DNA of 64,000 nucleotides, taken from the sequence record PZ445530.1; one strand, written 5' to 3'. Both the position numbers and the translations under genes were made by a program. Numbering within the stretch: position 1 is the first letter of the stretch; each line of letters opens with the position of its first letter. The notes under the pieces are model-generated. The model did no database searches, had not been told where the DNA came from, and saw only the letters and a list, made by a program, of their open reading frames with translations. This stretch comes from a phage. Below, piece by piece: positions 1-64,000 of this stretch.

Positions 1-88
1 TGATGACCTAGACTGGAGTCATTCTTCACCAGGATCATCTGCAAGTTCATATGATATCGTTGCTTTTCAGGAATAAGGAGAGGGTGTT

Positions 89-571
89 ATGTCAGATTTT
101 ATGTGGAAAGTAGGCTATGCCACTCCTGAAATGTGCGAGGCTTGCTTTGTGAAAATAGGCCGCGAGGATATCGACAAAGTGATCCTTAAGTTTCGTGATG
201 TGACTGTGATCGGCAACCGAGTGCTTAAGCACTTAAAGAATCTGAAGCTCACCAAAAAGAAGTTCTTCGGGCTTTTCGAAGAGAAAGTTGATGCTTGGAC
301 CCATTGCATTCAGGAAGCTAAATCTCACTACAGTGCTATCGTTACTCCAGAACGGGCAGCTAAGATGGAAGGATTCATTAACAGCACAGAATTTGAGTGT
401 CTGAAAGCTGCACTCGATAGTTATCCGAAATGCCTTAAGCACTTGGACAAGTATGCAGAAAAGGATGGGGAAATGTATCTAACCCTGGACGCATATTATG
501 AGATGCAAGAAATTTTAAATTTAGATTTGACATTGGTATCCACCGAGTATACAATAGGTATCCGGGTTTAA
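89..571 (+). CDS. hypothetical protein
   Basis: 160-aa ORF, GGAG-type SD upstream of ATG; no recognisable motif. Confidence 0.5.
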   Translation: MSDFMWKVGYATPEMCEACFVKIGREDIDKVILKFRDVTVIGNRVLKHLKNLKLTKKKFFGLFEEKVDAWTHCIQEAKSHYSAIVTPERAAKMEGFINSTEFECLKAALDSYPKCLKHLDKYAEKDGEMYLTLDAYYEMQEILNLDLTLVSTEYTIGIRV

Positions 572-577
572 CACTAG

Positions 578-604
578 GCCCTGCCCGAAAGGGTGGGGCT
601 TTTT
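578..604 (+). terminator. rho-independent terminator
   Basis: GCCCTGCCC-GAAA-GGGTGGGGC stem-loop followed by TTTTT; identical hairpin recurs at 11566. Confidence 0.6.
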
Positions 605-1387
605 GCATTAGGAGACAGCAAATTGAAATTTATCTACAAAGAACACTACCACAAAGGTGTTGTGTGGAGTCTATTTGACGGGTCTGGTGGTGCAGTCATT
701 GACTGGGCAAAAGCTGGGTACCTGTGCCTGTGCTTTAATGCAGAAGGCGCTGATCACGGCAGTTATGCAGAGGTGATCACCGATCATCCCAACATTCACT
801 ATGTGGACTATTGGATCGACCCGTGGTTCCCTCAGGAAACTTTTTGCATGTATCCGGCTCCAGATTTTATTCTTGCATTTCCTCCGTGCACGCATTTAGC
901 GGTATCAGGTGCTGCACATTTTAAGAAAAAGCTGGCTAAGGACCCCATGATCCAAATTAATGCTGTAAAGGATGCTCGGGTTGCGGAAGAGCTGGGAGAG
1001 ATTTACGATTGCCCGTGGCATGTAGAGAATCCTGTGGGTGTTATGTCCACACTGTGGCGCAAACCTGATTACCGTTTTCACCCTTCGGATTATGGCGGGT
1101 ATTTACCGGAAGATGATGTAAACCCATGGTTTCCTGAATTTATAGCTCCACGTGATGCCTATCCAAAAATAACTTGCGGCTGGATAGGTAATGGATTTAT
1201 AATCCCAGCCACAAAACCTGTCCCGCAAATAGTTGACGCGGTTAGCGGGTATTCCATGCAACACGCCAAGCTGGGTGGAAAGAGTGCAAGAACGAAGATG
1301 ATTCGAAGCCTCACACCACGTGGCTGGGCAAAAGCCGTATTCCTAGCAAACGAGCCTGTAGTAAGGAGCAGAATTAATGGGAAGTAA
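593..1387 (+). CDS. DNA cytosine-5 methyltransferase-like protein; true start probably near 623 because 593 lies inside the terminator hairpin
   Basis: motif I-like LFDGSGG, motif IV-like FPPCT (Pro-Cys), motif VI-like HVENPVGV; AGGAG SD at about 610. Confidence 0.4.
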   Translation: MGLFALGDSKLKFIYKEHYHKGVVWSLFDGSGGAVIDWAKAGYLCLCFNAEGADHGSYAEVITDHPNIHYVDYWIDPWFPQETFCMYPAPDFILAFPPCTHLAVSGAAHFKKKLAKDPMIQINAVKDARVAEELGEIYDCPWHVENPVGVMSTLWRKPDYRFHPSDYGGYLPEDDVNPWFPEFIAPRDAYPKITCGWIGNGFIIPATKPVPQIVDAVSGYSMQHAKLGGKSARTKMIRSLTPRGWAKAVFLANEPVVRSRINGK

Positions 1388-3455
1388 ATTTATGGCATCT
1401 GCATACAACCGTTTCGGTGAGCCAAACCCGAAAGCAACTAAGTATAAAAGTGGGGGAAGTGTGAAACGAGACTATCGTGATGAAAAAGAAGTTGAAACTG
1501 TAGAGACTGTTTTAGAAAATACTAAAATTGTCCCTGTCCCACAACAAAATATCGGTCTGATGGCTGCACAATATTTTGGTGTGCGATCAGCATTGTCACA
1601 AGAAGACGGTGTGACAGTCACTGCAACATATTTCCCATATTACGACCGCTACGGAAATCTGTCCGGTTTCAAAAAGCGTGACTGGACTATTCCTAAAGAA
1701 CAAAGGGGCCACTTCTCCGTTGTTGGCATCGTAAAGGCCAACTCCCAGATGTTTGGTCAAAAGCTGTGTGCATCTTCCAACAACCGTAAGCAGATTAACG
1801 TTTGTGAGGGGGAAGGTGATGTTATTGCAGCATGGCAGGCTGCATATCAGATACAAGTAAAAGGGATTCTCACCAACGCTAAAGCCCCGGCAAAGGTGAA
1901 GCAGTGGGCTAAAGAAGTCCAGGACGGGATCGATGCAGTTATCAACGGTGGTGATCTGGCAGGAAAACCATGCCTGCCTTTTGTTGGAATTAACTGTGGA
2001 TGTGCAAACGCAGTAGATACTTTTGCAAACAATGAGAAGTTTATCCGTAGCTATGGAACAGTTGTGCTGGCAATGGATAACGATGCAGCTAACGAGGTAG
2101 AGAAGCAAAAACACGTCATTAAAGGTGTTGAGGCCACGCACAATATCGCAGCATTTTTGATGGCTGATAACGTTTACCACGTAGAATACCCTGGTGAAGT
2201 AAACGACCCTGACGGTGTAAAAGATATCCGAGACATGCTGAAGGCTAAAAAGCTGGAAGATATTGTCAACATGTTCCGGCATCCTGTTAAATATGTGCCT
2301 GATGCGGTGTCGGATTTAGAAGACTTCTCTATCGAGTCTTTGCGGAAAAAGACTTCCAACGGGGTAGATATCAGCGCAGAGTTCCCAAAACTGCAAAAAA
2401 TGCTAAAAGGCTTGCACAAAGGGACACTCGTAATGCTTACAGGTCCATCAGGTGGCGGTAAAACAACCGTAGCTAAAAAACTGGAACACTGTATTGCAAG
2501 ATACCTAATGGACCCGACATGCCCGAAGGCTGATGACTATGAAGAGGATGATCGTCTATGTATGATCCATCTTGAGGAGGACCCAGAGGAAGCAATTAAC
2601 TCCTTGTATGCAAACCAGTTAGGGTTTGATGTTAAAGAGTTTGTTGAAGATCCTAGCCAGTTTTTAACTGATCAAGAACACGCAGAGATTCACCAATCAT
2701 GGGCAAAAGCTGGAAAAATCAAAGTGTTCAAACATTTCGGGTCTATTCCGGTGGATGAGTTGATTACCAAGCTTAAGCAAATGGTTTGCCTGTACCATTG
2801 CCGTTATATTGTGCTGGATCACCTGTCCATGGTAATTTCAGGGCTTAATGTTAAGGATGAGCGAAAAGAACTGGACATGGCTATGACTCAGCTGGCTGCG
2901 TTTTGTAAGCAGTTTAACGTGTTTATCTTGGTGATCGCTCACCTCAAACGTACAGAGATTGTGCCTCCTAAGGACAAGGATGGTAACCCGTTACCTTTCT
3001 GGTATCCTGTGCGAAAAGAGAATTTGCGAGGATCGGCGGGGCTTGAACAGTTGAGTTGGGTAGTCATAGGTGTCGAGGCCGAAGAAATGGTGGATCGTTC
3101 TCGTGGACGTGTCCGTCTGGTAGGTCTTAAAAACCGTCCAGCAAAAACTCTAGGTATTGCTGACACTTTGGTTATGGACCCGCACACAGGTAAGTTCCAT
3201 GATGCCAGTAATTGGTACTGGGACAAAGAAATGCAAATGTTTACAGACGGAGAAGGTGGGGAGGTTGTTTGGAGACCTCAGGCTATGTTTGAGGATCAGG
3301 AGCATGCAGTTGTAGAAACACCTATGGGCAAGGTTGTGGCTGATAAGGTTGTAACTCCTACTGTTAAGCCTGTTGACACGCAGGAAGACCTCCAGTACGA
3401 TGATCCGTCCTCTGACCATGTTCCTGGTTTTGAGGATGATGAAACACCTTTTTAA
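1377..3455 (+). CDS. bifunctional DNA primase-helicase (T7 gp4-like)
   Basis: TOPRIM-like CEGEGD; Walker A GPSGGGKTT; DnaB-like C-terminal half; acidic tail ending FEDDETPF. Confidence 0.8.
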   Translation: MGSKFMASAYNRFGEPNPKATKYKSGGSVKRDYRDEKEVETVETVLENTKIVPVPQQNIGLMAAQYFGVRSALSQEDGVTVTATYFPYYDRYGNLSGFKKRDWTIPKEQRGHFSVVGIVKANSQMFGQKLCASSNNRKQINVCEGEGDVIAAWQAAYQIQVKGILTNAKAPAKVKQWAKEVQDGIDAVINGGDLAGKPCLPFVGINCGCANAVDTFANNEKFIRSYGTVVLAMDNDAANEVEKQKHVIKGVEATHNIAAFLMADNVYHVEYPGEVNDPDGVKDIRDMLKAKKLEDIVNMFRHPVKYVPDAVSDLEDFSIESLRKKTSNGVDISAEFPKLQKMLKGLHKGTLVMLTGPSGGGKTTVAKKLEHCIARYLMDPTCPKADDYEEDDRLCMIHLEEDPEEAINSLYANQLGFDVKEFVEDPSQFLTDQEHAEIHQSWAKAGKIKVFKHFGSIPVDELITKLKQMVCLYHCRYIVLDHLSMVISGLNVKDERKELDMAMTQLAAFCKQFNVFILVIAHLKRTEIVPPKDKDGNPLPFWYPVRKENLRGSAGLEQLSWVVIGVEAEEMVDRSRGRVRLVGLKNRPAKTLGIADTLVMDPHTGKFHDASNWYWDKEMQMFTDGEGGEVVWRPQAMFEDQEHAVVETPMGKVVADKVVTPTVKPVDTQEDLQYDDPSSDHVPGFEDDETPF

Positions 3456-3513
3456 TGTTTAACAAAGAGTGGGAGGGGTAGTACAACCGCCTCCCCTTTA
3501 AGGAGAACTGTAT

Positions 3514-5937
3514 ATGAGCATGTGGTCGTTCGATTTTGAGTCATCCGGTTTGCTGGAAGACCCAGATCTTTATTATCACTGCGGCCTGTTTAAAGAGCTG
3601 AATAAGAACCGTTTTATGCTGTTCCTTCCTCTGAATGACCGCACACACTACTCCGAGGAGGATATAGAGAAGGCCAAGAACTTTATTCTGGCAAAGAAAA
3701 CTCTTTATAAGGATTTTGAAGTTCGCATAGCAGATTTTTCGGAGTTGGAAGGTTGGCTTACAGGAAATTCCGACTGGTCACCAACAGCTTTGAACTGCCA
3801 TAACTGCTACAGTTATGACTTTATGCTGATGGAGAGATTATCCGGTATTCATTTTGATATGTTCCGTGATCCTAAATGTATGGGGACTATCAACGACCAC
3901 CAGGTTAACCTGTTTGATACGTTGGCGATGAGCCGAATCTTGTGGCCTGATCGCCCTTTACCAAAAGGTTGTCCGGACTCCGTATTCAACCCGGTTACTA
4001 AGAAAATGCAGCCTGTTGGTCCTCACGGCCTTATGGCATGGGGCTACGCCCTTGGTAACCAGAAAGTTCAAATTGATGATTGGCGCGATCTTCCGTTGTG
4101 GAAGTATGTGGATCGTGTATTCGAGGACGTTATCATCCAGGAGCTACTCTGGAAAGAGCTGGTAGCGGAATCAAAAGGTGTATTCTACGGCAAATCTGAC
4201 ATGCAGAACTTTATGTACGATCCTGCCAAAGAGAAGCCGAAAGGGTTCAAGAAGATCACCTGGAAGAACGCATTGCGCCGGGGTATGCTGCAACACTTCC
4301 TGATGGAGCTGCAGGCCCGTCAGGGTGTGTATTTTGACATAGATGGAGCTATTGCTTTACGTGACCGTTGCGATGCGTGGATGAAAGAAATCGCTGATCG
4401 TGTTGAACCACAACTGCCTTTAAAAGAGCTGTCAATGTCTCAGCGGCCCAAGTTCCCTGAAAAGCCGTTTAACCAAGATGGGACAATCTCTAATAATGGT
4501 TGGAAATGGTTAAAAGATAAGCTTGGCTATCCTGTGGACATGAGTGCTTTAGAGTTCAAAGCCCCACCTAAGCGAGCATTTACCTCTACAGGAGATGTCA
4601 GTAAGATGGGGATAAAATGGTGTGAAGAGATGGGCTGCAAAGACCACGATAAGATGGCTGATTTCTTGAGAGGCTATATTAAGGGCACCTCCACACCACA
4701 ACCTTTACCTAAAGAGCTGATGGATCAGGCAATAAGCGATCTGCAGCAGAAGCGAATGCCTGACTGCAAGATACCTATGAAAATCAGCAATCAGGACGAT
4801 ATTAAGCGATACCTGATCAGTGCTGGTTGGCTTCCGACAATGTGGAGAACTAAGGATGTAACTAAAGACAGCAAGAAGAAAGCTTTACCTGATGCAGATG
4901 TTGATGCACGAGTATATGCATATATGGACGAGCTTTTGGAGTCAGAGTATTGTGACCTAATTATCAACTTCTGGAACAAAACTGATGCTAAGTTCCAGAC
5001 AACCGTGCACAAGTTCCGAAGCTTTCCTAACTCCGAAAGGATTAAAAAGGAAGTATTCGGGAAAATACGTAGAAAAGCTAGGGCACTTATTACTTCTCCG
5101 CAACTGAAAGATACGTTTGGACACCTGTGTCCGAATCTTGAAAAATTGAACGGAGAGATGGCTAAAGATATCGTCTTATGGTTATCATTGCGAAACCGCA
5201 GATCGGTACTTGATCCAATCAAGGAGGATAAGGTTGACACTGGTCTTCTTAATCACCCACGTTTGAAGATTGACCATAAGCTTCCTGCTAAAAGCTCTGG
5301 ATTAACAAACACTTCCAGACAGAAACACAGTATTTGTGCAAACATGCCTAAACCCTCTCCTAAAGTGGTTATGGGTAAAGAGATGCGTAGCTTGTGGGGT
5401 GTTCCTCCAGGATACTTTGAGATCGGTATCGACGGGTCCAACTTAGAGCAGCTTATCGGGGCTTGGGGTGCCTTTGAGTTCGACAACGGCCTGTATTACG
5501 ATGTTGTAAGTAACGGAGACGCACACCAAAACAATGCTGAGGCATATACAAAAGTAGCAGGCAGAGAGGTGTCCCGTAACGACGGTAAACCTATCACGTA
5601 TGGGGTTATGTACGGGGCACAAAAAGATAAAGTTGCAGATATGCTGGACATCTCTCCAGAGTTGGGACAAAGGGTAATCGATGCGCTTTGGGATGCCAAC
5701 CCTGGTCTTAAGGGCCGTAAAGAGGATCTGGAGAAATTCTGGGAAGCAACGGGTAAGAAGTTTATCTACTCTTTTGATGGTCATGCCATCTGGACCCGAT
5801 CTAAACACTCTTTACTTAATGCATACCAACAGAATGGTGGTGCATCGCTGTGTGACTTGGTTGGGATACTTATGCACCACCAAATGGTGAAGCGTGGGTG
5901 GTACGATGAAGGTGTTCGTCGTATTATCTATTACCAT
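3514..5937 (+). CDS. DNA polymerase family A, exon 1 (3'-5' exo domain plus polymerase motifs through motif B)
   Basis: exo motif FDFESSGL; motif B KPITYGVMYGAQ; frame ends ...IIYYH immediately before stop, where motif C HDE is expected. Confidence 0.8.
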
Positions 5938-6779
5938 AAATAACATTGTGGCTTCGTGCAGTGATGCACGTCGAAAACCTCTTTAATTGACGGGAAGGCT
6001 AAGTTGACTTTTACACCTAAACATGGTAAAAGCTCAATATGCTAATCCGCAGCGAAGACTAAAGGGGTGTAGTTAAAATGGCTAGATCAGTTGAGTATCA
6101 CGGATATACCGTGTTTGATGATGGAACAATACCTTTATCGAAACGTGATCATACAACAATGTTTTGTTTTGATAATGGTCGAGGTTACCTTTGCGTAACC
6201 ATGTTCATCGAGGGGAAGCAGTGCACAAAAGGTGTCCACCACTTGGTTGCTGAATGCTTTGTATCAAACCCTGATCCTGAAAGGCTCACATGGGTGAACC
6301 ATAAGGACGGAAACAAATACAACAATGCATACTGGAACCTTGAATGGACCACCCCTGGTGGAAATATCAAACACGCTTATGATAATGACCTCAGAGTAAG
6401 GCCAGTCGGTGAGTATAATGCCAACGCTGTACTGACCGAGGATGAGGTAACGGAGATTTGCGAACTGTTACAAAGTGGTTTACGACAATGCGAGATTAGG
6501 GATCTTGGGTATCCTTATGAGACGGTCAGAGCCATAAAGCAAAGAAGACAGTGGAAACATATCTCTAAAAACTACACCTGGTAGTAACGTTCAGAGACTA
6601 TCGAAAGCATAGCGCCAACATAAATTGGTGCGAAGAAGCGAGTAGAGTAGACCAGCAAGTGCGGTCGAAATGGGAGGTGCCTTGGTAACAAGGTAGTGAG
6701 ATAGTCCGATCCATACAGGAAACTGTATGGCTGTGCACGTAATGGTGCGGGGTAGCTTAACGACCTACCTGAACTATTG
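5938..6779 (+). mobile_element. group I self-splicing intron interrupting the DNA polymerase gene
   Basis: conserved core elements P (AATTGACGGGAAGG ~5985), Q (AATCCGCAGC ~6044), R (GTTCAGAGACTA ~6589), S (GAGATAGTCC ~6698); exon 1 ends in T, intron ends in G; exon frames differ. Confidence 0.7.
6078..6584 (+). CDS. intron-encoded HNH homing endonuclease
   Basis: NHKDGNKYNNAYWNLEW HNH motif; ORF nested between intron Q and R elements; own SD. Confidence 0.75.
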   Translation: MARSVEYHGYTVFDDGTIPLSKRDHTTMFCFDNGRGYLCVTMFIEGKQCTKGVHHLVAECFVSNPDPERLTWVNHKDGNKYNNAYWNLEWTTPGGNIKHAYDNDLRVRPVGEYNANAVLTEDEVTEICELLQSGLRQCEIRDLGYPYETVRAIKQRRQWKHISKNYTW

Positions 6780-7133
6780 GATGAGTACCAACTTCAAGTC
6801 CCTGACACACCGAAGTATAAGACTGTGTACACCTTCGACACAATTGAAGAATTGGAAGCATTTAAGGCAGAGCAGGAGGCCAAACTTCATGTGTTCGACG
6901 GTCATAAGTACAAAAAGGCACGCAAGGATGAAAACGGAAACGAAGTGGTTGACAGAGACGGAAACACGGTGTACGATCCTATCTTGAACGATGACGGAAA
7001 GCTTGAACTTATCTGGAGTCCTGTGGGCGAAATGGTGGTACATTGCTTCTGGCAAGCTTCTAAAATGATGGGAGTCCCGTTCCAGATCACAGGTGAATAC
7101 TTGTGTGGTCGTAATTGGGGTGATTGTCACTAA
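6780..7133 (+). CDS. DNA polymerase family A, exon 2 (C-terminal part incl. motif C)
   Basis: splicing joins ...YYH to DEYQ... giving HDE; C-terminus ...GRNWGDCH resembles T7 pol ...GPNWAICH. Confidence 0.65.
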   Translation, partial: DEYQLQVPDTPKYKTVYTFDTIEELEAFKAEQEAKLHVFDGHKYKKARKDENGNEVVDRDGNTVYDPILNDDGKLELIWSPVGEMVVHCFWQASKMMGVPFQITGEYLCGRNWGDCH

Positions 7134-7182
7134 TGTAAACTATCAACACATGGAAGTGTTGTTGAGCAAAGAGGAGACTTTT

Positions 7183-7467
7183 ATGGTAGTAGAACCAACA
7201 AAAACATTTACATCTATGACTATCCCTGTTATTATGCAGGTGGAGTGTGTTCAGGTATCTCAAGTGTGGCCTGGTACCAAAATCCCAACAGGGCCTGATT
7301 TCTTTCAGGTTGGGAAAGTGTACAATGTCTGGAAGGCACCAGATTGTTACCCTTTCATCAAAGATGACCGTGGAATGTTGTGGTATCTTGGAAATGATTT
7401 GACACTGCACCTTGGGAATGTTATTATTGCAGTATTCAGACTTAACAAGAAGGAGACCGATCAATGA
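7183..7467 (+). CDS. hypothetical protein
   Basis: ATG preceded by AAAGAGGAG SD; inside longer track ORF 7093..7467. Confidence 0.45.
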   Translation: MVVEPTKTFTSMTIPVIMQVECVQVSQVWPGTKIPTGPDFFQVGKVYNVWKAPDCYPFIKDDRGMLWYLGNDLTLHLGNVIIAVFRLNKKETDQ

Positions 7468-7691
7468 CAACTTTGGTTAAAGCTACTTTTGTAGAAGAAA
7501 AGATGACAGACCTGTCATTCTTTAAAGAAGGAAAGACCTACGAGGTTTATTACGATAAAAATCGTGCAAACAAGATGATTAAAGACGAGGAAGGGATTGC
7601 CTGGTTTATCTCCCATCTGGCAAACGGTGAGTATCATATCTACGGAACCACCCTGCTTGCCAAGTTTGTAGCTGTAGAAGAGGACCTATGA
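7464..7691 (+). CDS. hypothetical protein
   Basis: 75-aa ORF, SD AAGGAG, overlaps upstream stop. Confidence 0.5.
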   Translation: MTTLVKATFVEEKMTDLSFFKEGKTYEVYYDKNRANKMIKDEEGIAWFISHLANGEYHIYGTTLLAKFVAVEEDL

Positions 7692-7882
7692 AAGTAAAGT
7701 ATCTTGCTGAAGGTATGAGTAGGTATTTTACCCTTGGCGAAGAATATTGGCCCTTTACAAGCAACGGCGATGTCTACGTGAAAGATAATTTCGGAACGCC
7801 GTGGTTTCTGCACTCTAATGGGCTGGGATACTCCATTTACTGCGGTGCAGTGAACAACACAACTCTTGCAGAGTTCGTTTAG
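7688..7882 (+). CDS. hypothetical protein
   Basis: 64-aa ORF, ATGA stop-start overlap with upstream gene. Confidence 0.4.
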   Translation: MKVKYLAEGMSRYFTLGEEYWPFTSNGDVYVKDNFGTPWFLHSNGLGYSIYCGAVNNTTLAEFV

Positions 7883-7892
7883 AGGAGGTAGG

Positions 7893-8264
7893 ATGTTAGT
7901 AAAAGGTACCCACACAGTCAAACAACGTATTGAAGTTGAGATTGATGATTGTGAGCTGAAGCATATTCTACGGTCATGTTCTAACGTTTTGCTCCTTAGC
8001 ATTCTCCAAGAGCGAGCGGAGAACGAGTTCTTAAATGCATTGGCAGGCCGTCCGGGTGACTTTTGTGTGCGTAAGCGTGGTGACAACAAGTCATGGCTGT
8101 GGGAAATCGATGCCGACTGGGATTACCACAAAAATGAGGGTATAGATGAGCCTATTCGTGAACTGACGGACAAAGAGATTCAGATGTACAATGAAGTTTG
8201 TCATTGGGCAACACGCCAACAAATTTACCTCGACCCTGTGTGGCTGATTGAAAATAGCCATTGA
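7893..8264 (+). CDS. hypothetical protein
   Basis: ATG after AGAGGAGG SD. Confidence 0.5.
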   Translation: MLVKGTHTVKQRIEVEIDDCELKHILRSCSNVLLLSILQERAENEFLNALAGRPGDFCVRKRGDNKSWLWEIDADWDYHKNEGIDEPIRELTDKEIQMYNEVCHWATRQQIYLDPVWLIENSH

Positions 8265-8340
8265 CAAGAAGTAAGATTAGATATAAGATGCTTCACACAA
8301 ACAGATCGGTGATTTTTAAATAACTAAGGAGACTGCCAAG

Positions 8341-8595
8341 ATGAAAATTACTTTGAAGCCAGATTGCGTTGCAAATGACCGAGCTTTTAAAGATTGCCCA
8401 GTCGGTGCAATTTATGAAGCAGAGTTTTGTGAGAACCCTCTGGTAAAAGCCCTTCTGGAAGAAGGGGCCCCTTTATCACAAGAAGAGATCGATGAGCTGG
8501 AAAACTCAGCACAGTGCCTTACCTTTAAAGATGATGAAGGAGACTCTGTCTGGTGCACTGTTAATGAAGTCGTTTTTGTAAAACCTGAACATTAA
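8341..8595 (+). CDS. hypothetical protein (paralog of 8659..8931)
   Basis: shares KPD..AFKDC..DDEGD.VWCT pattern with next gene. Confidence 0.5.
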   Translation: MKITLKPDCVANDRAFKDCPVGAIYEAEFCENPLVKALLEEGAPLSQEEIDELENSAQCLTFKDDEGDSVWCTVNEVVFVKPEH

Positions 8596-8658
8596 TACTT
8601 GACAACAGCGATAGGACCTAGTACAATGGTCCTATCAAAACGAAAGGGGACCACAACA

Positions 8659-8931
8659 ATGACCAAACAATACCAACGAATTAAAGCCAAGGTTAAGCCA
8701 GACTATCTGGAGAAGGACTCTGCTTTTCGGGACTGCACAGCTGACAAAGTTTATACAGGGGCCGTCCTGTTGAACGATGAACTTGAAGTAGATATTCTGG
8801 GTAAAGAGGCAACTATTAAGGACGACCAAGGCGATTATGTTTGCTGCACCACACGTGAGCTAGAAATCTTAGAATACTTCGGTGAAATCTTCACCTCTCT
8901 TGATGATTACTTAGATGATGAGGAAGCGTGA
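8659..8931 (+). CDS. hypothetical protein (paralog of 8341..8595)
   Basis: ATG after AAAGGGGA SD; KPDYLEKDSAFRDC...DDQGDYVCCT. Confidence 0.5.
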   Translation: MTKQYQRIKAKVKPDYLEKDSAFRDCTADKVYTGAVLLNDELEVDILGKEATIKDDQGDYVCCTTRELEILEYFGEIFTSLDDYLDDEEA

Positions 8932-9320
8932 TGAAAAATATTTGGGATATCGATATCTTTGAAGCCTCTAAGCTTGATGGTGCTGATGGAGTGATTATGG
9001 TGTCTGATGGCAAGGCAACACTAACTTCCGGAGATATCATCTATGCCTTGGACGAGCTGGCGCTTCTGAAATCTACCGGTAACACTTTGGAGGAGCGTCT
9101 TCAAGGATTCGCTTTCAAAGAAGGTACAAATACAGCCATGATGTGCACCACACGGACAGTTCAGGTTGGTAACGGTGTCTATATGATTATTGCTGTGTGT
9201 CCTAAATTCAGCAACGTCAACAAAGATGATGCTGACGCGGTCAACGATGTGGTTGTTCTCTTCGTGGGTGACGCTATGGCAGATCTGATGAATGCAGGAG
9301 AAGCAGCAAATGAAGACTGA
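8928..9320 (+). CDS. hypothetical protein
   Basis: 130-aa ORF, start overlaps upstream stop. Confidence 0.5.
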   Translation: MMKNIWDIDIFEASKLDGADGVIMVSDGKATLTSGDIIYALDELALLKSTGNTLEERLQGFAFKEGTNTAMMCTTRTVQVGNGVYMIIAVCPKFSNVNKDDADAVNDVVVLFVGDAMADLMNAGEAANED

Positions 9321-9612
9321 AAACATCACCCCAGCAGGGTTCTTAAAAGTATACCGTGAACTGCTATATACTACAGAGGACAGTGTTCTAGAGTATCCAG
9401 AATATCTTTTGCTGTATAAGTATCTGCAGGAGGCTGGTGAAAATCTGCCAGTTAGTGCAGAAGGTGGTCCAAACTGGATATACAGTGCATGGAGAAAGGT
9501 TGACATTCTCCCAGACCCAGGTAAAGATATGGTAGTTTGGCAGCTTATCAACAACATCGGGATTCCAATCTTTGATGAAGCTGTTAAAATCTATTTTGAA
9601 CTTGACGATTAA
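9310..9612 (+). CDS. hypothetical protein
   Basis: ATG internal to track ORF 9292..9612. Confidence 0.45.
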   Translation: MKTENITPAGFLKVYRELLYTTEDSVLEYPEYLLLYKYLQEAGENLPVSAEGGPNWIYSAWRKVDILPDPGKDMVVWQLINNIGIPIFDEAVKIYFELDD

Positions 9613-9629
9613 TATCAGGAGACCTTAAG

Positions 9630-9875
9630 ATGACTGAAGCAGTTGCTCGCGCAGGACAGAAAGTACGTTGTGTTGAAGTAGGTTTTGGTGGCAAAGGGTG
9701 TCAAAACTTGACTCAAGGTAAGGAATACGCTGTTATCTCTGGGGGCGGAGACGAAAGTATTGTGTTCGAGGGCCACATCCTGGATGCTGAAAACTTTGAA
9801 ATCTTTGACGACGATGGGGACCCGATCACCTGCCTGCTGGACGGGAATTGGGGAACTTTCGAAGTGATTGGCTAA
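9630..9875 (+). CDS. hypothetical protein
   Basis: 81-aa ORF with SD (AGGAGACC). Confidence 0.5.
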   Translation: MTEAVARAGQKVRCVEVGFGGKGCQNLTQGKEYAVISGGGDESIVFEGHILDAENFEIFDDDGDPITCLLDGNWGTFEVIG

Positions 9876-9958
9876 CAAATACCTATTGTAATTTACAGAA
9901 GGGGATGCTAAAATAGTGTCTCCTTCTATGTTGTTCAAATAAAATCGGAGATTCCATA

Positions 9959-10327
9959 ATGGAACAAATGAACGATCAAGCGTCGGTTGCGATGAACGAG
10001 CAAGAACAACCTCAAGAATTTTTCTTAGGGTTAAGTAAAGATCAAGTGTCTCTTCTGCTAGTGCTTTCTTCTTTCATGGGAAGACTTCAGGAGCTCACAC
10101 AACAGCCAGAGGCTGAACAATTATTTCAGGCTCTGCGTGAAGAAGAAAAATATCGTCGTTTGGACTATGCCTTGGGTTGGGTAGCTCAACAACGAGATAT
10201 GCTGATGGCCCTCTCTGGGACCACAAGTTTTGCAATGGGCCTGTTGGCTCAAGTTCAGGACAAATTAATTCAAGCAGGGTTTGCACACACGGCAAACACT
10301 AACGAAGAACAAGGAGACAAAGAATGA
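9959..10327 (+). CDS. hypothetical protein
   Basis: 122-aa ORF, SD CGGAGA. Confidence 0.5.
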   Translation: MEQMNDQASVAMNEQEQPQEFFLGLSKDQVSLLLVLSSFMGRLQELTQQPEAEQLFQALREEEKYRRLDYALGWVAQQRDMLMALSGTTSFAMGLLAQVQDKLIQAGFAHTANTNEEQGDKE

Positions 10328-11550
10328 GCGTTATTCAACAATTCGCTAACCCGATGAATCCGCGTGAAACTGTTTTACTGGCTCACGGCATGATTAAACG
10401 CGTCAGCATCAAGCCTATCAAAGGTGCTGATCCTACAACAGGTATTAAAACCACTGTGTGGCAAGGTAAGAAAATTGAGTCCAGCCACACCATCTCTTTA
10501 CTGATTTCTGAACTGGATTCCTCTGATAACCTACTTCAAGGTGGTGAAGAAGTTTGGATCAGTATGGGCGATAAGCTGCTTAAACCGGGTCATCAAGACT
10601 CTGTCTCTGTTAAAATTGATGACAAGTGGGAAACCGTAACGCCAGGATGGATCGTAAATATCCCTTTGAAGGCAAACGAGCATAACGGTAAGACCTACTA
10701 CAAAGGCTCACTGGCTAAGATGGTTAAGCTGGGTGCAGGAGAGGCTCCAGCAGCGACTCAGCAGCAAAAACAGCAACAAGGTGCACAATCACAAGGCCAG
10801 AAGCAGAAACCTCAGCAGAATGCCAATCAGGACGTTTTACGCATCTATGGTGATGTGACTCAGATTGTTGGCAACGTGGTTACTGTTAATGACCACAAGA
10901 TTGGCGAAGGTGCTATGGTTGTAACTGATGAGCAGCTTAAAGACCTGGTGGTAGGTGGTCGTGTTGCAGCCATTGTTGACAAAGACACCGGAAACATTAT
11001 CAGTGGTTTCAAAGCCTATCCTCCTAAGGCAGAGAACGGTACTCAAGGCTCTGGTGGCAAGCGTAAATCCTCTTACGACCCTATCGGTGTGGAAACGGGG
11101 CATAGCATCAATGCGTTGCAAATCATCCTGGATCGCGGGTTTAAGGTAGACGACCCACTAGGAGTGGCTAAAACACTACACGTAGTCACTATTGAGCTTA
11201 AGAAAGAGTATGCTCAAGCCACCAACCGAACTGAAGATGAAGTAGGTGCCAGTGTCGGTAATGCGGTGTTGAACGCTTGTCGCCGTATTGACAAGAAAAC
11301 GAAAGTTGATGATTTTGCAGCGGCAATTACTGCAGAAGCAAAAGATGTCTTGACTAATCTGGCTGAGCCGTTGTACGATTGGATCAAGAACGGTGCTGGG
11401 TCAACTGACCATCAAGAACCTCAGGCTGCCAAACAGGAAGCAGCTCCACAGCAAAACACTGTAGACGCTCCTCCTGTAAATGATGGGGAAGATGACCCGA
11501 TGGATCAGAATCCAGCACAGTACGCCTTTGATGATGACATCCCATTCTAA
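10324..11550 (+). CDS. putative single-stranded DNA-binding protein
   Basis: Q-rich linker and C-terminal acidic tail ...FDDDIPF identical in type to bacterial SSB tail; location in replication module. Confidence 0.45.
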   Translation: MSVIQQFANPMNPRETVLLAHGMIKRVSIKPIKGADPTTGIKTTVWQGKKIESSHTISLLISELDSSDNLLQGGEEVWISMGDKLLKPGHQDSVSVKIDDKWETVTPGWIVNIPLKANEHNGKTYYKGSLAKMVKLGAGEAPAATQQQKQQQGAQSQGQKQKPQQNANQDVLRIYGDVTQIVGNVVTVNDHKIGEGAMVVTDEQLKDLVVGGRVAAIVDKDTGNIISGFKAYPPKAENGTQGSGGKRKSSYDPIGVETGHSINALQIILDRGFKVDDPLGVAKTLHVVTIELKKEYAQATNRTEDEVGASVGNAVLNACRRIDKKTKVDDFAAAITAEAKDVLTNLAEPLYDWIKNGAGSTDHQEPQAAKQEAAPQQNTVDAPPVNDGEDDPMDQNPAQYAFDDDIPF

Positions 11551-11565
11551 CATCTAGTTAACATA

Positions 11566-11593
11566 GCCCTGCCCGAAAGGGTGGGGCATTTTT
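11566..11593 (+). terminator. rho-independent terminator
   Basis: same GCCCTGCCC-GAAA-GGGTGGGGC hairpin as at 578, followed by T-run. Confidence 0.6.
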
Positions 11594-11612
11594 GTATAAG
11601 GAGATCTGAAAA

Positions 11613-12029
11613 ATGACATTAGAAGATATCATTGTTAAACCTGAGAACTATGACCAATACAACCTGTCAACTCAATCTGTAGACCTTGGATGCGCCACAG
11701 TTAGTGCGTGGCTGGTTAACGGAAAAGAGCTGGACAAGTGCTTAGAAGCTCACATGTCTGTTAACAAGTTTCTGGATGAAAATACTCACTGGCTGGAAGG
11801 TGCAGGCGTATATGCTTCATGGTTGGAGAGCATGGGCTTTGACTATCAATCTGATGAAGGGTGGTGGAGCTATCTAGCTATCTGTCCAGAAACACGGCAA
11901 TGCTTCATGAAATACTCTGAAGATCTTGAGTACCGAGCGGTGGTTGATAGTGCTATTGCCCGTTATAGCCGTAAACCTTTTTCCCACGACATTAAAACTG
12001 TGGAAGAATTTGTTGAAGTTTTCTGTTGA
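11613..12029 (+). CDS. hypothetical protein
   Basis: 138-aa ORF, SD AAGGAG. Confidence 0.5.
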   Translation: MTLEDIIVKPENYDQYNLSTQSVDLGCATVSAWLVNGKELDKCLEAHMSVNKFLDENTHWLEGAGVYASWLESMGFDYQSDEGWWSYLAICPETRQCFMKYSEDLEYRAVVDSAIARYSRKPFSHDIKTVEEFVEVFC

Positions 12030-12125
12030 CACAGGTTGAAAGGTGTGCAATTATAACTTCATATAACGGGAGGACGCGATGAACGAAGAAAACTGGGATG
12101 TATAACTAACAGGAGGCCACTGCCC

Positions 12126-12323
12126 ATGATTTATCGAATCCGTGTAAGAGAAGATGCACCAGGCTGTTACTTTGACTGGCGTGGGTGGTGGTTTCTCCAC
12201 CCAATGGATGGACTCACAGATAGAATGCTGGATGCTGCCCTTTATACAGATACCGACATAGAATATAATCTCTATCTGAAGGACGGTATAGATAACGGTC
12301 TATTTGAAGCAATTCCTGTGTAA
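12126..12323 (+). CDS. hypothetical protein
   Basis: 65-aa ORF, SD AGGAGG. Confidence 0.45.
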   Translation: MIYRIRVREDAPGCYFDWRGWWFLHPMDGLTDRMLDAALYTDTDIEYNLYLKDGIDNGLFEAIPV

Positions 12324-12388
12324 GAGACTGTGATAGCCATGTTTTATGATCTTCCTGTAGCACCACCTGTTGAACCTAGAGAACTAAG

Positions 12389-12814
12389 ATGATCTATGAA
12401 ATGCCAAAACTGATTCGTGACGATGCCCAAAACGCTAACACCATTATTATGGGCAAACGCATGGATATTATTTGTCATAAAGATTTCTGGGAAGGGAGTT
12501 ACTTCACAGAGTATTTTGGTAAACTGGACAATGGTCTGCTGATCCAGTTCTACACCGATGCGGAAAACAATATCTGCTGGGAGTTCGAAACTGAAGATAT
12601 CCATAAACTTTTCACCTTCCTAGGTATTAAGGTTGAGGCCAAGTTCGAAGAAGGTGAGTGCGACGATTGTGGATTCTACGAGGTAACAGATTTCTATCTC
12701 CCAAGTGGTGAGAACCTTTACTATGAAAGCCACTTCGGTAACTCCAATATGCCACAGTGCTGGACTGAGTTTTTTGAAATTGCGGAAGAGGAGCTGGCAT
12801 ACCGTGATTATTGA
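12389..12814 (+). CDS. hypothetical protein
   Basis: 141-aa ORF. Confidence 0.5.
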   Translation: MIYEMPKLIRDDAQNANTIIMGKRMDIICHKDFWEGSYFTEYFGKLDNGLLIQFYTDAENNICWEFETEDIHKLFTFLGIKVEAKFEEGECDDCGFYEVTDFYLPSGENLYYESHFGNSNMPQCWTEFFEIAEEELAYRDY

Positions 12815-13262
12815 TACTGTAGAGGGAGATTTAATCTCCCTTTTTAAGAGCGGTGCTGGTCACCTGATCCACGGTTGTAACTGCTTCCACACAATGGGCA
12901 AGGGGATAGCAAAACAGATTTCCCGTGAGTTCCCTCAAGCATTGGCAGCTGACAAAGAGACTAGATATGGTTGCCTAAGTAAACTGGGTGCGTTCTCCCG
13001 ATGGGAGCACTTATCTCCGAGAGGTATTGTCTACGGAATCAATCTGTATACTCAGTTCTACCCAGGACCTAATGCTGAATATTTCTCAATTCTGAAAGGC
13101 TTTGAGCTAGTCAATGAGGTATTCAGTAGATCGACTTTACCATTCTACATCCCTAAGATCGGGTGCGGCATAGGCGGTTTGAAGTGGGAGCACGTAGAGG
13201 ACGTTATTAACCTTGCCACTTTTGATATGGATATTATCGTGGTAGACTACAAAAAGTGTTGA
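12804..13262 (+). CDS. macro-domain protein (ADP-ribose / Appr-1''-p processing), putative GTG start overlapping upstream stop
   Basis: VEGDLISLFKSGAGHLIHGCNCFHTMGKGIAKQI and IPKIGCGIGG resemble macro-domain motifs. Confidence 0.45.
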   Translation: MIIDTVEGDLISLFKSGAGHLIHGCNCFHTMGKGIAKQISREFPQALAADKETRYGCLSKLGAFSRWEHLSPRGIVYGINLYTQFYPGPNAEYFSILKGFELVNEVFSRSTLPFYIPKIGCGIGGLKWEHVEDVINLATFDMDIIVVDYKKC

Positions 13263-13315
13263 CAGCTGGTTTTTGGGATGGTGTAGTCACCACAACGATT
13301 GAGATAGGGAGCACT

Positions 13316-13486
13316 ATGGAGACTAAAATCTTAATTCTAGCTGTGATAGATACAACCGAAGGGGCTGTGTTCGAATCTGCAGGAGGGTATTTCTACCTAC
13401 CCTACGGAAAAAGAACTGCTGAACCAGGTAAAGATTCAATCATCAAAGTGTTCCCGTGTGCTTTCTGGCTGGAGATTTTGGTATAA
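13316..13486 (+). CDS. hypothetical protein
   Basis: ATG after GGGAG SD. Confidence 0.4.
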   Translation: METKILILAVIDTTEGAVFESAGGYFYLPYGKRTAEPGKDSIIKVFPCAFWLEILV

Positions 13487-13512
13487 GATTGCAGAGGATT
13501 TGGGAGAGAATT

Positions 13513-13707
13513 ATGAGAAACAAGAGAGAGCTTTACTCTGGCGAGTGGATAAACGATCAACAGGTTGGAGAGGTAACCTGCTTCCGGTGTTTTACTCGGT
13601 ACAATCTTAAAACTGCACCAAAAAGTATTCCAAAGACTGATGGTTATTACATAAAAGAACCTCATTGCCCGAAATGTAAATGCCGATTATACTGGAGCAA
13701 CCTGTAA
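13513..13707 (+). CDS. zinc-ribbon protein
   Basis: CFRC ... CPKCKC cysteine pairs; SD GGGAGAG. Confidence 0.45.
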   Translation: MRNKRELYSGEWINDQQVGEVTCFRCFTRYNLKTAPKSIPKTDGYYIKEPHCPKCKCRLYWSNL

Positions 13708-13770
13708 AAGATTGACATCTGAAAACTACAGTGTATAATATACGCACAGACTAACAGAGAGCGATGTATT

Positions 13771-13962
13771 ATGGTAATTTTTAACCGGGATGGTATCATA
13801 GTTAGACAGCACCCCTTCCTTGAATACTATCAAATTGAGCAATGGTGCTACGGGGATTGCAGTCACTCCTATGGGCAAAGTTGGGGATATCGCACAGTTT
13901 TTGAATCAACAGACCTTGACAAAGTAAGACAGAAAGTTTTAGAACTTATTAACAACAAGTGA
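13771..13962 (+). CDS. hypothetical protein
   Basis: 63-aa ORF. Confidence 0.4.
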   Translation: MVIFNRDGIIVRQHPFLEYYQIEQWCYGDCSHSYGQSWGYRTVFESTDLDKVRQKVLELINNK

Positions 13963-13971
13963 GTATGATAC

Positions 13972-14304
13972 ATGGTAACATTAGAAAGACGTAAAGCTAT
14001 CGCCGCCACACTGGCAGACATCTTTTGGGATTGCAACTTAAAAGATACCCGAAATTGTGGCGCATCTGTAGATGTATTATTCCCACGGCCCACCATTGTT
14101 GCAATGGGAAACCTGTTAAACGTAGTGTACGGAGCATGGGACAAAGAAGGTGGATTCTATATCTGGCAACCTGACTACGGAGCCTGGAAAGAGGTAAGGG
14201 GTGCGGATGACTTTGGGCCTACAGTTGCTAAGATGGATGGCTGGGAAATTTATGTTGGAAACGACATGAAGCTGAAAGGCGAGATTGTTTACTGGTTACC
14301 TTAA
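13972..14304 (+). CDS. hypothetical protein
   Basis: 110-aa ORF. Confidence 0.5.
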   Translation: MVTLERRKAIAATLADIFWDCNLKDTRNCGASVDVLFPRPTIVAMGNLLNVVYGAWDKEGGFYIWQPDYGAWKEVRGADDFGPTVAKMDGWEIYVGNDMKLKGEIVYWLP

Positions 14305-14324
14305 GAAAGTGCAGGAGATAAAGT

Positions 14325-14570
14325 ATGAACAAAGGGTGGACATTTGTAGACGGCGTTAAAAACATGCCTCTAGGAAAGTATATCGTAGCCATGGCTGATG
14401 AGGATGGCAATGTAGATTTCGGAGCTTGCGAGGTTGTTCTTGCAGGATCTGGTAACTATGTGAGTAAAACCGGGATAATTAACGGTCAGTTCTACTTTGA
14501 TCACAACCCTGTTGTAGCGTATATGACTATGCCAGAGTTCAAGTTCCCAAAGGAGGGTGCAGATGTTTAA
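14325..14570 (+). CDS. hypothetical protein
   Basis: 81-aa ORF, SD AGGAGA. Confidence 0.5.
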   Translation: MNKGWTFVDGVKNMPLGKYIVAMADEDGNVDFGACEVVLAGSGNYVSKTGIINGQFYFDHNPVVAYMTMPEFKFPKEGADV

Positions 14571-14760
14571 GCTTAAATCTGCATGGAACATCGCTGTGGG
14601 GGACGAGATCCGTATCCCAGGTGGAAAGACCATTATGAAGATATCTCGTATTGAGTACGAAGGTGACCGTGTATTCCACATCCTCGCAGAAGATGGTCGA
14701 GAAATTTATATACAGGCAGGTTCTCACATTTATATCCGTAAGAAAGGGGACGACAAATGA
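14557..14760 (+). CDS. hypothetical protein
   Basis: 67-aa ORF, SD AGGAGGG. Confidence 0.5.
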   Translation: MQMFKLKSAWNIAVGDEIRIPGGKTIMKISRIEYEGDRVFHILAEDGREIYIQAGSHIYIRKKGDDK

Positions 14761-15086
14761 CAGAGATCATCATTTCAACTGCAGGGTATGTGTTCCTGAC
14801 AATCATTGCACTGACTATTTTGGTGACAGTGTATGGGTTTGTTATCCTTCCTATCCTTGAGACATTTAGTTTGTGTCGGTGTTGGAGAAAAGCTTACGGT
14901 CCACAACCATGGAAGGACTGGCCCCACCTGGTGCGCTTAGCGTTCTCTTATGCTTACGATCACTCCAGTAGTGCATGCATAACCGGATACCACGCCCACA
15001 ACTGGAGCTGGGAAGGATTGAGGAAATGGAATGTTACAAAGACCATACCTCTACGCATGTACAAACCTAAAAACAAAGACAGCTGA
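14757..15086 (+). CDS. putative membrane protein
   Basis: N-terminal hydrophobic segment IISTAGYVFLTIIALTILVTVYGFVILPIL. Confidence 0.5.
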   Translation: MTEIIISTAGYVFLTIIALTILVTVYGFVILPILETFSLCRCWRKAYGPQPWKDWPHLVRLAFSYAYDHSSSACITGYHAHNWSWEGLRKWNVTKTIPLRMYKPKNKDS

Positions 15087-15119
15087 TACTTGAAAATTCC
15101 TGGCATATCAAGTGTAAGG

Positions 15120-15700
15120 GGGATTTCTAAAATGGATTTCCTCCTTTTGATATTTCACCGGGCTGGATATTTTAAAATTCTTAGAAAATCAGAAAATGGA
15201 TCGAAAACTAAAATGGATTTTTCAGAGTAGGCGCGACAAGCTGAATAACTCATCCTATCGTTTGCACCATATTCCAGGCCACCATTATAGATTTTCCACA
15301 CATGCTAACCTCCCTCTACTAGAACTTCCTCCACTTGCCCTTAACCTTCTATGGTAACAATCTAACCACTATCTTGAAGTTGCGGTGCAGCTTTCCAAGT
15401 ACTCGATCTGTTTTTCATTTCATGGCTTGGATTTTCTGAAAATTTTTCTCGATAAATTTCTCAGTACTCGATCTGTTTTTCGTTTTCTGAATCGGATTTT
15501 CTGGAAATCGTTCCGGATCTCGACCTGAAATTTTTGGGGACGAAATCGATTTTTCGTTTTCAGAAATGGATTTTTAAAATTTCTATATGGGAATATTTTA
15601 TGGGATACTGTTTTATAGGAAATTGTTACGGAGGGTAATTAGCATGCTAATTAAATTTATTAAATGCGAGGAGTTCTCATTTAGAATTTTGAATGATAAT
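15120..15700. repeat. AT-rich non-coding region with short direct repeats (AAATGGATTT x4, AGTACTCGATCTGTTTTTC x2)
   Basis: no ORF with SD; repeated motifs visible by eye. Confidence 0.5.
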
Positions 15701-15900
15701 CATTCTCGTTTGCAGAATAACGGGCAGGCCCGGTGATTGTCTCCCGGCCCCTGTTGCCCCGGCTTGTTATTATAGTATCACACAGGACAAAGAAAGCAAG
15801 GATTTTTTGCATAAATTTTTAAATGATAATGATAACCGTTCTCATTTTATGCAGCGCCCATCCCCGGTGGTTGTCTTCCCCGTCACCGGTGCCTGCCGTC
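15690..15900 (+). repeat. two copies of an ~80-nt element (AATGATAAT...TTCTC.TTT..GCAG... then GC-rich CCCGG tract)
   Basis: copy 1 ~15690-15770, copy 2 ~15820-15900; followed by three CCTGGCGGGGCC motifs (~15926, ~15989, 23100). Confidence 0.4.
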
Positions 15901-16114
15901 CTTTCGATAGGTATATTGTGCCACCTGGCGGGGCCGCTGTCAACACTTTTCAAAAAATTTTTCTAACCTGATGCGCTAACCGCTGCAACCTGGCGGGGCC
16001 AGCCTGGCAGGACCTAACTGACCAGGTAGGAGAGAATGAAGGCTTGTAAACCTGGTGGGCCTATGCTATAGGACAGGTAACAATTGAAGAGGAGGTACAA
16101 AAATAAAAGGTAAT

Positions 16115-16273
16115 ATGATCCCCCTGGAAAATGTAGCTATTAATGACGCTGAGGCTATCGCCCTGGTTGAAAAGGCCATGGCGGGAGCGTTGGAACATAA
16201 AGAAGAGTACGAAAAAATGATGGTTAACCTGGCAGGGCGGCGGCAGGTGGATTCTATCATAAAAATAATTTAA
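16115..16273 (+). CDS. hypothetical small protein (52 aa)
   Basis: ATG with AAGG SD 5 nt upstream; below ORF-track length cutoff. Confidence 0.35.
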   Translation: MIPLENVAINDAEAIALVEKAMAGALEHKEEYEKMMVNLAGRRQVDSIIKII

Positions 16274-16281
16274 AATAATTG

Positions 16282-16309
16282 TTGACAACCGGGGGAGTCC
16301 TGCTATTCT
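16282..16309 (+). promoter_or_regulatory. sigma70-type promoter
   Basis: TTGACA-16nt-TATTCT. Confidence 0.5.
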
Positions 16310-16361
16310 TACCCTACAAGGTGAACAACACCGCACTAACTAGTAAAGAGGATAAAAAATC

Positions 16362-16559
16362 ATGAACGCATACGGAATCAAAGTACGTCGCAACACTCGC
16401 CAGGTGGTCACCGATCAAGTGGTTTGCCTGGTGGATGTAACCATCAACAACGGGCAAGGCCTTTATAAATTTCGTCGCGGTCATAGCTATACCCTGCAAC
16501 AGCTTAATCGTTGCGCCCTGACAAAAGGTCAGATCAATCACTGGTTTAATAAAAAATAA
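16362..16559 (+). CDS. hypothetical protein
   Basis: 65-aa ORF, SD AAAGAGGA. Confidence 0.55.
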   Translation: MNAYGIKVRRNTRQVVTDQVVCLVDVTINNGQGLYKFRRGHSYTLQQLNRCALTKGQINHWFNKK

Positions 16560-16562
16560 GTA

Positions 16563-16591
16563 TTGACATACGCCCCGACACAAAATATACT
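16563..16591 (+). promoter_or_regulatory. sigma70-type promoter
   Basis: TTGACA-17nt-TATACT. Confidence 0.55.
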
Positions 16592-16623
16592 GAAATCACA
16601 AAAGACACTAAGAGGATAAAATC

Positions 16624-17022
16624 ATGAAAACCACAACCTTTAATTTTGACAATGCCGACTTCTCTTTTTCTGATGTCAAGAACTGCCGCCGTGATCGTGG
16701 ATTTTACAAGGCTTATAATCTGGTTGGCCTGGACGATGATAATAATTTGCACGAAGTAGCGGAGATCCGGTACTATGCCGCCGCCAGCGGTAACACTAAC
16801 TACTGCGTTTTTTGGATACACGACAACAAGAACAATAAGTACGGTTATACTGGCGGCAAGGCGAGCGGTCACGGTTATGATAAAGCTAACGCAGCACTTG
16901 AGAGCGCATTAAATGCTATGGGGATCACTGCCAACGGCTGGATCTACGAAGAAGAGTTTTTGTCGGCACTTGCTGACCACCTAGGCTATAAAAAGCACAT
17001 TGTAACATGTGCCCACGAATAA
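16624..17022 (+). CDS. hypothetical protein
   Basis: 132-aa ORF, SD AAGAGGA. Confidence 0.55.
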   Translation: MKTTTFNFDNADFSFSDVKNCRRDRGFYKAYNLVGLDDDNNLHEVAEIRYYAAASGNTNYCVFWIHDNKNNKYGYTGGKASGHGYDKANAALESALNAMGITANGWIYEEEFLSALADHLGYKKHIVTCAHE

Positions 17023-17029
17023 AAAATTA

Positions 17030-17057
17030 TTGACACGCTGCAAAATTCAAGTAAACT
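17030..17057 (+). promoter_or_regulatory. sigma70-type promoter followed by 5'UTR hairpin GGCGGGG-atgttt-CCCGCC (~17068-17086)
   Basis: TTGACA-16nt-TAAACT. Confidence 0.5.
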
Positions 17058-17105
17058 AGACACAAAAGGCGGGGATGTTTCCCGCCAGCACAAAGGAAAA
17101 AGATC

Positions 17106-17510
17106 ATGAATAAGAACGTACGCCGCATCATGAACGAACTGGCAAACGATGAAAAAATTATTGACATGCATTTATTCAACATTTGCCGCCGTTGTGTAAC
17201 ATATAACAACCGCGCCGCAAAAGCGCGTGAGATGAACGCAAAAGGCACCTTAAAGCCATTCCAGGTGGTGGTAAAGGCCATTAAAGATGTAACTAATACG
17301 GCAAACCAGGTACAGGGGAACACCAACGAGAGTACCAATATTGATCCGGCTTACATCATGAAACGGATCCGGACCTGCAAGAACAAAGAGCAAGTGTATA
17401 ATATCATAGACTGGTTGGATTCTATGGGCGATGTGGTTTACAATAGGTTTTCTGCAGCTATCGAGATCCAGCTTGACAGGTTGGACGGTAAAGTACTGAA
17501 AACTTACTAA
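17106..17510 (+). CDS. hypothetical protein
   Basis: 134-aa ORF, SD AAGGAAA. Confidence 0.55.
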   Translation: MNKNVRRIMNELANDEKIIDMHLFNICRRCVTYNNRAAKAREMNAKGTLKPFQVVVKAIKDVTNTANQVQGNTNESTNIDPAYIMKRIRTCKNKEQVYNIIDWLDSMGDVVYNRFSAAIEIQLDRLDGKVLKTY

Positions 17511-17512
17511 GT

Positions 17513-17560
17513 TTATTTTTAGATGGCCTTGACTTCAGGGCCATCAATAAAGTAAACTAA
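17513..17560 (+). repeat. repeated intergenic element containing hairpin GATGGCC-TTGACTTCA-GGGCCATC and promoter-like TTGACT/TAAACT (copy 1)
   Basis: near-identical copies at ~18134-18180 and ~21853-21898; variant at ~18472-18520. Confidence 0.55.
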
Positions 17561-17591
17561 TCTCAACTAAGCGAAAAAAGGGGGCTTTAAG

Positions 17592-17711
17592 ATGAGCACT
17601 ACACGCCAATACACAAAGGTAACTATTATCGTTTGCGTTGTCGGTTACATCCTGGCGCAAATGTTAATGAGTAGCGCTAACAGTTTTGCAAAATTTTTCT
17701 TAAATTTTTAA
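17592..17711 (+). CDS. small hydrophobic peptide (39 aa)
   Basis: ATG after AAGGGGG SD; TM-like TIIVCVVGYILAQMLM. Confidence 0.35.
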   Translation: MSTTRQYTKVTIIVCVVGYILAQMLMSSANSFAKFFLNF

Positions 17712-17739
17712 TTGACAAACTAACTTAGATCGATATACT
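17712..17739 (+). promoter_or_regulatory. sigma70-type promoter
   Basis: TTGACA-16nt-TATACT; hairpin GGGAAaactTCCC in 5'UTR. Confidence 0.55.
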
Positions 17740-17790
17740 TAAACACGTAAACGGGAAAACTTCCCAGAGCACACAAAAGGAGAAAACACC

Positions 17791-18132
17791 ATGACTACTA
17801 TGACCGCCGCAGAAAAAGCTATGCAGATCGCCGCGCTGAAAAAACAGATCGCAGACCTTGAGAACAAGATCGACAACTTTGAAATCGACGAGGACAAGTA
17901 CGACGAAAACTATGATGAATGGTTAGACGAGATCTACGGCGAAATTATGATCGGAAACATTTCTTTTCTTCCGTCGCGTATCCTCAAGGAGCTAGATCCT
18001 ATCGCTTACCGCTGCGGATTTAGCGACTACATCGACAGCCTGGATATTGAGGAAGATGAAGAATACCAGGAACTACAGACAGAGTTAGAAGAAGCAAAAG
18101 AAGAGCTTGCGGAGCTGGAAGAAAACGAGTAA
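17791..18132 (+). CDS. highly acidic coiled-coil protein
   Basis: 113 aa, about one third Asp/Glu; SD AAGGAGA. Confidence 0.55.
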   Translation: MTTMTAAEKAMQIAALKKQIADLENKIDNFEIDEDKYDENYDEWLDEIYGEIMIGNISFLPSRILKELDPIAYRCGFSDYIDSLDIEEDEEYQELQTELEEAKEELAELEENE

Positions 18133-18133
18133 G

Positions 18134-18180
18134 ATTATTTTTAGATGGCCTTGACTCCAGGGCCATCAATAAAGTAAACT
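18134..18180 (+). repeat. repeated hairpin/promoter-like element (copy 2)
   Basis: ATTATTTTTAGATGGCCTTGACTCCAGGGCCATCAATAAAGTAAACT. Confidence 0.55.
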
Positions 18181-18221
18181 TTATACTGTTAACACTGAAC
18201 TAATTCAGAGGAGTTAAAACC

Positions 18222-18467
18222 ATGGCAGCACTAATCACCAAATATTATGCCCCTACCAACACCAAAAGCGCCCGTATCATGGTAAAAGGCTTCGGACGTA
18301 AAAAGGTTTACACCTGGGATTATGCCTTAGACATGGAAGACAACTACACCAACGCGATGACCGATTTTATTAATGATCTGAACACGCGGATCTTGACAAA
18401 TTATAAAATTACCGATATTGCCTATATAGGGGAAGGCGGGATCTGTTTTGTCGGTATCGTCAAATAA
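18222..18467 (+). CDS. hypothetical protein
   Basis: 81-aa ORF, SD GAGGAG. Confidence 0.55.
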   Translation: MAALITKYYAPTNTKSARIMVKGFGRKKVYTWDYALDMEDNYTNAMTDFINDLNTRILTNYKITDIAYIGEGGICFVGIVK

Positions 18468-18542
18468 GCTGTTTTTTCGGTGGTCCTGGTAGCAGGGCCA
18501 TCTATAAAGATAGTTTATCAACACAATGAAAGGAGAAAGTAC

Positions 18543-18890
18543 ATGATCAGCGGGGCAAGTTTTATTATTGGCGCTATTGCTACGGCTTTAATTGTAAACA
18601 AGATCCAATCTAAAAACGAAAAAGAGAGCAACGCGCTCACAGAATACCCATTTTGGGTATTCAACGACAATGAAGACTACATTATCAAGTACAAGAATGA
18701 GAAGGGCGACCAGGTAACACCGCGACCGATCCCGGCCTACAAGATGCAAGAAACACTATACCGCCTAAAGGCTGGAGGCGCAAAAATCGTAGACTTTTGG
18801 GGATATGATTGCAAGGATCAGGAGGTTATAAAACGGCGTATCCGGGCTATTCAGGCCAATATTGAAGTTAGCAAGGGGGGGAATATATGA
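18543..18890 (+). CDS. putative membrane-anchored protein
   Basis: ATG after AAAGGAGAAAG SD; N-terminal TM SGASFIIGAIATALIV. Confidence 0.5.
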   Translation: MISGASFIIGAIATALIVNKIQSKNEKESNALTEYPFWVFNDNEDYIIKYKNEKGDQVTPRPIPAYKMQETLYRLKAGGAKIVDFWGYDCKDQEVIKRRIRAIQANIEVSKGGNI

Positions 18891-19084
18891 AGATTAATTT
18901 TGAGAAGATTGTAAAGCGATCTCATGATTCCGAAGAGCTGCCGGAACGACGCCAACGTAACAATAAACTGAATAAGCCAAAAAGATTTGGAAAGATCTGG
19001 CGAAATCATTATGATCGTAAATTGCCTGGCCTACTTTTGGAACGTGAACGACAGGCAGAACGATACCGCCATAAAGACAAATAA
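18887..19084 (+). CDS. small basic protein
   Basis: 65 aa, Arg/Lys-rich; start overlaps upstream stop. Confidence 0.45.
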   Translation: MKINFEKIVKRSHDSEELPERRQRNNKLNKPKRFGKIWRNHYDRKLPGLLLERERQAERYRHKDK

Positions 19085-19242
19085 CAACCAACGCCCCCGC
19101 CATTGTGCGGGGCTTTTTATTTCTATCCTACGAATAGCGCCCCTGGTTGGCCCTGTAAGCGCCAAAAAGGCCCCACCTATGCAATCGCCCCCTTTAACCT
19201 GAAAACATCGCCCAGGGCCGTTTCATGGCGTTAAAAATATCA

Positions 19243-19270
19243 TTGACATCGTCAACAGGTTAGCTATACT
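19243..19270 (+). promoter_or_regulatory. sigma70-type promoter
   Basis: TTGACA-16nt-TATACT. Confidence 0.55.
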
Positions 19271-19302
19271 AACCACATCAAAGAGAGAAAGGAGTAAACG
19301 CC

Positions 19303-19563
19303 ATGCGTAAATTAAAAAATTTTGATAAAGTTGATGTTGTCCTGAATAATTTTTACTACTGCAACAACAAGGCCATTTGGTGGCGTGATAGTTCCACCGA
19401 TAAAGTCAAGGCGCGCTTTCTCCAGGGGCACTGGCAAGGCCGCCCAGTGATTAAAATCATGGGGCAATTGGTAGCGTTTAAAAATTGCCGCCGTGTTGAT
19501 GACGTTGAGGAGATTTTAAACATTTTGCGCCACAATAATTTAAAAAATAGTGTTGACAAGTAA
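19303..19563 (+). CDS. hypothetical protein
   Basis: 86-aa ORF, SD AAAGGAG. Confidence 0.55.
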   Translation: MRKLKNFDKVDVVLNNFYYCNNKAIWWRDSSTDKVKARFLQGHWQGRPVIKIMGQLVAFKNCRRVDDVEEILNILRHNNLKNSVDK

Positions 19564-19580
19564 ATCTCAATAAGTATAAT
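19553..19580 (+). promoter_or_regulatory. sigma70 consensus promoter
   Basis: TTGACA-16nt-TATAAT; hairpin GGCGGG-aaaactta-CCGCC downstream. Confidence 0.6.
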
Positions 19581-19637
19581 TAAACACACAGGCGGGAAAA
19601 CTTACCGCCACTAACAAAGAAAACAGGAGAAAATATC

Positions 19638-20262
19638 ATGACCACCGTTAACATTACCACAGGTTACAATTTATCTTTCGACGTGCTGACCGATGAACAA
19701 AAAAGAAAAAGCTATTGAAATGGTCCGCGAAAGAGAAGAACACAGCGGGGATAACTTTTTTGCAGAAAGTGTAATTGAAGACTACAAAGAACATATCTTT
19801 CCAGAGTATGGCCTTGAAGATACCAAGGTACATTGGTCCGGCTTTTGGTGCCAGGGCGACGGCGCGTCAATCAGTGCGGAAAACGTGGATTTAGAAAAAT
19901 TCTTGCGTAAAGTCAAGTCTCTGACTAAATTCCGCTCAATTCGTCACTTGTTCGGCACAATGCACGATGGCGAGCTATCCGCAAGTGTTGAGCGTGATCC
20001 ATATAGCCGCTATAGTCACGAAAACACTGTAAGCGGGTACATCGATACTACATGGCTAGACCTGACAGCCAAGCAAGAAAGTAAGGTTGAAGAGCTGGAA
20101 GAGTTGATCACCGAGAACGTACGGGAACTATCCCGCAAGGTTTACGTAGACCTGGAGCAAGCTTATCTTGAACAATTTACTACCGAAAACCTGATCGGCC
20201 TTATCGAGGCCAATGATTGGCGGTTTGATGTGGATGAATATGGAGAGATGAGTTTTTCATAA
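19638..20262 (+). CDS. hypothetical protein; reading frame interrupted, needs a +1 shift in an A6 run (~19699-19704) or the sequence has a homopolymer indel
   Basis: promoter, hairpin and AGGAGA SD serve ATG 19638, which stops after 26 codons; long ORF 19693..20262 continues in +1 frame without its own SD. Confidence 0.4.
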
Positions 20263-20270
20263 ATAAAGTG

Positions 20271-20298
20271 TTGCAATAATCTAAAAACCTGCTATATT
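20271..20298 (+). promoter_or_regulatory. sigma70-type promoter
   Basis: TTGCAA-16nt-TATATT; hairpin GGGGCAA-gacgtt-TGCCCC downstream. Confidence 0.5.
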
Positions 20299-20352
20299 AA
20301 AACTCAAGGGGCAAGACGTTTGCCCCCCACACAAAACAAAGAGGAAAACATC

Positions 20353-20733
20353 ATGAAAAACACTACTAAAGCTATTGACACCGTCATGTTTAACCTGGTT
20401 ACCTTTCGCGAGGATATGAAAGATCTTCCACGTGAAACAGTGTGCGATCACATTGAAAACTATCGCAAACTAATCAAAGAGTTGCCTTTAAAACGTGATC
20501 AGTATGCGGCTAACGCCATGCTTAATGCCATGATCAAAAAGATGATCCAGTGTGATTTAACTCTGGCCTATGACTATGCGGGTGGTCGTTTTGCAGTATA
20601 CAATCAGCCCGTGCCCGGTATGGGCACCACCGAAGAATTGCACGCGTTAAATCTGAAGCAAGATGTATGGGATAACATGCCCCGCGTGGTGGTGTGGGCA
20701 GAAAGCGGAAAGATTTACGGCGATAATTTTTAA
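20353..20733 (+). CDS. hypothetical protein
   Basis: ATG after AAAGAGGAAAA SD. Confidence 0.55.
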   Translation: MKNTTKAIDTVMFNLVTFREDMKDLPRETVCDHIENYRKLIKELPLKRDQYAANAMLNAMIKKMIQCDLTLAYDYAGGRFAVYNQPVPGMGTTEELHALNLKQDVWDNMPRVVVWAESGKIYGDNF

Positions 20734-20797
20734 TCAGGTAACAGGCGGCATATTTGCCGCCTTATTGTTAAACAGAGCTGCAAAAGAGGTACATAGA

Positions 20798-21169
20798 ATG
20801 GAATTTATTATTTTGGCTGTAGTAGTTGCCTTGTTCAACGCCTGGATAGCTGGCAAAATAGGTAGATCCGCTTTTCTATGGTTTGTTATATCTATTTTCC
20901 TGGGAGTGGTTGCAACCATTGTACTAGTTATCCTTGCAATTGTTGACAAGGATAATAATAAGAAGGGTAAAGTATTTTCCGACCTGTATGACGCCCAAAC
21001 TTTTGTTAACGCCTATTATAGTGATCTTCCGGTCTCCTTGCGCTGCAGCCTGGCGCAACAAGTTTTTGATGAGGCTAAAACCAGAGATCAAGCCCATGAG
21101 ATATGTTTAACTGAGGCGGATCGCCTATTTGAGAGGAATAGAAAATATGTGGGCCAGCCGTTTAAATAA
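20798..21169 (+). CDS. putative membrane protein (2 TM)
   Basis: ATG after AAAGAGG SD; hydrophobic segments FIILAVVVALFNAWIAG and LWFVISIFLGVVATIVLVILAIV. Confidence 0.5.
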   Translation: MEFIILAVVVALFNAWIAGKIGRSAFLWFVISIFLGVVATIVLVILAIVDKDNNKKGKVFSDLYDAQTFVNAYYSDLPVSLRCSLAQQVFDEAKTRDQAHEICLTEADRLFERNRKYVGQPFK

Positions 21170-21392
21170 TACCACGTTAATTAATCCCTTTAGTGAAGAT
21201 TTGAAGCCAGCCGCCTGGCGTGATGGATTCAATAACGAACGCTTTATTTTCAAGCCTGATCTTGAGGAATTTTATAACAATGGATCGAACAACAGCGGAG
21301 ATAATTTTTCTTGGGATGTGCGTGGTGATGGTACTCCTGGGGGCCATTGTAAACCACGTCACTACTACCAGGAGGAAAGGGGGAGACGATGA
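21147..21392 (+). CDS. hypothetical protein
   Basis: ATG after GAGGAA SD. Confidence 0.4.
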   Translation: MWASRLNNTTLINPFSEDLKPAAWRDGFNNERFIFKPDLEEFYNNGSNNSGDNFSWDVRGDGTPGGHCKPRHYYQEERGRR

Positions 21393-21508
21393 CAACCAAG
21401 GATAAGCCCCGTACCGATAAGGCGCGCCGGGTTATGGTATGGCTTGAGATCATCGCCCTTGAAATATTGCTAGGCGTAGGGATGTACTTTATCGCTGTAA
21501 GTAACTAA
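21389..21508 (+). CDS. small membrane peptide (39 aa)
   Basis: ATGA overlap with upstream stop; GGAGG SD; hydrophobic C-terminal half. Confidence 0.35.
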   Translation: MTTKDKPRTDKARRVMVWLEIIALEILLGVGMYFIAVSN

Positions 21509-21563
21509 GAACGGCCCCCGATCATGGGGGCCTATCTTTTTAAAAAATTTCCCTTTCAGGGTG

Positions 21564-21591
21564 TTGCAATCCGGTCCGCAATATGGATAAT
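21564..21591 (+). promoter_or_regulatory. sigma70-type promoter
   Basis: TTGCAA-16nt-GATAAT; hairpin CGGGGaaacaTCCCCG downstream. Confidence 0.5.
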
Positions 21592-21650
21592 AACAATCAA
21601 CGGGGAAACATCCCCGCCACACAAACAAAAGCCCGAAGAGGAGAAAGAAG

Positions 21651-21850
21651 ATGAGCAACAATATCCGCGTTATTAACTTCAAAAAGAAGAAAAAATTGCC
21701 GTGCTGATTGACGGTCAAGAAATCTTCAAGGGCGACTATGAAGATCATCAAACGGCGATTAGTATCACTCGCGTGATTGGTTATCATAATTTCTACCCCC
21801 AAGGCGCTGAGGCAGCAGTTAAACGAATCAAAGAGATTGTAGGCCTGTAA
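21651..21850 (+). CDS. hypothetical 66-aa protein requiring a -1 shift at AAA-AAG (~21681-21687), or sequence indel
   Basis: ATG with GAGGAGAAAG SD stops after 18 codons; -1 frame continues ...EEKIAVLIDGQEIFKGDYEDH... to stop at 21850. Confidence 0.4.
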
Positions 21851-21852
21851 AA

Positions 21853-21898
21853 TTTATTTTTAGATGGCCTTGACTTCAGGGCCATCGATAAAGTAAAT
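21853..21898 (+). repeat. repeated hairpin/promoter-like element (copy 3)
   Basis: TTTATTTTTAGATGGCCTTGACTTCAGGGCCATCGATAAAGTAAAT. Confidence 0.55.
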
Positions 21899-21943
21899 TT
21901 AAACCCTGTTAAAATACCACGCAGTTAACAAGGAGTGATAGAC

Positions 21944-22243
21944 ATGTTTATCCAGGCTAATAATCTTTATTTCTTTGATGGTCAGATCGTAGATGGTGTG
22001 GAAGTGGAGATCACCGGGTGCCCTGGTGGTCAGGCTATGACTTTCCGGAATAATGCCTTTGATGATTCTCATATCGTTATGAGAATGGAAGTTACGAAGC
22101 TGGACGACAAGAAAACACTTATTGACTATTCTGTGAAAGATCATCCAGACTACCACATGATCTATGGTGATTTGTGCATTGTTGACCGTGACAAGGTGGG
22201 CGGCATTGTGATCGCTATTGTGAACGATGTTTTCTCAAACTAA
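21944..22243 (+). CDS. hypothetical protein
   Basis: ATG after AAGGAG SD. Confidence 0.55.
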   Translation: MFIQANNLYFFDGQIVDGVEVEITGCPGGQAMTFRNNAFDDSHIVMRMEVTKLDDKKTLIDYSVKDHPDYHMIYGDLCIVDRDKVGGIVIAIVNDVFSN

Positions 22244-22260
22244 TTTCAGCAGGTGATTTT

Positions 22261-22611
22261 ATGAAAGTAAAACTATATTACCTTAATGAGCTTAACCCCC
22301 TTGCCCAGGTCCGCGCCCTGGCTAATACCTTGATTTGTGAGAAATCTGTATATTGTGTTGAGCTTAACGCCATGCGTGAACGTCTCAAAGGTGGTTACTT
22401 TGACATCCATGCTGCAATCAACGGCCTGAATATGGAATTTATCCGCTTACGTAACAACAGCCGGAATCTGGCAAGAATGGAACAAGATCCGGCCCACCTT
22501 CGTAAGCTGGTTATTGAAAATCATCTGATGTTCAATGCCGAGGGTGATTATTACCATTTTCACCGCAAACGTTGGTACCGTGGCGGCAATACAAGCAAGA
22601 ATGCAAAATAA
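22261..22611 (+). CDS. hypothetical protein
   Basis: 116-aa ORF. Confidence 0.5.
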   Translation: MKVKLYYLNELNPLAQVRALANTLICEKSVYCVELNAMRERLKGGYFDIHAAINGLNMEFIRLRNNSRNLARMEQDPAHLRKLVIENHLMFNAEGDYYHFHRKRWYRGGNTSKNAK

Positions 22612-22729
22612 GGCCCCTAGCAGGGCCTGCAGCGATATAATCACATAAAGGCTATGCGGTTGCATGGCCTTTATTATTTTAGCGTTACAGCGACCCCTAA
22701 GGCGCTTAAAAAATTTTTTAAAGAAGTAC

Positions 22730-22757
22730 TTGCATCAAGCCCTACAGTATGGATAAT
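22730..22757 (+). promoter_or_regulatory. sigma70-type promoter
   Basis: TTGCAT-16nt-GATAAT; GC hairpin GGGGGGCGGCCCCC downstream. Confidence 0.45.
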
Positions 22758-22813
22758 AGGACGTGTCGGGGGGCGGCCCCCAATCATTAACCGGATAGAT
22801 AGGAGTTAAAACC

Positions 22814-23098
22814 ATGGCTATTGTTACCGCTGGCGATGTAGTAGAAATGGAAGCAAAATACTTAAAAGCGGGTATGCATATCCTACGCAACGATCTTGAA
22901 CTGGTCCTGACAATGGTTGACTATAACCCAGGGCAAGATTATCCAAGTGTTGACTACTTTTTTGAGTATGTTGATGAAGAATTAAAAGAGGATGAGGCTT
23001 ATCAGGGCGAATTCTGTAATTTCTTTTGCTCTGATGAGGTTGTAAAAGTTATCTATCAACCTGGCGTACCTTTCCCGCTGCACGCTATCAATAAATAA
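22814..23098 (+). CDS. hypothetical protein
   Basis: 94-aa ORF, SD TAGGAG. Confidence 0.55.
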   Translation: MAIVTAGDVVEMEAKYLKAGMHILRNDLELVLTMVDYNPGQDYPSVDYFFEYVDEELKEDEAYQGEFCNFFCSDEVVKVIYQPGVPFPLHAINK

Positions 23099-23154
23099 AC
23101 CTGGCGGGGCCGAAAAGGCCCCCCAATTATGAAAATAAAGAGAGGCAAATCATC

Positions 23155-23388
23155 ATGATGGAACAAATTAAACGCGCCGAGGCTATTAATGGCAACGTGA
23201 TCTATTTTGTCAGCAAAAACGAAAAAGGCGTACCCTATGCGGCTGTAATAGTACAGCCTGACGGCGATTATTGGTGCACTGTGTACGGCGCTTATTCTTT
23301 TGGGCGTCCAGTGCATGATAAAATTTTGAAAGTAGCGAACCCTACCGGGAAAAATATTACAGCAGAAAAATTTTTTGAAAAGTGTTGA
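23155..23388 (+). CDS. hypothetical protein
   Basis: 77-aa ORF, SD AGAGAGG. Confidence 0.55.
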   Translation: MMEQIKRAEAINGNVIYFVSKNEKGVPYAAVIVQPDGDYWCTVYGAYSFGRPVHDKILKVANPTGKNITAEKFFEKC

Positions 23389-23412
23389 CATGACCTTATA
23401 AGACTGTAGAAT
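23385..23412 (+). promoter_or_regulatory. sigma70-type promoter
   Basis: TTGACA-16nt-TAGAAT; hairpin GGGGGGC-aacaa-GCCCCCC downstream. Confidence 0.55.
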
Positions 23413-23466
23413 ATAAATCAAAGGGGGGCAACAAGCCCCCCACCAACCACAAAGAGGATAAAAATC

Positions 23467-23646
23467 ATGGCTATTATTGCAAAGACTGAGATCGTAGGCT
23501 TAGATTCTATTCTCCTCGCATATGAGGAAGCTATAGAAATGTATGTGGTTTCCTATGGTGAGTATATTCGTGAATATAAATCTATTGATCTGGCTTTTGA
23601 ATGTTATATTCGCCAGGTAAATAAAGCATATGATGATTATCGTTAA
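23467..23646 (+). CDS. hypothetical small protein (59 aa)
   Basis: ATG after AAAGAGGATAAAA SD; below track cutoff. Confidence 0.45.
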   Translation: MAIIAKTEIVGLDSILLAYEEAIEMYVVSYGEYIREYKSIDLAFECYIRQVNKAYDDYR

Positions 23647-23652
23647 AATAGT

Positions 23653-23680
23653 TTGACAACAATTACAAATCGGGTAGAAT
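23653..23680 (+). promoter_or_regulatory. sigma70-type promoter
   Basis: TTGACA-16nt-TAGAAT. Confidence 0.55.
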
Positions 23681-23731
23681 GTATTTCGTAGGGCGGCAAT
23701 GATGCCGCTCACAACTAAAAGAGAGATCATC

Positions 23732-23926
23732 ATGGCGCTTAAAAAACTAACAAGCAATACTCGTTGGGATGAAATCGACGGGGAAGTTTACATTTTTGCC
23801 CGTAAACCAGGGGATCAAAAATGGTCAAAGGCTTTTACTTGCCATCCTGCAACAATAGATCTGATAAAAAGTCAAGGACTACGTGAAGCAGTAGCAAGAA
23901 GTTTACTGATCCCTTGTAAAAATTAG
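23732..23926 (+). CDS. hypothetical protein
   Basis: ATG after AAAAGAGAG SD. Confidence 0.5.
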   Translation: MALKKLTSNTRWDEIDGEVYIFARKPGDQKWSKAFTCHPATIDLIKSQGLREAVARSLLIPCKN

Positions 23927-23927
23927 T

Positions 23928-23955
23928 TTGACAACAGTCAACAATCTGGTAAAGT
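23928..23955 (+). promoter_or_regulatory. sigma70-type promoter
   Basis: TTGACA-16nt-TAAAGT. Confidence 0.5.
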
Positions 23956-24003
23956 GTACTACATAGCGCGGGAATACTTCCCGCCATTAATGAGGGTAAT
24001 TTA

Positions 24004-24141
24004 ATGAAAACTTTCAACGCAACAGCCTCGACAATTGGTTATATTATTACAGTACAAGCCGTGGATCTGGTAGCAGCAGCAAACAAGATTAAAAAGATGA
24101 TTCCGCCAGGTAGTGAATTTTCCGTTTGGGAAGTAAAATAA
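24004..24141 (+). CDS. hypothetical small protein (45 aa)
   Basis: ATG after TGAGGG SD. Confidence 0.4.
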   Translation: MKTFNATASTIGYIITVQAVDLVAAANKIKKMIPPGSEFSVWEVK

Positions 24142-24144
24142 ATC

Positions 24145-24172
24145 TTGACAATAATTTATTACTTGATAGACT
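24145..24172 (+). promoter_or_regulatory. sigma70-type promoter
   Basis: TTGACA-16nt-TAGACT. Confidence 0.5.
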
Positions 24173-24224
24173 GTATTTCGTAGTGCGGGGAAATAAGGCA
24201 ACGCCCATTAATGAGGGTAGAATC

Positions 24225-24329
24225 ATGTTAGAGAAAATTTTCACGGTTGTAGTAGTTGGCCTGGCATTATCGGTTGGATGGGTTGCAACTATGGCTAACA
24301 TGATCCTATCTTCCCACGGTATCGGTTAA
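24225..24329 (+). CDS. small hydrophobic peptide (34 aa)
   Basis: ATG after TGAGGG SD; FTVVVVGLALSVGWVATMANMIL. Confidence 0.4.
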   Translation: MLEKIFTVVVVGLALSVGWVATMANMILSSHGIG

Positions 24330-24339
24330 GGTGAATCAA

Positions 24340-24555
24340 ATGATCACGAATAAAACAGGTAAAACGGAATTCTTGCGCGGCTTGCAGGTCGGCAAGCCTG
24401 AGATCTGGCATTGCACTAAAACACCACGTGACGAAATGAAAGACTTCACCGCCACGCTGCAACGGGTAAAGATATCCATTACGCAGAAAAAAGCCTTGAT
24501 AGTGGTGGAAGGTGAGATCCCTCAAGCCGTTGTTATAGTTGAGCGTACAGCATAG
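24340..24555 (+). CDS. hypothetical protein
   Basis: ATG after AAGGTGA SD. Confidence 0.45.
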   Translation: MITNKTGKTEFLRGLQVGKPEIWHCTKTPRDEMKDFTATLQRVKISITQKKALIVVEGEIPQAVVIVERTA

Positions 24556-24646
24556 TTTAATTTATACCGATACCCGAAAATTAACCAACAAAGCATAAAC
24601 AGGCGGTTGCCGCCGCCTTAAACGTAGCAGAAAGAGGATAGATACA

Positions 24647-24880
24647 ATGAAAAAGATGATCGCAGTAGTTGCCCTGGTTCTGGAAGAAGAAATTAAAGCC
24701 ATGCACCATAGCAACAGATTTATTGGTGACGCGCAGGATAATATGAAAGTATGCCGCCATAAAGTTAATGAAGTGCTTAAAGAGTACGGCTATAAAGATC
24801 TTATGATCAAACGTGAGGAAAAATTCCGCTACCGTAACGACCTGGCAAATCGGATTTTTGAAATATACGAATCATTATAA
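24647..24880 (+). CDS. hypothetical protein
   Basis: 77-aa ORF, SD AAAGAGGA. Confidence 0.55.
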   Translation: MKKMIAVVALVLEEEIKAMHHSNRFIGDAQDNMKVCRHKVNEVLKEYGYKDLMIKREEKFRYRNDLANRIFEIYESL

Positions 24881-24898
24881 TTTTTTAACTGAATTATC

Positions 24899-24923
24899 AA
24901 GGGGCTTAGGCCCCTTTCTTTTT
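24899..24923 (+). terminator. rho-independent terminator
   Basis: AAGGGGC-TTAG-GCCCCTT followed by TCTTTTTGT. Confidence 0.6.
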
Positions 24924-24930
24924 GTCTGCT

Positions 24931-27360
24931 CTTCTCCTACCATAAACGGCCCTACCTGGCAAGTGGAATAATTGACTAGCCATCAATCCCACATACTGTA
25001 CAAATATACATGGAAAATAACTATTGCATAATTTTTCATTGTGTGGTAGCAAGTCCATTTTTACCCGTTTTCTCTCCCAAAAGTGCACGTAATGCCGCTA
25101 TTGCACAAATTTTAACCTGATGCACATCTCCAATATCTTGTCAACAACTAAAAATCTTTATAAGTCATACACTTACACAGCATCGAAAGCGTGTTCTACG
25201 CGAAAAATCGAGTATAACTATAGCCGCCAGATCTCAGAATTCACGTACGCACGCCATTCTATAGCCTGCAAAGTATTTATTCCAACCACAGAATAACGGA
25301 ATAGTCAATACCTGCATAAAATAATTATTCGTGCAAACTGCATAACATAAATCAGCTCAGGTGTCAACATTTTTCGTAAACAGTCCGAAATTATAACGAT
25401 GAGTTATCATAAACAGAGAAATCTTTAGTCGTCTAATGTTTACTGTACATTACTATACTGACTGGAATCATTAGATGACTAAGAGAAAGATAAGAAATAA
25501 TTAATAATGTAATTATTTTACCTGTAACAATAAGGCAACTATGCAAACGAATGGCATGGCGCGACGGAGTCGCGACATAATATAAAAGCAGTAACCATCA
25601 CCCCCGTGATAGTTTGTCTGCAAACTATTAATCAGATCATAGTTGCCTTGTATTTAGTTAATCATGACATAACAAGCAAGGCAACTATAGATCTGCTAAT
25701 AGTTGCCCTGCTTTTATATTATGTCATGCTAATTATAATCAGTGCGATTATTGTCATGTATAATTATTGTCATGCAAACGAATGGCATGGCTGATTATCG
25801 GTGTGTAAACAGTCAATCATGTAAATGGTTAGCATGTGAACAATCAGGAATGTAAACAATCCAGTGTGTAAACTAATAGGTGTGTAAAAGTGTCATGTTG
25901 TGTCAGTTAGGTCACATTATGTCAGACAAGTTTTTCTCCTCTTTGTCAAGTGCTGCATGAAAAATTTACAAACTGGTATGGTAGCATTTTTGCGGCCCTG
26001 TTTACATTCAGTAATGTATGTATAATCCTTGTTGTGTGGGCGTTTAGACGTCTAGACGGTTGGAAGTCCACAGGTCAATATCTAATCTATCGGCTGCTAA
26101 CTATATCCCACACAAATAGCAAGAAATATGATTGTTATATGCGTAAACTGTAACTCATGTTATCAATCCCTGTATGGATCGCCAGTGGTGCGCATAATGG
26201 GTATTATGTTAAATTGCCCGTAATGATAACTATTCTCACAATGATAGGTATTCTCATTCATCCACATAAAATAGGTTGCAAATGTTGTGCCACTGTGTGA
26301 ACGGCCTGGCCTATTAATTTGCCTCACTGCCTTGATATTTGAGAATTGTTATAAGAATGAGAAGTATTCCCATTTCGTCCGCCTGGCAGCACTCCTGTAG
26401 GTCAGGTCAAAATCGTGGTAGAATTGGGCCTGTTCAGATATTTCTGGCTGACTCTTCAGGTCTGTGTGGGAAAAGCCAACCTCTCCGGCGGGGCAGGGGG
26501 TCATGACGGGAAAATTGCAGGTCAATTAAAAATTTACGTGGTGTATGAAGCGCTCTTCAGGTAAGGCATGTATTATGGGATGAAACCCGCTTCAGGCAAT
26601 GATATTTGTGGGTGTGATATTTGCTGGAAAGCCAGATATGACGGGACTCCCGGCGGGGATGGGGTAGTACAGACAGGGAAAATATGAGAATGTAGTTGGG
26701 GAAATTGATCAGACAGGTAGAGTATGGAATATGTTACAAGTATGTTAAATATGGAGGTTGAATATCTGTAGGATTTGTGTGTAAAATCAAAGACTTAAGG
26801 GGTGTTGTGGTATTTTCTATAAATAATTCAAGTTTAATAGGCAATATTTGTCTCTATCCGTTTTGTGTGGTAAACAGATTCAGATTAGATTGGTTTACAA
26901 GTGTATACATAATATACAAATTAAAGATACAAGAAACCCCCCTCCCCCCTTCGGCTACCATTCACCTTTTCCTCTGACTGGTACTTAAACACTTATTCAG
27001 ACTCTTCAGGTTATCACCCATATATCATATGGCAGTGACTGGTGTCCTCCGGCCCCTCTTTCGTCACCCGTCCGCTTCGCCATGCTAATGCCATAGCCAA
27101 TGGTTCGGTTGTTCACCCTGTTCACTCAGGTGTATCTCCATACCCCTTCAAACCGAAGAGAACAGAAAACCCGAATTACTCGGTAAAAGAAAAGAGAAGA
27201 ACTTAATTTTATCAGGATAGGCAAGAATGTCAAGGCATGACTGCTCACTAAACAAGCAAACAGTCATGTGTGGAAGGTAAGTGATTGTGGTGGTGGGAAA
27301 TTTAGTTGAAAGATGTGTTATAGGTGCTTCCAGCACTTTAGCCGGGCAGCTAATTGTGTG
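24931..27360. repeat. 2.4-kb AT-rich non-coding region dense in direct and inverted repeats
   Basis: no ORF with SD; 20-bp direct repeat ATGCAAACGAATGGCATGGC at ~25541 and ~25772; inverted GGCAACTAT/ATAGTTGCC; GTGTGTAAAC x3; CTCTTCAGG x4; CCGGCGGGG x2. Confidence 0.55.
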
Positions 27361-27576
27361 TCAGTCCAGCGGTTCATCCTCTACTTCACTGAAATCAATG
27401 TTCATGGTCTCTTCCCAACCATCGATCTCAGCACAAGAGTGGAGTTCTTTAGGGTTTACTCCCAAAGCCTCAGCAACAGAGTCTATATTTAACACCTCTG
27501 GCAGGTATGATTCATCGAATTCAAGGTAAATCAGGCCACGAGTGTTGTCAGCTCCACCAAATATTTCTATCTTCAT
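27361..27576 (-). CDS. small acidic protein (MKIEI... family)
   Basis: 71 aa, acidic, N-terminus MKIEI as in other members. Confidence 0.5.
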   Translation of the reverse strand: MKIEIFGGADNTRGLIYLEFDESYLPEVLNIDSVAEALGVNPKELHSCAEIDGWEETMNIDFSEVEDEPLD

Positions 27577-27697
27577 GAAATCTCCTCTGGAAATGAGAGT
27601 GTGAACAGGGTTTTATACGTTCCGATGCACAGGAATTATGCACGTTTGCCTCTTCAGGCCATGCTTTAGCATGAGGAACCTGTGTGGGCTCGGTGCT

Positions 27698-27910
27698 TCA
27701 TAGTCTACCACCCCTGAACTCTTCGTGCTCAGGCATAATAGAGAACCAGATATCTACGATGTCTTCCCACGTTAGGTCATCAGCCTCAGGATCTACCTGG
27801 AGCGAAGATGGAGAATCTTCAGAATCTAAGTTTTCCTCTTTCACTGGCTCAGCCAAGGGACATATAGTCACTCCTTTGGATGTCTCTTCAGATGCATGTG
27901 TGTTTATCAT
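27698..27910 (-). CDS. small acidic protein
   Basis: 70 aa, Asp/Glu-rich. Confidence 0.45.
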   Translation of the reverse strand: MINTHASEETSKGVTICPLAEPVKEENLDSEDSPSSLQVDPEADDLTWEDIVDIWFSIMPEHEEFRGGRL

Positions 27911-28270
27911 GTTCCACCCGTGAGTATTCCGGCAACAGCCGCTATGGACGTAATGATCATCAGGATCACCACTAAAACTTCGGACAATGTTCTCATTGTG
28001 TACTCCATATTCTACAAACTATGTGTGGATACTATCACTGGATCGGTAATGTGTCAACAGAAACGCCGCGAGGGTTTGGTTAAAATCCGAGCGTATGGTG
28101 ATTTGGGTCAAAACGGACGTGCGTTCTCGCTACGCTCGAAATACGGAGTTGTTTGTAGGGAGCTCTTAAACGCTCTGTAATGAGATTAACTGCCCAAGGT
28201 ATGCAATCGTGCACCAGATAAAGAAAAGGACGCCACAGAGCGTCCTAGGTGTCTTAAATTTGATATTTTG

Positions 28271-28582
28271 CTATACCCACGAGGGCTTATCAAGGTTGGA
28301 GTAGCTGAAAGGTGTCAAAAGGTGACTGTCAAAATCTCTCAAACTATCCAAATCTTTTTCCTCGTCCTGACACCATCTGTGCCTACATTTGTTGTTGTAG
28401 TGCATGGAATGCATAGCGTTCTGCAACTTAACAGGCACAAGTGATTCAGGAGTAGATAGTATTGTTGGGTATGCCAGAACCACCTCAAACAGTGGAAACA
28501 CATCGAAACTAAAGTCTACCTCTGCAGAGGTTGATGGCATGTAGGAGTATTTAGCCGCCTTTGTAGACATAATCCACCTCAC
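28271..28582 (-). CDS. hypothetical protein
   Basis: 103-aa ORF. Confidence 0.45.
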   Translation of the reverse strand: MRWIMSTKAAKYSYMPSTSAEVDFSFDVFPLFEVVLAYPTILSTPESLVPVKLQNAMHSMHYNNKCRHRWCQDEEKDLDSLRDFDSHLLTPFSYSNLDKPSWV

Positions 28583-28911
28583 ACAGGTTTGATAATACCT
28601 TCACCGAATAGCTCTTCGTATCTAATCTTGTCCGGATCCCACTCCTGGATAATTTCGAAGACAATATCCAACCCAGGAACAATCACTTCTCCAGTGTCAA
28701 GCTTAGCAAGAACAAAACCGGAAGGTTGAATGGTTTCCCAGTTACGGCGATCAGAATAAAATACTTCGAAAATATCACCAACCTCAATCCGTTTCTGTTG
28801 CTCAAGATGCTCAAGGTTCTCTTTCATACGGATGCAGCGTATTTTTCGTGCAGGCCATAGACCACCTGCATCACGTTCATTCAATTCTTTTACAGTGATC
28901 GGTATACCCAT
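28579..28911 (-). CDS. hypothetical protein
   Basis: 110-aa ORF. Confidence 0.5.
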   Translation of the reverse strand: MGIPITVKELNERDAGGLWPARKIRCIRMKENLEHLEQQKRIEVGDIFEVFYSDRRNWETIQPSGFVLAKLDTGEVIVPGLDIVFEIIQEWDPDKIRYEELFGEGIIKPV

Positions 28912-28938
28912 CTCAAATCTCCTTCATAGATAGTAAAA

Positions 28939-28958
28939 AGAGGGGCCCAAGCCCCTCT
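28939..28958 (-). terminator. bidirectional hairpin terminator
   Basis: AGAGGGGC-CCAA-GCCCCTCT flanked by A-run and T-run. Confidence 0.5.
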
Positions 28959-28966
28959 TTTTGTCA

Positions 28967-29272
28967 TTATTCTACAGAGCGTTTGAACAGAATGTCTGCC
29001 TCGGACATGTGCTCAACCTCTTCTTCGATTTTAGCTCGACGTTTTTCAGCCTCATAGCGAATATCGAACTCGGTAGCCACCAGAGATTTGATGAATTTAG
29101 GAGAATACAGGTGATCCTGCTTCTCAACGAGAATGATATCCTTAATGGCATCTTTCAGATCTTTAATCTGAAGTTGGAGTTCCACCAGTTCTTCGATTGT
29201 CTTGCGAAGGCGATCACGCTCTGCAGTGTCAGAAGGAAGAGAGGTGAACAGTTCAACTTTAGATTTAGCCAT
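28967..29272 (-). CDS. coiled-coil protein
   Basis: 101 aa, heptad-like charged pattern. Confidence 0.5.
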   Translation of the reverse strand: MAKSKVELFTSLPSDTAERDRLRKTIEELVELQLQIKDLKDAIKDIILVEKQDHLYSPKFIKSLVATEFDIRYEAEKRRAKIEEEVEHMSEADILFKRSVE

Positions 29273-29300
29273 AGTAAGAGTCTCCTTATGTTGTTTTAAA

Positions 29301-29552
29301 TTAACGTTCTACAAAAATACCGTTCAGTTCAATAACCAGGAATTTCTGGTCTTCACTGTCGTCTCGTGCCAGCACCTCACAGACGTATCGGTCATCTCCA
29401 TCATCATCGCAGTCAAATACAAGACTGAGGACTTTATCATGATAAACCTTCGCCACTACCGCCTCGTAAGTATTGCCGATTGTGAATCCAAGATAATCTC
29501 CGATGCATTTGACAACAACATGGTCGCCAGCATTCAAGTCAATCTTCGTCAT
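29301..29552 (-). CDS. small acidic protein
   Basis: ATG after AAGGAG SD; DCDDDGDD acidic patch. Confidence 0.5.
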   Translation of the reverse strand: MTKIDLNAGDHVVVKCIGDYLGFTIGNTYEAVVAKVYHDKVLSLVFDCDDDGDDRYVCEVLARDDSEDQKFLVIELNGIFVER

Positions 29553-29707
29553 TACTGCGCTCCTTGGGTAATAATACTGTATGTAAAACTTTAACCAGAG
29601 ATGTGAATAACGCCCCAAAACACACCGATAGCGCTAAAACAGACAAGGCCATCATTAAAGCTTCAGTAAAATCAGTCACTCCTCACCTCTTGTTAGTCAC
29701 TATACTG

Positions 29708-29971
29708 TCATTTATCCTTGCCGTCAAGAACTTTTTTAAATCTTTCAGGGATATCGCCTGTTCTTAGATAGCTCATGACCTCACAAGGTTCCCACTTGAA
29801 TTTCTTACAAAGCAGGGCGGCTGAGATTGTTTCATTGCGAAAAGAAAGGATATTAATATCCCATTCTGAGAACCCCAACTTCCGAAGGGTAGCTACAGAA
29901 ATCCTCACCGCAACCCAGCAGCAAAAACATGCAACAAACGCCACTGCTATAACCCACATCAGGATGTTCAT
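29708..29971 (-). CDS. putative membrane protein
   Basis: N-terminal TM ILMWVIAVAFVACFCCWVAV. Confidence 0.45.
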   Translation of the reverse strand: MNILMWVIAVAFVACFCCWVAVRISVATLRKLGFSEWDINILSFRNETISAALLCKKFKWEPCEVMSYLRTGDIPERFKKVLDGKDK

Positions 29972-30060
29972 ACAAGCACCTCACTGAAATACAAGACACA
30001 GTGTTAAGGTTACAGACCAGCAAATAATTAACAGTGCCGTTGCAACCTTGGCAAGATTTA

Positions 30061-30348
30061 TCATAGTGCCTCTAAGATTTCATATCCTTCGGGTCGGAAT
30101 ACAAGCCACTCCGTGGCTCCGTTTGGTCGATACGTTTTATACAGAACAACCTGATCTCGGCACATGCACATAGCTACATAGTTTTCATCCACACCTGCAG
30201 CCTGCATTGCAGCTTCTTCTCCGGCAACTGCTTTGCTTACAACCTCCTTAGTAGGCAGGTGTGCGATCAGCTCGTCACCATCATTAATTCCAAAATGGCT
30301 GAGTTCTCCATTGGTATCTTTAATCTTAATCTTAACCAGATCTTTCAT
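30061..30348 (-). CDS. small acidic protein (family member; ends ...YEILEAL)
   Basis: GGAGG SD; start overlaps stop of the alternate frame of the upstream gene. Confidence 0.55.
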   Translation of the reverse strand: MKDLVKIKIKDTNGELSHFGINDGDELIAHLPTKEVVSKAVAGEEAAMQAAGVDENYVAMCMCRDQVVLYKTYRPNGATEWLVFRPEGYEILEAL

Positions 30349-30400
30349 TAGTCTTCCTCCAGGTTCAAAGGCCCTAAGATTTCATATGCCAGATTAGAAG

Positions 30401-30679
30401 TTACCAGAGGGTCTTCTGCATCTTTAGTATTATACCACCCGTGAATAACCAGAGTCCCACACTCTGTTTCATATCTAACTGGAACTGTTCTGCAGTTTCC
30501 TCATCCATCTCTAAGATCTCCATAAGGTACTTGATGTTAGGAAGGTATGCAGCTGTTACAGTTCCCTCTACCAGACCTTCGGGCCAACCTACATCCGGAT
30601 GACAAGTAGGAACCAGATTAGTCAGCTTAATAGTGTACGCTTTTTCTGCACGAGCCTTCAGTAACGGGTCAATCTTCAT
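30401..30679 (-). CDS. small acidic protein (family member); 3' end may continue in another frame to 30351
   Basis: alternate frame is open to a TAA that overlaps the next ATG and encodes a family-like C-terminus ...YEILGPLNLEED. Confidence 0.45.
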   Translation of the reverse strand: MKIDPLLKARAEKAYTIKLTNLVPTCHPDVGWPEGLVEGTVTAAYLPNIKYLMEILEMDEETAEQFQLDMKQSVGLWLFTGGIILKMQKTLW

Positions 30680-31029
30680 TATTCGTCCTCCTCTTCGGTG
30701 CCTGCTTCCAGTAATAAGTTAAGAATATCTTCTGCACAAGGCTCATAGAACTCTTGGCCTTCATTATCAATGATTTTGTAGTCATCTCCACGAATAATCA
30801 GGGGATCACTCTCAAAATTATCGAGACCTTTAACAACGACAACACGATCGATTGCCATCATTGTAAGAACTTTATCGACATCTTCCTCTGCTACACCATA
30901 CTGCAGCAGAATGTCTTTGGTAGGAGGAACAGCATCCACCACAACGCCGTTACCAAAACCTTCCGGAAGTTTAGCTAAAATATCTTCCGGAACCACATTC
31001 ACATCAAAACCGGTAATTTCTACTTTCAT
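30679..31029 (-). CDS. small acidic protein (family member)
   Basis: MKVEI... start, ends ...EAGTEEEDE; shares GFG...EED...VVV pattern with 31030..31290 and 32454..32723. Confidence 0.55.
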   Translation of the reverse strand: MKVEITGFDVNVVPEDILAKLPEGFGNGVVVDAVPPTKDILLQYGVAEEDVDKVLTMMAIDRVVVVKGLDNFESDPLIIRGDDYKIIDNEGQEFYEPCAEDILNLLLEAGTEEEDE

Positions 31030-31290
31030 TTACAGCACCTCTTCGTCAACTACTTCATAAAAATGGCCTGGGATTGCAATAGCGTTCTCACCTTCACCTA
31101 CAAACACAGTTCCGTCAAGAATCAACATCATAAGAATTTCTGTAATATCCTCTTCCGGAACGTTGCCAAAACCTTTAATCAGCTCGTAGGTTGGAATATT
31201 TACCTCTAAGATGTCACCATCTTTAGAACGGAAATCAACACCGTCCTGAATCTCTGCCGTTTCAAGGTTTTTCAATTTAATCTTCATCAA
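31030..31290 (-). CDS. small acidic protein (family member)
   Basis: MMKIKL... start, ends ...YEVVDEEVL. Confidence 0.55.
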   Translation of the reverse strand: MMKIKLKNLETAEIQDGVDFRSKDGDILEVNIPTYELIKGFGNVPEEDITEILMMLILDGTVFVGEGENAIAIPGHFYEVVDEEVL

Positions 31291-31366
31291 TCGGTCTCCT
31301 GTCTTGTTAAGATGAAGGTATTATTTCACACAGGGTTGGCGTTGTCAACACCTGTGTGCAAGAAAA

Positions 31367-31762
31367 TTACTGAAACAGTGCGGATAAATTACCTTCTGGT
31401 GGGAACTTATCTGCCAAAAACGGTGTTAGCACAGTAGCCTTCTGAAGATCTGGGGTCCACTCGTTGTTCAGAACATCCCAGTAGTACGCAATGTTGCTGT
31501 GTGGGTGCCGCATTACGAACTTTTTCCCTTCGTAGTCATCTGAAACCTCTACAGAAGAAATAACAACAGAATCTTCAAGGGTTTCTTCATAGAAAGATCC
31601 ACCTTCAAATTTCCAACGAGATGCAAGAGCCCCTGCCTTGAACGCTGCAGATAACGGACTGTCGGCAAGAACATACATTTCTTGCACTCTGTCGCTGCGA
31701 TCTTTGCTTCTTACGTTGTATACAGTATCTGAGCTATACTCAACACGGTATAGGCTTACCAT
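31367..31762 (-). CDS. hypothetical protein
   Basis: 131-aa ORF. Confidence 0.5.
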   Translation of the reverse strand: MVSLYRVEYSSDTVYNVRSKDRSDRVQEMYVLADSPLSAAFKAGALASRWKFEGGSFYEETLEDSVVISSVEVSDDYEGKKFVMRHPHSNIAYYWDVLNNEWTPDLQKATVLTPFLADKFPPEGNLSALFQ

Positions 31763-32121
31763 TACCGCACCTCCTCAATAACTTCCACATCTGAACCTAC
31801 CGCAAATGCAAAAGGACAGGTTTCATGAAAGATATCCGGATCGCCGCCAAGCTTGCTAACAATTTCTCCACCACTAATAAACACAAGCTCACCGATATTC
31901 ATCAGATTGCTGAAATAGTACCCATAATGATTAAAGAATGCAGCAGGGTCAGGTAGACTAGTAGCCTCAAGCACTACATCGGTTGAGGTTACTTTCTTAT
32001 CATAACCTCTCGCCTTTTGAGATGCAAGATCTGCAGAATCCTCAGGAGACCGGAGATGCACAGGAATTGTTTCACCAATAAAGCGTACTTTCATATTATC
32101 ACCCAACAACCATAGCTTCAA
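31762..32121 (-). CDS. hypothetical protein (ends ...VEVIEEVR)
   Basis: 119-aa ORF. Confidence 0.5.
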   Translation of the reverse strand: MKLWLLGDNMKVRFIGETIPVHLRSPEDSADLASQKARGYDKKVTSTDVVLEATSLPDPAAFFNHYGYYFSNLMNIGELVFISGGEIVSKLGGDPDIFHETCPFAFAVGSDVEVIEEVR

Positions 32122-32362
32122 AAGGAGTCATGAACGAATAAACGGCATCATCATCTGCTTCAGGGAATGCTCCCAAAGACTTCATGTCTGAGCCCTTGAC
32201 AAATACAAGGTTTTGATCAAAAGCTTCTTGGGGGTCAATCCGATACATATTTCGTAGAATATCGCTTACCTCCTCATCAAGAGGTGAGTATGCTGTGCAC
32301 GTTTTTCCGATCAAGCTTTGAGAATCAGGGTAGCCACCTGAAGTTTTAAAATAAACAATCAT
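32099..32362 (-). CDS. hypothetical protein
   Basis: 87-aa ORF. Confidence 0.45.
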   Translation of the reverse strand: MIVYFKTSGGYPDSQSLIGKTCTAYSPLDEEVSDILRNMYRIDPQEAFDQNLVFVKGSDMKSLGAFPEADDDAVYSFMTPFEAMVVG

Positions 32363-32453
32363 ATAGTATCACCTCTGGTAAGAGATTGGGATTCCTTTCC
32401 CATAAATAATTACAAATCTTCCTTAGCGAGGAAGTATGCTAATCCAAGCAGGA

Positions 32454-32723
32454 TTATTCCTCTACAATCTCATACACATCAGGAGTTACAATCAACTCTT
32501 CTCCGTTACCCGGTGCAACAAACACCACCAAGCCTTCAGGTGTGTGCTTTTTAGCCATCTCGATAACATCTTCTCGCAGAGCTGGCTCCATCAGATCAAA
32601 GCCTTCACCCAGGGCATCACGAACCACCTTCATATAGTCCACTGGTTGTGCTTCAACAATCATGCCTTCAACCAGTCCACAGTTTTTGTCTGCCAGCTCA
32701 GTTTTGAATAATTTAATTTTCAT
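32454..32723 (-). CDS. small acidic protein (family member)
   Basis: MKIKLFK... start, ends ...PDVYEIVEE. Confidence 0.55.
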   Translation of the reverse strand: MKIKLFKTELADKNCGLVEGMIVEAQPVDYMKVVRDALGEGFDLMEPALREDVIEMAKKHTPEGLVVFVAPGNGEELIVTPDVYEIVEE

Positions 32724-32775
32724 TTAGAGGTCTCCTCAATTATTTGATATTAATAGCCGTAACCTAACACATTAA

Positions 32776-33030
32776 CTACAACTGCGATTGCAAACATAAT
32801 TTCAAAGCATGCCCATGGTAAAAATCTTTGTCCTTAGACAGTTTCTCATCTATATCTGCATCAACACATTCGTGATCCATAGCATTTTGCCTGAACGCAT
32901 CGGTTATGCCAATGCACGCCTTGCTCTCAAGACTGGTATATCCGATATCTTTTAATTCAGTTTCCCAAGTCCAGTACCCTATAAAAGCTAAAACAGCTAC
33001 CCACAGTAATAACGTTTTAATCTTTGGCAT
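32776..33030 (-). CDS. small secreted/membrane protein
   Basis: N-terminal hydrophobic LLLWVAVLAFIGYW. Confidence 0.45.
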   Translation of the reverse strand: MPKIKTLLLWVAVLAFIGYWTWETELKDIGYTSLESKACIGITDAFRQNAMDHECVDADIDEKLSKDKDFYHGHALKLCLQSQL

Positions 33031-33092
33031 TCTCTCTACCTCTTTCTTAGTTTATTTCACTATGGCACATCCTTTGTGCCATATCTCAACTA

Positions 33093-33563
33093 CTACTTAA
33101 ATAGTAGTTCAAAATAGTGCAAAATTAACAGAAGTTGAACTACACCTAGTGCAACGGCGAGTATGTTAATCTTAGAATCGAAAAACTTCTTAACTTTTAC
33201 TCTAAAAGGTTCCTTAATGTCCTTTACGATCCTATCTATAGATGACCTCATATCTCTGATTACCCTCCTGAACATTAAAGACGGATGCTCCCCCATCTCT
33301 GTAACGGAATCGAAAACATACTCTCTTCGGTCATAAGGGCCGCCAGCTCTGCGTATTAACCTCTCCACAGAGACCTCGAACGTCACACCTGTAACGTAAT
33401 CATCTATAACAAGTCGTGACGGGTCTTTACCTTTACTATCAAGAGGTATCAAAGTTATCTTTCCAGATTTTGTTAAAATTTCCCCTTTTTCAAGCAAGGT
33501 GTACCAATGCTCTCTGCCAAGACTGTTGAGGCACGTTTTTACATATTTAACAAACATCGTCAC
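33093..33563 (-). CDS. hypothetical protein
   Basis: 156-aa ORF with C-terminal hydrophobic segment. Confidence 0.5.
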   Translation of the reverse strand: MTMFVKYVKTCLNSLGREHWYTLLEKGEILTKSGKITLIPLDSKGKDPSRLVIDDYVTGVTFEVSVERLIRRAGGPYDRREYVFDSVTEMGEHPSLMFRRVIRDMRSSIDRIVKDIKEPFRVKVKKFFDSKINILAVALGVVQLLLILHYFELLFK

Positions 33564-33763
33564 CCCTCATCGCACGTCTGATATAACCACTCTATAAAAT
33601 CTTGATACCATTCGCCCTCTGAGCGCTCCGTAGGCCAATAATCTTCACCCTCTCGTGCATTAAAATCTGAGTATTCAACTTTCCACTCCTTTACCAGCTC
33701 GTGGAGAAGGTTTTCAGCCTGCTCTAAAGATTTATTTTTTACCATTGCTGTCTCCTTTTTCAA
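33560..33763 (-). CDS. hypothetical protein
   Basis: 67-aa ORF. Confidence 0.45.
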   Translation of the reverse strand: MKKETAMVKNKSLEQAENLLHELVKEWKVEYSDFNAREGEDYWPTERSEGEWYQDFIEWLYQTCDEG

Positions 33764-33964
33764 GATAGTTATACATCAGAACTGCACCACCTAAGATGGC
33801 TACCAGTAACAATACCCCAGATAGCATCTCAATAAACATGGCTTGAAACACTGGAAGGCCTCCCTAAATTAACGCACCATTTTAAATACATGCTCTTTTC
33901 CCATAAAGGTGCCTGGCTAAGATCTGCGTAGAACGCAATCTCTTTAAGAACAGTATAAACAGTT

Positions 33965-34201
33965 TTAGGTGCGGTCTCCATCCCTACCCTCCTTTTTCTC
34001 CTTACGGATATTCTTGTAGTAATCAACCAGGCACATTATCACGATGAAGATAACAACAGGCCAAAAAGGTGCAGCAGTGATGATGGTGATAAAATCATCA
34101 AACTTCACCCTTCGTCTGGACACGATGCATACACCTGTCAAGAATACCGCTGTTATAACGGACATTACCAGGTAACCTATTAGCACAACATTTATACTCA
34201 T
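33965..34201 (-). CDS. small membrane protein
   Basis: two hydrophobic segments. Confidence 0.45.
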   Translation of the reverse strand: MSINVVLIGYLVMSVITAVFLTGVCIVSRRRVKFDDFITIITAAPFWPVVIFIVIMCLVDYYKNIRKEKKEGRDGDRT

Positions 34202-34231
34202 TGGTCCTCCCTTTGTAGGTTAAATTGTATA

Positions 34232-34765
34232 CTACAAATGGCAGCTGAGGGTGTCAAGAAAATTATCCCGTTCTTTCTCAGAGTTTTCATGGGTGTAGCT
34301 GAAAAACATATCGAGAATAACCTTATTGATATATTCCAGCTCCTCTGTGTTCAGATGCTTAGCAGGATCTACAATGACATCCCAAATATCATACAGACCC
34401 CACTCATGATACCCATAACGCCACTCAATTGTCAAGCTGAGCGGCAAATCTTTACCGTCACAAACAACCTTCCATCTACATATGTTGGTATCTGGTCGTA
34501 CCTGTGCACGGTACACCTGTACAAAATCCAATTTGAATTTGAGGTACTCGTCATACAATTTAAGCACAAAGCTCTCGATTTGTGGAGACACTTTTGCAGC
34601 AAACTGTGCGTATTTGTACTTGCACTGGATGATCTTTCTGCGTTTTGCAGTTAAATTTTTTGCCGCCAGTTGTTCTTCAGTATATCTCCACCTACGATCA
34701 ACAAACGCAACAGGGTCTTTGTCTCCATAGAGGTCTTCCCAGTTAATCAGAAGCATACCTGTCAC
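34232..34765 (-). CDS. hypothetical protein
   Basis: 177-aa ORF. Confidence 0.5.
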   Translation of the reverse strand: MTGMLLINWEDLYGDKDPVAFVDRRWRYTEEQLAAKNLTAKRRKIIQCKYKYAQFAAKVSPQIESFVLKLYDEYLKFKLDFVQVYRAQVRPDTNICRWKVVCDGKDLPLSLTIEWRYGYHEWGLYDIWDVIVDPAKHLNTEELEYINKVILDMFFSYTHENSEKERDNFLDTLSCHL

Positions 34766-34995
34766 TCCTCTACAACTTCAAGGCCTTTACCGCCTCGCTC
34801 TGGCAGATTACTTAAAGATAGGTAATACATATAATCAGGAGAGATCCTGCCAGACTCTGCACCTGCAGCTAGTAAATCCTTCCCTTTAACCAGGACAACA
34901 TTCTCGTTTGCAGATAGCCGTTTTGTTTCCACAATTTTACCAACACAGTCAACCAAGGAAGGGTACCCTAAATCTGTAAGAAATTTAACTTTCAT
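34762..34995 (-). CDS. small acidic protein (family member; ends ...GLEVVEE)
   Basis: MKVKF... start. Confidence 0.5.
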   Translation of the reverse strand: MKVKFLTDLGYPSLVDCVGKIVETKRLSANENVVLVKGKDLLAAGAESGRISPDYMYYLSLSNLPERGGKGLEVVEE

Positions 34996-35032
34996 GCTAC
35001 CTCCTACCTACCGTCCCTGGTAAGATAAATTA

Positions 35033-35431
35033 TTACTGAACAGAGCGCGGTGCTGGGAAGGATAACTCTTCTAAAGAGAAGATTTCATTTCCTACCACCC
35101 AAGTTGCTGGGTCATCTGGATCAACAGGTTGGATAATCATTACCTCATCCGCCTCGCACACACGTTTCCCACCCATAGTAGCGTCAGCCACTAACATACG
35201 CGGCTCTTCAGAAATGCACAGGTAGCCACCTCGGCCCACTGTTCCTTCCACGGGATCCTGCCCTTTGACCACAATGAATACCTTCTCTCCTGTGGCGATA
35301 TTACTTTTCACACTAACAGTTTGACCAACTTTAGATGTACCGATCTTGGTGGCTTCAAACATTAAATCCCGAATTACTGTTGCATAGTTGCCGGACACTT
35401 TCTTACCTTCTTTAGTAATCTCAATCTTCAT
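35033..35431 (-). CDS. hypothetical protein (MKIEI... start)
   Basis: 132-aa ORF. Confidence 0.5.
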   Translation of the reverse strand: MKIEITKEGKKVSGNYATVIRDLMFEATKIGTSKVGQTVSVKSNIATGEKVFIVVKGQDPVEGTVGRGGYLCISEEPRMLVADATMGGKRVCEADEVMIIQPVDPDDPATWVVGNEIFSLEELSFPAPRSVQ

Positions 35432-35703
35432 AATCTAGGCTCCTTAAATGAATCTATGTAATCAATTAAATCCCAAACATCGCGATGGGCTGTCAGAGGG
35501 TATACTTCTCCGAGAGGGATCATAGCAATAAGTCTATCAAAAACCCAGTCTGGACGCAACATTTTATGGTGATATTCCCACTCACCTTCCACAGATTTTT
35601 TCTGAGTGATCAGGATCTCTGTGTAGTGTTTCGCCTGTCTTGAGTAGATTGAAAATGACTTGTACATAAATGACCCCCTCTTGTTGAAAACAACAATACA
35701 CAA
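35428..35703 (-). CDS. hypothetical protein
   Basis: 91-aa ORF. Confidence 0.45.
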   Translation of the reverse strand: MCIVVFNKRGSFMYKSFSIYSRQAKHYTEILITQKKSVEGEWEYHHKMLRPDWVFDRLIAMIPLGEVYPLTAHRDVWDLIDYIDSFKEPRL

Positions 35704-36018
35704 CTACCAGGTTACTGTCAAGTAGGCAACCGTATTATTTTTCTCTGGGGAGATGCCAACAACATCTACCTGCAGACCTCCTGCCCTTAAATCTCCAACA
35801 ATGTGCGGGAAGTAATCTGAGAGATGCGAGGGTAGATTTATCGAAAATCCGCACCCCAGAAAGCCTGCTAACGCTTTATTTTGTATCTCCCCCACAATCG
35901 AATCATAAATGGAGTTAAGCTCGTCAGGGAGCGTTACAGGACGTTTTAGCGCTAACTGGTGTAATTTGTCCTTAGCACTCATTTTCATTTCAGGTCTACC
36001 TCTGGTGGTGCCAACCAC
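35704..36018 (-). CDS. hypothetical protein
   Basis: 104-aa ORF. Confidence 0.45.
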   Translation of the reverse strand: MVGTTRGRPEMKMSAKDKLHQLALKRPVTLPDELNSIYDSIVGEIQNKALAGFLGCGFSINLPSHLSDYFPHIVGDLRAGGLQVDVVGISPEKNNTVAYLTVTW

Positions 36019-36518
36019 ATAAATGGCGGCAAGCCTAAACGGTTTTTCTTATCCCACACAAAATATGCATATGCTTGCCCGTCAGTTCTGCCATTTGATT
36101 GAAAAGATGGACGCTTAGATATTGTGATCACAGAGGTAGGTGCATTATCAAGCCACCATTCAAATCTGGCTTTGCTTTCCAGAAAATTAAGACGCAAAAG
36201 CATAATAACTACGTCAGCATCTTTCAACGCCTTGTCTACAAACTCACGAGCCAAACTGTATGGTGGGTTGGTGATAATACAGTCAACATGGTTGTATTCT
36301 GTATTCAGATAGTCAACACCTTCTTGGATTTCTCCCCATGCAGATCCTAACGGCATACGGGAGTAGAACACACCTGAGGCACTATTCCTGCAAGGCTCTA
36401 AGTAGGTCCAGTCTTCTGGGAACGGAATAAGGTCATACAGCCCTTCTGCACACCACTCCGGTGTCACATACTCATCGTAAGCGTTACGTTGTTCATCAGG
36501 TTTTCTAGCACAAGTCAT
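35985..36518 (-). CDS. DNA methyltransferase (N6-adenine/N4-cytosine type, DPPY class)
   Basis: catalytic motif DCIITNPPY; upstream YVTPEW. Confidence 0.6.
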   Translation of the reverse strand: MTCARKPDEQRNAYDEYVTPEWCAEGLYDLIPFPEDWTYLEPCRNSASGVFYSRMPLGSAWGEIQEGVDYLNTEYNHVDCIITNPPYSLAREFVDKALKDADVVIMLLRLNFLESKARFEWWLDNAPTSVITISKRPSFQSNGRTDGQAYAYFVWDKKNRLGLPPFMWLAPPEVDLK

Positions 36519-36534
36519 GCAAATCTCCAGATCA

Positions 36535-36557
36535 TAAAAGCCCTCCGAAGAGGGCTT
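36535..36557 (-). terminator. hairpin terminator between ClpP-like and MTase genes
   Basis: AAAGCCCTC-TTCG-GAGGGCTTT followed by TTTTAT on minus strand. Confidence 0.45.
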
Positions 36558-36569
36558 TAGAATTAATGT

Positions 36570-37616
36570 TTAAGCTTCTTCGACAATTCCTGCACCCAGG
36601 ATTTTTTCATTGAGCTCTTTTGCTGTTTTAATAATATTGTCCACCAGACGCTTGCGAGTCTTATCTTTTACCTTAACCTCTTCACCGCCGTTCAGGGTTG
36701 TCTTCAATTGGGACAGAATGTCTTGAAGTTCAACGACAGAGAATCGCTGCAGATCTTCTGAGGTAATCTCACCTAAGGCAATCTTAATGGTCTCACCACT
36801 TTCCATCTGCAGATTTAGGAACACAGTGTGAACATCACCTTTCGAACCAACCGCTTTCGCAGATTCAACAGCATGAACTAGCTCATCTAAAGAGGTGCAC
36901 TGGTGAATCTCAGGAAGACCTGCTTCACCTAACACGCCTTCATCACCTTTTGCCAGAAGCTTTTTAGGTTTTTGTCCGTTCTGGATGCGCTGTATGTTAC
37001 CTTCATCCAGAATGATGGCTCCAGTTCGAGCTGCCAGCTCCTCTCCGTCCAACCACACTTCACCACCAGCTGTGATGGATGCGATCTCATCTTCTGTCAG
37101 CACCCCACCGTAGTATTTTTCGATCAGGCGTTCAAAACGTTTTTTCCAGTAGCTGACCTGAGTATTCATGTTCACACCGTTACCATAAGTGCCACCTTGA
37201 TAGTAGTGGAACATAAATTCTGTGTCCGGAGCCACAGTGCGTTCTTTACAACCCAGCCATAAGATTGTTCCCGCAGAGCAGCACATCCCTTCAGCATGTG
37301 CAACAACGCTTGCCTGAGACTCGCGGAATGCCTGCAGATAAGCCATTGCAATGTGCACGCAACCACCAGGGCTATTGATGATCACCCGAATGCTTTCTTC
37401 CGGCTGAGCCATACGGATCGTCTGCAGACGAGACATATGATCCTGCAGGTCTTCCAAATCGTCGATATAAAGAACGTGGTCAACAACAGGTGTTGGGTAG
37501 CTGTATGTTTCCATGATACCGCCCGGCATACCAAACATTTTATTACTCATAGGTTCGAAACCGTTCTGTTTTTCTTTCATGCCGTGTACCATGGTGCTGC
37601 GAGGTGTTAAATTCAT
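36570..37616 (-). CDS. ClpP-like serine peptidase (S14 family) with N- and C-terminal extensions
   Basis: INSPGGCV... GMCCSAGTIL ... FMFHYYQGG align with ClpP INSPGG / GQAASMGAFLL / MIHQPLGG. Confidence 0.6.
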   Translation of the reverse strand: MNLTPRSTMVHGMKEKQNGFEPMSNKMFGMPGGIMETYSYPTPVVDHVLYIDDLEDLQDHMSRLQTIRMAQPEESIRVIINSPGGCVHIAMAYLQAFRESQASVVAHAEGMCCSAGTILWLGCKERTVAPDTEFMFHYYQGGTYGNGVNMNTQVSYWKKRFERLIEKYYGGVLTEDEIASITAGGEVWLDGEELAARTGAIILDEGNIQRIQNGQKPKKLLAKGDEGVLGEAGLPEIHQCTSLDELVHAVESAKAVGSKGDVHTVFLNLQMESGETIKIALGEITSEDLQRFSVVELQDILSQLKTTLNGGEEVKVKDKTRKRLVDNIIKTAKELNEKILGAGIVEEA

Positions 37617-37676
37617 GAGAAATCCTTAATATTGGAAGTTGAAAGCTATTTATTTAAACCTGATTCACATTTACCT

Positions 37677-37988
37677 TTATTTAGCAATCACTATGGAATA
37701 CTTACGATTGTCAGAAGCATCACAACTCAATGATTGCCAGTCTACCACATACCACGTATCATTGTCAACAATTACTTTATCGCCTGTTCTGTAGCAAGTG
37801 CTGCTTTCAATAATTCGAGACTCGATAAAGAATCTGTGTCGGCGCTCACGTAGCAACGCTAAGTTAATTATATTACCACCGCTGTCCTTGGTCCACACAT
37901 TCTTGGATCCTTTATTTGCCAAAATTGTCTCGCCGTTATAGACAAACAGGCAGTATATTTTATTCAATCTCTCTTGTATTGTAGCCAT
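37677..37988 (-). CDS. hypothetical protein
   Basis: ATG with upstream minus-strand promoter TTGACA-17-TATTAT. Confidence 0.45.
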   Translation of the reverse strand: MATIQERLNKIYCLFVYNGETILANKGSKNVWTKDSGGNIINLALLRERRHRFFIESRIIESSTCYRTGDKVIVDNDTWYVVDWQSLSCDASDNRKYSIVIAK

Positions 37989-38089
37989 ACTGTCCTTCTC
38001 TTTGTTTTGTCCGATAATAATATCTAAAGCTTGCCTATTTGTCAACAACTGTTTTAGATATTTAAGGGTGGAATAACCACCCTTCTATA

Positions 38090-38878
38090 TTACTCGGAAA
38101 CAGGGGTCCAAATATGATTTGCACGATCCTCAATAAGATTGAGTGCGATCTGACGACCCAACCCGGAACGAACGACATCGTCTGGACTATCAAAGCTGAT
38201 CATTCCAACCTCAGGATCTGGATGACGAGTAAAGAAATCCGTCACCCATGCAAGTCCAGATTTACCAGGGATGTCACGTTGGCTATTATCCCCCATAATT
38301 ACAAGGGTGGCCTGATCAGAGATCCTTGTGATAATTGACAACATTTCTTCAGGGTTAGTTTGCTGTGCCTCGTCAATCAGGACAAAGCATCGCTCATCGA
38401 AACTACGACCACGAATGCTTTCAACTTCACAAATCTCGATACGGCTGTTCTGACCGTCTCCCAGCATTGCGGCAAAAGCACCTTTGCCAACACGGCGACA
38501 AATCGTGTCCATCATGCTTCGAAGATAGGGCCACAGTTTCTGCATTGCATTTCCAGGTTTAAATCCTGAAGTCTTCCCTGTCTGAACGTAAGGGCGTGCA
38601 ACAATGATCTTATCAATCTCGTTCTTACGCAGAAGATCACCTGCATATGCAGATGCCATGAATGTCTTACCGGATCCAAACACACCGTTTACAATAATAA
38701 TCTTACGTGACCCTAGATAATCAAGGTACTTTTGCTGCTTTTTATTCATTGGTCGGAGAGCTGGAGCGGTGTGCTCTCTTTCGTCAGCAAATTTCTCAGC
38801 AGCCTTACGCAGGCGATCAGATTTGCGAGCCTCTCTAGCTTCATCACGCATGCGTTTTGTTTCTTTAGCTCGACCCAT
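38090..38878 (-). CDS. phoH: PhoH-like ATPase
   Basis: Walker A GVFGSGKTF, Walker B FVLIDEAQ; PhoH-like overall pattern. Confidence 0.7.
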   Translation of the reverse strand: MGRAKETKRMRDEAREARKSDRLRKAAEKFADEREHTAPALRPMNKKQQKYLDYLGSRKIIIVNGVFGSGKTFMASAYAGDLLRKNEIDKIIVARPYVQTGKTSGFKPGNAMQKLWPYLRSMMDTICRRVGKGAFAAMLGDGQNSRIEICEVESIRGRSFDERCFVLIDEAQQTNPEEMLSIITRISDQATLVIMGDNSQRDIPGKSGLAWVTDFFTRHPDPEVGMISFDSPDDVVRSGLGRQIALNLIEDRANHIWTPVSE

Positions 38879-38916
38879 GTTGGGACTCCTTTCAGATTGA
38901 GATGTGCCAAGTACTT

Positions 38917-39267
38917 TTACTGCAACAGTTTTTCAATAGCCGCTTCCATGCTGCTTGCAACAGCCTGAACTCGGATATTCATCTCTTCTTGGTGGATCAG
39001 CTCCTTAAGCTCTTTAATGGTAAATTCTTTAGAGAAACCTTCCACCATAATCTTGTGCAAGGCTTCTTGCGTGTCTACTTGCAAGAACTTTTCCAGTTTG
39101 TTGGCAGAGGCTTCTAAATCAGCCCGAATACGAGGGTCATCTGTGCGATTCAGCATTAGGCGTAAGCCATCAAGATTAGTAGAAATAGCATCTGCATGTT
39201 GAGTAACTAACCGTGGCAAAATGAGATCTACAACCTTATTAGCCAAATCGATACGTTCTTGTGTCAC
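38917..39267 (-). CDS. hypothetical protein
   Basis: 116-aa ORF. Confidence 0.5.
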   Translation of the reverse strand: MTQERIDLANKVVDLILPRLVTQHADAISTNLDGLRLMLNRTDDPRIRADLEASANKLEKFLQVDTQEALHKIMVEGFSKEFTIKELKELIHQEEMNIRVQAVASSMEAAIEKLLQ

Positions 39268-39377
39268 TGTTGCACCCCCTCTTCATCTTCATGATGTTTC
39301 TTTTCACGCTTGTGTTTTTTCTTAAGCTCAAGCGCAATCTCTTTCTTGTACGCCTTCTTCAAGGCTTTTTTAGCCAT
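39264..39377 (-). CDS. small lysine-rich protein (37 aa)
   Basis: ATG after GGAGG SD; MAKKALKKAYKKEIALELKKKHKREKK...; stop overlaps next start. Confidence 0.3.
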   Translation of the reverse strand: MAKKALKKAYKKEIALELKKKHKREKKHHEDEEGVQQ

Positions 39378-39408
39378 TTGGCACCTCCTCTGCTTTCATT
39401 TTACGATA

Positions 39409-39438
39409 ATTATACCTATCTACACCAAGCTTTGTCAA
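39409..39438 (-). promoter_or_regulatory. sigma70 consensus promoter (minus strand)
   Basis: TTGACA-18nt-TATAAT read on minus strand. Confidence 0.5.
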
Positions 39439-39441
39439 CAA

Positions 39442-39915
39442 CTAGTCTACCTGAACCCAACCGCCTGCTACTTTTTTAAACATTCTTTGGTTATCGCTGC
39501 CTCGGAACGGTTTCTTGGTTGGTAAATCTTTTACATACTTACCGTCAATGATGATATCAGCCAGTTTAAGAACATCACTAGAGATATGGTCAAATGTGAA
39601 CCCAGTATATACAAGAATAGTTTTCTTGTCACCAAATTTTTCCTTAATTTTCTCCATCAGGCTAATAATACCTGGCTCATTATAGTATGCTAAGGGTTCT
39701 CCACCCAGCAGAGAGATACCGCACACAGACGGGTTATCCAGATCTGACAAGATTTTTTGCAAATCTTCTTCAGTGAACTCCCTCCCCTTATCTTTTGACC
39801 AAAATGCCTGATTAAAGCAACCAGGGCAAGCGTGTGGGCACCCAGATACCCACAAGGCAGTTCTAATACCTGGCCCTTCTGTGTAAGATACTTCTGTGTA
39901 TCCGACAATGTTCAT
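39442..39915 (-). CDS. nrdG: anaerobic ribonucleotide reductase activating protein (radical SAM)
   Basis: CPHACPGC (CxxxCxxC) cluster near N-terminus; adjacent to nrdD. Confidence 0.75.
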   Translation of the reverse strand: MNIVGYTEVSYTEGPGIRTALWVSGCPHACPGCFNQAFWSKDKGREFTEEDLQKILSDLDNPSVCGISLLGGEPLAYYNEPGIISLMEKIKEKFGDKKTILVYTGFTFDHISSDVLKLADIIIDGKYVKDLPTKKPFRGSDNQRMFKKVAGGWVQVD

Positions 39916-39944
39916 AGATACTCCGTATCACATTTAGGGCAATG

Positions 39945-40028
39945 TCAAATAAAATCGTCTAGTGCCTTGCACCAACGAAGATTGCAACGACAACCACACT
40001 TGCAAATTTTATAAATACCTGTAGACAT
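39945..40028 (-). CDS. cysteine-rich micro-protein (27 aa) between nrdD and nrdG
   Basis: MSTGIYKICKCGCRCNLRWCKALDDFI; GGAGG SD 6 nt upstream of ATG. Confidence 0.35.
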   Translation of the reverse strand: MSTGIYKICKCGCRCNLRWCKALDDFI

Positions 40029-40091
40029 ACTGTACCTCCTAGCCCACTGTGTGTCAATAATATGCCACATCCTTGTGGCTTTTGTCAAGTA

Positions 40092-42215
40092 TCAGCAACT
40101 ACAACTTCCATAGTGCTTAACTCGCTCGATAACTTCCGCTTGCTTACCTTTATTGTAAGGACGGGAGTTAGGACTGGAAAGGTATCCAGACACTCTTCGG
40201 ATCACTGAGATATATTGTTCATCGTGGCATCCGCACGCAGGGCAGCAGAACCCTTTAGCTGTTGCACTGAACTCACCAGAGAAACCACACTTGAGACATT
40301 TATCTACAGGTTGGTTAATACCAAAATACATAATGTGTTTATACCCGAAGTCAACAAGAGCCTCTAAAGCATCCAGGTTGTTTTTCAGGTTAGGTGTCTC
40401 TACGTATCCGATGTTGCCACCAGAGGAGATCATAGCAAAACCTTCCTCATACTCCCACTTATCAAAAGGAGAGCTATTTATCCATACTGGCTGATGGAAA
40501 CTGTTGGTGAGATATTCATGCTCGTGCTTCAACACTTCCGGATATTCACGATCCAGACAGGTTGCAGCTTTATAGCATAGACTCTCAGAAGGAGTGCCGT
40601 ACAAGCTAAACGCTAGTCTACTTTCCTTCTTGTATCGCTCACAAGCATCTCTCATGTGCTGAAGGATTCCAAGAGCTAAAGCCTTGTCACCCTCTCTACC
40701 CAAAATCTGACAGGTTTCATACACACCAATATACCCAATACTGATGGAAGCGTACCCGTCATAGAAGAGTTTATCAATACTCTCTTCAGGATCCAGGCGA
40801 GCAAGAGCTCCTTCACACCACATGATGGGGTTCTGCCCTGCCTTTGTTCCTTTTAGACGGTTAACCCTTACAAGGTGAGCCTCGTATGCAAGATCCAAGT
40901 ATTCGTCAAGAACTGCAAAGAAATCAACACCTTCCGTCTTAGCTTTTGCCGCAATCATTGGCAGGTTAAGGCTAACAACGCCTAAGTTAAATCTGCCAAG
41001 GTATTTCTCCTCGCCTGTTTCCAAGTCATTGTATTTGCTAAGAAAACTCCTGCAACCCATGCTAGTTACTTTGCCATCTGTCGAGCCTGTCACTTTTCTA
41101 TTTAGTGGTACAGATACGAAGTCAGGATAGATACGTTCTGCACAGCATTCCAGAGCTAATCGTTTCAAATCATAGTTAGGATCCCCAGGGTTCATGTTGA
41201 CACCCTCTTCCAGGAAGAACAGCACTTTAGGGAACACAGGTGTGATACGTTCTTCACCAAGACCCATTTTGTGGACTTTCAAGTAGTTTTTGGTAATCAT
41301 TCTACCAAAGACCGAGGTATCCAGCCCTAAACTTAATGTTATGAATGGAGTTTGCCCGTTGACAGAGGTTAACGTATTGATTTGATAGAGCAAAGTCTGC
41401 ATGCTGTCAAATACGTCTTTATCTGTCATTTGCATTGCAACAGTCTCAGCATCTGGCAACCAATGTTCCTGGCAAAATTTAAGGTTCTTCTCATAAGTTG
41501 CTTCAGCATATTGTGCCAGATAATGATCAATATGGCTCATAGTCTGACCACCATATTGAGCACTAGCTACCGCACTAGAGATTTGGCTAAGGATTGTTGT
41601 TGCAACCCCTATTGACTTCGGCTTACTGACATGGGCGTTACCAATGTTGAATCCGTTTTCCAACATATCTGGATAATTTACCAAACAACAGTTTGTTAAC
41701 GGACTGATCAAGTAGTCAAGATCATGCACATGGATGAATCCTTTATTGTGCTCTTCGGAGACACGGTCTGGCAGGATCTGTGTTGATGCAAGGTGTTTGC
41801 TAAGAATACCTGCAAGCAGGTCGCGATGAGTGTGTACATGATTAGTAGGCTTATTTGCGTTTTCTTTTGTAAATTCATCACAAGTTCGATCCAAGAAGCC
41901 ACTAATATCTGCAAGCAGTTTTCCACCTGCCTCTCTGTTATTATCTCTTGTCTGTCTATACTGGATGTATTCTCTGGCTGCACATTTTAAACCCATATCC
42001 ATAAGAGCATCTTCAACAAGGATATGGATATTTTTTACAGAGATCGTGCACTGGTCGGTTGGTAGATTGTTAGCAACAACTTCATTAACTGCACAAGCTA
42101 TCCGGTAAGCTTCTTCTTCAGTATGTCCAGACTCAAGTAAGGCGGACTCTGCCGCCTTGATCACCTTAATTCCGTTATAAAACTCTTCTCTACCGTCCCG
42201 TTTTACAACTTTCAC
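40092..42215 (-). CDS. nrdD: anaerobic ribonucleoside-triphosphate reductase (class III)
   Basis: C-terminal glycyl-radical motif RVSGYLS and Zn site CLKCG...CPACGC; 707 aa. Confidence 0.85.
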   Translation of the reverse strand: MKVVKRDGREEFYNGIKVIKAAESALLESGHTEEEAYRIACAVNEVVANNLPTDQCTISVKNIHILVEDALMDMGLKCAAREYIQYRQTRDNNREAGGKLLADISGFLDRTCDEFTKENANKPTNHVHTHRDLLAGILSKHLASTQILPDRVSEEHNKGFIHVHDLDYLISPLTNCCLVNYPDMLENGFNIGNAHVSKPKSIGVATTILSQISSAVASAQYGGQTMSHIDHYLAQYAEATYEKNLKFCQEHWLPDAETVAMQMTDKDVFDSMQTLLYQINTLTSVNGQTPFITLSLGLDTSVFGRMITKNYLKVHKMGLGEERITPVFPKVLFFLEEGVNMNPGDPNYDLKRLALECCAERIYPDFVSVPLNRKVTGSTDGKVTSMGCRSFLSKYNDLETGEEKYLGRFNLGVVSLNLPMIAAKAKTEGVDFFAVLDEYLDLAYEAHLVRVNRLKGTKAGQNPIMWCEGALARLDPEESIDKLFYDGYASISIGYIGVYETCQILGREGDKALALGILQHMRDACERYKKESRLAFSLYGTPSESLCYKAATCLDREYPEVLKHEHEYLTNSFHQPVWINSSPFDKWEYEEGFAMISSGGNIGYVETPNLKNNLDALEALVDFGYKHIMYFGINQPVDKCLKCGFSGEFSATAKGFCCPACGCHDEQYISVIRRVSGYLSSPNSRPYNKGKQAEVIERVKHYGSCSC

Positions 42216-42490
42216 TTTTTCTCTCCAAAACCATTCTTAACAAAAGAGATGAAATCGTCTGCACCGCCTATATGGACACTGTCAAGATCGCTTTCTAAGA
42301 AGATCTGCGGCAACGTTCTGGGGACGATTGGACTACACTTCTCAATAAGCTCTTCTTTTGTGTAGCCCTCGCCAAGTGTCTTATATACAAAAGGCAGACC
42401 TTTGCTGATTGCAAATTCTTTTGCTCTGACACAATGTGGGCAGTTATCCTTACCGTAAATGATGATGAAAAAAGATTTTTCGCAGCTCAT
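42212..42490 (-). CDS. glutaredoxin/NrdH-like redoxin
   Basis: CPHC active-site motif near N-terminus; located between nrdB and nrdD. Confidence 0.65.
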   Translation of the reverse strand: MSCEKSFFIIIYGKDNCPHCVRAKEFAISKGLPFVYKTLGEGYTKEELIEKCSPIVPRTLPQIFLESDLDSVHIGGADDFISFVKNGFGEKK

Positions 42491-42493
42491 ATA

Positions 42494-43582
42494 TTAAAAC
42501 TCCCAAATTTCTTCTTCAGCGTCGTTAACAGTTGTGTTGACGCGGTAGTCAGTGTTCGACATTTCTTGGTTCGCCGTCTGTTGCAATGAAGGTTTCATCC
42601 ACACCTGCATAAACGGTAGCGGGTCCTTTGTTGGCGGCACAAAGTCTTTGTCGATGTCGTAGTAATCATAAATCGGTGAGCAGTTATAGTCAACCCACTC
42701 TTTAAGCAACGGTGAGTTAAGACCTATAATCGCTCTTCCTTCGCTGAAAATATAGTCACTCCAGCCGTACTCTTTGGTTCGTACTTCATCAAGAATCTCT
42801 TTTAACTCCCCCTTTATCTCAAGGAAGCTTTTCTCCCATGCGGGATCATTAAGCAAGATATCAATGATGGCAAAATCACCTTTCGAATGTAGCATTTCGT
42901 CAAGCATGATTTTTTGAACAAGCTGCGCCACCTGAACAAAGATACCCTGTTCAGCTACTGCGAAAGTGCATGCAAAACTTGCAATAAACTCAATACTTTC
43001 CAGAGCTAAAAGTGCAAAAAGCGCTCTAAGAATGCATTTCCGCACAACATCTTCTTCAACACTAGAAGGATCCAGTCGGTATTTTGCACCAATAACCTCA
43101 AGCTCTTGCATGTATTTGACAATAACTCCGGATCTGCTCAGAACGTTTTGGTTTTCCTGAATCTCTTCTATAATCTCACGGGCATTAGGGAGGCATTGTC
43201 TAACAATCTCTGAGTAAGTTAGTGCGTGAAGAACTTCAATCTCTGACTGTTTCATCAATAGAGTGAAAAGCTCACTATTAGTGATGAATGGTGAAAAGAG
43301 GCAGATGATCGATCTTGCCGCAACGCTATCAGCCTCCCATTGCCACATCAAGGTCTGCACCATCACGTCATAAGTTGACTTTGAGCATGTTACAAAATCT
43401 GAAATAGATTGCGACAAATCCACTTCATCCTCTGCCCAATCTTGCTCTTTTTGTTTTTTGTATAGTTCAAACAGTTGTGGATATTTTTTGTTGATAGAGT
43501 CGTACATACCCATTTGCTGTCCCAGAAACAGCGGATAGTCACCAGTTTTATGAGCGGTGTTCTCAGCATTAAATACAGCCAT
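42494..43582 (-). CDS. nrdB: ribonucleotide reductase class I small (beta) subunit
   Basis: size and position next to nrdA; helical ferritin-like pattern; ATG at 43582 with GAGGT SD (track ORF extends to 43642). Confidence 0.7.
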   Translation of the reverse strand: MAVFNAENTAHKTGDYPLFLGQQMGMYDSINKKYPQLFELYKKQKEQDWAEDEVDLSQSISDFVTCSKSTYDVMVQTLMWQWEADSVAARSIICLFSPFITNSELFTLLMKQSEIEVLHALTYSEIVRQCLPNAREIIEEIQENQNVLSRSGVIVKYMQELEVIGAKYRLDPSSVEEDVVRKCILRALFALLALESIEFIASFACTFAVAEQGIFVQVAQLVQKIMLDEMLHSKGDFAIIDILLNDPAWEKSFLEIKGELKEILDEVRTKEYGWSDYIFSEGRAIIGLNSPLLKEWVDYNCSPIYDYYDIDKDFVPPTKDPLPFMQVWMKPSLQQTANQEMSNTDYRVNTTVNDAEEEIWEF

Positions 43583-43620
43583 TATTCTACCTCTAAAATG
43601 GGGCCGAAGCCCCTTTAAAA

Positions 43621-45936
43621 TTATAGTGCACAGCTTTCGCAATACGGATCTTCAACTGAACTATCTGCAATCAAAGGATAGTTCTTTCTGGTTTCATCTT
43701 CAGCCTGTTTCTTGGCATGAAGTTCCTCTGCCAAGGAGTCACCAGCACCAACCCTAGAGTTTAAATAATACCATGTCTTCATCCCGAATTTAGTGGCACG
43801 GATAAGGTACCCTAACTGCTCCTTCATTGAAATTTTACCATCTTTCAACTTGGTGTAGTCTATGTATAAATCCGCGCTGATTGCCTGACCTGTGAATTTT
43901 TGAATCACGGCATACATATCGATCATGTCGTTAGTATCAACGTCCCAAGCCGAGGTGTAATACTCTTTCAACTCATCATAGTCAGGAACGATAAACAGCA
44001 CCTGCCCTTGTGGCGACTTTTTAAAGATAATGTGCTCACGGACAGGATAAACCCCGTTAGTGGTGTTTGTTGCCAGCGAAGAGCTTTCATTAGGCATATA
44101 TGCTTCAAGAACGCTATTACGTAGCCCACCATTCTCAATGATTTCTTTACGTAACCCTTCCCAATCCTGTTTAAGAGAAGGATCTTTCACCACGCTATCG
44201 ACCTCTTTGTTATAGGTGTCGATTGGTAACCAACCTTCTGGATATTTTGTTTTATGCATCCACTCGCAGACACCACGCTCTTTTGCCAACCGTAAACTTG
44301 CCTTATGCAAGCTGTAGCTGTGAAGTTCTGCAAGATCGTGAACGAGCTGTTTACTTTCAGGAGACCCGTAAGTAACCTTGTGGCTGGCAATAAAATGTGC
44401 AACATTGGTAAGGCCAACCCCGATGGATCTGCGTTTTTTAACTGTGCTTTCCATATTTTCATACGGATATGTCATGATTTCCATAACATTGTCAATCATA
44501 AGCACCGTGTAGTATGCAACATCCTCATACTCCTCTGGAGTAACCCTTCCAGCTACAAGAGATGACAGGAAGCACAATGCAACCTCTCCATCATCAGCAT
44601 CGTACTTGAAGATATTACGCATATCTGAATAGCCTTTTGTCGGGAGGGCTATTTCTGCACACAGGTTACTTGAATAGATCACATCTTTAAAAGGTGTATG
44701 TCTATTCATCTCATCTGTCCAGTATACATACAGCCTTCCCACCTCAGTACGCTGCGTGATCAGTTCAACAGCAAGATCTCTGGCTCGGATCCATGTTTTA
44801 GGAATACTGTCATCTTTAGCAATACGCTCAACCTCTGCATCGAACTCCTCCATAGACATGGTGAAGATACCCTCATGCAGTTGAGGAGCGTGCTTATAAG
44901 AAACAAGCATCCAATCTAAATTCTTAGCCACACGGTTGATAAACGACCTATTAATACCGATGGAGTAGTCCATGGTGTTGATTCTTTTTGAAGCAACAGT
45001 CATAGGGTTTCTCAAACGGATTAGCTCATCAATCTGCGGGTCCAGTGCAAGGAATGATACTGTTGCAGAACCGCCACGTGATTGTTGTCTGTTCTCCTTA
45101 ACACCAGCATCAATACCTCGATAATATGGAATCTTACCCATATGTTTAATAGTGTTACCACGAACACCATCGCCTGCAGATCTTGAGGATAAGTAGTAGC
45201 CGATACCTGCTTGGTTAACCGTCATTGTGTACGCAACTTCACGTGCCACACCAATAGATTTTGCTGTATCGTCAGCTTTTATTACACAACAAGATGCATA
45301 CCCTGTCTTACCTGTGCGCAGCCCGTTTAAGTACGGTGTCGGGGCATTGATCTTTAAGTCGGACAGATAAGTGTATAATTTTACAACATCGTTGATACGA
45401 CGTTCTTTCGGCATATTCTTCATGACAGCCATTGCTATCCCCATAAACATCATCTGGGGAGATTCAAACAAGGTGTCTTTAAGAGTATCCTTGATCCCGT
45501 ATTTGTCGCGAAACTGTTTAAGGACTGCATAGCCATAACCGAGATCTTTACTGTGGTCAATAACAGCGTCTAAAGTGTTTAGCTCGGTAAAGCTATAACC
45601 CATATCCTCCCAATAACCTTTCTCAACCATGTCATTGTAAAATGATGGTAAGGAAGGGATCTTTGTAAACCCTCCAAAAGCCTCTTTATAGATCTGACCA
45701 ATAAGAACACGACCAGCCATACGGGAATGTGCTTCGTCTTTACGGCTAACACAAGAGTCTATAATAGCTTGGTTAACTTCTTTGGTTGTACATCCATCAT
45801 ACAACCGCTTGTAGGCATCCAGTGCAATATGTGACCAATTGCCGTTACCATCGTCACCGAAAATAGCTGCCTTATTTAAACGTTCTGGATCGAATGCTAC
45901 TTCACATCCGTTGCTTTTAATTACCTTGGTGATCAA
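43621..45936 (-). CDS. nrdA: ribonucleotide reductase class I large (alpha) subunit
   Basis: 771 aa; C-terminal redox cysteines ...CESCAL; gene order nrdA-nrdB. Confidence 0.8.
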   Translation of the reverse strand: MITKVIKSNGCEVAFDPERLNKAAIFGDDGNGNWSHIALDAYKRLYDGCTTKEVNQAIIDSCVSRKDEAHSRMAGRVLIGQIYKEAFGGFTKIPSLPSFYNDMVEKGYWEDMGYSFTELNTLDAVIDHSKDLGYGYAVLKQFRDKYGIKDTLKDTLFESPQMMFMGIAMAVMKNMPKERRINDVVKLYTYLSDLKINAPTPYLNGLRTGKTGYASCCVIKADDTAKSIGVAREVAYTMTVNQAGIGYYLSSRSAGDGVRGNTIKHMGKIPYYRGIDAGVKENRQQSRGGSATVSFLALDPQIDELIRLRNPMTVASKRINTMDYSIGINRSFINRVAKNLDWMLVSYKHAPQLHEGIFTMSMEEFDAEVERIAKDDSIPKTWIRARDLAVELITQRTEVGRLYVYWTDEMNRHTPFKDVIYSSNLCAEIALPTKGYSDMRNIFKYDADDGEVALCFLSSLVAGRVTPEEYEDVAYYTVLMIDNVMEIMTYPYENMESTVKKRRSIGVGLTNVAHFIASHKVTYGSPESKQLVHDLAELHSYSLHKASLRLAKERGVCEWMHKTKYPEGWLPIDTYNKEVDSVVKDPSLKQDWEGLRKEIIENGGLRNSVLEAYMPNESSSLATNTTNGVYPVREHIIFKKSPQGQVLFIVPDYDELKEYYTSAWDVDTNDMIDMYAVIQKFTGQAISADLYIDYTKLKDGKISMKEQLGYLIRATKFGMKTWYYLNSRVGAGDSLAEELHAKKQAEDETRKNYPLIADSSVEDPYCESCAL

Positions 45937-46241
45937 TTTGCTTCCTCCACTTCACTAACGTATTTATCAAGGCAGGTATCAGTATCTTGCTGGATAAAAG
46001 TATCCTCTTCTACAGAGATATTTATAATTTTACCTGTATACTCGTCATAATAGACATCATCATACATTTTAATATCGTTTGTCAGGCCATTGAACCAAAG
46101 CCAACCAACATACTCTGCCCGACTTGCAAAACCAAGATCCTTCCACTTGGAGTTATGACTCATCTTCACCACCTTAGCTTTCAATACCGAATAATTTTTC
46201 CAGGCGATGCAGATCTTCAAAATTGAAAGGTTCATCAACAA
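45933..46241 (-). CDS. hypothetical protein
   Basis: 102-aa ORF. Confidence 0.45.
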   Translation of the reverse strand: MLMNLSILKICIAWKNYSVLKAKVVKMSHNSKWKDLGFASRAEYVGWLWFNGLTNDIKMYDDVYYDEYTGKIINISVEEDTFIQQDTDTCLDKYVSEVEEAN

Positions 46242-46674
46242 TATGAATATCTTCAGCCTTTTCAGATTGTTTTGTATACTTTCTTACATTAACACGATCC
46301 TCTACAGGGATATCATACGGGAGATCTTGAACAAGCATTGCCTCACCAGGTGCTTTATCTACATCTAAAATATCTACACCGTTATACATTTGTGGGTATC
46401 TAAAGTCTGCACGCATGACACCAGCAAATACATCTGCCTTTCGATAATGTGTTGGCTTATTTTTGCATCGAACGTTTTTTCCACGAAGAACATCAATACT
46501 TTTTAAATCAAACCCTACGGCAAAGAGTGCAGCTCGGAGACCGTTTCGTGTGCGAACGTTAAACCCGGGGACGGTAGATAGAAAATCTAAAGTAACTGAA
46601 ATAAATGTCTTTTTAGGAATCATAACATTACTCATATCTGTCTCCATTTCTGGCTCACCAACAAAGTGAGCCAT
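46174..46674 (-). CDS. hypothetical protein
   Basis: 166-aa ORF. Confidence 0.5.
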   Translation of the reverse strand: MAHFVGEPEMETDMSNVMIPKKTFISVTLDFLSTVPGFNVRTRNGLRAALFAVGFDLKSIDVLRGKNVRCKNKPTHYRKADVFAGVMRADFRYPQMYNGVDILDVDKAPGEAMLVQDLPYDIPVEDRVNVRKYTKQSEKAEDIHIVDEPFNFEDLHRLEKLFGIES

Positions 46675-46733
46675 TATTATAGATTATCTAATACTATTAG
46701 TCAACACAAAAGTTACCTATCGCTGTGATAGGA

Positions 46734-47717
46734 TTAACCTTTCACGAAGTGGTTATTAAGCAGTTGTCTGTGCTGAACCCACCCACAAAAGTTGGCAGAC
46801 CAGAATTTACCATCACGGTCTTGATGGGTTACACCTTCCTGCCAAGTACTGATGTCTTGTGTGATTTCACATGAAGACAGGTAGTAGTTTAAACGTTCCA
46901 TTGCATTATCGTGATCCATAGGTGTTGCCTGGTGCTCGTAAGGGCTTGCATGAATACGATCCCCACCAATCAATTTTTTAGCAACACTATCTGCCTTTTC
47001 AAACGTGCTGTCAATATTTCGATAAGATACTTGTGCACAGCAACTAGCACTGATAGACAGAGCTTCTTTAGTATCGAGAATGCAAAGCTTTCCTTCTGTG
47101 TCACGTACAGCGTAGTTAAACTCTCCGTCCAAATAAACGTGCTCTACATATGGGGTGTGCCATTGACCCGGTTTAAGGATTTCAGGAGTGCTATTCTCAA
47201 GAGCCTCCCACATACAATTAGCTAACATCTGAATCGTAGGATCCGCATCGTGCCAGCAACGGAGGTGGAAAAAATTATTCCACTCGGTGCTTGTTACAAC
47301 TGTTTTCATGCGCTGGAACGGCTCCACTAAGCGGTTACATACTTGCTTATGGTAACCAGCAAGGGCGAACTTCTCTGCATGCCAAGCGGCGTTTTTTGCA
47401 GCTTCTTTCCAAAACTCTTCAGGAGTTAGCTCCATGTCAGTGTACTCTACACGGATCTTTTGATCGTGTTCCCCACCATCTTCCATTCCTCGCTTATTTA
47501 CACCGAAGCGAACTGGCATTGCCGGATTCTCCACAATCTGTTGCAGCATCTTGCCGACAGGTACTGCACGGGAAGACATGGCGTTTCTGCTGAACACTCG
47601 GTGCGTCATAAGCTCTGAGTGAATAATTCGAGGATACTCTAGTTCAAAAGTGGTGATACGCTTACCTTTCTCGGAAATGCTGTCAGCAATAATCTTTGCA
47701 GTGCACAGTTTTAGCAT
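46734..47717 (-). CDS. thyX: flavin-dependent thymidylate synthase (ThyX-like)
   Basis: ThyX-type motif ...HRVFSRNAMSSRAV (RHR-x7-S pattern, first residue T) and NRLVEPF. Confidence 0.6.
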   Translation of the reverse strand: MLKLCTAKIIADSISEKGKRITTFELEYPRIIHSELMTHRVFSRNAMSSRAVPVGKMLQQIVENPAMPVRFGVNKRGMEDGGEHDQKIRVEYTDMELTPEEFWKEAAKNAAWHAEKFALAGYHKQVCNRLVEPFQRMKTVVTSTEWNNFFHLRCWHDADPTIQMLANCMWEALENSTPEILKPGQWHTPYVEHVYLDGEFNYAVRDTEGKLCILDTKEALSISASCCAQVSYRNIDSTFEKADSVAKKLIGGDRIHASPYEHQATPMDHDNAMERLNYYLSSCEITQDISTWQEGVTHQDRDGKFWSANFCGWVQHRQLLNNHFVKG

Positions 47718-47917
47718 TATTTAGCTCTCCTTGTTTTAATTTTGGAAATTTCGTCTGGGTTTATGTTGGCCTTAAATGCAAGGTATCTGTTGAACATGTC
47801 AGAGCACATATCTTGGGTGATCCTAGAGGCATACACTAGCTTACCTCCTAGATCATACACCTCTAGCCAGTCACCATATCTGACTACAGGATCGCCACCT
47901 TTAGAACATCTGCCCAT
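47717..47917 (-). CDS. hypothetical protein
   Basis: 66-aa ORF. Confidence 0.4.
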   Translation of the reverse strand: MGRCSKGGDPVVRYGDWLEVYDLGGKLVYASRITQDMCSDMFNRYLAFKANINPDEISKIKTRRAK

Positions 47918-47918
47918 T

Positions 47919-48512
47919 TCAAATACCTTCTAAAAATTTTCCTATTTTATACCAGCTATTAGCGGTATAGTCAACACTGACCTTTAACTCCTCGAATTGC
48001 TCATAAGGCGTATCTTTTAGGATTTTAATAACTTCAGGTCGTGAAGCGAATTGGTTCAGGTATTCATGCCTGTCGTCAATTATAACATCTACAGCCACAT
48101 TCCCTTTGAAATGTGTGGCGTAGAAGCCGTGGCCCTGGGTGTGGTCGTCCAGATCCATAAAATCACTGGTCCAACGCTTTAAGAACCTTGATTTAGATGC
48201 AAGGTGACCTTTCTTGCATACCGAGATAAATGCAAGCTTGTGACCACGAGCCACCAAATCTTTCATAACCTCAATAGCCCCCTCTTCAGGCTTAAGGAAG
48301 TCGTAGAGGAACGGATCACTCCAGAAATCAAAAGGTCCTATGATGTTTTCTTTGGGACGATCAGGCCAATACTTTGACAGATCGTAATACATTAGCCCAT
48401 TAGAAGGTTTAGCTACTGTCTTACTGGCTGGACCATACAAACGCTCCAACCACTCCCACCATGCTGTTCCTGAATCTACCAGTGTCAGATCTACATCAAT
48501 TCCGATTAACAT
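47919..48512 (-). CDS. HAD-superfamily phosphatase (putative 5'-nucleotidase)
   Basis: HAD motif I IGIDVDLTLVDS (DxD). Confidence 0.5.
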   Translation of the reverse strand: MLIGIDVDLTLVDSGTAWWEWLERLYGPASKTVAKPSNGLMYYDLSKYWPDRPKENIIGPFDFWSDPFLYDFLKPEEGAIEVMKDLVARGHKLAFISVCKKGHLASKSRFLKRWTSDFMDLDDHTQGHGFYATHFKGNVAVDVIIDDRHEYLNQFASRPEVIKILKDTPYEQFEELKVSVDYTANSWYKIGKFLEGI

Positions 48513-49120
48513 TCTTCTTGGGCCTCTTTAACATCAATATACTTGCACACAATCTCCGATGCACACTCCCAAGGTGCACCTTCAGGGTTTACAACATCAA
48601 ACTCAACCCCTTTTATTCCGTTCTTTTCCAGACTTAGATAGGTTCTGGAATCATTTCCCCAGTCATATCCTACACGGTGAATACGGAACAACAACAGATC
48701 TCCACCTGTGCTGTATGCGTACTCGCTAAGGCATGCCAGCTCCTCTTTGAATCCCCCATCGGAGTAAACAATAACCCCTTTACCTTCAGGGAAATCTTTC
48801 TTCAAAGATGCGACTGCGGCTTTACCGAAAGCATCTTCACCAAAGATAGGTTTAATCAGATTTTCACTACAATGGATCATCCATTCTCGCGGAGAAACAT
48901 GCTTGCCGTCTATCATTAAGAAAGGGCAAGGCTCTTCTTTGTAGTGGCGGTCATAAAGTGCATTCCAGAGTTGAGGAGTTACACCAGCTGCCTTAATTGC
49001 CACACTGAAGAGCATTTCCTTAACCTCACGGTGGTGTGAGTTAGGAATAGCTTCCAACAAGAGATCTGCAATGTGATCCTTACCACTGCTGGGTGGGGCG
49101 TTAAGAACAATAATATCCAT
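48506..49120 (-). CDS. P-loop nucleotide kinase-like protein (possible dNMP kinase)
   Basis: N-terminal NAPPSSGKD P-loop variant of the SGKD type. Confidence 0.4.
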   Translation of the reverse strand: MDIIVLNAPPSSGKDHIADLLLEAIPNSHHREVKEMLFSVAIKAAGVTPQLWNALYDRHYKEEPCPFLMIDGKHVSPREWMIHCSENLIKPIFGEDAFGKAAVASLKKDFPEGKGVIVYSDGGFKEELACLSEYAYSTGGDLLLFRIHRVGYDWGNDSRTYLSLEKNGIKGVEFDVVNPEGAPWECASEIVCKYIDVKEAQEEC

Positions 49121-49323
49121 TAAAAACCTCCGTGGTATTCTTCAACTGCATCAATAATACTTTTACACTTATCTACCAGCTCGTTAGCCACTACAGCATC
49201 GTCTTCCCAAACAGCCTCCTCAATCTGATCAAGCAATGATCGCATCTTACTCATCATTTCTGGGATAAAGTTTTCTGAAAAGCTGTCTGGAATTGTTAAC
49301 TCTAGTGTCATTTCGGTCTCCAA
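49120..49323 (-). CDS. hypothetical protein
   Basis: 67-aa acidic ORF. Confidence 0.4.
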   Translation of the reverse strand: METEMTLELTIPDSFSENFIPEMMSKMRSLLDQIEEAVWEDDAVVANELVDKCKSIIDAVEEYHGGF

Positions 49324-49338
49324 TCATACTATGCGTTA

Positions 49339-49797
49339 TTAGAAGTTTGTTTTTACACGTCCCTTCTCATCAACCTCGTTGTTAGCTAAAAGCGTTACAA
49401 AGTCTGTGAAACGAACATGAAGAACCCTTTTCTTATCAAGGTATCCTAAAGCCACCCCTGAGAAATTTAGCATCAAAGGGGCTAAAGAAGCTCTGGCACT
49501 GAAATGCTGTTGTTCTACCCTTCCAACACCCTTAGTGTAGGATGGGTTAAGATTGTAAGTTCTGAATCCCAGTTTTGTTGGAGCTTTAGAATTAAAAACG
49601 ACTTTATAGCGTTTCTTACTCAACTTATGCTCCAGGATAAGCATTCCCTTATCACCTTTGATAAGTTGAAAATCTGTAAAGTGCTCTTTTAAGACGAAAG
49701 GTAGTGCCAGTCCCATCGCCTGTCCTCTTTGTACCGCTGTCTCACCAAAAGCTTTTGCATCAGTAAGTTCTTTGGTCAAGTCTATGCTTTTGATCAT
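49339..49797 (-). CDS. hypothetical protein
   Basis: 152-aa ORF. Confidence 0.5.
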   Translation of the reverse strand: MIKSIDLTKELTDAKAFGETAVQRGQAMGLALPFVLKEHFTDFQLIKGDKGMLILEHKLSKKRYKVVFNSKAPTKLGFRTYNLNPSYTKGVGRVEQQHFSARASLAPLMLNFSGVALGYLDKKRVLHVRFTDFVTLLANNEVDEKGRVKTNF

Positions 49798-50608
49798 ACC
49801 TGGTCTCCAAAATGTATTGTAGTTCTTTCTTACCTATACTCTTCATTCCAGCAGTCTTACCTGCTTCTTCTTGAAAAGAAGAATAGCATTCAGCAAACAC
49901 TCTGTCAACACCGTTAACTAAAGATTTTATGAAATATGTTGATTCTTCAGATTTTGGGTCATCATCCCCCAATACTTTTCCAGCATTATACCCAACACGT
50001 CTTACACAGAAGTCGTAGTCATCTGGTGTGCTAAAAGAAAATAACTTATTCTCTCCAATCTCTACAGGATCCCTATTGCACGCCTTTTTCTCCCAAATTT
50101 GGAAAACACATGGCACGTCATAAGGTTTGCCATTAAGTAAAAACGAATTCTTAGGGCACCTTTCGCTGTAGACAAGGTGCATCGACATGTCCAGTTTGTT
50201 TGCAAAAAATATTTTTTCAAATGTCCGTGGCAAGATGAAGGCTATAGCCCCTCCAAGCTCTAGCAATGATGCACAATGGTTAAAGAATTTGCAAGCTAAG
50301 GATGAATTCTTGCCAAATGGTGGGTTACCTATGAAGACATCTGCCTTGGGATGCACCTCCAAGAAGTTTGCCTGAATGCACGGTGTTGGTCCTTCAAATT
50401 CAGGATCTGGTACTAAATCGTACGACAGTATCTCTGAAAATAGTTTTGAAAAAGAACCCCTTCCAGCAGAAGGCTCAACGTATGCACAATTCCCATACTT
50501 ATCTTTTACTTTACCAACAAGATATTCTGCATACTCAGGGTTTGTGTAGTATTTGTCGTTGGACTCTTTCTTGCTCAAAGTGCCTCCAAAAGGAAAAGGG
50601 AGGCGCAA
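49760..50608 (-). CDS. DNA N6-adenine methyltransferase-like protein
   Basis: motif I-like VEPSAGRGSF and motif IV FIGNPPFGK; non-ATG start. Confidence 0.6.
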   Translation of the reverse strand: MRLPFPFGGTLSKKESNDKYYTNPEYAEYLVGKVKDKYGNCAYVEPSAGRGSFSKLFSEILSYDLVPDPEFEGPTPCIQANFLEVHPKADVFIGNPPFGKNSSLACKFFNHCASLLELGGAIAFILPRTFEKIFFANKLDMSMHLVYSERCPKNSFLLNGKPYDVPCVFQIWEKKACNRDPVEIGENKLFSFSTPDDYDFCVRRVGYNAGKVLGDDDPKSEESTYFIKSLVNGVDRVFAECYSSFQEEAGKTAGMKSIGKKELQYILETRYDQKHRLDQRTY

Positions 50609-50623
50609 GCCTCCCTATAATTG

Positions 50624-51607
50624 TTAGATTATCTGAATCAGGGTATTTTTCATTTCTTCTCTGGTGCGGATGTTGTTACGGTCACGAACAACAGATCCAC
50701 AACCTTCGCAGCGGTATGTTTTAAATGCACTCAGTTGAGTATACGCCAAAGCTTCTTCCTCGTGAAGGTGTTCTCCACCACAGCGTGGGCAACGAACTTT
50801 TGGCTCCTCATCCTGGTAGTACAATGACATGTTGGGGTGCTGCTTAGCAAACGGGCGAGCCAGCAAATACAGGCCTTCCAGAGATAGGATATCGCCAACA
50901 TTGTACTCCCGCATCTGTTTAAACGCCTCAAGATCACCGTGAACACACTTGATCCACATTTCAAATGTGTGGTCAATCAGTTTCTGTCGGGCAAGTTGGA
51001 AGTATTTGCATGCATACTCCAAAGTGTTTGCATTCAAACGGAATGCCTTCTTGATCATTTTAAGGGTGTCAACCTCTTTGTAGGGGCTTGTTGGAGGCAA
51101 TCCGTGAAATGCAAATCGTTGGTTGGCCCACCCACAGTCAAAACCTGAATTGTGGGCTACTGCGACATCACATTTATCCAGATAATACCACAAATCCTGA
51201 ATCAATTCGAGATCATTGTGAATATCCTCATCCCACATTTTGTAATCAGGAAGAGCGCAGTCAACCACACTAGGACTGTCTAACCACTTACCTGCGAAAG
51301 TTAGCATGTAGGGCATAATTTCAATACCGCAGGTTTGAATGTTGGTCTTATAGTGCCCAAAGAACCAGCCGTTTGTTGGAGATGTCTCTGTATCATACAC
51401 CCAAACTTTAGCACCTTTGTGCTCTTCAAGGAAGCGCTCCGTTGCTTCTCCTACAATCTCTGACATATTCTCTTGTGCACGTTTAAGCTGTAGTCGGATC
51501 CAGCTCTCACGTGACTCACGGCCTAAAAATTCACGAGCAATTTGTCTATTAGTGTATCCCTGTTGCTTTAGTGTTAAAATTTGCTCAAGAGTTAACTTTG
51601 TCATCAT
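50624..51607 (-). CDS. DEDD-family 3'-5' exonuclease with N-terminal HTH and C-terminal Zn ribbon
   Basis: Exo I VYDTETS, Exo II VAHNSGFD; CPRCGG...CEGCG. Confidence 0.65.
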   Translation of the reverse strand: MMTKLTLEQILTLKQQGYTNRQIAREFLGRESRESWIRLQLKRAQENMSEIVGEATERFLEEHKGAKVWVYDTETSPTNGWFFGHYKTNIQTCGIEIMPYMLTFAGKWLDSPSVVDCALPDYKMWDEDIHNDLELIQDLWYYLDKCDVAVAHNSGFDCGWANQRFAFHGLPPTSPYKEVDTLKMIKKAFRLNANTLEYACKYFQLARQKLIDHTFEMWIKCVHGDLEAFKQMREYNVGDILSLEGLYLLARPFAKQHPNMSLYYQDEEPKVRCPRCGGEHLHEEEALAYTQLSAFKTYRCEGCGSVVRDRNNIRTREEMKNTLIQII

Positions 51608-51619
51608 CGTTAAGATTCC

Positions 51620-51841
51620 TTAGTAAAACTGAAGAATGTCTTTTAAAGCGAAGTCACGATATTCGCCCTTGTCTACATCGAAGGCACGCATCAACCACTG
51701 CTCTTCTTTATGATACTCTGTAGAGCCAAACCATAAATTAGGCTCAGTAACGCAGCGATCTGCAACAACACCTTTCCAGTTACGGTATTTCATCCTGATC
51801 AGGACTGAGTCGCAAGGATTGAATACCTTTTTCATCCCCAT
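51620..51841 (-). CDS. hypothetical protein
   Basis: 73-aa ORF. Confidence 0.4.
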   Translation of the reverse strand: MGMKKVFNPCDSVLIRMKYRNWKGVVADRCVTEPNLWFGSTEYHKEEQWLMRAFDVDKGEYRDFALKDILQFY

Positions 51842-52385
51842 AGAAATCTCTCTCCTCAGTTTTCTTTATAAACTCCTGCATGTAGGACTCAATAGCCTCA
51901 TGCTTGGTGCACTCTGGATTAATGACAAGATTGAGATCTGATTCTGCTCGTGCAATAATCGTAGCTTTAGAGCATCTCCTCAAGAACTTTGTCATATCAT
52001 CTCTGTAGTTTTTGTGGAGCGGGAAGTCGCTGTAGTCTTTCTCCAGATAGTCAGCCATCCGGCGCAACGCCTCTGATAAACTGCAATCTGTATACTCGTT
52101 ACAGTATTTCATCCAGTATTTAAGCACATACCCCTCAAAGGTATTAGTGCACTGAGACAAAACACCCCTGCAACGACCAGTCAGATGATCATGATCTAAA
52201 CAAGGCTTACGAAGTGGCTCGCACAAGATCGGATCAAGACCATCCTGCTCCTCTGACAATTCTTTTCGAAAGTTGGCTATGTCCTTAGAATCTTTTAGCC
52301 ACCCGCTATGAACGGGGGCTTTGACAGCTTTCTTTCTTATTTTACGCTTTGCGATAACCCCTCCAGATGCGCCCTGCCTATCCAA
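51780..52385 (-). CDS. recombination endonuclease VII-like junction resolvase
   Basis: CEPLRKPCLDHDHLTGRCRGVLSQCTN matches EndoVII Cx..C.DHDH.TG..RG.L..CN signature. Confidence 0.65.
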   Translation of the reverse strand: MDRQGASGGVIAKRKIRKKAVKAPVHSGWLKDSKDIANFRKELSEEQDGLDPILCEPLRKPCLDHDHLTGRCRGVLSQCTNTFEGYVLKYWMKYCNEYTDCSLSEALRRMADYLEKDYSDFPLHKNYRDDMTKFLRRCSKATIIARAESDLNLVINPECTKHEAIESYMQEFIKKTEERDFYGDEKGIQSLRLSPDQDEIP

Positions 52386-52966
52386 TAAGCATCTGCGAGA
52401 TCGGCCTTACCTTGTACCAAATTGATCCCATCTAGGAACCCTGGTTCAGATACTTCGCAGGCCTTAACCATCAACTTTTTATCCATCGTAACAGGTTTCT
52501 TCACAGTATGCTCTTTACCTGTCTTTTTGTCAAGCTTTTTCTTCTCCTCAAAAGCAAGTTCTTCAGGAAGATGACTACGAGCAAACTTTTTGGCAGTTGT
52601 TGGTGTCACTGTGTGAACCTTAAACAGGCCGTCATTTTCACAATCAGCTAAAGCATCCCAAAGCATAACTTCGAGACCGTAAAACAACCCAGCCAGTTCA
52701 CGTGTGGCATCCCCGCGAGATCCGAAGGAAAGTCCTTCCATAACCACGGTGTCAACTCCGTGCGTGTGGATATAATATCTGACCTGTTTGCAGATCCAGT
52801 CAATACGCTCAGCAGCTGTTGCAAAAGAAACCGTCCCTGGTTTCTTCTCTTTTGCAGATGAGCTTTGAGTTCGTAACACAACCTTATGAACAGGCTTTCC
52901 ATCGTCCCATACAACGCAAGCTGTGTGTGTCAACGACTGGTCTATGGATAATAGACGCTCTCTCAT
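52337..52966 (-). CDS. RuvC-like Holliday junction resolvase
   Basis: LLSIDQSLTHTACVVWD (Asp), VVMEGLSFG (Glu), ADLADAYWIGRAHL (Asp) in RuvC order. Confidence 0.5.
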   Translation of the reverse strand: MRERLLSIDQSLTHTACVVWDDGKPVHKVVLRTQSSSAKEKKPGTVSFATAAERIDWICKQVRYYIHTHGVDTVVMEGLSFGSRGDATRELAGLFYGLEVMLWDALADCENDGLFKVHTVTPTTAKKFARSHLPEELAFEEKKKLDKKTGKEHTVKKPVTMDKKLMVKACEVSEPGFLDGINLVQGKADLADAYWIGRAHLEGLSQSVK

Positions 52967-53298
52967 ACTTCCTCATCCTCCTCTCCTTCATCAGGAGCAT
53001 AAGCCTTATCTTTGAACAAGACGAGAGAGCAAAGCTTAACATCTGTTTCCACACTGGTGAACATGCATAACCGCTCGCCCTCAATCAGTTCACAATCCTC
53101 TTTTAAAACAGCAGACCATACACGGTCATCTGCGTAATCATCAGTGTACAGGATGTATGAAATGGTGTCATCTTCATACAACCGCCACATACCTGTGGCA
53201 ACAACGAATGTATTTTTTGTTTTAAGTGTCCCTGTTGTATGATCATCCTCAAAAACAGCTTCCATAATTGCACTATCTACAGAATTTTTAGTCATCAA
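52963..53298 (-). CDS. hypothetical acidic protein
   Basis: 111-aa ORF. Confidence 0.45.
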   Translation of the reverse strand: MMTKNSVDSAIMEAVFEDDHTTGTLKTKNTFVVATGMWRLYEDDTISYILYTDDYADDRVWSAVLKEDCELIEGERLCMFTSVETDVKLCSLVLFKDKAYAPDEGEEDEEV

Positions 53299-54434
53299 AT
53301 TGCTCCAACATTTCTAAGAACGTTAACAAGTTTTGTTTGATCATTGAATGTTCGCTTCATATACAAACAGTCAAAAATTATACTCATCCATTGACCTACG
53401 GAAATTCTACGATCAACACCATTGAAGTCAGTATACTTAACAACACCTTTCGGGAACCACTTCTTGTACTGATCAATAATAGCCACCCACATCTCCTTTG
53501 GAGTGCTGCACTGAGACAGTAGGTAGAATGCTGAGGCATCCCCGAACTTACCCTTACCGATAAGTCCTTGATACGGCTTGATATTGTCGGCAGAGTCACC
53601 ACACAGCATTTGGTATCCGAAGAACAGCATTCCGTAACCACCAACCTCTCCATTAGGCTTCATGAAGATGTTCCCCATACCGTTATCGATCAGCATAGGG
53701 GTTTCCCTTACAAAATCTCCCTTATCGTTTCGCATGGGATCGAACACAAGCCCCGGCAGTGTTCTTTGGTCCTTATCAATAGAGATAATAAACTTGTTGA
53801 ACTTACCTGTTTTTTGGTAGTGGTTCCAACCTTCAAATTGCTGGATAGCTAACCAGTCGTCAGCCTCGATACCGTTGATCACTTGAGCATTATACTGCTT
53901 TTGGAGATACTGTCTTGCATCTCCAAGCAGCAGTGGTCGAAGAGTATTGTTACGGTTGGCTTTATATCTTTCCGGCATGGGAAGATCTAGTCTGAAATTA
54001 CCTGTGCCTCCAAGTACCCCCACGCACCGATCTTCCGGAATACCGAGATAATTAAGGACTGCATTAGCTTTACACTTAATTGTGTGCAAGCAGTTCTCTA
54101 CAGGATCAGGGGTTTGGATATCCAAGACATCGAAATCTTCTCGTGTCCACGGAATAAACTCCTTGCCAGCCTTTTTACATGCAGCTTCACGGTTGGTATT
54201 CTCAGCTTTTAACCAACCACCAACGGTGTTCTTCTGCCGCCCCCAGAACTCTGTTCGTGTTTTAAACATCTTCTTACGTCCGGAGGCTTTGTGTGTTACC
54301 TCAATTGTCCTTTTTTCACAACTTGCTGCAGCTTGATATGCAACCTGATCGAAGTCATAATAAACTATAGCGTCAGGTTCAAGAAGATCAGCCAGACAAT
54401 CTATGGACTCAATAAGTGGATATTCTCTACTCAA
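53295..54434 (-). CDS. 5'-3' exonuclease / flap endonuclease (FEN)
   Basis: GIEADDW, SIDKDQ and CGDSADNIKPYQGL match the EADD / DKD / GDxxDNIPG FEN motifs. Confidence 0.75.
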   Translation of the reverse strand: MSREYPLIESIDCLADLLEPDAIVYYDFDQVAYQAAASCEKRTIEVTHKASGRKKMFKTRTEFWGRQKNTVGGWLKAENTNREAACKKAGKEFIPWTREDFDVLDIQTPDPVENCLHTIKCKANAVLNYLGIPEDRCVGVLGGTGNFRLDLPMPERYKANRNNTLRPLLLGDARQYLQKQYNAQVINGIEADDWLAIQQFEGWNHYQKTGKFNKFIISIDKDQRTLPGLVFDPMRNDKGDFVRETPMLIDNGMGNIFMKPNGEVGGYGMLFFGYQMLCGDSADNIKPYQGLIGKGKFGDASAFYLLSQCSTPKEMWVAIIDQYKKWFPKGVVKYTDFNGVDRRISVGQWMSIIFDCLYMKRTFNDQTKLVNVLRNVGAI

Positions 54435-54735
54435 AGACCCTCCTGTTAGTTATTCTGCAAGATGGTTGGATGCTGTAATGGAATGCATCATCACTCTCTG
54501 CAATAAGTGACTCAACATCCCAATACTTTTCAAAAAGGAACGGATTAGACCCCCAGTGGTGGGTTATTTTCATCAAGGAGTCTGATATCATATAACCACA
54601 GATCTTAATTACATCGCCAGGTTGAATTGTGTTTTCATGAAGGTTGCTTGCCTTCTTCAGAATCATACCTTTATGATTCTCGTTTGCATACAACTGGACA
54701 ATATCTTTATCTTCAACAATAAAAATTTTAAGCAT
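54427..54735 (-). CDS. hypothetical protein
   Basis: 102-aa ORF. Confidence 0.45.
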   Translation of the reverse strand: MLKIFIVEDKDIVQLYANENHKGMILKKASNLHENTIQPGDVIKICGYMISDSLMKITHHWGSNPFLFEKYWDVESLIAESDDAFHYSIQPSCRITNRRVFE

Positions 54736-54794
54736 ATCTAGTTCTCCTAGTTTATAGATATCTGACCGATAATATCAGATTAATAACACTTTTG

Positions 54795-55088
54795 TCAAGA
54801 CTTTTTGGTCTTTCTTGGAGAGCTTTTTGTTGATCTTTTCCTTTTGTGGTAGATTCCAAGTGCAGCGTTTTCTTGGGCGCACGTTTTAACAGTTCTCAGA
54901 CAAGAACTTTCAGCTTTAGGCAGGTTTAACTCCCACCAACCAAGCCAGTAAAGTTCTGATTCAGACAACTGCTCAGATTCAGCCTTCCGATACAAGGATT
55001 GCATACCTCTGATGATGTCGTCCAGAGGTGTATCGAATACAAAAGCTGTCTTATCAAATTTCTCTTTTAAAGGTTTCTTAGCCATCAA
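54795..55088 (-). CDS. hypothetical protein
   Basis: 97-aa ORF. Confidence 0.45.
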   Translation of the reverse strand: MMAKKPLKEKFDKTAFVFDTPLDDIIRGMQSLYRKAESEQLSESELYWLGWWELNLPKAESSCLRTVKTCAQENAALGIYHKRKRSTKSSPRKTKKS

Positions 55089-55542
55089 GGTAACCCTCTA
55101 TCCACGAAAAGTCAGTCTTCCATTCTGGAACTTTACTAAGCTCACGCCACTCTGCAAAGCAGTCTCGGTAATACGCCTCTGCCATACCCTTGGTGATCTT
55201 ATTCACCTTAGCCAACTGACTAACTGCCTGAGCATACTTTCCACGGATATTTGCTAACCCAGGATGCACAGATGTGTGACAATCTGGGCACAACGCTATC
55301 AGTCCGACAAGCCGGATCACTCCCTCTTCGAAAGTGTAAAGTTCATGACACTCCACTGGGTGTTTGCTGCCTTTACCGCCGCACACCTCACAGGTGTAGT
55401 TGGCTTCTCTATAGCACTTCTTGCGGATCTTATCCCACTCACTCTTCTTTACAGCGTTTCGGAGGTTATTATACCAAGCTGTTTCTGGGATCAGTTGCAC
55501 AATAAGCCTGCGTTCAGACTTCATTAAACGTCCGTCTTCCAC
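55078..55542 (-). CDS. HNH nuclease-like zinc-finger protein
   Basis: CEVCGG...HPVECHELY...LCPDCHTSVH. Confidence 0.5.
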   Translation of the reverse strand: MEDGRLMKSERRLIVQLIPETAWYNNLRNAVKKSEWDKIRKKCYREANYTCEVCGGKGSKHPVECHELYTFEEGVIRLVGLIALCPDCHTSVHPGLANIRGKYAQAVSQLAKVNKITKGMAEAYYRDCFAEWRELSKVPEWKTDFSWIEGYLDG

Positions 55543-55551
55543 GTATCCCCC

Positions 55552-55758
55552 TTATTCAAAGAAATGGGTGCGAGGGCAGGAACCTGCCTCGCCTTGTTTC
55601 ACAAGCTCGTAGAGCTCACCTTGGCTTGTCTCATAAAGGCAAATACGTTTACCATTGTCCCGATATACATCGACAAGATACGCTGTTTCACCTGCAAACA
55701 CGACACCACAGGCCAGACATGCTGCCATGAACAAAATTGCCAACAGAAAATCTTTCAT
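55552..55758 (-). CDS. putative small lipoprotein/secreted protein
   Basis: signal-peptide-like MKDFLLAILFMAACLACG with possible lipobox Cys. Confidence 0.4.
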   Translation of the reverse strand: MKDFLLAILFMAACLACGVVFAGETAYLVDVYRDNGKRICLYETSQGELYELVKQGEAGSCPRTHFFE

Positions 55759-55826
55759 GGTTAAACCCTCCCTAACATTGTATGAGGTAACAATACCACG
55801 TCCGTGTGGTCATGTCAATGATACTG

Positions 55827-56525
55827 TTACAATCTTTCAGCAAGAGCCTTTGCGTAACACGCTTCAGCAGACTCTTTGGTGTCAAACCTGCCTAGCGTTT
55901 TTCCTCTGAAAGTTACTTTCCATTTGCCCCTATCTGCTTCAAATCTGACACCTCTAGATTTATCCCTCCCTAAAGGCTGTCCACGATATTCCCTGACAAA
56001 CGTGCCACTTTCAAAAGACTTTTGAGCAGCAAGGGCCTCTTCTAAGGTATCGTATTCTCCTAGGTCTTTCTTATAGTAATGACCTACCTTACCAAAAGCA
56101 GCATACCTTCCAGTTCTAGCATGAAAATATACACCCAAGTGTCCAGTGTTAGATTTAGGTATCTTGCGTGCCAGGCATCCGTCATCTGCCGCCTTTTTTG
56201 CGTTTTCTTCTGGTGTTAACAGTTGTAGGTTTTCTATCCTGTCATCAGCAACACCATCGGAATAGAAAAGTGGCTTTATGTGATCAACTTCGTACCCTTC
56301 TGGAATTGGTCCATAATGCATCTCCCACACCAATCTATGCCTGTAGTAATGCACGCCGCGATAGATTATATCCCTGTACCCGTCCATGTTAGTACATCCA
56401 GCCTCCTTTCCCATCAGTTGAGGTTTGTTTTTTGGTGGGGACTTCCAAAACAACCTTCCAGTGCCTGTATCGTATCTAAAGACACTCCACCAGTCAATCC
56501 CGTTACTCATCTGTAACAACTCCAC
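55827..56525 (-). CDS. HNH homing endonuclease
   Basis: HRLVWEMHYGPIPEGYEVDHIKPL...NLQLLTPEENAKK HNH signature. Confidence 0.7.
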   Translation of the reverse strand: MELLQMSNGIDWWSVFRYDTGTGRLFWKSPPKNKPQLMGKEAGCTNMDGYRDIIYRGVHYYRHRLVWEMHYGPIPEGYEVDHIKPLFYSDGVADDRIENLQLLTPEENAKKAADDGCLARKIPKSNTGHLGVYFHARTGRYAAFGKVGHYYKKDLGEYDTLEEALAAQKSFESGTFVREYRGQPLGRDKSRGVRFEADRGKWKVTFRGKTLGRFDTKESAEACYAKALAERL

Positions 56526-56991
56526 CTGCCTTCTTAAAGATCTCCAGCATCTTGTCTATACTTTCTGCTCGCTGATTGTACAGCTTTCCAGCCCCTGGCG
56601 GTGGTGGGAAGCTTGCCCAGCGGCTGCGGCATTTATAAATGGCCTGATGAATACGCCCTTCATCAATGTCGGCGAGAGCCTTGCACTCACGGATCAGTTG
56701 CAACGCAATCTTGTCCTGACTGTCAGGGCCAAAATCTGGTAATCCTAACTGTTTCATGTAGTGTTTAGCAAACTTCTCCAAAACCTGGTAACGCCCAGCA
56801 GCGGAGGAGGTAAGTTTAGCATTTAGCTTAACGTAAACACCGGGATGCTTGCTGTAATCGCTGAACAGCTTGCCTCCGACTATGACATCGTACCCCCGAT
56901 CCTTGGTAGGTTGTCTACCATTATCTGTGCCTTCCGAATATGCGATCATATCCAAGAAAGCTTTTCGTTGAACATTTTTATCAAGTTTCAT
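56503..56991 (-). CDS. endolysin, lambda R-like lytic transglycosylase
   Basis: near-colinear with lambda R: QRKAFLDMIAYSEGTDNGRQ...GYDVIVGG...FSDYSKHPGV...AAGRYQ. Confidence 0.8.
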   Translation of the reverse strand: MKLDKNVQRKAFLDMIAYSEGTDNGRQPTKDRGYDVIVGGKLFSDYSKHPGVYVKLNAKLTSSAAGRYQVLEKFAKHYMKQLGLPDFGPDSQDKIALQLIRECKALADIDEGRIHQAIYKCRSRWASFPPPPGAGKLYNQRAESIDKMLEIFKKAGGVVTDE

Positions 56992-57115
56992 TTTTCATAC
57001 TCTCCAGTTTACTCATAACTAACCCGATCAACAACACTGCATAGTGTGGTTATGTAGGTGCCAATTGAAAAACCATCATTCAATTGGCTACCGTTACCTA
57101 CTGAACCTCCCTACA

Positions 57116-58399
57116 TCATTCCAGCACCTCCCAAGTGTCTGGGTTAACATTTCGGACGCAGATACCGACAGGGAATTGGTAGTTGTTGTCTTCTGTCCTT
57201 GCTTGATATTTGAAGGTGACAAACTTGCCGATCATTTCCTGCATCCTGTCATAGCTACGCTCCTCGTGCGTGCCTTTCATCTTCATTTTAACAACAACAC
57301 CTTCCTTGTCAACACAGATAAGAACACCTTCATCATTCTTATCTTTCTCAACGTCAATAACTTTCACCTCTGCGTCGTTGAACTTTTTCCATTTCAATGC
57401 TTCAGATGTTCGCTGACCATACTCATATTTACCACAGAAGTTACGCATAATGGTACCTTCATATCCTTCAGACATAAATATACCAACAGACTCTTCGCAC
57501 CGATCAACCGTATATGCAAGCTCTGCATCAACAACCTTAATATGATCAAGCATCAAAGAAGTAATAGCACCGTTTGCCTCCATAAGATCCTTACAGCGAC
57601 CAGACTCTGTTTCAGGATCCCACCACACCTTATCGCTAGGAATATCGAAAATATGATACTCTAAGTCGTAGCTGCAGTACCCTCCGTAACGCAAATCATC
57701 ACGAACAGGCTCAACATCAACAGGAATGTCCACCTTGTTGAAGTTTTTGTATGTTGCTAAACCTGCTTTAATCGCAGCCTGACGGCGTTTTTTATCTGCC
57801 TTGTAGTCTTTATCGATCTCGGCCTGAATTTCTTCCTGTGTGCGCCACCGTTTAGCAAGAGACACTATTTTCTGCAAAGGAAGACCATGAATGTATAGTT
57901 CCCCATCAAGTTGTTTAATCCCAGTGGTAGAATGGAAAGAACGAAGTTGCTCTAAAAGCTTTCCTTGAATAGGGTAGGACTTATTACCACGGGAAATAAA
58001 TTTAGGCTCACCATTTTGGAAAACAACAAGCAGACGAAGGCCATCTAACTTACGCAAGATCCAGCAAGGTAATTTAAGTGCCTTGCCACGCTTCAGGTAG
58101 TCATGCACCAGCATGGGTAAAAGATCAACACCCTGCTCGCAATCTTCCATGTTTTCAACATACCCCAGACGGACTTGTTTTTCCCACTTGCTGATAGCCT
58201 CAAGCTCGGCCTGTTGCTCAGCTGTAGTCTCGTTGGCACGACCTACGTTCTTAGGTGTGCATACCGTCTCTTTGTACTGCAGTTTACCATCAAGCTTGCC
58301 AAACTCTACGATAACCTTATCACCATCCGTGAATACTTTCCACTGTTGGTAGCTGCCATCTTTATTCAGTGCGTACAGTGTTGTTTTGATCTGATGCAT
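57116..58399 (-). CDS. ATP-dependent DNA ligase
   Basis: motif I KLDGLR, motif IV EGYEGTIMR, motif V ALKWKKF. Confidence 0.75.
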   Translation of the reverse strand: MHQIKTTLYALNKDGSYQQWKVFTDGDKVIVEFGKLDGKLQYKETVCTPKNVGRANETTAEQQAELEAISKWEKQVRLGYVENMEDCEQGVDLLPMLVHDYLKRGKALKLPCWILRKLDGLRLLVVFQNGEPKFISRGNKSYPIQGKLLEQLRSFHSTTGIKQLDGELYIHGLPLQKIVSLAKRWRTQEEIQAEIDKDYKADKKRRQAAIKAGLATYKNFNKVDIPVDVEPVRDDLRYGGYCSYDLEYHIFDIPSDKVWWDPETESGRCKDLMEANGAITSLMLDHIKVVDAELAYTVDRCEESVGIFMSEGYEGTIMRNFCGKYEYGQRTSEALKWKKFNDAEVKVIDVEKDKNDEGVLICVDKEGVVVKMKMKGTHEERSYDRMQEMIGKFVTFKYQARTEDNNYQFPVGICVRNVNPDTWEVLE

Positions 58400-58668
58400 T
58401 ACTCGGCCTCTTCCTTAAAAATTTTAAACATCTCTTCTTTACTCATTACCAACCAGTCTCCCATAAAGTCAACTAGCCAATCCCCCTGGTACAAGACAAG
58501 GTTACCAAAAGGCTCGACAAGCTCACACATGCGACGAAGATCTCTGGTCCGAACAGGTGACGATGTAAACACACCTGTATCAATCCACCGTTGCAGATCA
58601 GATACTGATGAAGAGCTTCCGTCAAACTGATGTGCTTCTACAGGTTTAGCAAGATTAAATAACGGCAT
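58399..58668 (-). CDS. hypothetical protein
   Basis: 89-aa ORF. Confidence 0.45.
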   Translation of the reverse strand: MPLFNLAKPVEAHQFDGSSSSVSDLQRWIDTGVFTSSPVRTRDLRRMCELVEPFGNLVLYQGDWLVDFMGDWLVMSKEEMFKIFKEEAE

Positions 58669-58963
58669 TGCAGTCCTCCTTCTGTAGTAGGTCTTTTATA
58701 GGATAAACAAGTAAGTGTGGGTCGTAATAACGTATAGTCCTATTCTGCCACACTATGAACTTTATTACAACCAAATTTACAATATCTTTATCACCATGTA
58801 GCCCAACACACACATTTGTCCATATTTTGTGGTTGAAGACCTTGCTATCGATGTAGATTTTAGTGTCAAACTTATCTTCCATTCTACCAATAAGTTTGAT
58901 CAGCTCCTTCATCTGGTCGCCAAACACAGCATCTTTTTCAAGATCTCTGGAATGCTTGTACAT
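58655..58963 (-). CDS. hypothetical protein
   Basis: 102-aa ORF. Confidence 0.45.
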   Translation of the reverse strand: MYKHSRDLEKDAVFGDQMKELIKLIGRMEDKFDTKIYIDSKVFNHKIWTNVCVGLHGDKDIVNLVVIKFIVWQNRTIRYYDPHLLVYPIKDLLQKEDCNAVI

Positions 58964-59025
58964 AACTGACTACCTCACTGCATACTTTCCATAATAAGTA
59001 AAGCCGGGTAATCCCGGCTATGTTG

Positions 59026-59739
59026 TTAAATATACTCTGTTACATCCTTGAAGCTCGAAGGCTTCATAATCTTACCTTTACTGTCAAGGAATATAATAAC
59101 TTTATTGCCGTTGTAGAACTCCTCTTTAGCAACGAAACCTTCGTAGCGACCACCAAAACGACGCTCAAGATCTTTAATCTCCAACTCGATGAGTTGTTCA
59201 GCAGGCATATCTGCACTGGCACCGTGTGAATGCCGTAGATGGTTGATCCGTGCAAACTTACTGTCATTAGATTTTAGAACCTTCCGCATCATCCCACACA
59301 CATCCCCGCTAAGCTGGAACAGCAAAGCTGTTGATAACTCCGCTAGTCGGTAAGCTGACGCTCTTTGCTTGGATGTGTTTTTCGCAGCGATCAGTGTATC
59401 ATAGAACTCACCGATCTTGAACTTAAGACCTCGCGGATTATCAAACAGGTTTGACCACTTTTCGTGGTTATCATTAACAAGATAAGCTGCATAACTTGTG
59501 ACAACGTGAAGATCGCAGGCCTCTTTTAGCAGGTGATCTCCACCATCACCTTTCTCCAGCTCTTCCAAAACCTCATTGAACTCTTCCTCAATGAAGCTAA
59601 GCTGTAATTCGAATGGTGTGTATGATTTTTTCACTTTAGCTGCCACACGGTTCCAGTTTTCCACCCAGTTGGCAGACCAAAGGTAGTTTTCAGGCTGGGA
59701 CAGTTTTTCCAGGTTGTCGATCAGTTTAGTATTCAGCAT
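59026..59739 (-). CDS. hypothetical protein (weak MazG-like EExxE...E..D pattern)
   Basis: IEEEFNEVLEELEKGDGGDHLL. Confidence 0.35.
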   Translation of the reverse strand: MLNTKLIDNLEKLSQPENYLWSANWVENWNRVAAKVKKSYTPFELQLSFIEEEFNEVLEELEKGDGGDHLLKEACDLHVVTSYAAYLVNDNHEKWSNLFDNPRGLKFKIGEFYDTLIAAKNTSKQRASAYRLAELSTALLFQLSGDVCGMMRKVLKSNDSKFARINHLRHSHGASADMPAEQLIELEIKDLERRFGGRYEGFVAKEEFYNGNKVIIFLDSKGKIMKPSSFKDVTEYI

Positions 59740-59752
59740 TAAAGGTCTCCTT

Positions 59753-60286
59753 TTAAAGTTCCATAAAGTTTTCTACAGTTTCAATAAATGCTTTATCAGA
59801 GAAAGCGTCAACAGCACCGTTAAACCATACAGGGATCCCGCGATCCTCATATTGATAAAGGTCGCTACGTGAAATGCCACTTCCATCTGCACTCTGCGAA
59901 TCATACTTGTTTACAATCAGCAGTTTTGTGCCTTTACAAGTAGCAGGAAACAATTCCCAGTTAAAATTAATAACTGTGTTAGAACAACCTACCAGGATCA
60001 CCATATCATTGCTTGTGAGAGATGTCAACAGGTCATACATGTCTGTATACTTAGGAGCAACCTCACCGAAGAACACTACATTGGGCTTAACCCAGGTATA
60101 CTTGCCTGTATCTACCTCCGTGTATCCGATATTTTTAATTACATCATTACCTTCAGCATCTTCGTAGGTGATTTCAGGCAAATACCCGTGGACATGTAAA
60201 ATATCTTCATGTTTTACACCAGCACGCTCCAGCAAATCATCTACATTGGTAGTAAGGTTGATCACACGACCAGACCAGCGGGTCAT
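59753..60286 (-). CDS. Sir2-like (sirtuin-fold) protein, apparently lacking the N-terminal NAD-binding GAGIS region and the Zn-binding cysteines
   Basis: NVDDLLERAG, ILHVHG, KPNVVFFGE, MVILVGCSNTV match sirtuin motifs QNID.LH.RAG / LHG / RP.VV.FGE / LV(I/V)GTS. Confidence 0.45.
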   Translation of the reverse strand: MTRWSGRVINLTTNVDDLLERAGVKHEDILHVHGYLPEITYEDAEGNDVIKNIGYTEVDTGKYTWVKPNVVFFGEVAPKYTDMYDLLTSLTSNDMVILVGCSNTVINFNWELFPATCKGTKLLIVNKYDSQSADGSGISRSDLYQYEDRGIPVWFNGAVDAFSDKAFIETVENFMEL

Positions 60287-60791
60287 GGAGTTTGATTCAT
60301 GTCAAAAACACAGATCTCAGTATGATCACAATCTTGACAGTATGAATGCGGGAATCATCGCCGAGTGGAACTCTGTTGTGTCACCTGCAGACACTGTGTT
60401 CCACTTGGGAGATATTGCGTGCACTAATGATAAGAATATCAACAACTTACTTCCAGATATTCTAAATATGTTGAACGGACATATTATTCTTGTTCGTGGC
60501 AACCATGACACAAGGACGACTGTCAGAATTATGAAAGAGTTCGGTCATGAGGTTGTAGATTATTACGAGCTTCGCCACAACAAGAATTTAATCTGTATGA
60601 GCCATTACCAGTTTGCAAAGTGGAACAGAAAGCCTCACGGATCAGTCCAACTGTTCGGTCATGCTCACGGAACCACACAACAGTTGTTTGGCAGGCAGCT
60701 TGATGTCGGTTGGGATGTGTGGGGGAGACTCTTACCATTAGAAGAGGCATACCGTATTGCAATGAGTTTTGATATTGACAGCAGGGAGTAA
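60285..60791 (+). CDS. metallophosphoesterase-like protein, N-terminal metal-binding motif I absent or degenerate
   Basis: IAEWNSVVSPADTVFHLGDIA (motif II), LVRGNHD (motif III), GHAHG; start abuts the Sir2-like start codon on the other strand. Confidence 0.45.
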   Translation: MEFDSCQKHRSQYDHNLDSMNAGIIAEWNSVVSPADTVFHLGDIACTNDKNINNLLPDILNMLNGHIILVRGNHDTRTTVRIMKEFGHEVVDYYELRHNKNLICMSHYQFAKWNRKPHGSVQLFGHAHGTTQQLFGRQLDVGWDVWGRLLPLEEAYRIAMSFDIDSRE

Positions 60792-60838
60792 TCCCTGCTA
60801 TTTTAAAGAAAATTGCCACACAAGGAGAATCAGGAGAT

Positions 60839-61189
60839 ATGAAAGATGGGGATAAGCTGCTATATCTTAAAGTCCCCCTTGAAATACTATCTATGTCAAA
60901 AGTTTTGAATGACACAACTGGGGAGGTTGTTGTTCTTGACTTGTATGACAAGATCGTATACTGCTACCTGCACAACTGGTATAAGCTTGGAGGAAATTCA
61001 CGCTTCACACCAAGCACAAGGAAAATTGCAGCAGATGTTGGGATAAAGAAAACAAAAGCAGCAGCGTGCGTTAAAACTTTAGAATGTGCAGGAGTGGTTG
61101 AAACATCCACACAAGGGAGAGGTAAAAGATGCACATTTTCCAAAGTTTTGCCACCAGAAGAAGTTATTCGGATGTCAACAACTGGTTAG
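60839..61189 (+). CDS. helix-turn-helix DNA-binding protein
   Basis: STRKIAADVGIKKTKAAACVKTLECAGVV HTH-like segment; SD AGGAGA; immediately upstream of palindromic operator array. Confidence 0.5.
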   Translation: MKDGDKLLYLKVPLEILSMSKVLNDTTGEVVVLDLYDKIVYCYLHNWYKLGGNSRFTPSTRKIAADVGIKKTKAAACVKTLECAGVVETSTQGRGKRCTFSKVLPPEEVIRMSTTG

Positions 61190-61264
61190 ACCAGTAAAAA
61201 CTTAAATATCTGTACTATAAGGATTCGTATGTTTTATGTTCGCCATGGAACGGATACTATTAAC

Positions 61265-61345
61265 TGTCCGTGATACGGACACTACTGTCCGTCACGCGGA
61301 CACATCTGCCCGTAATACGGACACTAACTGTCCGTGATACGGACA
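61265..61345. promoter_or_regulatory. array of four 17-bp palindromic sites TGTCCGT-N3-ACGGACA at 21-22 bp spacing
   Basis: copies at ~61265, ~61286, ~61307, ~61329; copies 1 and 4 perfect. Confidence 0.6.
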
Positions 61346-61349
61346 CATA

Positions 61350-61480
61350 AAGAATATAACTAAAATAACTAAATAATAAAAAATAAAAGATCTAGTACTT
61401 ATGGTACTAAGTACATATACTTAACTTATGTAGAATATACTAGATCCTAAGTACCATGTTTTAAATTTATTACTTACTAT
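61350..61480. repeat. AT-rich region with palindromes (GTACTTA...TAAGTAC)
   Basis: lies between operator array and GC-rich element. Confidence 0.4.
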
Positions 61481-61484
61481 GGGC

Positions 61485-61750
61485 AGTGTCGGCCCTTCAT
61501 TGGCACTCGCCTACGAGGGGCGAGATGCCGGGCCTCCTTGGTGCACACAATAACAGAAGTTCATACATGCAGGTCTGTTAACATGTGTGGGAGCGAAGCG
61601 ATAGCGCAGGCCAAAGGCCGAGCACTGATGTGGACCACCGACGAAAGCTTGCCAGCGCCGTAAGGAGTCGGTTGAGAGTCTCCCGCGCGAGCTTGGATGA
61701 AGTTTATGTGTGGAAACTGACAAGAAGGCCCCTAAATCGCTCCACAGCTA
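61485..61750 (+). ncRNA. candidate structured non-coding RNA (GC-rich island, unknown family)
   Basis: marked local GC excess, long imperfect hairpin ~61491-61534, no credible ORF on either strand. Confidence 0.25.
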
Positions 61751-61850
61751 TATAAACTATACCAGGTAATGCAATCGCACCAGTTTGATAGAAAAGCTCG
61801 TTACAAAGCGATACAGTGAGTTTTTCTATAACTTGAAGAGGGGGGCAGCT

Positions 61851-62429
61851 ATGGGTTCACGCAAAGATGACCGTGAAAAGATTGCAAAACGTTATCAGAA
61901 TGAAGAACAGATGGAGAAAACTTTCAAGTGGAAGCCCGGTTTCCAGCGTAATCATTCTAACGCTCGTGATCGTAAGCATCCGGATAAGTGGCTAACACCG
62001 CCAAATGATGGCATGCAGGTTGGTGATGAGAAGGAGATGTCACCTGGAAAAGATGGCAACTACATTCGCACTAAGGAAGCTGGTCCAAAGGATGACAGCT
62101 ATCTTGTAGATAAGGTTCTTAATGGTATTGATGTAGATGTTGACACTGCACGAAACCTTTTTCTTGGTTGGTATCGTACAGGGTTTTTCGACATCAAGGC
62201 TATTCGTCGTGTTTGTGATATTAAAAAGTCTGCCTATGATGATGACTCCCTACATCGCACTCTGAGACAATACTCAGAGAGATACGGTCATCCAGTTATC
62301 ACTCTTGACGATATTAACGAAGTGATGTATCATGCAGAGGTTGTTGCAGGTAGATTCGGTGATGCATATCTAGATATCCTTTCTGCAAAGGATGAGGTAA
62401 TGTTAAATAAGATTTACTATGAACGCTGA
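61851..62429 (+). CDS. hypothetical protein
   Basis: ATG after GAGGGGGG SD; 192 aa. Confidence 0.5.
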   Translation: MGSRKDDREKIAKRYQNEEQMEKTFKWKPGFQRNHSNARDRKHPDKWLTPPNDGMQVGDEKEMSPGKDGNYIRTKEAGPKDDSYLVDKVLNGIDVDVDTARNLFLGWYRTGFFDIKAIRRVCDIKKSAYDDDSLHRTLRQYSERYGHPVITLDDINEVMYHAEVVAGRFGDAYLDILSAKDEVMLNKIYYER

Positions 62430-62628
62430 GGGGTGCTTAATGAACAATCCGGTAGCAAAGAACTGTACTAAGTTTAACAAGTCTGCGATTCACACTGACA
62501 GGAAAAAGGGCTGGTCTCCTGACATTGACGAGGAGCTTGAGAGTTACTTTGAAGACCTGGTCACTAATGCAGATGAGGTTGCGATTAAAGAATACACAGA
62601 CAGGCGAGATAAGGCCGGAATCTGTTGA
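62419..62628 (+). CDS. hypothetical protein
   Basis: 69-aa ORF overlapping upstream stop. Confidence 0.4.
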   Translation: MNAEGCLMNNPVAKNCTKFNKSAIHTDRKKGWSPDIDEELESYFEDLVTNADEVAIKEYTDRRDKAGIC

Positions 62629-62704
62629 CAAAAATAATGTTACCTGATAAGATCTGCAATATGATGTGATACAATTTTAACTTACGAGGTCTACAGGTAA
62701 TGCT

Positions 62705-62947
62705 ATGTTTAAGGTTAAGCTCGTTTTTCGTTCCATGAATGAGGATTATTTAGAAGATGAAGGTGAATTTCGTGCACTGGATGATGCAATAGATTTTGCC
62801 AACGACTTAGCTTGTATGAATACGGGTTATGGGCTATGCTGTTGGGATGGTGGTGTTCAGATCGGTGATAGCAAGATCTTCTACTTCTACCCTGAGCCTG
62901 ATAACAAACAAATTAAGTATGTTTTATTTATTTGTGCTTTACAATGA
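62705..62947 (+). CDS. hypothetical protein
   Basis: 80-aa ORF. Confidence 0.45.
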   Translation: MFKVKLVFRSMNEDYLEDEGEFRALDDAIDFANDLACMNTGYGLCCWDGGVQIGDSKIFYFYPEPDNKQIKYVLFICALQ

Positions 62948-63291
62948 GGTTGTTTTCGTGTATCATGATGAATATCCAATTTAAAGATGAATTTGATGGC
63001 TTTATCTCCGGATGCTTTGAAACAGGGTTCGGAGAAGGCTGAGTTCCCCTTAGAGGGCTTGATAGTGCACCACACTTAAAATGGTAGGGGCAGCCAGCAC
63101 ATGACGATGTGACCCCAGCCAACCTGTAATAAGGTCTAGCCAAAGCGCGGTAATGGGCTCTGGTAACCCACTTGTTGGGTCTTGCTGGTCCAGGACGCTG
63201 GACAAGTCGCAGGGAATACCACCCTGCGGCGAACTTGACAATCAGTATTTGCTATGATAAAATCCACCTATCACGTGATAATGGAGGAAAC

Positions 63292-63630
63292 ATGGCGGAT
63301 ACAACTAAAAAGCGTCGCCGTAGAGGCAGACCTCTGAAAGAGGAGTCCAACGCCATTCAGCTAGAGAAGAACATCCTTGATATGAAGGAATCTTTTATAG
63401 CGATGGTTCCAGAAGCTCACAAAGTTCTAAGAGAGCTGATGTTGGACCCGAAAACCAAACAAAATATTCGTCAAAGCATTGCAGAGTATGTTCTTGATAA
63501 GGCAGACCGAATGCAGGAAGAATATGATGAGATGTTTGGTGAAGAGGAAGAGGTGGTAGTAGAAGAGGCTGAAAAACCAGCACCTTTTATGCCATTTACC
63601 ACAGAAATACAACCTGTTAGCAATAGCTAA
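63292..63630 (+). CDS. hypothetical protein with basic AT-hook-like N-terminus and acidic C-terminus
   Basis: ATG after GGAGGAAAC SD; KKRRRRGRPLK; upstream promoter TTGACA-17-TAAAAT (~63236). Confidence 0.5.
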   Translation: MADTTKKRRRRGRPLKEESNAIQLEKNILDMKESFIAMVPEAHKVLRELMLDPKTKQNIRQSIAEYVLDKADRMQEEYDEMFGEEEEVVVEEAEKPAPFMPFTTEIQPVSNS

Positions 63631-63639
63631 AATATTTTC

Positions 63640-63668
63640 TTGACAAACTTTGCTTAACAGTGTAATAT
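63640..63668 (+). promoter_or_regulatory. sigma70-type promoter upstream of tRNA genes
   Basis: TTGACA-17nt-TAATAT. Confidence 0.5.
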
Positions 63669-63726
63669 TGTAAACATGGTCTCACACCTTTTCTGGCGGC
63701 TAAGGTGTAAAAGAAAGCCACCCAGT

Positions 63727-63801
63727 GCCCTGTTAGCTTAGTGGATAAAGCAGCGGCCTTCTAAGCCGTTGACACTGGTTCGAGTCCAGTACGGGGTGCC
63801 A
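63727..63801 (+). tRNA. tRNA-Arg (anticodon TCT), CCA encoded
   Basis: cloverleaf folded by hand: 7-bp acceptor, GCTT/AAGC D-stem, anticodon loop CTTCTAA, T-arm ACTGG-TTCGAGT-CCAGT. Confidence 0.75.
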
Positions 63802-63805
63802 AATT

Positions 63806-63892
63806 GGGGAGTTATCCCGTAGAGGTAGCGGTGTAGACTGTAAATCTATTGTCATTACGACTCGGGTGGTTCGACTCCACCACTTCCCACCA
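63806..63892 (+). tRNA. tRNA-Tyr (anticodon GTA), long variable arm, CCA encoded
   Basis: anticodon stem-loop GTAGA-CTGTAAA-TCTAT, T-arm GGTGG-TTCGACT-CCACC; close to E. coli tRNA-Tyr through anticodon and variable arms. Confidence 0.75.
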
Positions 63893-64000
63893 AATTTATA
63901 GTTTTAAATGCATAAATCATACAGATAATGGCATTGATATTTATCGTCGTTTATACTAGTCACTAACTGCTCGAAAATCAGTGTCATTATCAGTATTGTT

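Follow-up and report, generated by a model that had tools for sequence, protein, structure and literature searches.

Does the gene that starts at position 30679 on the minus strand of this phage DNA end in the reading frame in which it evolved, or has a frame change separated its start codon from its original C-terminus? And, if the frame has changed, does the change lie in the phage itself or only in its sequence record? We addressed these questions for a window of 64,000 nucleotides, i.e., the whole stretch of DNA analysed (record PZ445530.1), which belongs to the genome of a Vequintavirus (rV5-like) phage of Escherichia coli.

Two reading frames and a two-base duplication

As read, the disrupted ORF (30401-30679, minus strand) starts with the ATG at 30679-30677, stops with the TAA at 30403-30401 and encodes a 92-aa product that ends in ...MKQSVGLWLFTGGIILKMQKTLW. 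The gap between this premature TAA and the ATG of the next gene (30348-30346) comprises 52 untranslated nt (30349-30400). The -1 (+2) frame is open from approximately codon 60 and ends in ...AYEILGPLNLEED, and its TAA (30348-30350) has one base in common with the next ATG (30346-30348), giving TAATG. The first-pass annotation of the locus had described this layout, with a 52-nt gap in one frame and a TAA lying over the next ATG in the other, and the layout can be read directly from the sequence. Its range of 30351-30679 requires a small correction in that 30351 is the last sense base and the stop codon occupies 30348-30350. Similarly, the tail of the 92-aa product had been called hydrophobic; it is hydrophobic, but over only ∼11 residues (GLWLFTGGIIL), and this stretch is too short for a membrane helix.

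Comparison with relatives bears out the idea that the ancestral C-terminus and the stop/start coupling to the next gene lie in the other frame. In the phages ime, naswa and rV5_ev147, the gene forms one ORF of 330 nt, with ...YEILGPLNLEED as its C-terminus and a stop codon that overlaps the next ATG. The stretch 30400-30500, in which a frame change had been suspected, does contain one. Relative to these phages, the window has a 2-nt insertion at 30459-30462 on the minus strand, and the alignments show that GT has been duplicated in tandem to GTGT (plus strand, ACAC), directly after codon 73. On the minus strand, the window reads CAGAGTGTGGGAC where the aligned relatives read CAGAGTGGGAC. Either of the two GT units can be taken as the extra one, and an automated indel listing puts the position at 30458/30461. 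In the alignments, the insertion is visible in comparison to ime, naswa, rV5_ev147 and four metagenome/SRA contigs, and all relatives aligned or listed are without the two bases and have one intact 109-aa ORF. The two extra bases are the sole difference from the ime allele: codons 1-73 match those of ime, and the remainder does so in the other frame. Given this near-identity, the insertion is likely recent.

The duplication would shift the frame after codon 73, upon which translation would continue through 19 out-of-frame codons to the stop at 30401-30403. Accordingly composed, the 92-aa ORF consists of 73 ancestral residues (MKIDPLL...DMKQS) and a 19-residue out-of-frame tail, VGLWLFTGGIILKMQKTLW. 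The ancestral-frame C-terminal part, i.e., codons 74-109 (GTLVIHGWYNTKDAEDPLVTSNLAYEILGPLNLEED) and the TAA at 30348-30350, is still present at 30348-30458 (minus strand), but no longer in the frame set by the start codon.

The duplication sits in the loop of a 6-bp stem-loop at 30450-30466, which is formed by the short inverted repeat CAGAGT/ACTCTG (listed on the plus strand; the feature itself has no strand), and changes this loop from GGG in the relatives to GTGGG in the window. We suggest that GT most likely became GTGT by slipped-strand mispairing during replication, and the hairpin may have favoured this slippage. Quasipalindrome correction by the same hairpin is ruled out, because the 6-bp stem, as read from the alignment, is already present in the ancestral sequence and the insertion only enlarges the loop.

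As far as can be judged from the databases, the insertion is private to the window, with no other record carrying it in any collection searched. A 1.3-kb query around the site matched 119 phage records at 90-99.5% identity, almost all of them Vequintavirus (rV5-like), and each full-length match among those listed was 2 bases shorter than the query; the closest public matches to the window are ∼97-99.5% identical. With a 100-nt query, 108 phage records matched, none at 99% identity or above, and the full-length matches listed (the best 60 of 108) spanned 97-98 nt, none with the insertion. A 40-nt query was covered over at least 80% of its length by 115 phage records; among the matches listed (the best 15 of 289), the best was 95.0% identical over 38 nt, which corresponds to exactly a 2-nt gap. 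A more divergent record that combines the insertion with several mismatches is improbable but could lie outside these listings. The exact insertion-bearing pattern was not found in IMG/VR viral contigs, metagenome contigs or GTDB genome contigs; two viral contigs matched when the pattern was searched with the insertion removed. The E. coli complete-genome set contained no match, and the sole rV5-like record in the plasmid set is without the insertion. At the protein level, the exact 109-aa protein obtained by removing the insertion (henceforth, the repaired protein) is present in 121 public contigs, and its cluster has 177 members; the exact 92-aa product is absent among ∼15 billion protein sequences.

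These searches also returned records with unexpected labels. Eighteen records named "Campylobacter phage" (MG0656xx, host C. jejuni) match the query, and those listed are ∼98% identical to rV5-like phages. CP057073.1, a 137.6-kb record filed as an E. coli plasmid, carries the gene at 98% identity and has a length typical of rV5-like genomes. Both cases look like labelling or contamination issues.

The frame under purifying selection and its remote paralogs

Several lines of evidence support the alternate frame as the one maintained by selection. The repaired protein matches phrog_12457 over positions 1-109 of 109 (E = 7.4e-74), the as-read ORF matches positions 1-77 of 109 only, and the alternate-frame peptide matches positions 72-109 (E = 6.7e-21). 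The two frames together, therefore, tile the profile of one family, and, on profile similarity, such a split is far beyond chance. For the segment downstream of the insertion, the relatives provide six distinct haplotypes, and their substitution pattern indicates that the alternate frame is under purifying selection: this segment has six synonymous and no nonsynonymous substitutions in the alternate frame, and the same segment has one synonymous and five nonsynonymous substitutions in the frame read in the window. Finally, 26 of the 36 C-terminal residues do not vary across five ortholog clusters that are 79-88% identical to the first sequence.

The members of phrog_12457 in ime (QHR66441.1), naswa (QHR68980.1) and rV5_ev147 (VUF54384.1) are annotated as a 109-aa hypothetical protein. 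As in these three phages, the gene in the window is placed between a 116-aa and a 95-aa gene. Unlike them, it has two extra bases, a 92-aa product with a foreign tail and no stop/start overlap; a single uninterrupted ORF of ∼109 codons is not present in the window, and 92 codons are left. Thus, the window contains a disrupted allele of the phrog_12457 gene and not an intact member.

The acidic C-terminus encoded by the alternate frame had also been proposed to be family-like, i.e., to resemble those of neighbouring genes. This proposal gains support from a comparison with these genes, and the paralogy is remote. The neighbouring small genes belong to separate PHROGs, and their mutual similarity is low: BLASTP within the window gave E-values of 9e-7 for g30679 and g31030, 2e-3 for g30061 and g30679, and 1e-3 for g31030 and g32454, and an E-value of 0.11 for g30061 and the repaired protein. 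A profile was built from these four neighbours (g30061, g30679, g31030 and g32454), which are small proteins with acidic tails. Against this profile, the repaired protein scores 11.8 bits (a score reached by 0/1000 shuffles) and P0024, an independent ortholog of 46% identity, 9.5 bits (0/1000 shuffles), versus 4.5 bits (10/1000 shuffles) for the as-read protein. In the joint alignment, four columns are invariant, M1, G39, E60 and Y98. Y98 is the Tyr residue of the C-terminal Y-E-I-L strand (YEI[LV]) and the one invariant aromatic residue of the family, and it is encoded in the alternate frame only. The same holds for the complete ...PL[IV]...Y-[EK]-[IV]-[ILV] strand with the acidic tail (PLVTSNLAYEILGPLNLEED). 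An exhaustive HMMER search with the ortholog profile against 1.84 billion representatives returned three proteins only, none of them a paralog, and thus no distant relatives that could hint at a function. Altogether, the profile scores point to a family link between the repaired protein and its neighbours that is real but weak.

Neither the repaired protein nor any of nine neighbours had a significant Pfam match, a sequence search of the PDB with a 40-sequence profile gave nothing, and in the literature on small early genes of Vequintavirus/rV5 we found nothing about the 109-aa gene. One of the paralogs, the 89-aa protein encoded at 32454-32723 (minus strand), carries the label "sigma 54 modulation factor" in both ime and naswa. 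This protein has no Pfam match at E ≤ 1, and the label looks like an unsupported annotation transfer.

To what extent could the 92-aa product still be active? AlphaFold with the five orthologs alone gave an unusable model (pLDDT 51). With 40 sequences including the merged paralogs, the model reached a pLDDT of 85.1 and a pTM of 0.77 and is, by construction, not independent of the paralogs. It has five predicted β-strands (residues 11-19, 41-47, 76-82, 90-93 and 98-104) and two predicted helices (residues 49-56 and 60-73). Its best match in BFVD is the 95-aa paralog from phage ECP32 (E = 4.7e-4, for a model built with paralogs), and the best matches of the five-strand model among solved structures are SH3-like domains, the group of small β-barrels that includes SH3, KOW/L24 and Tudor domains. 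The 92-aa product would lack the conserved C-terminal 36 residues and, with them, three of the five predicted β-strands (strands 3-5) and the invariant Tyr residue. We infer that the truncated product would be unable to form the predicted fold and, based on this fold (pLDDT 85) and on conservation, that it is almost certainly non-functional.

The four-gene run and other parts of the window

The disrupted gene is the third of a run of four genes on the minus strand. The run starts with the 85-aa paralog (31030-31287, phrog_12359), the stop codon of which abuts the next ATG (TAAATG). It continues with the 116-aa paralog (30679-31029, phrog_12155), the TAA of which overlaps the ATG of the disrupted gene (TAATG), and ends with the remote 95-aa paralog (30061-30348, phrog_12794), the ATG of which overlaps the stop codon of the 109-aa gene in the relatives. 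Thus, stop and start codons overlap or abut at 31030/31029, at 30679 and, in the alternate frame only, at 30348. Just upstream of the run, a sigma-70-like promoter match is present at 31320-31348 (minus strand; TTGACA, a 17-nt spacer and TG-AATAAT; 11/12). This is a consensus match only, and promoter-like sites in the region do not exceed those in shuffled sequence.

Ribosomes that translate the 109-aa gene of the relatives would terminate on the next ATG; those in the window would stop 52 nt earlier, and coupling by termination and reinitiation would be lost. The downstream gene would keep its own strong, unstructured ribosome-binding site, a GGAGGA Shine-Dalgarno sequence at 30355-30360 (minus strand) that lies within the ancestral ...LEED codons. 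RNA around GGAGGA is less structured than shuffled controls (z = +1.5), and this value rules out burial of the site in RNA structure upon loss of coupling. Because the surrounding RNA is unstructured, the site should stay accessible without coupling, and any polar effect on the downstream gene would be expected to be modest at most.

This arrangement recurs in the run. Read from the sequence, acidic C-terminal codons double as the Shine-Dalgarno sequence of the next gene at 30352-30362, 30680-30697 and 31033-31047 (minus strand), the codons being GAG GAA GAC (preceded by CTG), GAA GAG GAG GAC GAA, and GAC GAA GAG GTG. This dual use probably explains why acidic tails and coupling occur jointly. 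The acidic tails of these proteins (EED/EEEDE codons, GAGGAG-like) would also serve as ribosome-binding sites of the next coupled gene.

Other parts of the window differ from ime and naswa as well. The DNA polymerase gene is split at 3502-7133 (plus strand), with 3502-5943 corresponding to residues 1-808 of the naswa protein and 6756-7133 to residues 809-925. The two halves are ∼0.8 kb apart. The polymerase gene of ime is split likewise, and its two halves flank an HNH endonuclease gene; the split looks like a homing-endonuclease, intron or intein-type insertion. At ∼59753-60791, ∼2 kb are missing that in ime encode a phosphoesterase, RNA ligase 1, the product of a small gene and residues 1-77 of a Sir2-like protein, and the ORFs that flank the missing segment overlap at ∼60168-60301. 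Two naswa blocks are absent, a block of small genes at ∼24600-24880 (L006 25056-26931, 5 genes) and a block at ∼32750-33051 (L006 35342-38280, ∼10 genes, one of them labelled "sigma 54 modulation factor"). In comparison to both ime and naswa, two extra bases (AA) are inserted at 16354-16357, at the N-terminal end of the naswa_129 ortholog, and a similar N-terminal discontinuity is present at ∼21677-21707 in the naswa_142 ortholog. Both discontinuities may lie upstream of the true start codons, and ime annotates a shorter start for the naswa_129 ortholog. With Rfam, a single feature of the window scores above the gathering threshold, a tRNA at 63727-63798 (plus strand).

Origin of the duplication and comparison with known systems

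Our data support a scenario in which the duplication is real, arose recently and inactivated a dispensable accessory gene, and we consider this the probable origin. Among ∼125 naswa and ime genes with orthologs in the window, a mid-gene frameshift is present in the disrupted gene alone; the remaining partial ortholog matches represent presence/absence differences, the DNA polymerase gene that is also split in ime, and two small N-terminal ambiguities. Because no other mid-gene frameshift is present in these genes, the assembly is not indel-prone. Moreover, other public assemblies contain this gene with lesions of independent origin: a TGT-to-TGA change at Cys26 (L008), a 4-nt deletion (L009), loss of the start codon by an ATG to CTG change in two metagenomes (L010 and L011), another frameshift (P0066), a fusion to the upstream gene (P0008) and a doubly shifted variant (P0006). 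Frameshifted variants of the paralogs are also present (P0056, P0057, P0060 and P0067). These independent lesions in the gene and its paralogs fit a dispensable accessory gene, and some of them could be errors themselves. A different type of variant is P0023, a 98-aa protein (ENA, 657-nt contig; PF24132 listed for it in Pfam), which is a chimera of 44 unrelated N-terminal residues and the C-terminal 54 residues of the same gene and suggests recombination within the gene in some relative.

The evidence that has to be set against a genuine mutation is that the insertion is confined to a single record in a gene that is otherwise the ime allele and is without secondary decay. A lone private indel is also expected of an error, and the loop of a 6-bp hairpin is a context miscalled by some chemistries. 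Accordingly read, the 109-aa gene is intact in the phage, and the consensus has gained a GT in error, e.g., by a hairpin miscall. We regard such a sequencing or assembly artefact, the main rival explanation, as unlikely, if still worth serious consideration: 454, Ion Torrent and Nanopore data typically contain errors in homopolymer length, and a dinucleotide duplication is of another kind, the ∼125 orthologous genes indicate a low indel error rate, and real lesions of the same gene are present in other genomes. Thus, the low-indel assembly, the non-homopolymer change and the independent lesions elsewhere favour a genuine loss-of-function mutation over an error. If the mutation is genuine, the question is whether it was selected. 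The variety of independent lesions in other assemblies (a nonsense change, a 4-nt deletion, loss of the start codon, frameshifts and a fusion), together with the frameshifted variants of the paralogs, could be taken to mean that losing or truncating the protein helps on some hosts, or that the truncated protein is active with its new tail. However, the gene is intact and under purifying selection in most genomes, and it has no known function or interacting host system; we consider a selected lesion highly improbable. In a related form of this idea, which we consider highly improbable as well, this small gene and its paralogs have been knocked out repeatedly and independently in rV5-like phages as a liability on some hosts, and the frameshift is an escape mutation. 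The protein would then, for instance, be sensed as a trigger by a bacterial defence system, and its loss would not be neutral decay.

The window contains a copy of a known and widely sequenced phage ORFan gene that is broken by a private 2-bp duplication, and as such, it is ordinary. The finding matters mostly for annotation, where the 92-aa product is best marked as coming from a disrupted version of the 109-aa gene, so that it does not spread through databases as a new protein. For the biology of the rV5-like phages, a genuine mutation implies that this ORFan family tolerates loss.

A gene coded across two frames invites comparison with systems in which frame changes have a function. Programmed -1 frameshifts are known in dnaX and in the tail assembly chaperone G/GT of lambda-like phages, and a conserved two-frame layout is a hallmark of such frameshifts. 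As in dnaX and G/GT, the protein in the window is coded across the 0 frame and the -1 frame, and the two frames jointly encode a complete family protein. The gene even has one A-AAG site where a -1 shift would reach the other frame, and by programmed -1 ribosomal frameshifting or another type of recoding that joins the frames, the full-length protein would still be made. However, unlike dnaX and G/GT, the gene has no slippery heptamer, the X XXY YYZ pattern being absent between codons 60 and 92, and after a shift at A-AAG, 12 wrong residues would still take the place of the conserved strand 3, LVIHGWYNT. Moreover, every relative checked uses one frame, i.e., its layout is one ORF, and the two-frame layout is not conserved. 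With the heptamer absent and the layout not conserved, programmed frameshifting is not supported, and we give recoding in general almost no weight.

In phase-variable contingency genes, the copy number of a simple sequence repeat switches the frame. The gene in the window resembles them in that a change in dinucleotide copy number switches its frame. It differs from them in that the tract goes from one to two GT units, far under hypermutable length, and in that there is no length variation among the relatives checked, all of which, among the matches listed, have a single GT. Phase variation is, therefore, not supported, a long tract and length variation between strains both being absent. The closest counterparts are frameshift pseudogenes, and error-derived apparent frameshifts, in phage accessory genes. 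With these, the gene shares a private indel of a length other than 3n in a conserved ORF, an ancestral frame that is still recognisable and the absence of a recoding signal, and nothing separates it from this class.

Follow-up and report, generated by a model that had tools for sequence, protein, structure and literature searches.

The nrdA and nrdB genes encode the alpha and beta subunits of class Ia ribonucleotide reductase (RNR), and in the phage DNA studied here a small hairpin lies between them. The question is whether this hairpin sets the alpha:beta stoichiometry, by partial termination or by mRNA processing, as the first-pass annotation had proposed. We addressed it by computational analysis of a 64,000 nt stretch of DNA (PZ445530.1, here called the window), which derives from a Vequintavirus (rV5-like) E. 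coli phage and shows 99.6% identity to Escherichia phage JeffSchatz.

The dNTP synthesis genes

The gene order nrdA, nrdB, glutaredoxin, nrdD, micro-ORF and nrdG, with ThyX, a HAD nucleotidase and a kinase nearby, had first been read from the open reading frames, and was borne out by Pfam and PHROGs (Table 1). The whole nrd module lies on the minus strand, as do the ThyX, NT5C/HAD nucleotidase and dNMP kinase genes upstream of it. NrdA, NrdB, NrdD, NrdG and glutaredoxin all score above the Pfam gathering scores, as expected of a class Ia plus class III RNR module, and the same products are annotated in more than 100 rV5-like genomes; the JeffSchatz annotation agrees on nrdA. The Pfam search of the dNMP kinase ORF gave no match. 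The nrdD gene starts with a GTG that overlaps the stop codon of the glutaredoxin gene grx (GTGA) and is preceded by a GGAG Shine-Dalgarno (SD) sequence. The micro-ORF, which has 38 aa in JeffSchatz, is shortened here by a TGG to TGA change at codon 28.

Table 1. Features of the nrd locus in the window, ordered by position
Feature	Position	Strand	Basis or remark
Consensus promoter TTGACA-18-TATAAT	39409..39438	-	Downstream of nrdG; equals rV5 P118
nrdG, NrdD radical-SAM activase, 157 aa	39442..39915	-	Pfam Fer4_12 E=9.6e-43 and Radical_SAM
Cys-rich micro-ORF, 27 aa	39945..40028	-	Family phrog_20137
nrdD, class III anaerobic reductase, 707 aa	40092..42215	-	Pfam NRDD E=1.7e-159, Gly_radical, ATP-cone (aa 1-91)
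Glutaredoxin (grx), 92 aa	42212..42490	-	Pfam Glutaredoxin E=3.3e-8
nrdB, class Ia RNR beta, 362 aa	42494..43582	-	Pfam Ribonuc_red_sm E=6.2e-30
nrdB SD GAGG, 7-nt spacer to ATG	43590..43593	-	ATG 43582..43580
Tail AUUUUA after stem, short interrupted U-tract	43594..43599	-	Sequence
Hairpin 5'-GGGGC UUCG GCCCC-3', 5 G-C pairs and C(UUCG)G tetraloop	43600..43613	-	Sequence and fold
Spacer UUUUAAA, 7 nt, nrdA stop to stem	43614..43620	-	Sequence
nrdA stop TAA	43623..43621	-	Sequence
nrdA, class Ia RNR alpha, 771 aa	43621..45936	-	Pfam Ribonuc_red_lgC E=1.4e-100 and Ribonuc_red_lgN
Sigma-70 consensus promoter TTGACT-17-TATAAT	46676..46704	-	Operon head (orf166, orf76, nrdA onwards); equals rV5 P107
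ThyX, flavin-dependent thymidylate synthase	46734..47717	-	Pfam Thy1 E=1.7e-9
NT5C-type (HAD superfamily) 5'-deoxynucleotidase	47919..48512	-	Pfam NT5C E=4.4e-6
Deoxynucleoside monophosphate kinase	48506..49120	-	phrog_139 E=3.7e-44

Structure and position of the hairpin

The GGGGC-TTCG-GCCCC hairpin, placed earlier at about 43598-43618 and followed by the nrdB SD, is indeed present, at 43613..43600. It ends 6 nt before the SD and 18 nt, SD included, before the nrdB ATG, and its C(UUCG)G tetraloop forms on the gene strand only, that is in the sense of the mRNA. The hairpin folds with a minimum free energy (MFE) of -11.1 kcal/mol, and the centroid computed with 56 nt of sequence likewise shows the hairpin and nothing else, with the SD and AUG of nrdB unpaired. 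In a 141-nt context the MFE structure has a longer stem, the added A-U and G-U pairs being weak and involving part of the SD; this extension is not conserved among relatives. The Rfam 15 covariance models gave no match with E<=1 on either strand of 38000-48000. An RNase III site of the T7 intercistronic type was rejected, since that requires double-stranded RNA of at least about 20 bp and the hairpin offers 5 bp.

Within the window the statistics against chance are only moderate. A count of CUUCGG hairpins whose stem has 5 bp or more gave three, where 0.45 would be expected, and 6% of window shuffles held two or more; a 22-nt shuffle gave z = -2.2. The genome has roughly 45-50 gene-end hairpins, that between nrdA and nrdB being among the weaker ones, and as a background about 25-30% of the phage's gene ends carry a hairpin.

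Conservation among relatives

The strong evidence that the hairpin is not due to chance is that nine related lineages share its 14 nt without change while the sequences on either side differ. These span Vequintavirinae relatives (NrdB 69-79% identical), Phapecoctavirus (NrdA 54%) and a Variovorax phage (NrdA 38%), with NrdA identities from 38 to 84%. Further, a hairpin after nrdA is kept across the NrdA clade in at least six different sequences, and those found in the same place in relatives include AAAGGGC-UUCG-GCCCUUU, the same stem with a UUAG loop, GGAGGGGC-GAAA-GCCCUUCC, GGGUGGGG-UUU-CCCCACCC, GGGUCGG-UUAAGU-CCGACCC and GAGGGUC-GUAAAA-GACCCUC. Hairpins of -8 kcal/mol or stronger were present at 9 of the 10 distinct junctions where NrdA is at least 44% identical, against 8 of 61 junctions with a distant NrdA in the same comparison. 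We conclude from these sequence comparisons that the hairpin is real and evolutionarily maintained.

The neighbours of the hairpin vary. In four relatives (L010, L011, L017 and L020) it follows nrdA while the next gene is not nrdB, which begins without a hairpin and overlaps an inserted ORF. In AV126 two ORFs are inserted between nrdA and the hairpin; the hairpin still adjoins the nrdB SD and is missing from the end of nrdA. Most relatives, the GC-rich Variovorax phage included, have a run of 4-7 U after the stem; the run is absent in L009, L010/L156 and L157-160 although the hairpin is kept (range among relatives 0-7 U), and therefore the hairpin itself, not termination, may be the selected feature.

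Terminator prediction and promoters

As a predicted terminator the hairpin is already known. It is the same as the predicted rho-independent terminator t109 of rV5 (Kropinski et al. 2013, Virol J 10:76, Table S4), found with ARNold/MFOLD at -14.2 kcal/mol after gene 109 (nrdA) and before nrdB, and the identical 14-mer between nrdA and nrdB of Escherichia phage Schickermooser (NC_048196) is annotated as a terminator (ARNold). Sequence (GGGGCTTCGGCCCCATTTT), place and genus are shared between t109 and the hairpin of the window, and nothing differs in substance. The rV5 and Schickermooser features are computational predictions only, and their sources are silent on conservation, leakiness and subunit balance.

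The stem is that of an intrinsic terminator (G+C-rich, at least about 5 bp, short loop), having 5 G-C pairs and a 4-nt loop. Typical U-tracts hold at least 5-6 U within the 8 nt directly after the stem, while the tail here, AUUUUAGA, has 4 U in 8. With this count it fails our in-house rule, and our terminator scan accordingly does not call the hairpin, but ARNold accepts the site in both rV5 and Schickermooser.

The search for strong promoters found none between the hairpin and nrdB, only those at the operon head and after nrdG. Since nrdB has no promoter of its own and begins 18 nt past the stem, it is transcribed only through the hairpin, which must, on this reading of the sequence, be leaky and let transcription through. 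Our literature search did not find RNA-seq or transcriptome data for any Vequintavirus. Terminators placed 8-9 bp from a stop codon are repressed almost completely, and act at full strength when more than 30 bp away (PMC4824070).

Occurrence of the hairpin at other phage junctions

The exact 14-mer is shared by at least 120 unrelated contigs of viruses in IMG/VR, and among the contigs listed one is nrd-linked. The layout of this class is a stop codon, about 7 nt, the hairpin, about 12 nt and an SD. The distance from stop to stem has a median of 7 nt (IQR 5-12) in 108 viral contexts of the 14-mer, which the nrdA spacer matches, and the median distance from the stem to the SD downstream of it is 12 nt (7-19). 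Of 121 viral contexts, 85 have an SD with a start codon in the 45 nt downstream when read in sense, versus 12 of 121 when read in antisense, and 40% of the 121 have at least 5 T within 8 nt after the stem. JeffSchatz has five strong UUCG hairpins, all intergenic and all in the sense of the flanking genes, and Variovorax phage V45v66 has five copies of the 14-mer. With its tetraloop on a Watson-Crick stem, its sense intergenic position and its recurrence at unrelated junctions, the nrdA-nrdB hairpin belongs to the phage intercistronic C(UUCG)G class.

Phage intergenic regions are rich in CUUCGG hairpins (PMC8948821). The intercistronic hairpins of T4 and other phages resemble the present one in having C(UUCG)G on a short G-C stem, intergenic and in the mRNA sense (PMC8948821 and PMC4371310), and the roles reported for them are RNA stability and boundary marking. 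The T4 examples differ in having been studied by reverse-transcriptase stops and thermodynamics.

A role for the hairpin

The proposal that the hairpin sets alpha:beta stoichiometry finds only partial support. The hairpin is real, in the mRNA sense, maintained, called a terminator by ARNold in rV5 and Schickermooser, and apparently leaky; what we do not find is a tie specific to alpha:beta. The same 14-mer serves at least 120 unrelated phage junctions, with one nrd case among those listed, the hairpin precedes a gene other than nrdB in the four relatives named above, and polarity at this site would strike nrdB, grx, nrdD and nrdG together. The best reading would be a generic boundary or attenuation element and not an alpha:beta-specific device.

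More specifically, we see about an even chance that the element is a commonplace C(UUCG)G hairpin of the kind found between phage genes, working as a leaky terminator and/or mRNA decay barrier to the advantage of nrdA over every gene downstream. We infer partial termination, RNA stabilisation by the hairpin and the direction in which expression would shift as follows. Transcription would start at the sigma-70 promoter (46704..46676), and the hairpin would fold in the nascent mRNA just past the nrdA stop. The hairpin with its short U-run would cause a minority of the host RNA polymerases to terminate, mainly when no ribosome occupies the nrdA stop codon 7 nt upstream, and those reading through would supply nrdB, grx, nrdD and nrdG. 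Transcripts ending at the hairpin, by termination, by 3'-to-5' trimming or by an RNase E cut in the AU-rich flank, would be capped by the very stable stem-loop and so outlive the distal part, the net result being nrdA mRNA at a level equal to or above that of all downstream genes. Against such a leaky terminator or decay barrier speak the poor U-tract (AUUUUA) with the negative in-house scan, the relatives that keep the hairpin but have no U-run, the low rank of the hairpin among the gene-end hairpins of the genome, the stem of only 5 bp, and the AV126 arrangement, which fits a role on the 5' side of nrdB equally well.

Bacterial operons are known to contain internal attenuating terminators, among them the rplL-rpoB attenuator and the internal terminator of rpsU-dnaG-rpoD. 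They are similar in placing a hairpin and U-run inside an operon, where read-through is needed and distal expression is lower than proximal. Their efficiencies have been measured and their U-tracts are longer, whereas the phage hairpin, a predicted terminator, has AUUUUA, and its stem lies within a ribosome footprint of the stop codon. Decay barriers setting expression ratios within an operon are said to include the REP/BIME elements of malEFG, reportedly from work by Newbury and colleagues in 1987, and the intercistronic hairpin of Rhodobacter puf, reportedly from Belasco and Klug. Like the phage element, these are intercistronic stem-loops able to protect upstream mRNA from 3' exonucleases; REPs differ as imperfect palindromes of about 35 nt, often clustered and binding host proteins, while the phage element is a single perfect hairpin of 14 nt. 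The host offers a parallel of its own, as the 233-nt nrdA-nrdB spacer of E. coli has REP-like palindromes (z = -7.4) in the equivalent position, their REP identity being judged by eye against the consensus and unannotated in the record.

Other explanations

A hairpin protecting its downstream side would reverse the expected effect. RNase E prefers AU-rich single strands next to stem-loops, and the flanks of the hairpin are of this kind; a cut in UUUUAAA would leave the stem-loop at the head of an nrdB-grx-nrdD-nrdG RNA, as a processing landmark and shield from 5'-end-dependent decay, so that the distal genes would be stabilised and not attenuated. The AV126 hairpin, which stays upstream of the nrdB SD, and the median of 12 nt between stem and SD fit this well, and a 5' CUUCGG hairpin is stated to stabilise T4 gene 32 mRNA (PMC8948821, citing Tuerk et al. 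1988, PNAS 85:1364). Against it speak the four relatives in which the hairpin stays with the 3' end of nrdA and nrdB has none, and we consider it unlikely.

Somewhat more doubtful is a translational insulator, whose fast autonomous folding would keep the nrdB SD and AUG single-stranded and unpaired with the nrdA coding sequence. Termination on nrdA would thereby be separated from initiation on nrdB, beta being set by its own SD alone with little or no effect on RNA level. The centroid fold and the stereotyped layout agree with this, as does the description of the UUCG hairpin as an autonomous nucleation element with fewer alternative folds (PMC4371310). However, it leaves the U-run of most lineages unexplained, even in the GC-rich Variovorax phage, the 141-nt MFE structure involves part of the SD, and most neighbouring genes of the operon are tightly coupled without any hairpin.

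An efficient terminator ending the nrdA unit, with nrdB onwards expressed from an unrecognised (e.g. middle- or late-type phage) promoter, would be consistent with the ARNold call and with the T4-late-like motif class in the rV5 genome paper (Kropinski et al. 2013, Virol J 10:76), by which this phage group would have promoters other than sigma-70. We hold it to be very improbable, as the 18 nt from stem to ATG contain the SD and have no room for a promoter, the U-tract is marginal, and the stop codon 7 nt away is at a distance where the ribosome represses terminators (PMC4824070). A functionless hairpin, either a chance palindrome or an inert remnant travelling with the nrdAB cassette, would agree with the weak window statistics and with about a quarter of phage gene ends carrying some hairpin, but is already disfavoured by the comparative data and seems equally remote given the 14 nt invariant between diverged flanks, the non-homologous hairpins in the same position in other lineages and the strict sense-strand bias.

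Implications

The stem of the 14-mer class lies a median of 7 nt past the stop, inside the footprint of a terminating ribosome, and would therefore be silent during coupled translation. We speculate, with a good deal of doubt, that phage operons may contain a stereotyped class of ribosome-gated terminators, this hairpin among them. If true, polymerases would be stopped and RNA capped on uncoupled or untranslated transcripts only, and expression of nrdB and the anaerobic genes would depend on successful translation of nrdA. The hairpins of this clade, the internal promoters of marine-type phages and the REP elements of E. coli would then be three solutions for uncoupling alpha from beta in class Ia RNR operons.

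The dNTP synthesis module

Along its whole length the region 39264-46000 matches Escherichia phage JeffSchatz (Vequintavirus, rV5-like) at 99.6% identity, and more than 100 other rV5-like genomes are at least 95% identical to it, with the identical set of reductase genes annotated in all of them. The dNTP module is standard for rV5-like phages. Searches against Pfam and PHROGs confirmed every gene named in the first-pass annotation, that is nrdA, nrdB, glutaredoxin, nrdD, a micro-ORF and nrdG along with the nearby ThyX, HAD nucleotidase and kinase.

Coordinates of the genes, hairpins and consensus promoters considered in the window
Feature	Coordinates	Strand	Basis or remark
dNMP kinase	49120..48506	-	upstream of the nrd genes; phrog_139, E=3.7e-44
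NT5C-type HAD nucleotidase	48512..47919	-	upstream of the nrd genes
ThyX	47717..46734	-	upstream of the nrd genes
nrdA	45936..43621	-	Pfam/PHROGs
nrdA-nrdB hairpin	43613..43600	-	rV5 t109
nrdB	43582..42494	-	Pfam/PHROGs
glutaredoxin	42490..42212	-	Pfam/PHROGs
nrdD	42215..40092	-	Pfam/PHROGs; GTG start at 42213-42215
micro-ORF	40028 (start)..39945	-	between nrdD and nrdG; in frame on to 39912
nrdG	39915..39442	-	Pfam/PHROGs
Consensus promoter	46704..46676		counterpart of rV5 P107
Next consensus promoter	39438..39409		past nrdG; counterpart of rV5 P118
t099 equivalent	50616..50597	-	tetraloop hairpin
t122 equivalent	36558..36537	-	tetraloop hairpin
24-nt hairpin	17522-17545, 18144-18167, 21863-21886	+	three copies

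The micro-ORF belongs to a conserved, Cys-rich family of 38 aa (phrog_20137, E=8.8e-31), the JeffSchatz version of which reads MSTGIYKICKCGCRCNLRWCKALDDFIWHCPKCDTEYL. In the window TGA replaces TGG at codon 28, so that the product stops at 27 aa; the CPKC motif at its C-terminus is lost, as is the overlap of 4 nt with nrdG. The GTG start of nrdD overlaps the glutaredoxin stop (GTGA), is preceded by a GGAG SD and opens an ORF of 707 aa with an ATP-cone at aa 1-91; the JeffSchatz record gives a later start and an NrdD of 636 aa, which leaves a gap of 210 nt and excludes most of the ATP-cone. The window has an intact nrdD, and in several phages 97-98% identical to it, including EmilHeitz, nomo, slur16 and phiWec191, the gene is annotated in two pieces through an HNH/homing endonuclease insertion.

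Sequence and fold of the nrdA-nrdB hairpin

The junction has the coding-strand sequence TAA-UUUUAAA-GGGGC-UUCG-GCCCC-AUUUUA-GAGG-UAGAAUA-AUG, which together with the fold bears out the earlier observation of a hairpin between nrdA and nrdB followed by the nrdB SD. The stem-loop, a 14-mer (GGGGCTTCGGCCCC), lies 7 nt past the nrdA stop codon, with 6 nt between its end and the SD. Its dG is -11.1 kcal/mol, it is the sole element of the junction centroid structure, and the extra-stable C(UUCG)G loop is formed on the gene strand only, the opposite strand giving a CGAA loop.

As a predicted terminator the hairpin is not new, and the class of phage hairpins to which it belongs has long been known. 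The rV5 genome paper gives 't109, GGGGCTTCGGCCCCATTTT, -14.2 kcal/mol' in its Table S4 as one of 20 ARNold/MFOLD terminators, and in the GenBank record of Schickermooser (Phapecoctavirus) the same 14-mer, located between nrdA and nrdB, carries an ARNold terminator annotation. Our in-house terminator scan did not call the hairpin, as T is found at only four of the eight positions after the stem, and a permissive Rfam search of 38-48 kb gave no match.

Two other tetraloop hairpins of the window are found in the rV5 table as t122 and t099, and both equivalents are sense-strand and in the same gene block as the nrd hairpin. The t122 equivalent, AAAGCCCUC-UUCG-GAGGGCUUU, lies between a ClpP-like protease and a methyltransferase, and the t099 equivalent is AGGGAGGC-UUGC-GCCUCCCU followed by UUUCCUUUU. 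A 24-nt hairpin, GATGGCCTTGACTYCAGGGCCATC, occurs in three copies where none is expected by chance, each after a small early gene and with a -35-box-like TTGACT in or adjoining the loop; the copies recall the promoter-stem-loop cassettes known from T4-type phages.

Three explanations of the nrd hairpin were discarded. An RNase III site is ruled out by the stem of only 5 bp, and a DNA-level palindrome by the UUCG loops, which are strictly oriented to the sense strand. Sequestration of the SD by an extended stem is present in the 141-nt MFE (z = -0.8); this pairing is neither in the centroid of the 56-nt fold nor conserved among relatives.

Conservation of a hairpin after nrdA

CUUCGG hairpins are only modestly enriched within the window (3 seen against 0.45 expected), so that the argument for a function has to come from other phages. 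Among relatives in IMG/VR whose NrdB is 69-79% identical, the 14 nt stay unchanged between two divergent flanks. The same 14-mer is found at the junction of Phapecoctavirus (NrdA 54% and NrdB 49% identical) and of the GC-rich Variovorax phage V45v66 (38% and 36%). In other relatives a different hairpin is found 3-19 nt past the nrdA stop, with at least six stem/loop sequences among them (loops UUCG, UUAG, GAAA, UUU, UUAAGU and GUAAAA), and a hairpin follows nrdA also at loci L010, L011, L017 and L020, in which a gene other than nrdB comes next.

Over a broader set of IMG/VR junctions, nine of the ten distinct ones whose NrdA is at least 44% identical have a hairpin of -8 kcal/mol or lower, against 8/61 of those with more distant NrdA, the latter figure ruling out a universal feature of phage nrdAB. 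As background, about 25-30% of the ~196 gene ends of JeffSchatz have a hairpin. About a quarter of these gene ends have one at or below -9.5 kcal/mol within 22 nt, which is far above the 20 terminators predicted for rV5 and indicates a densely punctuated genome. As the hairpins of the different lineages vary in length and cannot be aligned, the evidence is positional and not column by column. The enrichment seen against this background and the distant junctions marks the hairpin after nrdA as a maintained, clade-specific feature, and a position kept across the NrdA clade with different sequences argues that it is functional rather than incidental. Escherichia phage AV126 is the one contrary case, in which two inserted ORFs part nrdA from the hairpin, still found beside nrdB. 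These ORFs (locus L146, 836-1546; 83 and 129 aa, hypothetical, not in the related Schickermooser) are possibly mobile.

At 16 of the 61 distant junctions (L175-L232, NrdA ~35%, IMG/VR) a sigma-70-like TTGACA-N15-19-TATAnT lies between nrdA and nrdB, with no hairpin. With a promoter-like motif in place of the hairpin, the nrdA-nrdB junction appears to be a recurring site of regulation, filled in different ways by different phages. The host offers a parallel, as the E. coli nrdA-nrdB spacer consists of 233 nt of REP/BIME-like palindromes (fold z = -7.4). This spacer (MG1655 2347151-2347383, L154) has the repeats GCCGGATGCGGCG...CGCCTTATCCGGCCTAC and the tiny antisense gene yoaM inside.

Generic occurrence of the 14-mer

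Because the 14-mer is perfectly invariant even where NrdA is only 38% identical, we considered an nrd-specific regulatory motif. Such a motif was rejected on account of the presence of the exact 14-mer in at least 120 IMG/VR contigs, with one nrd locus among the matches listed, and of its five copies in the Variovorax phage genome; JeffSchatz has one copy, along with four further UUCG hairpins that are sense-oriented and intergenic.

Among the matches listed, 85 of 121 distinct contexts have an SD and a start codon downstream, no more than 45 nt away, in the sense direction, against 12 on the other strand, and 40% against 16% have at least five T among the 8 nt that follow the stem. In the same matches the median distance from stem end to SD is 12 nt, and in 108/116 contexts the stem is closely preceded by the end of an ORF of 60 codons or more, at a median of 7 nt (IQR 5-12). 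The two spacings in the window (7 nt and 6 nt) are typical of this class. From these contexts the exact 14-mer emerges as a stereotyped unit that is widespread at gene boundaries in phage operons, arranged as stop, ~7 nt, hairpin, ~12 nt and SD. Given this generic occurrence, repeated use of a preferred mini-hairpin accounts better than an nrd-specific signal for the perfect identity across distant phages.

Probable role of the hairpin

The 18 nt from the stem to the nrdB ATG contain the SD and leave no space for a promoter. Without a promoter of its own nrdB would be transcribed through the hairpin, and from this layout we infer that the hairpin is leaky, whatever its action. The same lack of space disfavours a full terminator.

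According to PMC8948821 (citing Tuerk 1988) and PMC4371310, the intergenic regions of phages are rich in CUUCGG hairpins, whose reported roles include mRNA stabilisation. A terminator studied in PMC4824070 was almost wholly repressed at 8-9 bp from a stop codon and reached an efficiency of ~0.9 beyond 30 bp, because the ribosome blocks folding of the hairpin. Taken with the marginal U-tract and the required read-through, this literature makes a twofold role most likely, as a weak, translation-sensitive terminator and a 3' exonuclease cap. The cap would shield transcripts ending at the hairpin from exonucleases, and both activities would favour nrdA over nrdB, glutaredoxin, nrdD and nrdG as a group. 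In several relatives the hairpin is kept and the U-run lost, which points to the structure itself as the object of selection.

Alternatively the hairpin may protect the 5' end of the nrdB message following RNase E cutting, in agreement with its place beside nrdB in AV126, or it may be a translational insulator. In the literature we found no Vequintavirus RNA-seq, the single match concerning the T5-like phage Bas33, and nothing relevant on nrdAB intergenic regions or stoichiometry.

The first-pass annotation proposed that partial termination or mRNA processing at the hairpin could set the alpha:beta stoichiometry. A leaky punctuation element, as in the terminator and cap reading, is plausible, but a specific setter of this ratio is unsupported, as the 14-mer is generic and the downstream genes would be affected as a group. 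Alone the hairpin is of little importance, since the module is standard and the terminator prediction was already listed. What is added here is its position kept clade-wide, its probable leakiness, and a stereotyped and widespread 14-mer unit that may act in termination, RNA stability or ribosome gating.

Follow-up and report, generated by a model that had tools for sequence, protein, structure and literature searches.

Introduction

Small accessory proteins can be encoded alongside ribonucleotide reductase (RNR) genes. YfaE, a 2Fe-2S ferredoxin, is encoded together with the class Ia nrdAB genes in E. coli. Stand-alone zinc-finger proteins of very small size are known from prokaryotes as well, and the Haloferax HVO_0758 and HVO_2753 families comprise one-domain zinc-finger micro-proteins with C(P)XCG motifs. 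As for the protein discussed here, their roles are poorly known.

Both systems are relevant to a small Cys-rich reading frame found between nrdD and nrdG, the genes of the anaerobic class III RNR, in a 64,000-nucleotide stretch of phage DNA (PZ445530.1), the whole of which we call the window. We consider it probable that this frame is a nonsense allele of the accessory gene phrog_20137, that the intact protein is a zinc-ribbon binding module independent of the reductase, and that the copy in the window is inactive barring readthrough. The family to which this disrupted copy belongs is already catalogued, and its intact gene is listed in many records as a hypothetical protein. The new points are modest, and consist of a private nonsense allele, ATGA-junction slots common to two phage families, and several errors in public annotation.

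Results

The micro-ORF and its surroundings

The window shares 99.8% identity with Escherichia phage JeffSchatz over 1 kb and 99.2% over 20 kb, and its sequence places it with the rV5-like Vequintavirus. About 120 related records match its nrdD-nrdG region, which contains the following features.

40092..42215, minus strand: nrdD, class III ribonucleotide reductase catalytic subunit, intact, 707 aa (Pfam NRDD, 1.7e-159)
40064..40079, minus strand: 6-bp hairpin GCCACAaggaTGTGGC followed by ATATTATT, just 3' of the nrdD stop, the one helix retained by the centroid fold
40029..40088, minus strand: two sigma-70-like sites, pattern matches of putative function
40044..40046, minus strand: in-frame TGG, six codons 5' of the micro-ORF ATG, the other difference from JeffSchatz in 1 kb
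40035..40040, minus strand: AGGAGG Shine-Dalgarno sequence, with a 6-nt spacer (TACAGT) to the micro-ORF ATG
39945..40028, minus strand: ORF of 27 codons plus TGA, with the ATG at 40028-40026 and the product MSTGIYKICKCGCRCNLRWCKALDDFI
39945..39947, minus strand: premature stop TGA, followed by C; TGG (Trp28) in 16 of the 16 related loci fetched
39912..39944, minus strand: in-frame 3' remnant HCPKCDTEYL with the ancestral TGA (39914-39912), containing the second knuckle CPKC
39442..39915, minus strand: nrdG, radical-SAM activase, intact, 157 aa (Pfam Fer4_12, 9.6e-43, and Radical_SAM)

The preliminary description of this DNA had placed the ORF between the two anaerobic RNR genes, and the Pfam matches to NRDD and to Fer4_12/Radical_SAM bear this out. 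NrdD displays the Pfam domains NRDD, Gly_radical and ATP-cone together with a C-terminal Cys4 zinc ribbon of its own, nrdG is preceded by its own Shine-Dalgarno sequence (GGAG, 39924-39921) at 5 nt from the ATG, and a glutaredoxin gene and nrdB are located farther upstream of nrdD. The same description had pointed to five Cys within 27 residues and to a strong Shine-Dalgarno sequence at good spacing. Both are indeed present, with the Cys at positions 9, 11, 13, 15 and 20 and AGGAGG (40040-40035) separated by 6 nt from the ATG. Across the related loci, this signal reads AGGAGG in the rV5-type and AAGGAG or AGGAG in other variants.

As many as 96 ORFs of at least 20 aa occur in the surrounding 6 kb, hence a 27-codon ORF is by itself no evidence of a gene. 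It is the cross-phage comparison that identifies the micro-ORF as a real gene, since the frame is kept in about 120 phage records and matches phrog_20137.

Of the two sigma-70-like sites, site 1 reads TTGACA-18-CATATT with an extended -10 TG (40088-40059) and site 2 reads TTGACA-17-TACAGT (40057-40029). Only site 1 could yield an mRNA containing both the Shine-Dalgarno sequence and the ATG of the micro-ORF. By pattern match, the hairpin at 40064..40079 appears terminator-like and lies within the spacer of a promoter-like site. Directly 3' of nrdG (39409-39438, minus strand), where promoter P118 is annotated in rV5, TTGACA-18-TATAAT matches the sigma-70 consensus perfectly. The ORF that follows it (39264-39377) encodes 37 aa, is Lys-rich and has been annotated in relatives.

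Two further observations concern the records related to the window. Window positions 30000-50000 match JeffSchatz (MZ501082.1) 96161-119280 in two pieces, 20 kb against about 23.1 kb, indicating that within this interval the window is without about 3 kb present in its closest relative, possibly a mobile element. In addition, about 18-23 "Campylobacter phage" records (MG0656xx, e.g. MG065655.1 and MG065654.1) with Campylobacter jejuni as host are Vequintavirus genomes. They are 93-97% identical to E. coli phages across the nrdD-nrdG region, and on this similarity their host labels look doubtful.

A private stop at codon 28

In JeffSchatz, the hypothetical protein bas55_0180 (QXV81080.1) starts at the identical ATG behind an identical Shine-Dalgarno sequence, extends over 38 aa and ends with a stop that overlaps the nrdG ATG. 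Alignment of the window with JeffSchatz and Murica displays two single-base differences from JeffSchatz, one of which changes codon 28 from TGG to TGA. We fetched 16 related loci from GenBank phages, IMG/VR contigs, metagenome contigs and Logan/ENA contigs. All 16 have a longer frame of 36-54 aa with TGG at codon 28 and the ending ...IW[H/Y]CPxC[D/N/G][A/T]EYL. In 13 of them, the stop and the following gene's start codon overlap as ATGA, and the three rV5-type loci end in TAA. In the window, the ancestral TGA (39914-39912) overlaps the nrdG ATG (39915-39913) in the same ATGA arrangement.

By this alignment, the 27-aa ORF corresponds to the N-terminal 71% of a 38-aa protein, with the C-terminal CPKC knuckle lost. 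The TGA removes C30, C33 and EYL from the product, their codons persisting in frame downstream, and the window product keeps five of the seven invariant Cys, all of its 27 residues being identical to the JeffSchatz protein. The 27-aa micro-protein proposed in the preliminary description is therefore a real frame, yet comprises only codons 1-27 of a 38-codon gene that is cut short by a private TGA.

The rarity of the allele was assessed with a 51-nt probe centred on the variable site, for which the 28-base megablast seed was forced to span the variable base. The TGA probe gave 0 matches in 50,697 phage records, against 69 for the TGG version, and none of the window products (27, 41 and 47 aa) turned up in an exact look-up against public assemblies. 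The TGA at 39947-39945 could be a sequencing error instead of a real allele.

The second difference from JeffSchatz lies upstream. The codon at 40044-40046 is TGG in the window, TGA in JeffSchatz, Murica and rV5, and CGA in one further locus (L015). The TGG opens the frame back to an ATG at 40070, without a good Shine-Dalgarno sequence. Both differences between the window and JeffSchatz in 1 kb are TGA/TGG switches in one reading frame, which is probably a coincidence, as the upstream site is polymorphic.

Two other damaged alleles were encountered. In P0002 (phage vB_Eco_Alma, 61 aa), a frameshift after Ala35 replaces the conserved EYL end, and in P0006 (62 aa, on a 1.5-kb ENA contig), a deletion has joined codons 1-20 with the C-terminal portion of gp111. 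These alleles lend support to the dispensability of the micro-gene.

In E. coli K-12, UGA is decoded by near-cognate Trp-tRNATrp at a level of ~2% (37 C) to 4% (25 C) (PMC10570021). As the lost codon is a Trp codon, readthrough of the UGA would regenerate the wild-type protein, and the allele may be leaky, not null. Termination of the micro-gene 30 nt early should not abolish translation of nrdG, which has its own Shine-Dalgarno sequence.

Conservation and distribution of the intact gene

The phrog_20137 profile (38 positions) matches the 27-mer with E=2.3e-20 over 1-27 and the repaired 38 aa with E=8.8e-31 over 1-38. The window product matches the family profile but is not a full-length product with seven Cys, and thus represents a disrupted member. 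A full-length copy was found by tblastn in 121 phage records, and exact 38-aa proteins are present on hundreds of public contigs, named either 'hypothetical protein' or 'ribonucleotide reductase'. The latter label on phrog_20137 is naming by neighbour and is unfounded. Conservation between nrdD and nrdG of related phages had been put forward earlier as a check on the micro-ORF. The frame is kept in these 121 records, but it is longer in all 16 loci and also occurs outside the nrdD-nrdG region.

Variable columns at codon positions 1, 2 and 3 number 9, 3 and 19 (13 loci), and pairwise dN/dS amounts to 0.05-0.15, showing strong purifying selection on the amino-acid sequence. All seven Cys are invariant across variants, residue 29 alternates between His and Tyr, and the other two reading frames are interrupted by stops in many loci. 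The length variants of the family (36, 38, 41 and 53-54 aa) differ only in the N-terminus and in the first knuckle, which is CxC or CxxC.

A profile search of 1.84 billion representatives added two close variants and two spurious repeat proteins (P0009 and P0010), and no distant family was found among these representatives. A homologue search with a padded 43-aa query returned 6 clusters only, all close relatives. Scans with a degenerate DNA pattern picked up 3 loci from IMG/VR and 5 from metagenomes but none from 185,579 genomes of bacteria and archaea, pointing at a phage-only and narrowly distributed micro-gene.

Public annotation of the gene is uneven. The rV5 genome paper (PMC3606486) makes no mention of the ORF. 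In rV5, gp109 (L003 2806-3033) is annotated in a frame that has stops in 6 of 13 related loci, indicating that it is probably a wrong-frame call, and no annotation covers the 38-aa gene conserved in the other frame (L003 2871-2987). In Murica, a 'terminator' (L002 1923-1946) is annotated inside the conserved micro-gene.

Genomic settings of the micro-gene

In Vequintavirus, the module between nrdD and nrdG covers ~180 bp and includes the hairpin, the promoter-like sites, the Shine-Dalgarno sequence and the micro-gene. In Seunavirus SSE121 and in Phapecoctavirus phAPEC8, nrdD and nrdG share a 4-nt overlap without any micro-ORF between them, and this direct overlap in sister taxa indicates that the Vequintavirus module is an insertion into a formerly coupled pair. 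In rV5-type genomes, a TAA terminates the micro-gene, with gp110 and gp111 lying between it and nrdG. The SP6-like podovirus ACG-C91, like metagenomic contigs of Vectrevirus, has the micro-gene (83% aa identity) in a different setting, between the genes for a DUF3310 nucleotide kinase and an ATP-dependent DNA ligase. No nrdD or nrdG was present around the Vectrevirus micro-gene in the 8-10 kb examined. The Vectrevirus kinase/ligase junction is a polymorphic slot, of which four states were compared.

LL11 (L020) 760-830: slot empty (...GATATGAATATC...)
ACG-C91 (L004) 3998-4108: slot filled with the Cys7 micro-gene
K1E (L019) 799-915: slot filled with an unrelated 38-aa CPNCG...CHSC zinc ribbon (AQY55013.1)
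vB_EcoP_B (L021) 799-972: slot filled with a 57-aa protein, phrog_15259

Each of the Vectrevirus fillers starts at the would-be ligase ATG and ends overlapping the ligase ATG (ATGA). This comparison of loci shows the micro-gene to be an accessory gene with a mosaic distribution that has moved between two phage families.

The other fillers have weak relationships of their own. The K1E slot protein displays sub-threshold matches to the Lar family, the ECs_2282 zinc-binding family and GDCCVxC. Its homology to the Cys7 protein is unsupported, as hhalign aligned 8 columns only, with a probability of 33%. The vB_EcoP_B slot protein shows weak similarity to rV5 gp111 (pairwise E=6e-4).

The Vequintavirus nrdD-nrdG region is likewise an insertion hot spot. 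In O157 typing phage 14 (L005 1279-2439), nrdD is separated from the micro-gene by the gene for a GIY-YIG/T5orf172 homing endonuclease, which contains DUF723 and treble-clef repeats. In another locus (L006 4467-5261), an HNH/NUMOD1 endonuclease gene splits nrdD, and in rV5 (L003 3003-3375) the gp110/gp111 pair (phrog_3249) is inserted in the region.

Putative zinc-ribbon character of the protein

The conserved Cys pattern is C-x(1,2)-C-G-C-x-C-N-L-R-W-C-K-x-L-D-D-x-I-W-[H/Y]-C-P-x-C. Its layout (CxC/CxxC ... CPxC) resembles two zinc-ribbon knuckles with three further Cys, making metal binding by the full-length protein plausible. Searches of Pfam, NCBIfam and PDB sequences with the 38-mer gave no match above threshold, and no ferredoxin or rubredoxin model of Pfam or NCBIfam matched it. 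The nearest Pfam models were Zn_ribbon_NUD (E=0.003, 17.7 bits vs a cut-off of 24.8) and zf-LITAF (E=0.02, 15.5 bits vs a cut-off of 23.8), and the PDB sequence search returned only the eL43 knuckle IWHCPKCG (E=0.36).

An AF2 model built from a 4-sequence alignment is all-beta with four or five short strands, at a low-confidence mean pLDDT of 65.7. The top Foldseek matches of this model against the PDB are all zinc-ribbon proteins (eL43, Rpa12 and the Sec23 zinc finger), with a best E of 0.74. We take the model and these matches as weak zinc-ribbon support only. Since all zinc-ribbon models stay below threshold, a zinc ribbon is the best structural guess and not a demonstrated membership. Origin of the protein from the C-terminal zinc ribbon of NrdD was considered and rejected (BLASTP E=0.32 over 12 residues).

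At the RNA level, the 216-nt region displays no unusual structure relative to shuffles (z = -0.48), and an Rfam search gave no relevant match at E<=1. An RNA element or riboswitch was rejected on these two results.

Discussion

If the frame is a nonsense allele of an accessory gene, as we propose, the intact protein would fold as a small Zn(Cys)4 zinc ribbon, built from an N-terminal CxC/CxxC and a C-terminal CPxC knuckle, and the three further Cys might hold a second metal or form disulfides. The protein would act alone, as a small module binding a host or phage macromolecule in the DNA-metabolism phase of infection. This binding role is a class assignment only, and would not make the protein part of the reductase. 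The window product, being without the second knuckle, is expected to be inactive. An exception would be the ~2-4% of E. coli K-12 ribosomes that insert Trp at UGA, which would restore the wild-type sequence. Because nrdG keeps its own Shine-Dalgarno sequence, expression of the reductase should change little.

A more specific form of this explanation is that the protein serves host takeover or anti-defence, for example as a zinc ribbon of the restriction-alleviation type carried on a mobile cassette. Movement of the micro-gene between unrelated coliphage families would be in line with such a role, as would the polymorphic slots, which also receive homing endonucleases and other small ORFs, and the sub-threshold Lar-family and ECs_2282 matches of the K1E slot ORF. 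However, the Cys7 protein has no match to Lar, to anti-defence or to any other named family, and no relationship between it and the K1E protein could be detected. The variable-slot setting suits an anti-defence or host-takeover role, with no support from the protein itself, and we regard this specific form as unlikely.

The Cys7 micro-gene might also be a self-contained, horizontally mobile cassette that lands exactly at start-codon junctions before genes of nucleotide or DNA metabolism (nrdG in myoviruses, ligase in podoviruses), its product being a metal-binding mini-protein with a specific target, e.g. a host defence or DNA-metabolism factor. We would call this decidedly unlikely, but if it were true, unrelated coliphages would be trading very small zinc-ribbon effectors from a common pool through these slots.

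In the preliminary description, the product was suggested to be a metal-binding or redox accessory peptide for the glycyl-radical system. Metal binding remains plausible, considering the seven invariant Cys and their knuckle layout, but the comparison of loci speaks against the second half of the suggestion, a dedicated accessory of the class III reductase in the form of a small metal or redox peptide aiding NrdG or NrdD. Such a function would explain why the micro-gene lies between nrdD and nrdG in ~120 Vequintavirus records, why its stop overlaps the nrdG ATG and why the product is Cys-rich. Some records and the PHROG label even say 'ribonucleotide reductase', but this is the naming by neighbour noted above. 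Against it, the micro-gene is absent where nrdD and nrdG overlap in SSE121 and phAPEC8, lies in SP6-like phages beside the ligase gene, at a locus devoid of nrdDG, is separated from nrdG by gp110 and gp111 in rV5, and is broken in the window while nrdD and nrdG are intact. The protein shows no similarity to NrdD and matches no ferredoxin or rubredoxin model. Across lineages, the micro-gene neither follows nrdD/nrdG nor is missing where they are missing. Within Vequintavirus it is nearly universal and always adjoins nrdG or nrdD, so that a reductase link specific to this genus is formally possible. Taken over all loci compared, the micro-gene is not specific to the class III reductase and is not supported as its accessory; we judge a dedicated accessory very unlikely.

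Highly improbable, too, is a regulatory leader, the other role suggested in the preliminary description. In a leader or uORF, translation would matter and not the product, for instance by translational coupling of the downstream gene. The ATGA stop/start overlap in both genomic settings is what coupling would predict, and every Vectrevirus slot filler likewise overlaps the ligase ATG. A leader should keep position and translation but not sequence, whereas dN/dS of 0.05-0.15, the codon-column counts and the seven invariant Cys indicate that the sequence itself is kept. This holds even in rV5-type genomes, where the TAA end uncouples the gene from nrdG. Moreover, the downstream genes have their own Shine-Dalgarno sequences, LL11 and the sister taxa do without any uORF, and there is neither an RNA structure signal (z = -0.48) nor an Rfam match. 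The regulatory leader was not borne out.

Programmed recoding of the in-frame TGA, as selenocysteine or by a phage suppressor tRNA, could draw on the frame staying intact for 10 codons beyond the TGA and on the UGA-C context, which is weak for termination. It is barely conceivable, and selenoprotein or programmed UGA recoding was rejected, because all relatives have TGG in place of a conserved UGA, no stable hairpin of SECIS type follows the TGA, the tRNAs are limited to Arg and Tyr in the window and to Arg, Tyr, Lys, Thr, Ile and Pro in JeffSchatz with no suppressor among them, and ordinary background readthrough (PMC10570021) explains enough.

For annotation, the value of our preferred reading, a nonsense allele of phrog_20137, is that the ORF is recognized as a disrupted copy of a 38-aa gene and not as a new 27-aa peptide. 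The micro-gene is a clean example of a strongly selected micro-protein common to a myovirus and a podovirus genus, and if a target is found, it would join the few phage micro-proteins characterised so far. The natural nonsense allele and the near-identical JeffSchatz form a ready-made pair to test the importance of the gene.

Comparison with known systems

YfaE and the micro-protein are alike in being small, Cys-containing and encoded beside ribonucleotide reductase genes, but share no sequence or model similarity. Unlike an accessory of the YfaE type, the micro-gene accompanies nrdDG in one genus only, and is found elsewhere without nrdDG.

The HVO_0758 and HVO_2753 proteins resemble the micro-protein in being stand-alone, smaller than 60 aa and made up of hardly more than a Cys4 knuckle pair. 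The NCBIfam match to HVO_0758 (E=0.36) is far below cut-off, and host range and context differ.

With eL43/L37ae and the zinc-ribbon subunits of RNA polymerase, the micro-protein has in common two Cys knuckles ~16-20 residues apart, the second being [W/F]xCPxC, and the eL43 knuckle IWHCPKCG is a near residue-for-residue match. This likeness is not significant (E=0.36 for sequence, E>=0.74 for structure). In contrast to these zinc ribbons, the micro-protein has three extra invariant Cys (CxCxCxC-x4-C), and its first knuckle is mostly CxC, not CxxC.

K1E AQY55013.1 shares with the micro-protein the slot, the length of 38 aa, the ATGA overlap with the ligase gene and a zinc-ribbon layout (CxxC...CxxC in K1E), with four Cys against the seven of the micro-protein.

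Follow-up and report, generated by a model that had tools for sequence, protein, structure and literature searches.

The window analysed here is a 64,000-nucleotide stretch of phage DNA (PZ445530.1), and the region of interest spans positions 50,624 to 58,399. The source is an rV5-like E. coli phage of the genus Vequintavirus: in nucleotide comparison the region is 98.9% identical to the Escherichia phage RudolfGeigy, 112 records span 80% or more of it, and identity to other Vequintavirus phages is 94-99% across it. A deletion of ~2.08 kb that lies just beyond the region's edge is unique to the window. Genes and phage are both known, and the region is the ordinary, previously sequenced module of replication and recombination nucleases found in this genus, with one mildly unusual feature, namely two different junction-cutting enzymes that are encoded next to each other and, to judge from their sequences, are apparently both working. 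The original prediction had named seven genes (a DEDD exonuclease with a helix-turn-helix (HTH), an EndoVII-like resolvase, a RuvC-like resolvase, a flap endonuclease, two HNH nucleases and an ATP-dependent ligase), and all seven were found where it had placed them, every one on the minus strand. The same stretch also holds an endolysin, a small membrane protein and four small conserved ORFs that it had not mentioned. The features are as follows.

50624..51607, minus strand: DnaQ-like DEDDy 3'-5' exonuclease, 327 aa (phrog_403, 'DNA polymerase exonuclease subunit', 1.4e-110)
51620..51841, minus strand: small conserved protein, 73 aa (hyp73; phrog_3715, 2.6e-26)
51780..52385, minus strand: T4 endonuclease VII (gp49) homologue, 201 aa (Pfam PF02945, 31.7 bits)
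52337..52966, minus strand: divergent RuvC-family junction endonuclease, 209 aa (phrog_159, 3.3e-39)
52963..53298, minus strand: small conserved protein, 111 aa (hyp111; phrog_7583, 1.5e-56)
53295..54434, minus strand: 5'-3' exonuclease (flap endonuclease), divergent T5-D15 / Pol I-type, 379 aa (phrog_107, 5.7e-71)
54427..54735, minus strand: small protein, 102 aa (phrog_14449)
54795..55088, minus strand: small protein, 97 aa (phrog_6208)
55078..55542, minus strand: HNH/zinc-finger nuclease, 154 aa (phrog_5200, 4.5e-72, and other HNH phrogs)
55552..55758, minus strand: small hydrophobic, putative membrane protein, 68 aa (phrog_4641; relatives annotated as membrane proteins)
55827..56525, minus strand: free-standing HNH_3 + AP2 homing endonuclease, 232 aa (Pfam HNH_3, 52.5 bits, cut-off 24.8; AP2 match)
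56503..56991, minus strand: endolysin (lambda R-type lysozyme), 162 aa (phrog_90, 3.2e-52; annotated as endolysin in relatives)
57116..58399, minus strand: ATP-dependent DNA ligase, 427 aa (Pfam domains; phrog_114, 2.3e-83)

The DnaQ-like protein carries the motifs YDTETS (71), HNSGFD (152) and YNVGD (235), as a DEDDy exonuclease would, together with a zinc ribbon near its C-terminus (CPRCGG at 273, CEGCG at 300); the Pfam RNase_T match falls slightly under its cut-off (21.8 bits against 24). These motifs and phrog_403 bear out the exonuclease part of the earlier assignment, while the N-terminal HTH is weak, with Pfam matches to HTH_38 and HTH_7 (E 0.003-0.009) that lie under the cut-offs. The gene has a dN/dS of 0.008 and probably encodes an exonuclease that works in proofreading or processing as a separate protein. 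For the flap endonuclease, a Pfam search with the window protein itself gave no match and 5_3_exonuc_N was matched by 8 of 14 homologues; its identification is supported by phrog_107, by invariant residues (D27, D29, D100, E190, D192, D193, D220, K221, D222, D280 and D283) held in the motifs YKxNR, EADD, DKD and GDxxDN, and by a PDB profile search in which every best match was T5 exonuclease (E 0.2). The carboxylate clusters and the YKGNR, EADD, DKD and GDxxDN motifs are shared with the T5 D15 / Pol I 5'-3' exonuclease domain (PF02739, PF01367), but the window protein is very divergent, being ~90 residues longer than T5 D15 and having a ~60-residue insertion behind the N-terminal acidic motif. 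The ligase scored above the Pfam cut-offs for both of its domains (DNA_ligase_A_M, 36.1 bits, cut-off 26.2; DNA_ligase_OB_2, 31.8 bits, cut-off 28) and its translation contains a KLDG (KxDG) motif. Elsewhere in the window an 809-aa DNA polymerase has a Pfam family A polymerase domain only, and the lack of any exonuclease domain in it by Pfam is consistent with separate nuclease subunits.

The genes had been described as a recombination/repair cluster. The clustering stands, and the special repair label does not: since a stand-alone 5' nuclease, a proofreading-type exonuclease and a ligase are replication enzymes, a conserved replication/recombination nuclease module is a better description. 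Going by family membership, such a module would supply, as separate proteins, the accessory activities needed by a Pol I-type replicase; the T5-D15-like 5' flap nuclease and the ATP-dependent ligase would process Okazaki fragments, and the DnaQ-like enzyme would provide a 3'-5' exonuclease activity.

Several small genes accompany these enzymes. All syntenic relatives (22 loci) have the hyp73 gene in the same place, flanked by the EndoVII and exonuclease genes, and its product has only sub-threshold matches to WYL/Sm-like families (E 0.02-0.03). The hyp111 gene (dN/dS 0.041) lies between the 5' nuclease and RuvC-like genes and is syntenic in closer relatives. The 97-aa protein had no Pfam match, and with nothing significant in Pfam for the 102-aa protein either, the 'transposase-like' label that the latter carries in some records has no support. 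The endolysin is a bystander without relation to DNA metabolism.

The RuvC-like protein was not matched to the RuvC family in a Pfam search of the protein itself, and both its identity and its fold were confirmed by other means. Beyond the phrog_159 profile match, an AF2 model (pLDDT 92) was compared with the PDB by Foldseek and the top 13 matches were all RuvC resolvases (E 5e-8 to 6e-4; TM 0.71-0.78 normalised to the target); viral RuvC-like entries were also matched. The original prediction had held that it would fall if this protein lacked the RuvC catalytic residues. They are retained: D9, E77, D189 and D192 align with the catalytic tetrad of E. coli RuvC, K126 and K163 align with its lysines, and all six positions are invariant throughout the protein's family. 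The gene has a dN/dS of 0.044. The RNase H-like RuvC fold is common to the window protein and to bacterial and phage RuvCs (E. coli, T. thermophilus, Lactococcus phage bIL67; PF02075), but identity to the solved RuvCs is only ~12-17% and the window protein is ~50 residues longer. Neither E. coli RuvC nor the short members of the family have its two insertions, at ~34-50 and ~130-160, of which the second is a Lys-rich beta-hairpin. The module lacks RuvAB partner genes, and phage and poxvirus RuvCs likewise stand alone. In some database records the protein is labelled 'RNaseH'.

The neighbouring gene, which shares 49 nt with the RuvC-like gene, encodes an EndoVII-like resolvase as predicted. Its product scores above the PF02945 cut-off of 23.6 bits and matches T4 EndoVII both by sequence (1e7d, E 1e-4, T4 residues 37-153 aligned) and by fold, T4 EndoVII providing the only significant Foldseek matches (TM 0.69-0.75) of an AF2 model with pLDDT 84.5. 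The homology to the T4 enzyme (PF02945; 1en7/2qnc) is full-length and includes the extended helical dimerisation region. The family alignment is invariant at L63, D64, H65, H67, N81 and G85, equivalents of the T4 catalytic residues D40, H41, H43, N62 and E65 are conserved, and the predicted beta-beta-alpha-metal active site is intact. Both enzymes are encoded by large virulent myoviruses. The window homologue differs from T4 EndoVII in an extra ~30-residue N-terminal tail, which is basic and disordered (pLDDT <65), in a short C-terminal tail arising from the gene overlaps, and in its zinc cysteines, all four of which are replaced (C23 by D51, C26 by L54, C58 by S77 and C61 by T80) with no alternative conserved cysteine set in the family. 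In T4 EndoVII the zinc site matters for the structure. Since all four ligands are missing, the activity or specificity of the window homologue may differ. The sole start codon of the gene is TTG, no Shine-Dalgarno sequence precedes it, and dN/dS is 0.159.

Could only one of the two be a true junction resolvase? The zinc-less EndoVII homologue might have been repurposed, for example for mismatch or heteroduplex nicking or as a nuclease on host or foreign DNA, or the RuvC-like protein might serve in another RNase H-fold role. The lost zinc ligands without substitute cysteines and the basic N-terminal tail would suit the former, and the two lineage-specific insertions, with their Lys-rich hairpin, and the 'RNaseH' label the latter. 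We nevertheless consider this unlikely, as the full-length match to T4 EndoVII extends to the helical dimerisation architecture that places two active sites on a junction, and, for the RuvC-like protein, every top structural match is a bona fide resolvase, the alignments run full-length and no catalytic residue is missing.

The clustering of these genes, as judged from gene order, is not a matter of chance: the order HNH154, 5' nuclease, hyp111, RuvC, EndoVII, hyp73, DnaQ-exonuclease is kept in 23 of the 40 related loci, with proteins that are ~40-50% identical. Gene content and order of the module are the same across sequenced Vequintavirinae (rV5, FV3, RudolfGeigy, PVP-SE1, CR3, GAP31, CB7, KB57, FENT2), where the proteins of other genera are 40-65% identical to those of the window, and the annotation of the Enterobacter phage FENT2 already names the pair 'RuvC-like Holliday junction resolvase' and 'endonuclease VII'. 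The remaining 16 loci, from more distant relatives, have the RuvC-like gene without EndoVII within 10 kb, and the pair is therefore not obligatory.

Both predicted HNH nucleases are present, but they are not joint members of the cluster. The 154-aa protein (motifs CEVCGG, ECHELY and CPDCH) is the product of a conserved core gene and not a mobile homing endonuclease; its gene is syntenic in ~24 loci (E 1e-40 to 1e-59), lies upstream of the 5' nuclease gene, often abutting it in relatives, and has a dN/dS of 0.042. The 232-aa HNH-AP2 gene is a mobile, selfish insertion outside the module and an optional extra of the window with respect to other Vequintavirinae modules. Near-identical phages such as JeffSchatz are without it, and there the endolysin gene follows directly behind the membrane-protein gene. 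The polymerase gene of the same genome also bears an HNH insertion.

With mobile HNH genes thus occurring in the genome (55827-56525 and the polymerase-gene insertion), and EndoVII itself belonging to the His-Me/HNH superfamily (PMC5714182), the EndoVII gene might be a selfish or recently acquired insertion of HNH type that sits beside the RuvC-like gene by chance, as its absence in the 16 more distant loci would allow. This seems to us highly improbable. The EndoVII gene keeps its position and orientation in 23 loci from several genera at 42-65% identity, its dN/dS is low (0.16), its homology to T4 gp49 is full-length and not confined to a homing-endonuclease architecture, and across 125 close relatives nothing in the region comes and goes except the ~700-bp HNH-AP2 gene.

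Taken together, the module encodes two adjacent junction nucleases of unrelated folds, both with intact active sites and both under purifying selection, and from their sequences both look functional. T4 has EndoVII and is not known to carry a RuvC alongside, and the window homologue differs in coexisting with a RuvC-like gene. The explanation that we lean towards, and the best one we have, is a nuclease module in which the two enzymes act at different stages, a plausible and reasonable division of labour that we infer. A RuvC-like dimer would resolve the true Holliday junctions that recombination or the restart of forks creates in the course of replication. The EndoVII homologue, whose TTG start without a Shine-Dalgarno sequence probably keeps its level low, would be a counterpart of T4 gp49 in broad-specificity debranching and mismatch nicking, and may free concatemers of branches ahead of packaging or while it proceeds. 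T4 EndoVII is described as debranching DNA for packaging and acting in mismatch repair (PMC7344957, PMC5714182). Counting against a division of this kind are the missing zinc ligands of the EndoVII homologue and the 16 loci that have the RuvC-like gene without EndoVII within 10 kb; moreover, the annotation of the closest genome lists no phage recombinase, and none was found among the window ORFs tested.

Plain redundancy, in which either enzyme would resolve one common set of branched intermediates and neither would have a stage of its own, is in our view improbable, though two unrelated folds could offer robustness, for instance against inhibitors from the host or from competitors, or across hosts and conditions. 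Compact phage genomes usually lose truly redundant genes. The adjacent pair persists at ~40-50% protein identity, and its retention across the phage subfamily together with purifying selection on both genes argues against a decaying duplicate function. On the other side, both active sites are intact, the RuvC-like gene of the module suffices by itself for the more distant relatives, and in both families the phage enzymes are reported to cut branched DNA promiscuously (PMC3864405, PMC5714182). As this promiscuity extends to a phage RuvC, that of bIL67 (PMC3864405), the RuvC-like enzyme could debranch alone, which also counts against a division of labour. In jumbo phages the distribution of RuvC and EndoVII is reported to be nearly complementary, that is, one is normally enough (PMC7824862), which weighs against both being kept as mere backup and makes their conserved pairing here a modest curiosity.

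The 7.8-kb region at 50624-58399 is 98.9% identical over its whole length to Escherichia phage RudolfGeigy (MZ501102.1) by nucleotide comparison, and more than 100 further rV5-like phages (genus Vequintavirus) match it at 94-99% identity. In these related records the region already carries gene-by-gene annotation. All genes between 47.9 and 60.3 kb of the window are encoded by the minus strand, in agreement with the GC skew. Nucleotide-metabolism genes and a methyltransferase gene flank the region on one side and Sir2 and pyrophosphohydrolase genes on the other; a DNA primase/helicase and a family A DNA polymerase, in which Pfam detects the polymerase domain alone, are encoded elsewhere in the window. 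The original prediction had described a dense recombination and repair cluster with two different junction resolvases, and an ORF check recovered every gene that it listed, each in its place. Not mentioned there were an endolysin gene, a gene for a small membrane protein and four small ORFs that are conserved, all of which the region contains too. The genes that concern us here are the following.

50624-51607, minus strand: DnaQ-like exonuclease, 327 aa
51620-51841, minus strand: small hypothetical protein (hyp73), 73 aa
51780-52385, minus strand: endonuclease VII (EndoVII) homologue, 201 aa
52337-52966, minus strand: RuvC-like protein, 209 aa
52963-53298, minus strand: hypothetical protein (hyp111), 111 aa
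53295-54434, minus strand: 5' nuclease, 379 aa
55078-55542, minus strand: HNH protein (HNH154), 154 aa
55827-56525, minus strand: HNH protein with an AP2 domain (HNH-AP2), 232 aa
57116-58399, minus strand: ATP-dependent DNA ligase, 427 aa

Two further ORFs of the region, 54427-54735 and 54795-55088, have been labelled 'transposase' but we rejected both labels, as Pfam gave no supporting domain match for either.

Because the window copies of the RuvC-like protein, the 5' nuclease and HNH154 have no significant Pfam match, these three were identified by PHROGs, motifs, homologue scans and fold. For the RuvC-like protein a direct sequence search of the PDB returned nothing meaningful, and a family profile gave a weak match to D. 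radiodurans RuvC at E 0.56. With sequence and profile searches uninformative, structure prediction and a fold search were therefore needed. A search of 5.8 billion proteins yielded 33 relatives, two of the most distant of which carry a precomputed Pfam RuvC match, and when the 32 aligned family sequences were scanned singly PF02075 was matched by four of them (best E 1.8e-6). Within this alignment every sequence has E77, and at least 90% of them keep D9, D189 and D192, the last two residues forming a DxADA motif. The AlphaFold2 model built from the family alignment has a pLDDT of 92 and a pTM of 0.88, and each of the 13 PDB entries that Foldseek ranks highest for it is a RuvC (E 5e-8 to 6e-4, target-normalised TM 0.71-0.78), from T. 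thermophilus, D. radiodurans, P. aeruginosa, E. coli and Lactococcus phage bIL67. Among predicted viral structures (BFVD) its matches are phage proteins that bear the name RuvC or Holliday junction resolvase. The RuvC-like fold for which the original prediction had suggested a check is thus supported by a model with RuvC topology. In direct alignment with E. coli RuvC, D9/E77/D189/D192 fall on the catalytic acids D7/E66/D138/D141 and are invariant, so the RuvC catalytic residues, whose absence would have counted against the prediction, are present; K126 and K163 align in addition to two conserved RuvC lysines. The protein differs from E. coli RuvC by two insertions, one of which is a confidently modelled Lys-rich beta-hairpin at about residues 130-160 that is absent in the E. 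coli enzyme. Some GenBank records call the 209-aa protein 'RNaseH', which we reject as a functional name since in structure it comes closest to RuvC resolvases and it has the tetrad and lysines specific to RuvC; PHROGs labels the family 'RuvC-like Holliday junction resolvase'. Judging from the model, the protein is a RuvC-family junction nuclease with a predicted complete active site. PMC3864405 describes bacterial RuvC as a resolvase specific for Holliday junctions and the phage enzyme as the more promiscuous of the two.

The EndoVII homologue passes the Pfam gathering threshold (PF02945, Endonuclease_7, 31.7 bits with a cut-off of 23.6) and matches T4 EndoVII (PDB 1e7d) at E 1e-4, with T4 residues 37-153 aligned, that is, past the nuclease core and into the C-terminal helical region. 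Across 36 homologues there is no variation at L63, D64, H65, H67, R73, G74, V75, N81 and G85, and at least 90% keep E84; by alignment D64/H65/H67/N81/E84 are the equivalents of T4 D40/H41/H43/N62/E65, which make up the beta-beta-alpha-metal active site. The AlphaFold2 model (pLDDT 84.5, disordered tails at 1-10 and 183-201) has T4 EndoVII as its only significant Foldseek match in the PDB (1e7l, 2qnf and 1en7; E 7e-7 to 7e-6, TM 0.69-0.75, 152-157 aligned columns), and this comparison indicates that the full-length fold including the helical dimerisation region is present. What the window protein lacks is the zinc knuckle, a listed structural feature of EndoVII in a survey of His-Me finger nucleases (PMC5714182): T4 C23/C26/C58/C61 are replaced by D51/L54/S77/T80 in the alignment. 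The family alignment offers no other conserved four-cysteine set either, and the candidate zinc site C55/C62/C72/C79 was rejected because these residues are not jointly conserved there. The loss appears from the alignment to be a small structural variant. It bears on the possibility that one of the two nucleases, most likely the zinc-less EndoVII homologue, has been repurposed, a reading that we consider unlikely. In passages quoted in PMC7344957 and PMC11370258, and in PMC5714182, T4 EndoVII figures as a debranching enzyme required before packaging and as a mismatch-repair nuclease.

The sole in-frame start in the first 35 codons of the EndoVII gene is a TTG without a Shine-Dalgarno sequence. 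At its beginning the gene shares 49 nt (52337-52385) with the end of the RuvC-like gene, and at its 3' end it shares 62 nt (51780-51841) with the downstream hyp73 gene. Both features would be compatible with low or coupled expression.

To place the pair in a wider context we compared 40 loci, namely 37 viral-contig loci with RuvC-like relatives and three contigs from an exact protein look-up, with the window proteins and the family profiles as queries against their ORFs. In 23 of the 40 the RuvC-like gene is followed downstream, on its own strand, by an EndoVII homologue that either overlaps it or is no more than about 0.75 kb away, at about 35-50% protein identity to the window and in the gene order HNH154, 5' nuclease, (hyp111), RuvC-like, EndoVII, hyp73, DnaQ-like exonuclease. 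Sixteen more distant loci have the RuvC-like gene without EndoVII within 10 kb, which argues that the RuvC-like gene is the more deeply conserved member; the remaining locus is truncated. A selfish origin of the EndoVII gene is very unlikely. In complete phage genomes tblastn located both resolvase genes in PVP-SE1, CR3-type, GAP31, KB57-type, CB7 and Aeromonas phages, and one record at least, that of Enterobacter phage FENT2, has them annotated side by side. By these sequence comparisons the RuvC-like and EndoVII pair is stable across Vequintavirinae and some Aeromonas phages. The ratio of nonsynonymous to synonymous substitution, computed against phage FV3 (about 92-97% nucleotide identity per gene), indicates that the module genes are all under purifying selection.

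dN/dS of the module genes relative to phage FV3
RuvC-like: 0.044
EndoVII: 0.159
5' nuclease: 0.021
DnaQ-like exonuclease: 0.008
HNH154: 0.042

The 379-aa 5' nuclease of the window has no sequence match in the PDB, and alignment with 13 homologues showed D27, D29, D100, E190, D192, D193, D220, K221, D222, D280 and D283 to be invariant, with the acidic clusters lying in the motifs YKxNR, EADD, DKD and GDxxDN. The best PDB matches of its family profile are all phage T5 D15 exonuclease, weak at E 0.2, in an alignment that covers YKGNR and EADD, and 8 of the 14 homologues match Pfam 5_3_exonuc_N (PF02739; best E 1e-5). The acidic motifs, the T5 D15 matches and the homologues with 5_3_exonuc_N together argue that the protein is a divergent flap endonuclease of the T5 D15 type. 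The DnaQ-like exonuclease belongs to phrog_403, 'DNA polymerase exonuclease subunit' (1.4e-110), carries a zinc ribbon at its C-terminus and scores 21.8 bits with Pfam RNase_T, slightly below the cut-off of 24. It had been proposed to be a DEDD exonuclease with an HTH: the motifs of the DEDDy type are in place (YDTETS 71 for ExoI DxE, HNSGFD 152 for ExoII NxxxFD and YNVGD 235 for ExoIII YxxxD), and for the N-terminal HTH Pfam gave sub-threshold matches alone. The ATP-dependent DNA ligase exceeds the Pfam cut-offs for both the adenylation domain PF01068 (36.1 bits) and the OB domain PF14743 (31.8 bits) and has a KLDG sequence (KxDG) in its translation.

As regards the two junction nucleases, the comparisons establish the families to which they belong, the integrity of their active sites, their conservation as neighbours and purifying selection on both. 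Going by known family roles, the flap endonuclease and the ligase would process Okazaki fragments, the DnaQ-like exonuclease would give 3'-5' exonuclease activity to the polymerase, and the RuvC-like enzyme and the EndoVII homologue would clear branched DNA. The most economical reading, to which we lean somewhat, is a division of labour between the latter two: junctions from recombination and fork restart would fall to the RuvC-like enzyme, and general debranching and mismatch nicking tied to packaging to the EndoVII homologue. Plain redundancy, with both genes held under purifying selection, seems to us doubtful. A phage recombinase, strand-exchange or annealing, that would support recombination-dependent replication was looked for: the annotation of the 98.9%-identical genome MZ501102.1 contains none, and PHROG scans of ten further window ORFs detected none either. 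The junctions may therefore require host RecA, an unrecognised recombinase or fork reversal. A bolder idea, which we regard as the less probable still, is that the overlapping RuvC-like and zinc-less EndoVII genes specify an obligately cooperating two-nuclease system, in which the RuvC-like enzyme would serve true Holliday junctions and a zinc-independent EndoVII would serve other branches or be recruited to the packaging motor, giving a conserved exception to a 'one resolvase per phage' pattern in a group without a recognisable recombinase. HNH154, hyp111 and hyp73 may in that case be accessory factors; hyp73 has sub-threshold matches to WYL and Sm-like SH3 beta-barrel domains (E 0.02-0.03).

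The two HNH genes of the region are of different kinds. The HNH-AP2 protein contains HNH_3 (52.5 bits) and AP2 domains by Pfam, and its gene is precisely missing in phages that otherwise match at 98% identity, among them JeffSchatz, whose endolysin gene directly follows the membrane-protein gene; it is a mobile homing endonuclease. HNH154 matches an HNH PHROG at 4.5e-72, has the motifs CxxC...H...CxxCH and lies upstream of the 5' nuclease gene, often abutting it, in about 24 divergent loci. Some records name it 'putative homing endonuclease', which we rejected as the gene is syntenic across the subfamily. Its conserved position and a dN/dS of 0.04 argue instead that it is a conserved core gene of the module.

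The phage, its genes and their order are all in public databases already and the finding is known in substance. We found no paper that describes both resolvases in Vequintavirinae, and the papers on this phage group mention EndoVII and not RuvC; the conserved pair thus seems to have gone undiscussed so far. In jumbo phages the distribution of RuvC and EndoVII is nearly complementary (PMC7824862), and the mycobacteriophage annotations in one paper give RuvC or EndoVII, one per genome. Given this nearly complementary distribution elsewhere, a conserved pair is a mild exception. The main practical value of our analysis lies in annotation. Most rV5-like genomes label the 209-aa protein 'hypothetical' or 'RNaseH'; it would become a RuvC-family junction nuclease, the 379-aa 'exonuclease' a T5-D15-type flap endonuclease and the 154-aa 'homing endonuclease' a conserved core gene. 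Biologically the interest is modest and consists of an adjacent RuvC and EndoVII pair across Vequintavirinae and of an EndoVII copy without the T4 zinc knuckle. Phages of the rV5 type are easily grown and are present in biocontrol and therapy collections, which makes them a convenient system for asking why two unrelated junction-cutters have been kept. Current understanding would stay unchanged unless distinct or cooperative roles emerge from experiments.

Several other features were seen in the course of these comparisons. About 20 GenBank records titled 'Campylobacter phage' (e.g. MG065654 and MG065644) are 95-100% identical to E. coli rV5-like phages, which points to wrongly named hosts or to contamination of that data set by coliphages. 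In comparison with RudolfGeigy about 2.08 kb are deleted from the window, the junction being at 60274-60282 (RudolfGeigy locus 15660 to 17739). Lost in this way are the Sir2 N-terminus, a small ORF, an RNA ligase, a polynucleotide kinase and the first part of a phosphoesterase. The deletion affects the ORFs at 59753-60286 (minus strand) and 60168-60791 (plus strand), and Sir2 is cut to 177 aa. None of 120 related phage records spans the junction in one piece, and the deletion could be natural, could mark a laboratory mutant or could stem from the assembly. A 643-bp insertion at 6003-6645, either within the DNA polymerase gene (3514-5943) or following it, stands where RudolfGeigy has 69 bp and carries an HNH endonuclease ORF at 6078-6584 on the plus strand (phrog_59, 6.5e-38). 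The polymerase CDS of RudolfGeigy is annotated as joined from two pieces, and together with the HNH insertion this gives the polymerase gene the appearance of being split by a mobile intervening sequence.
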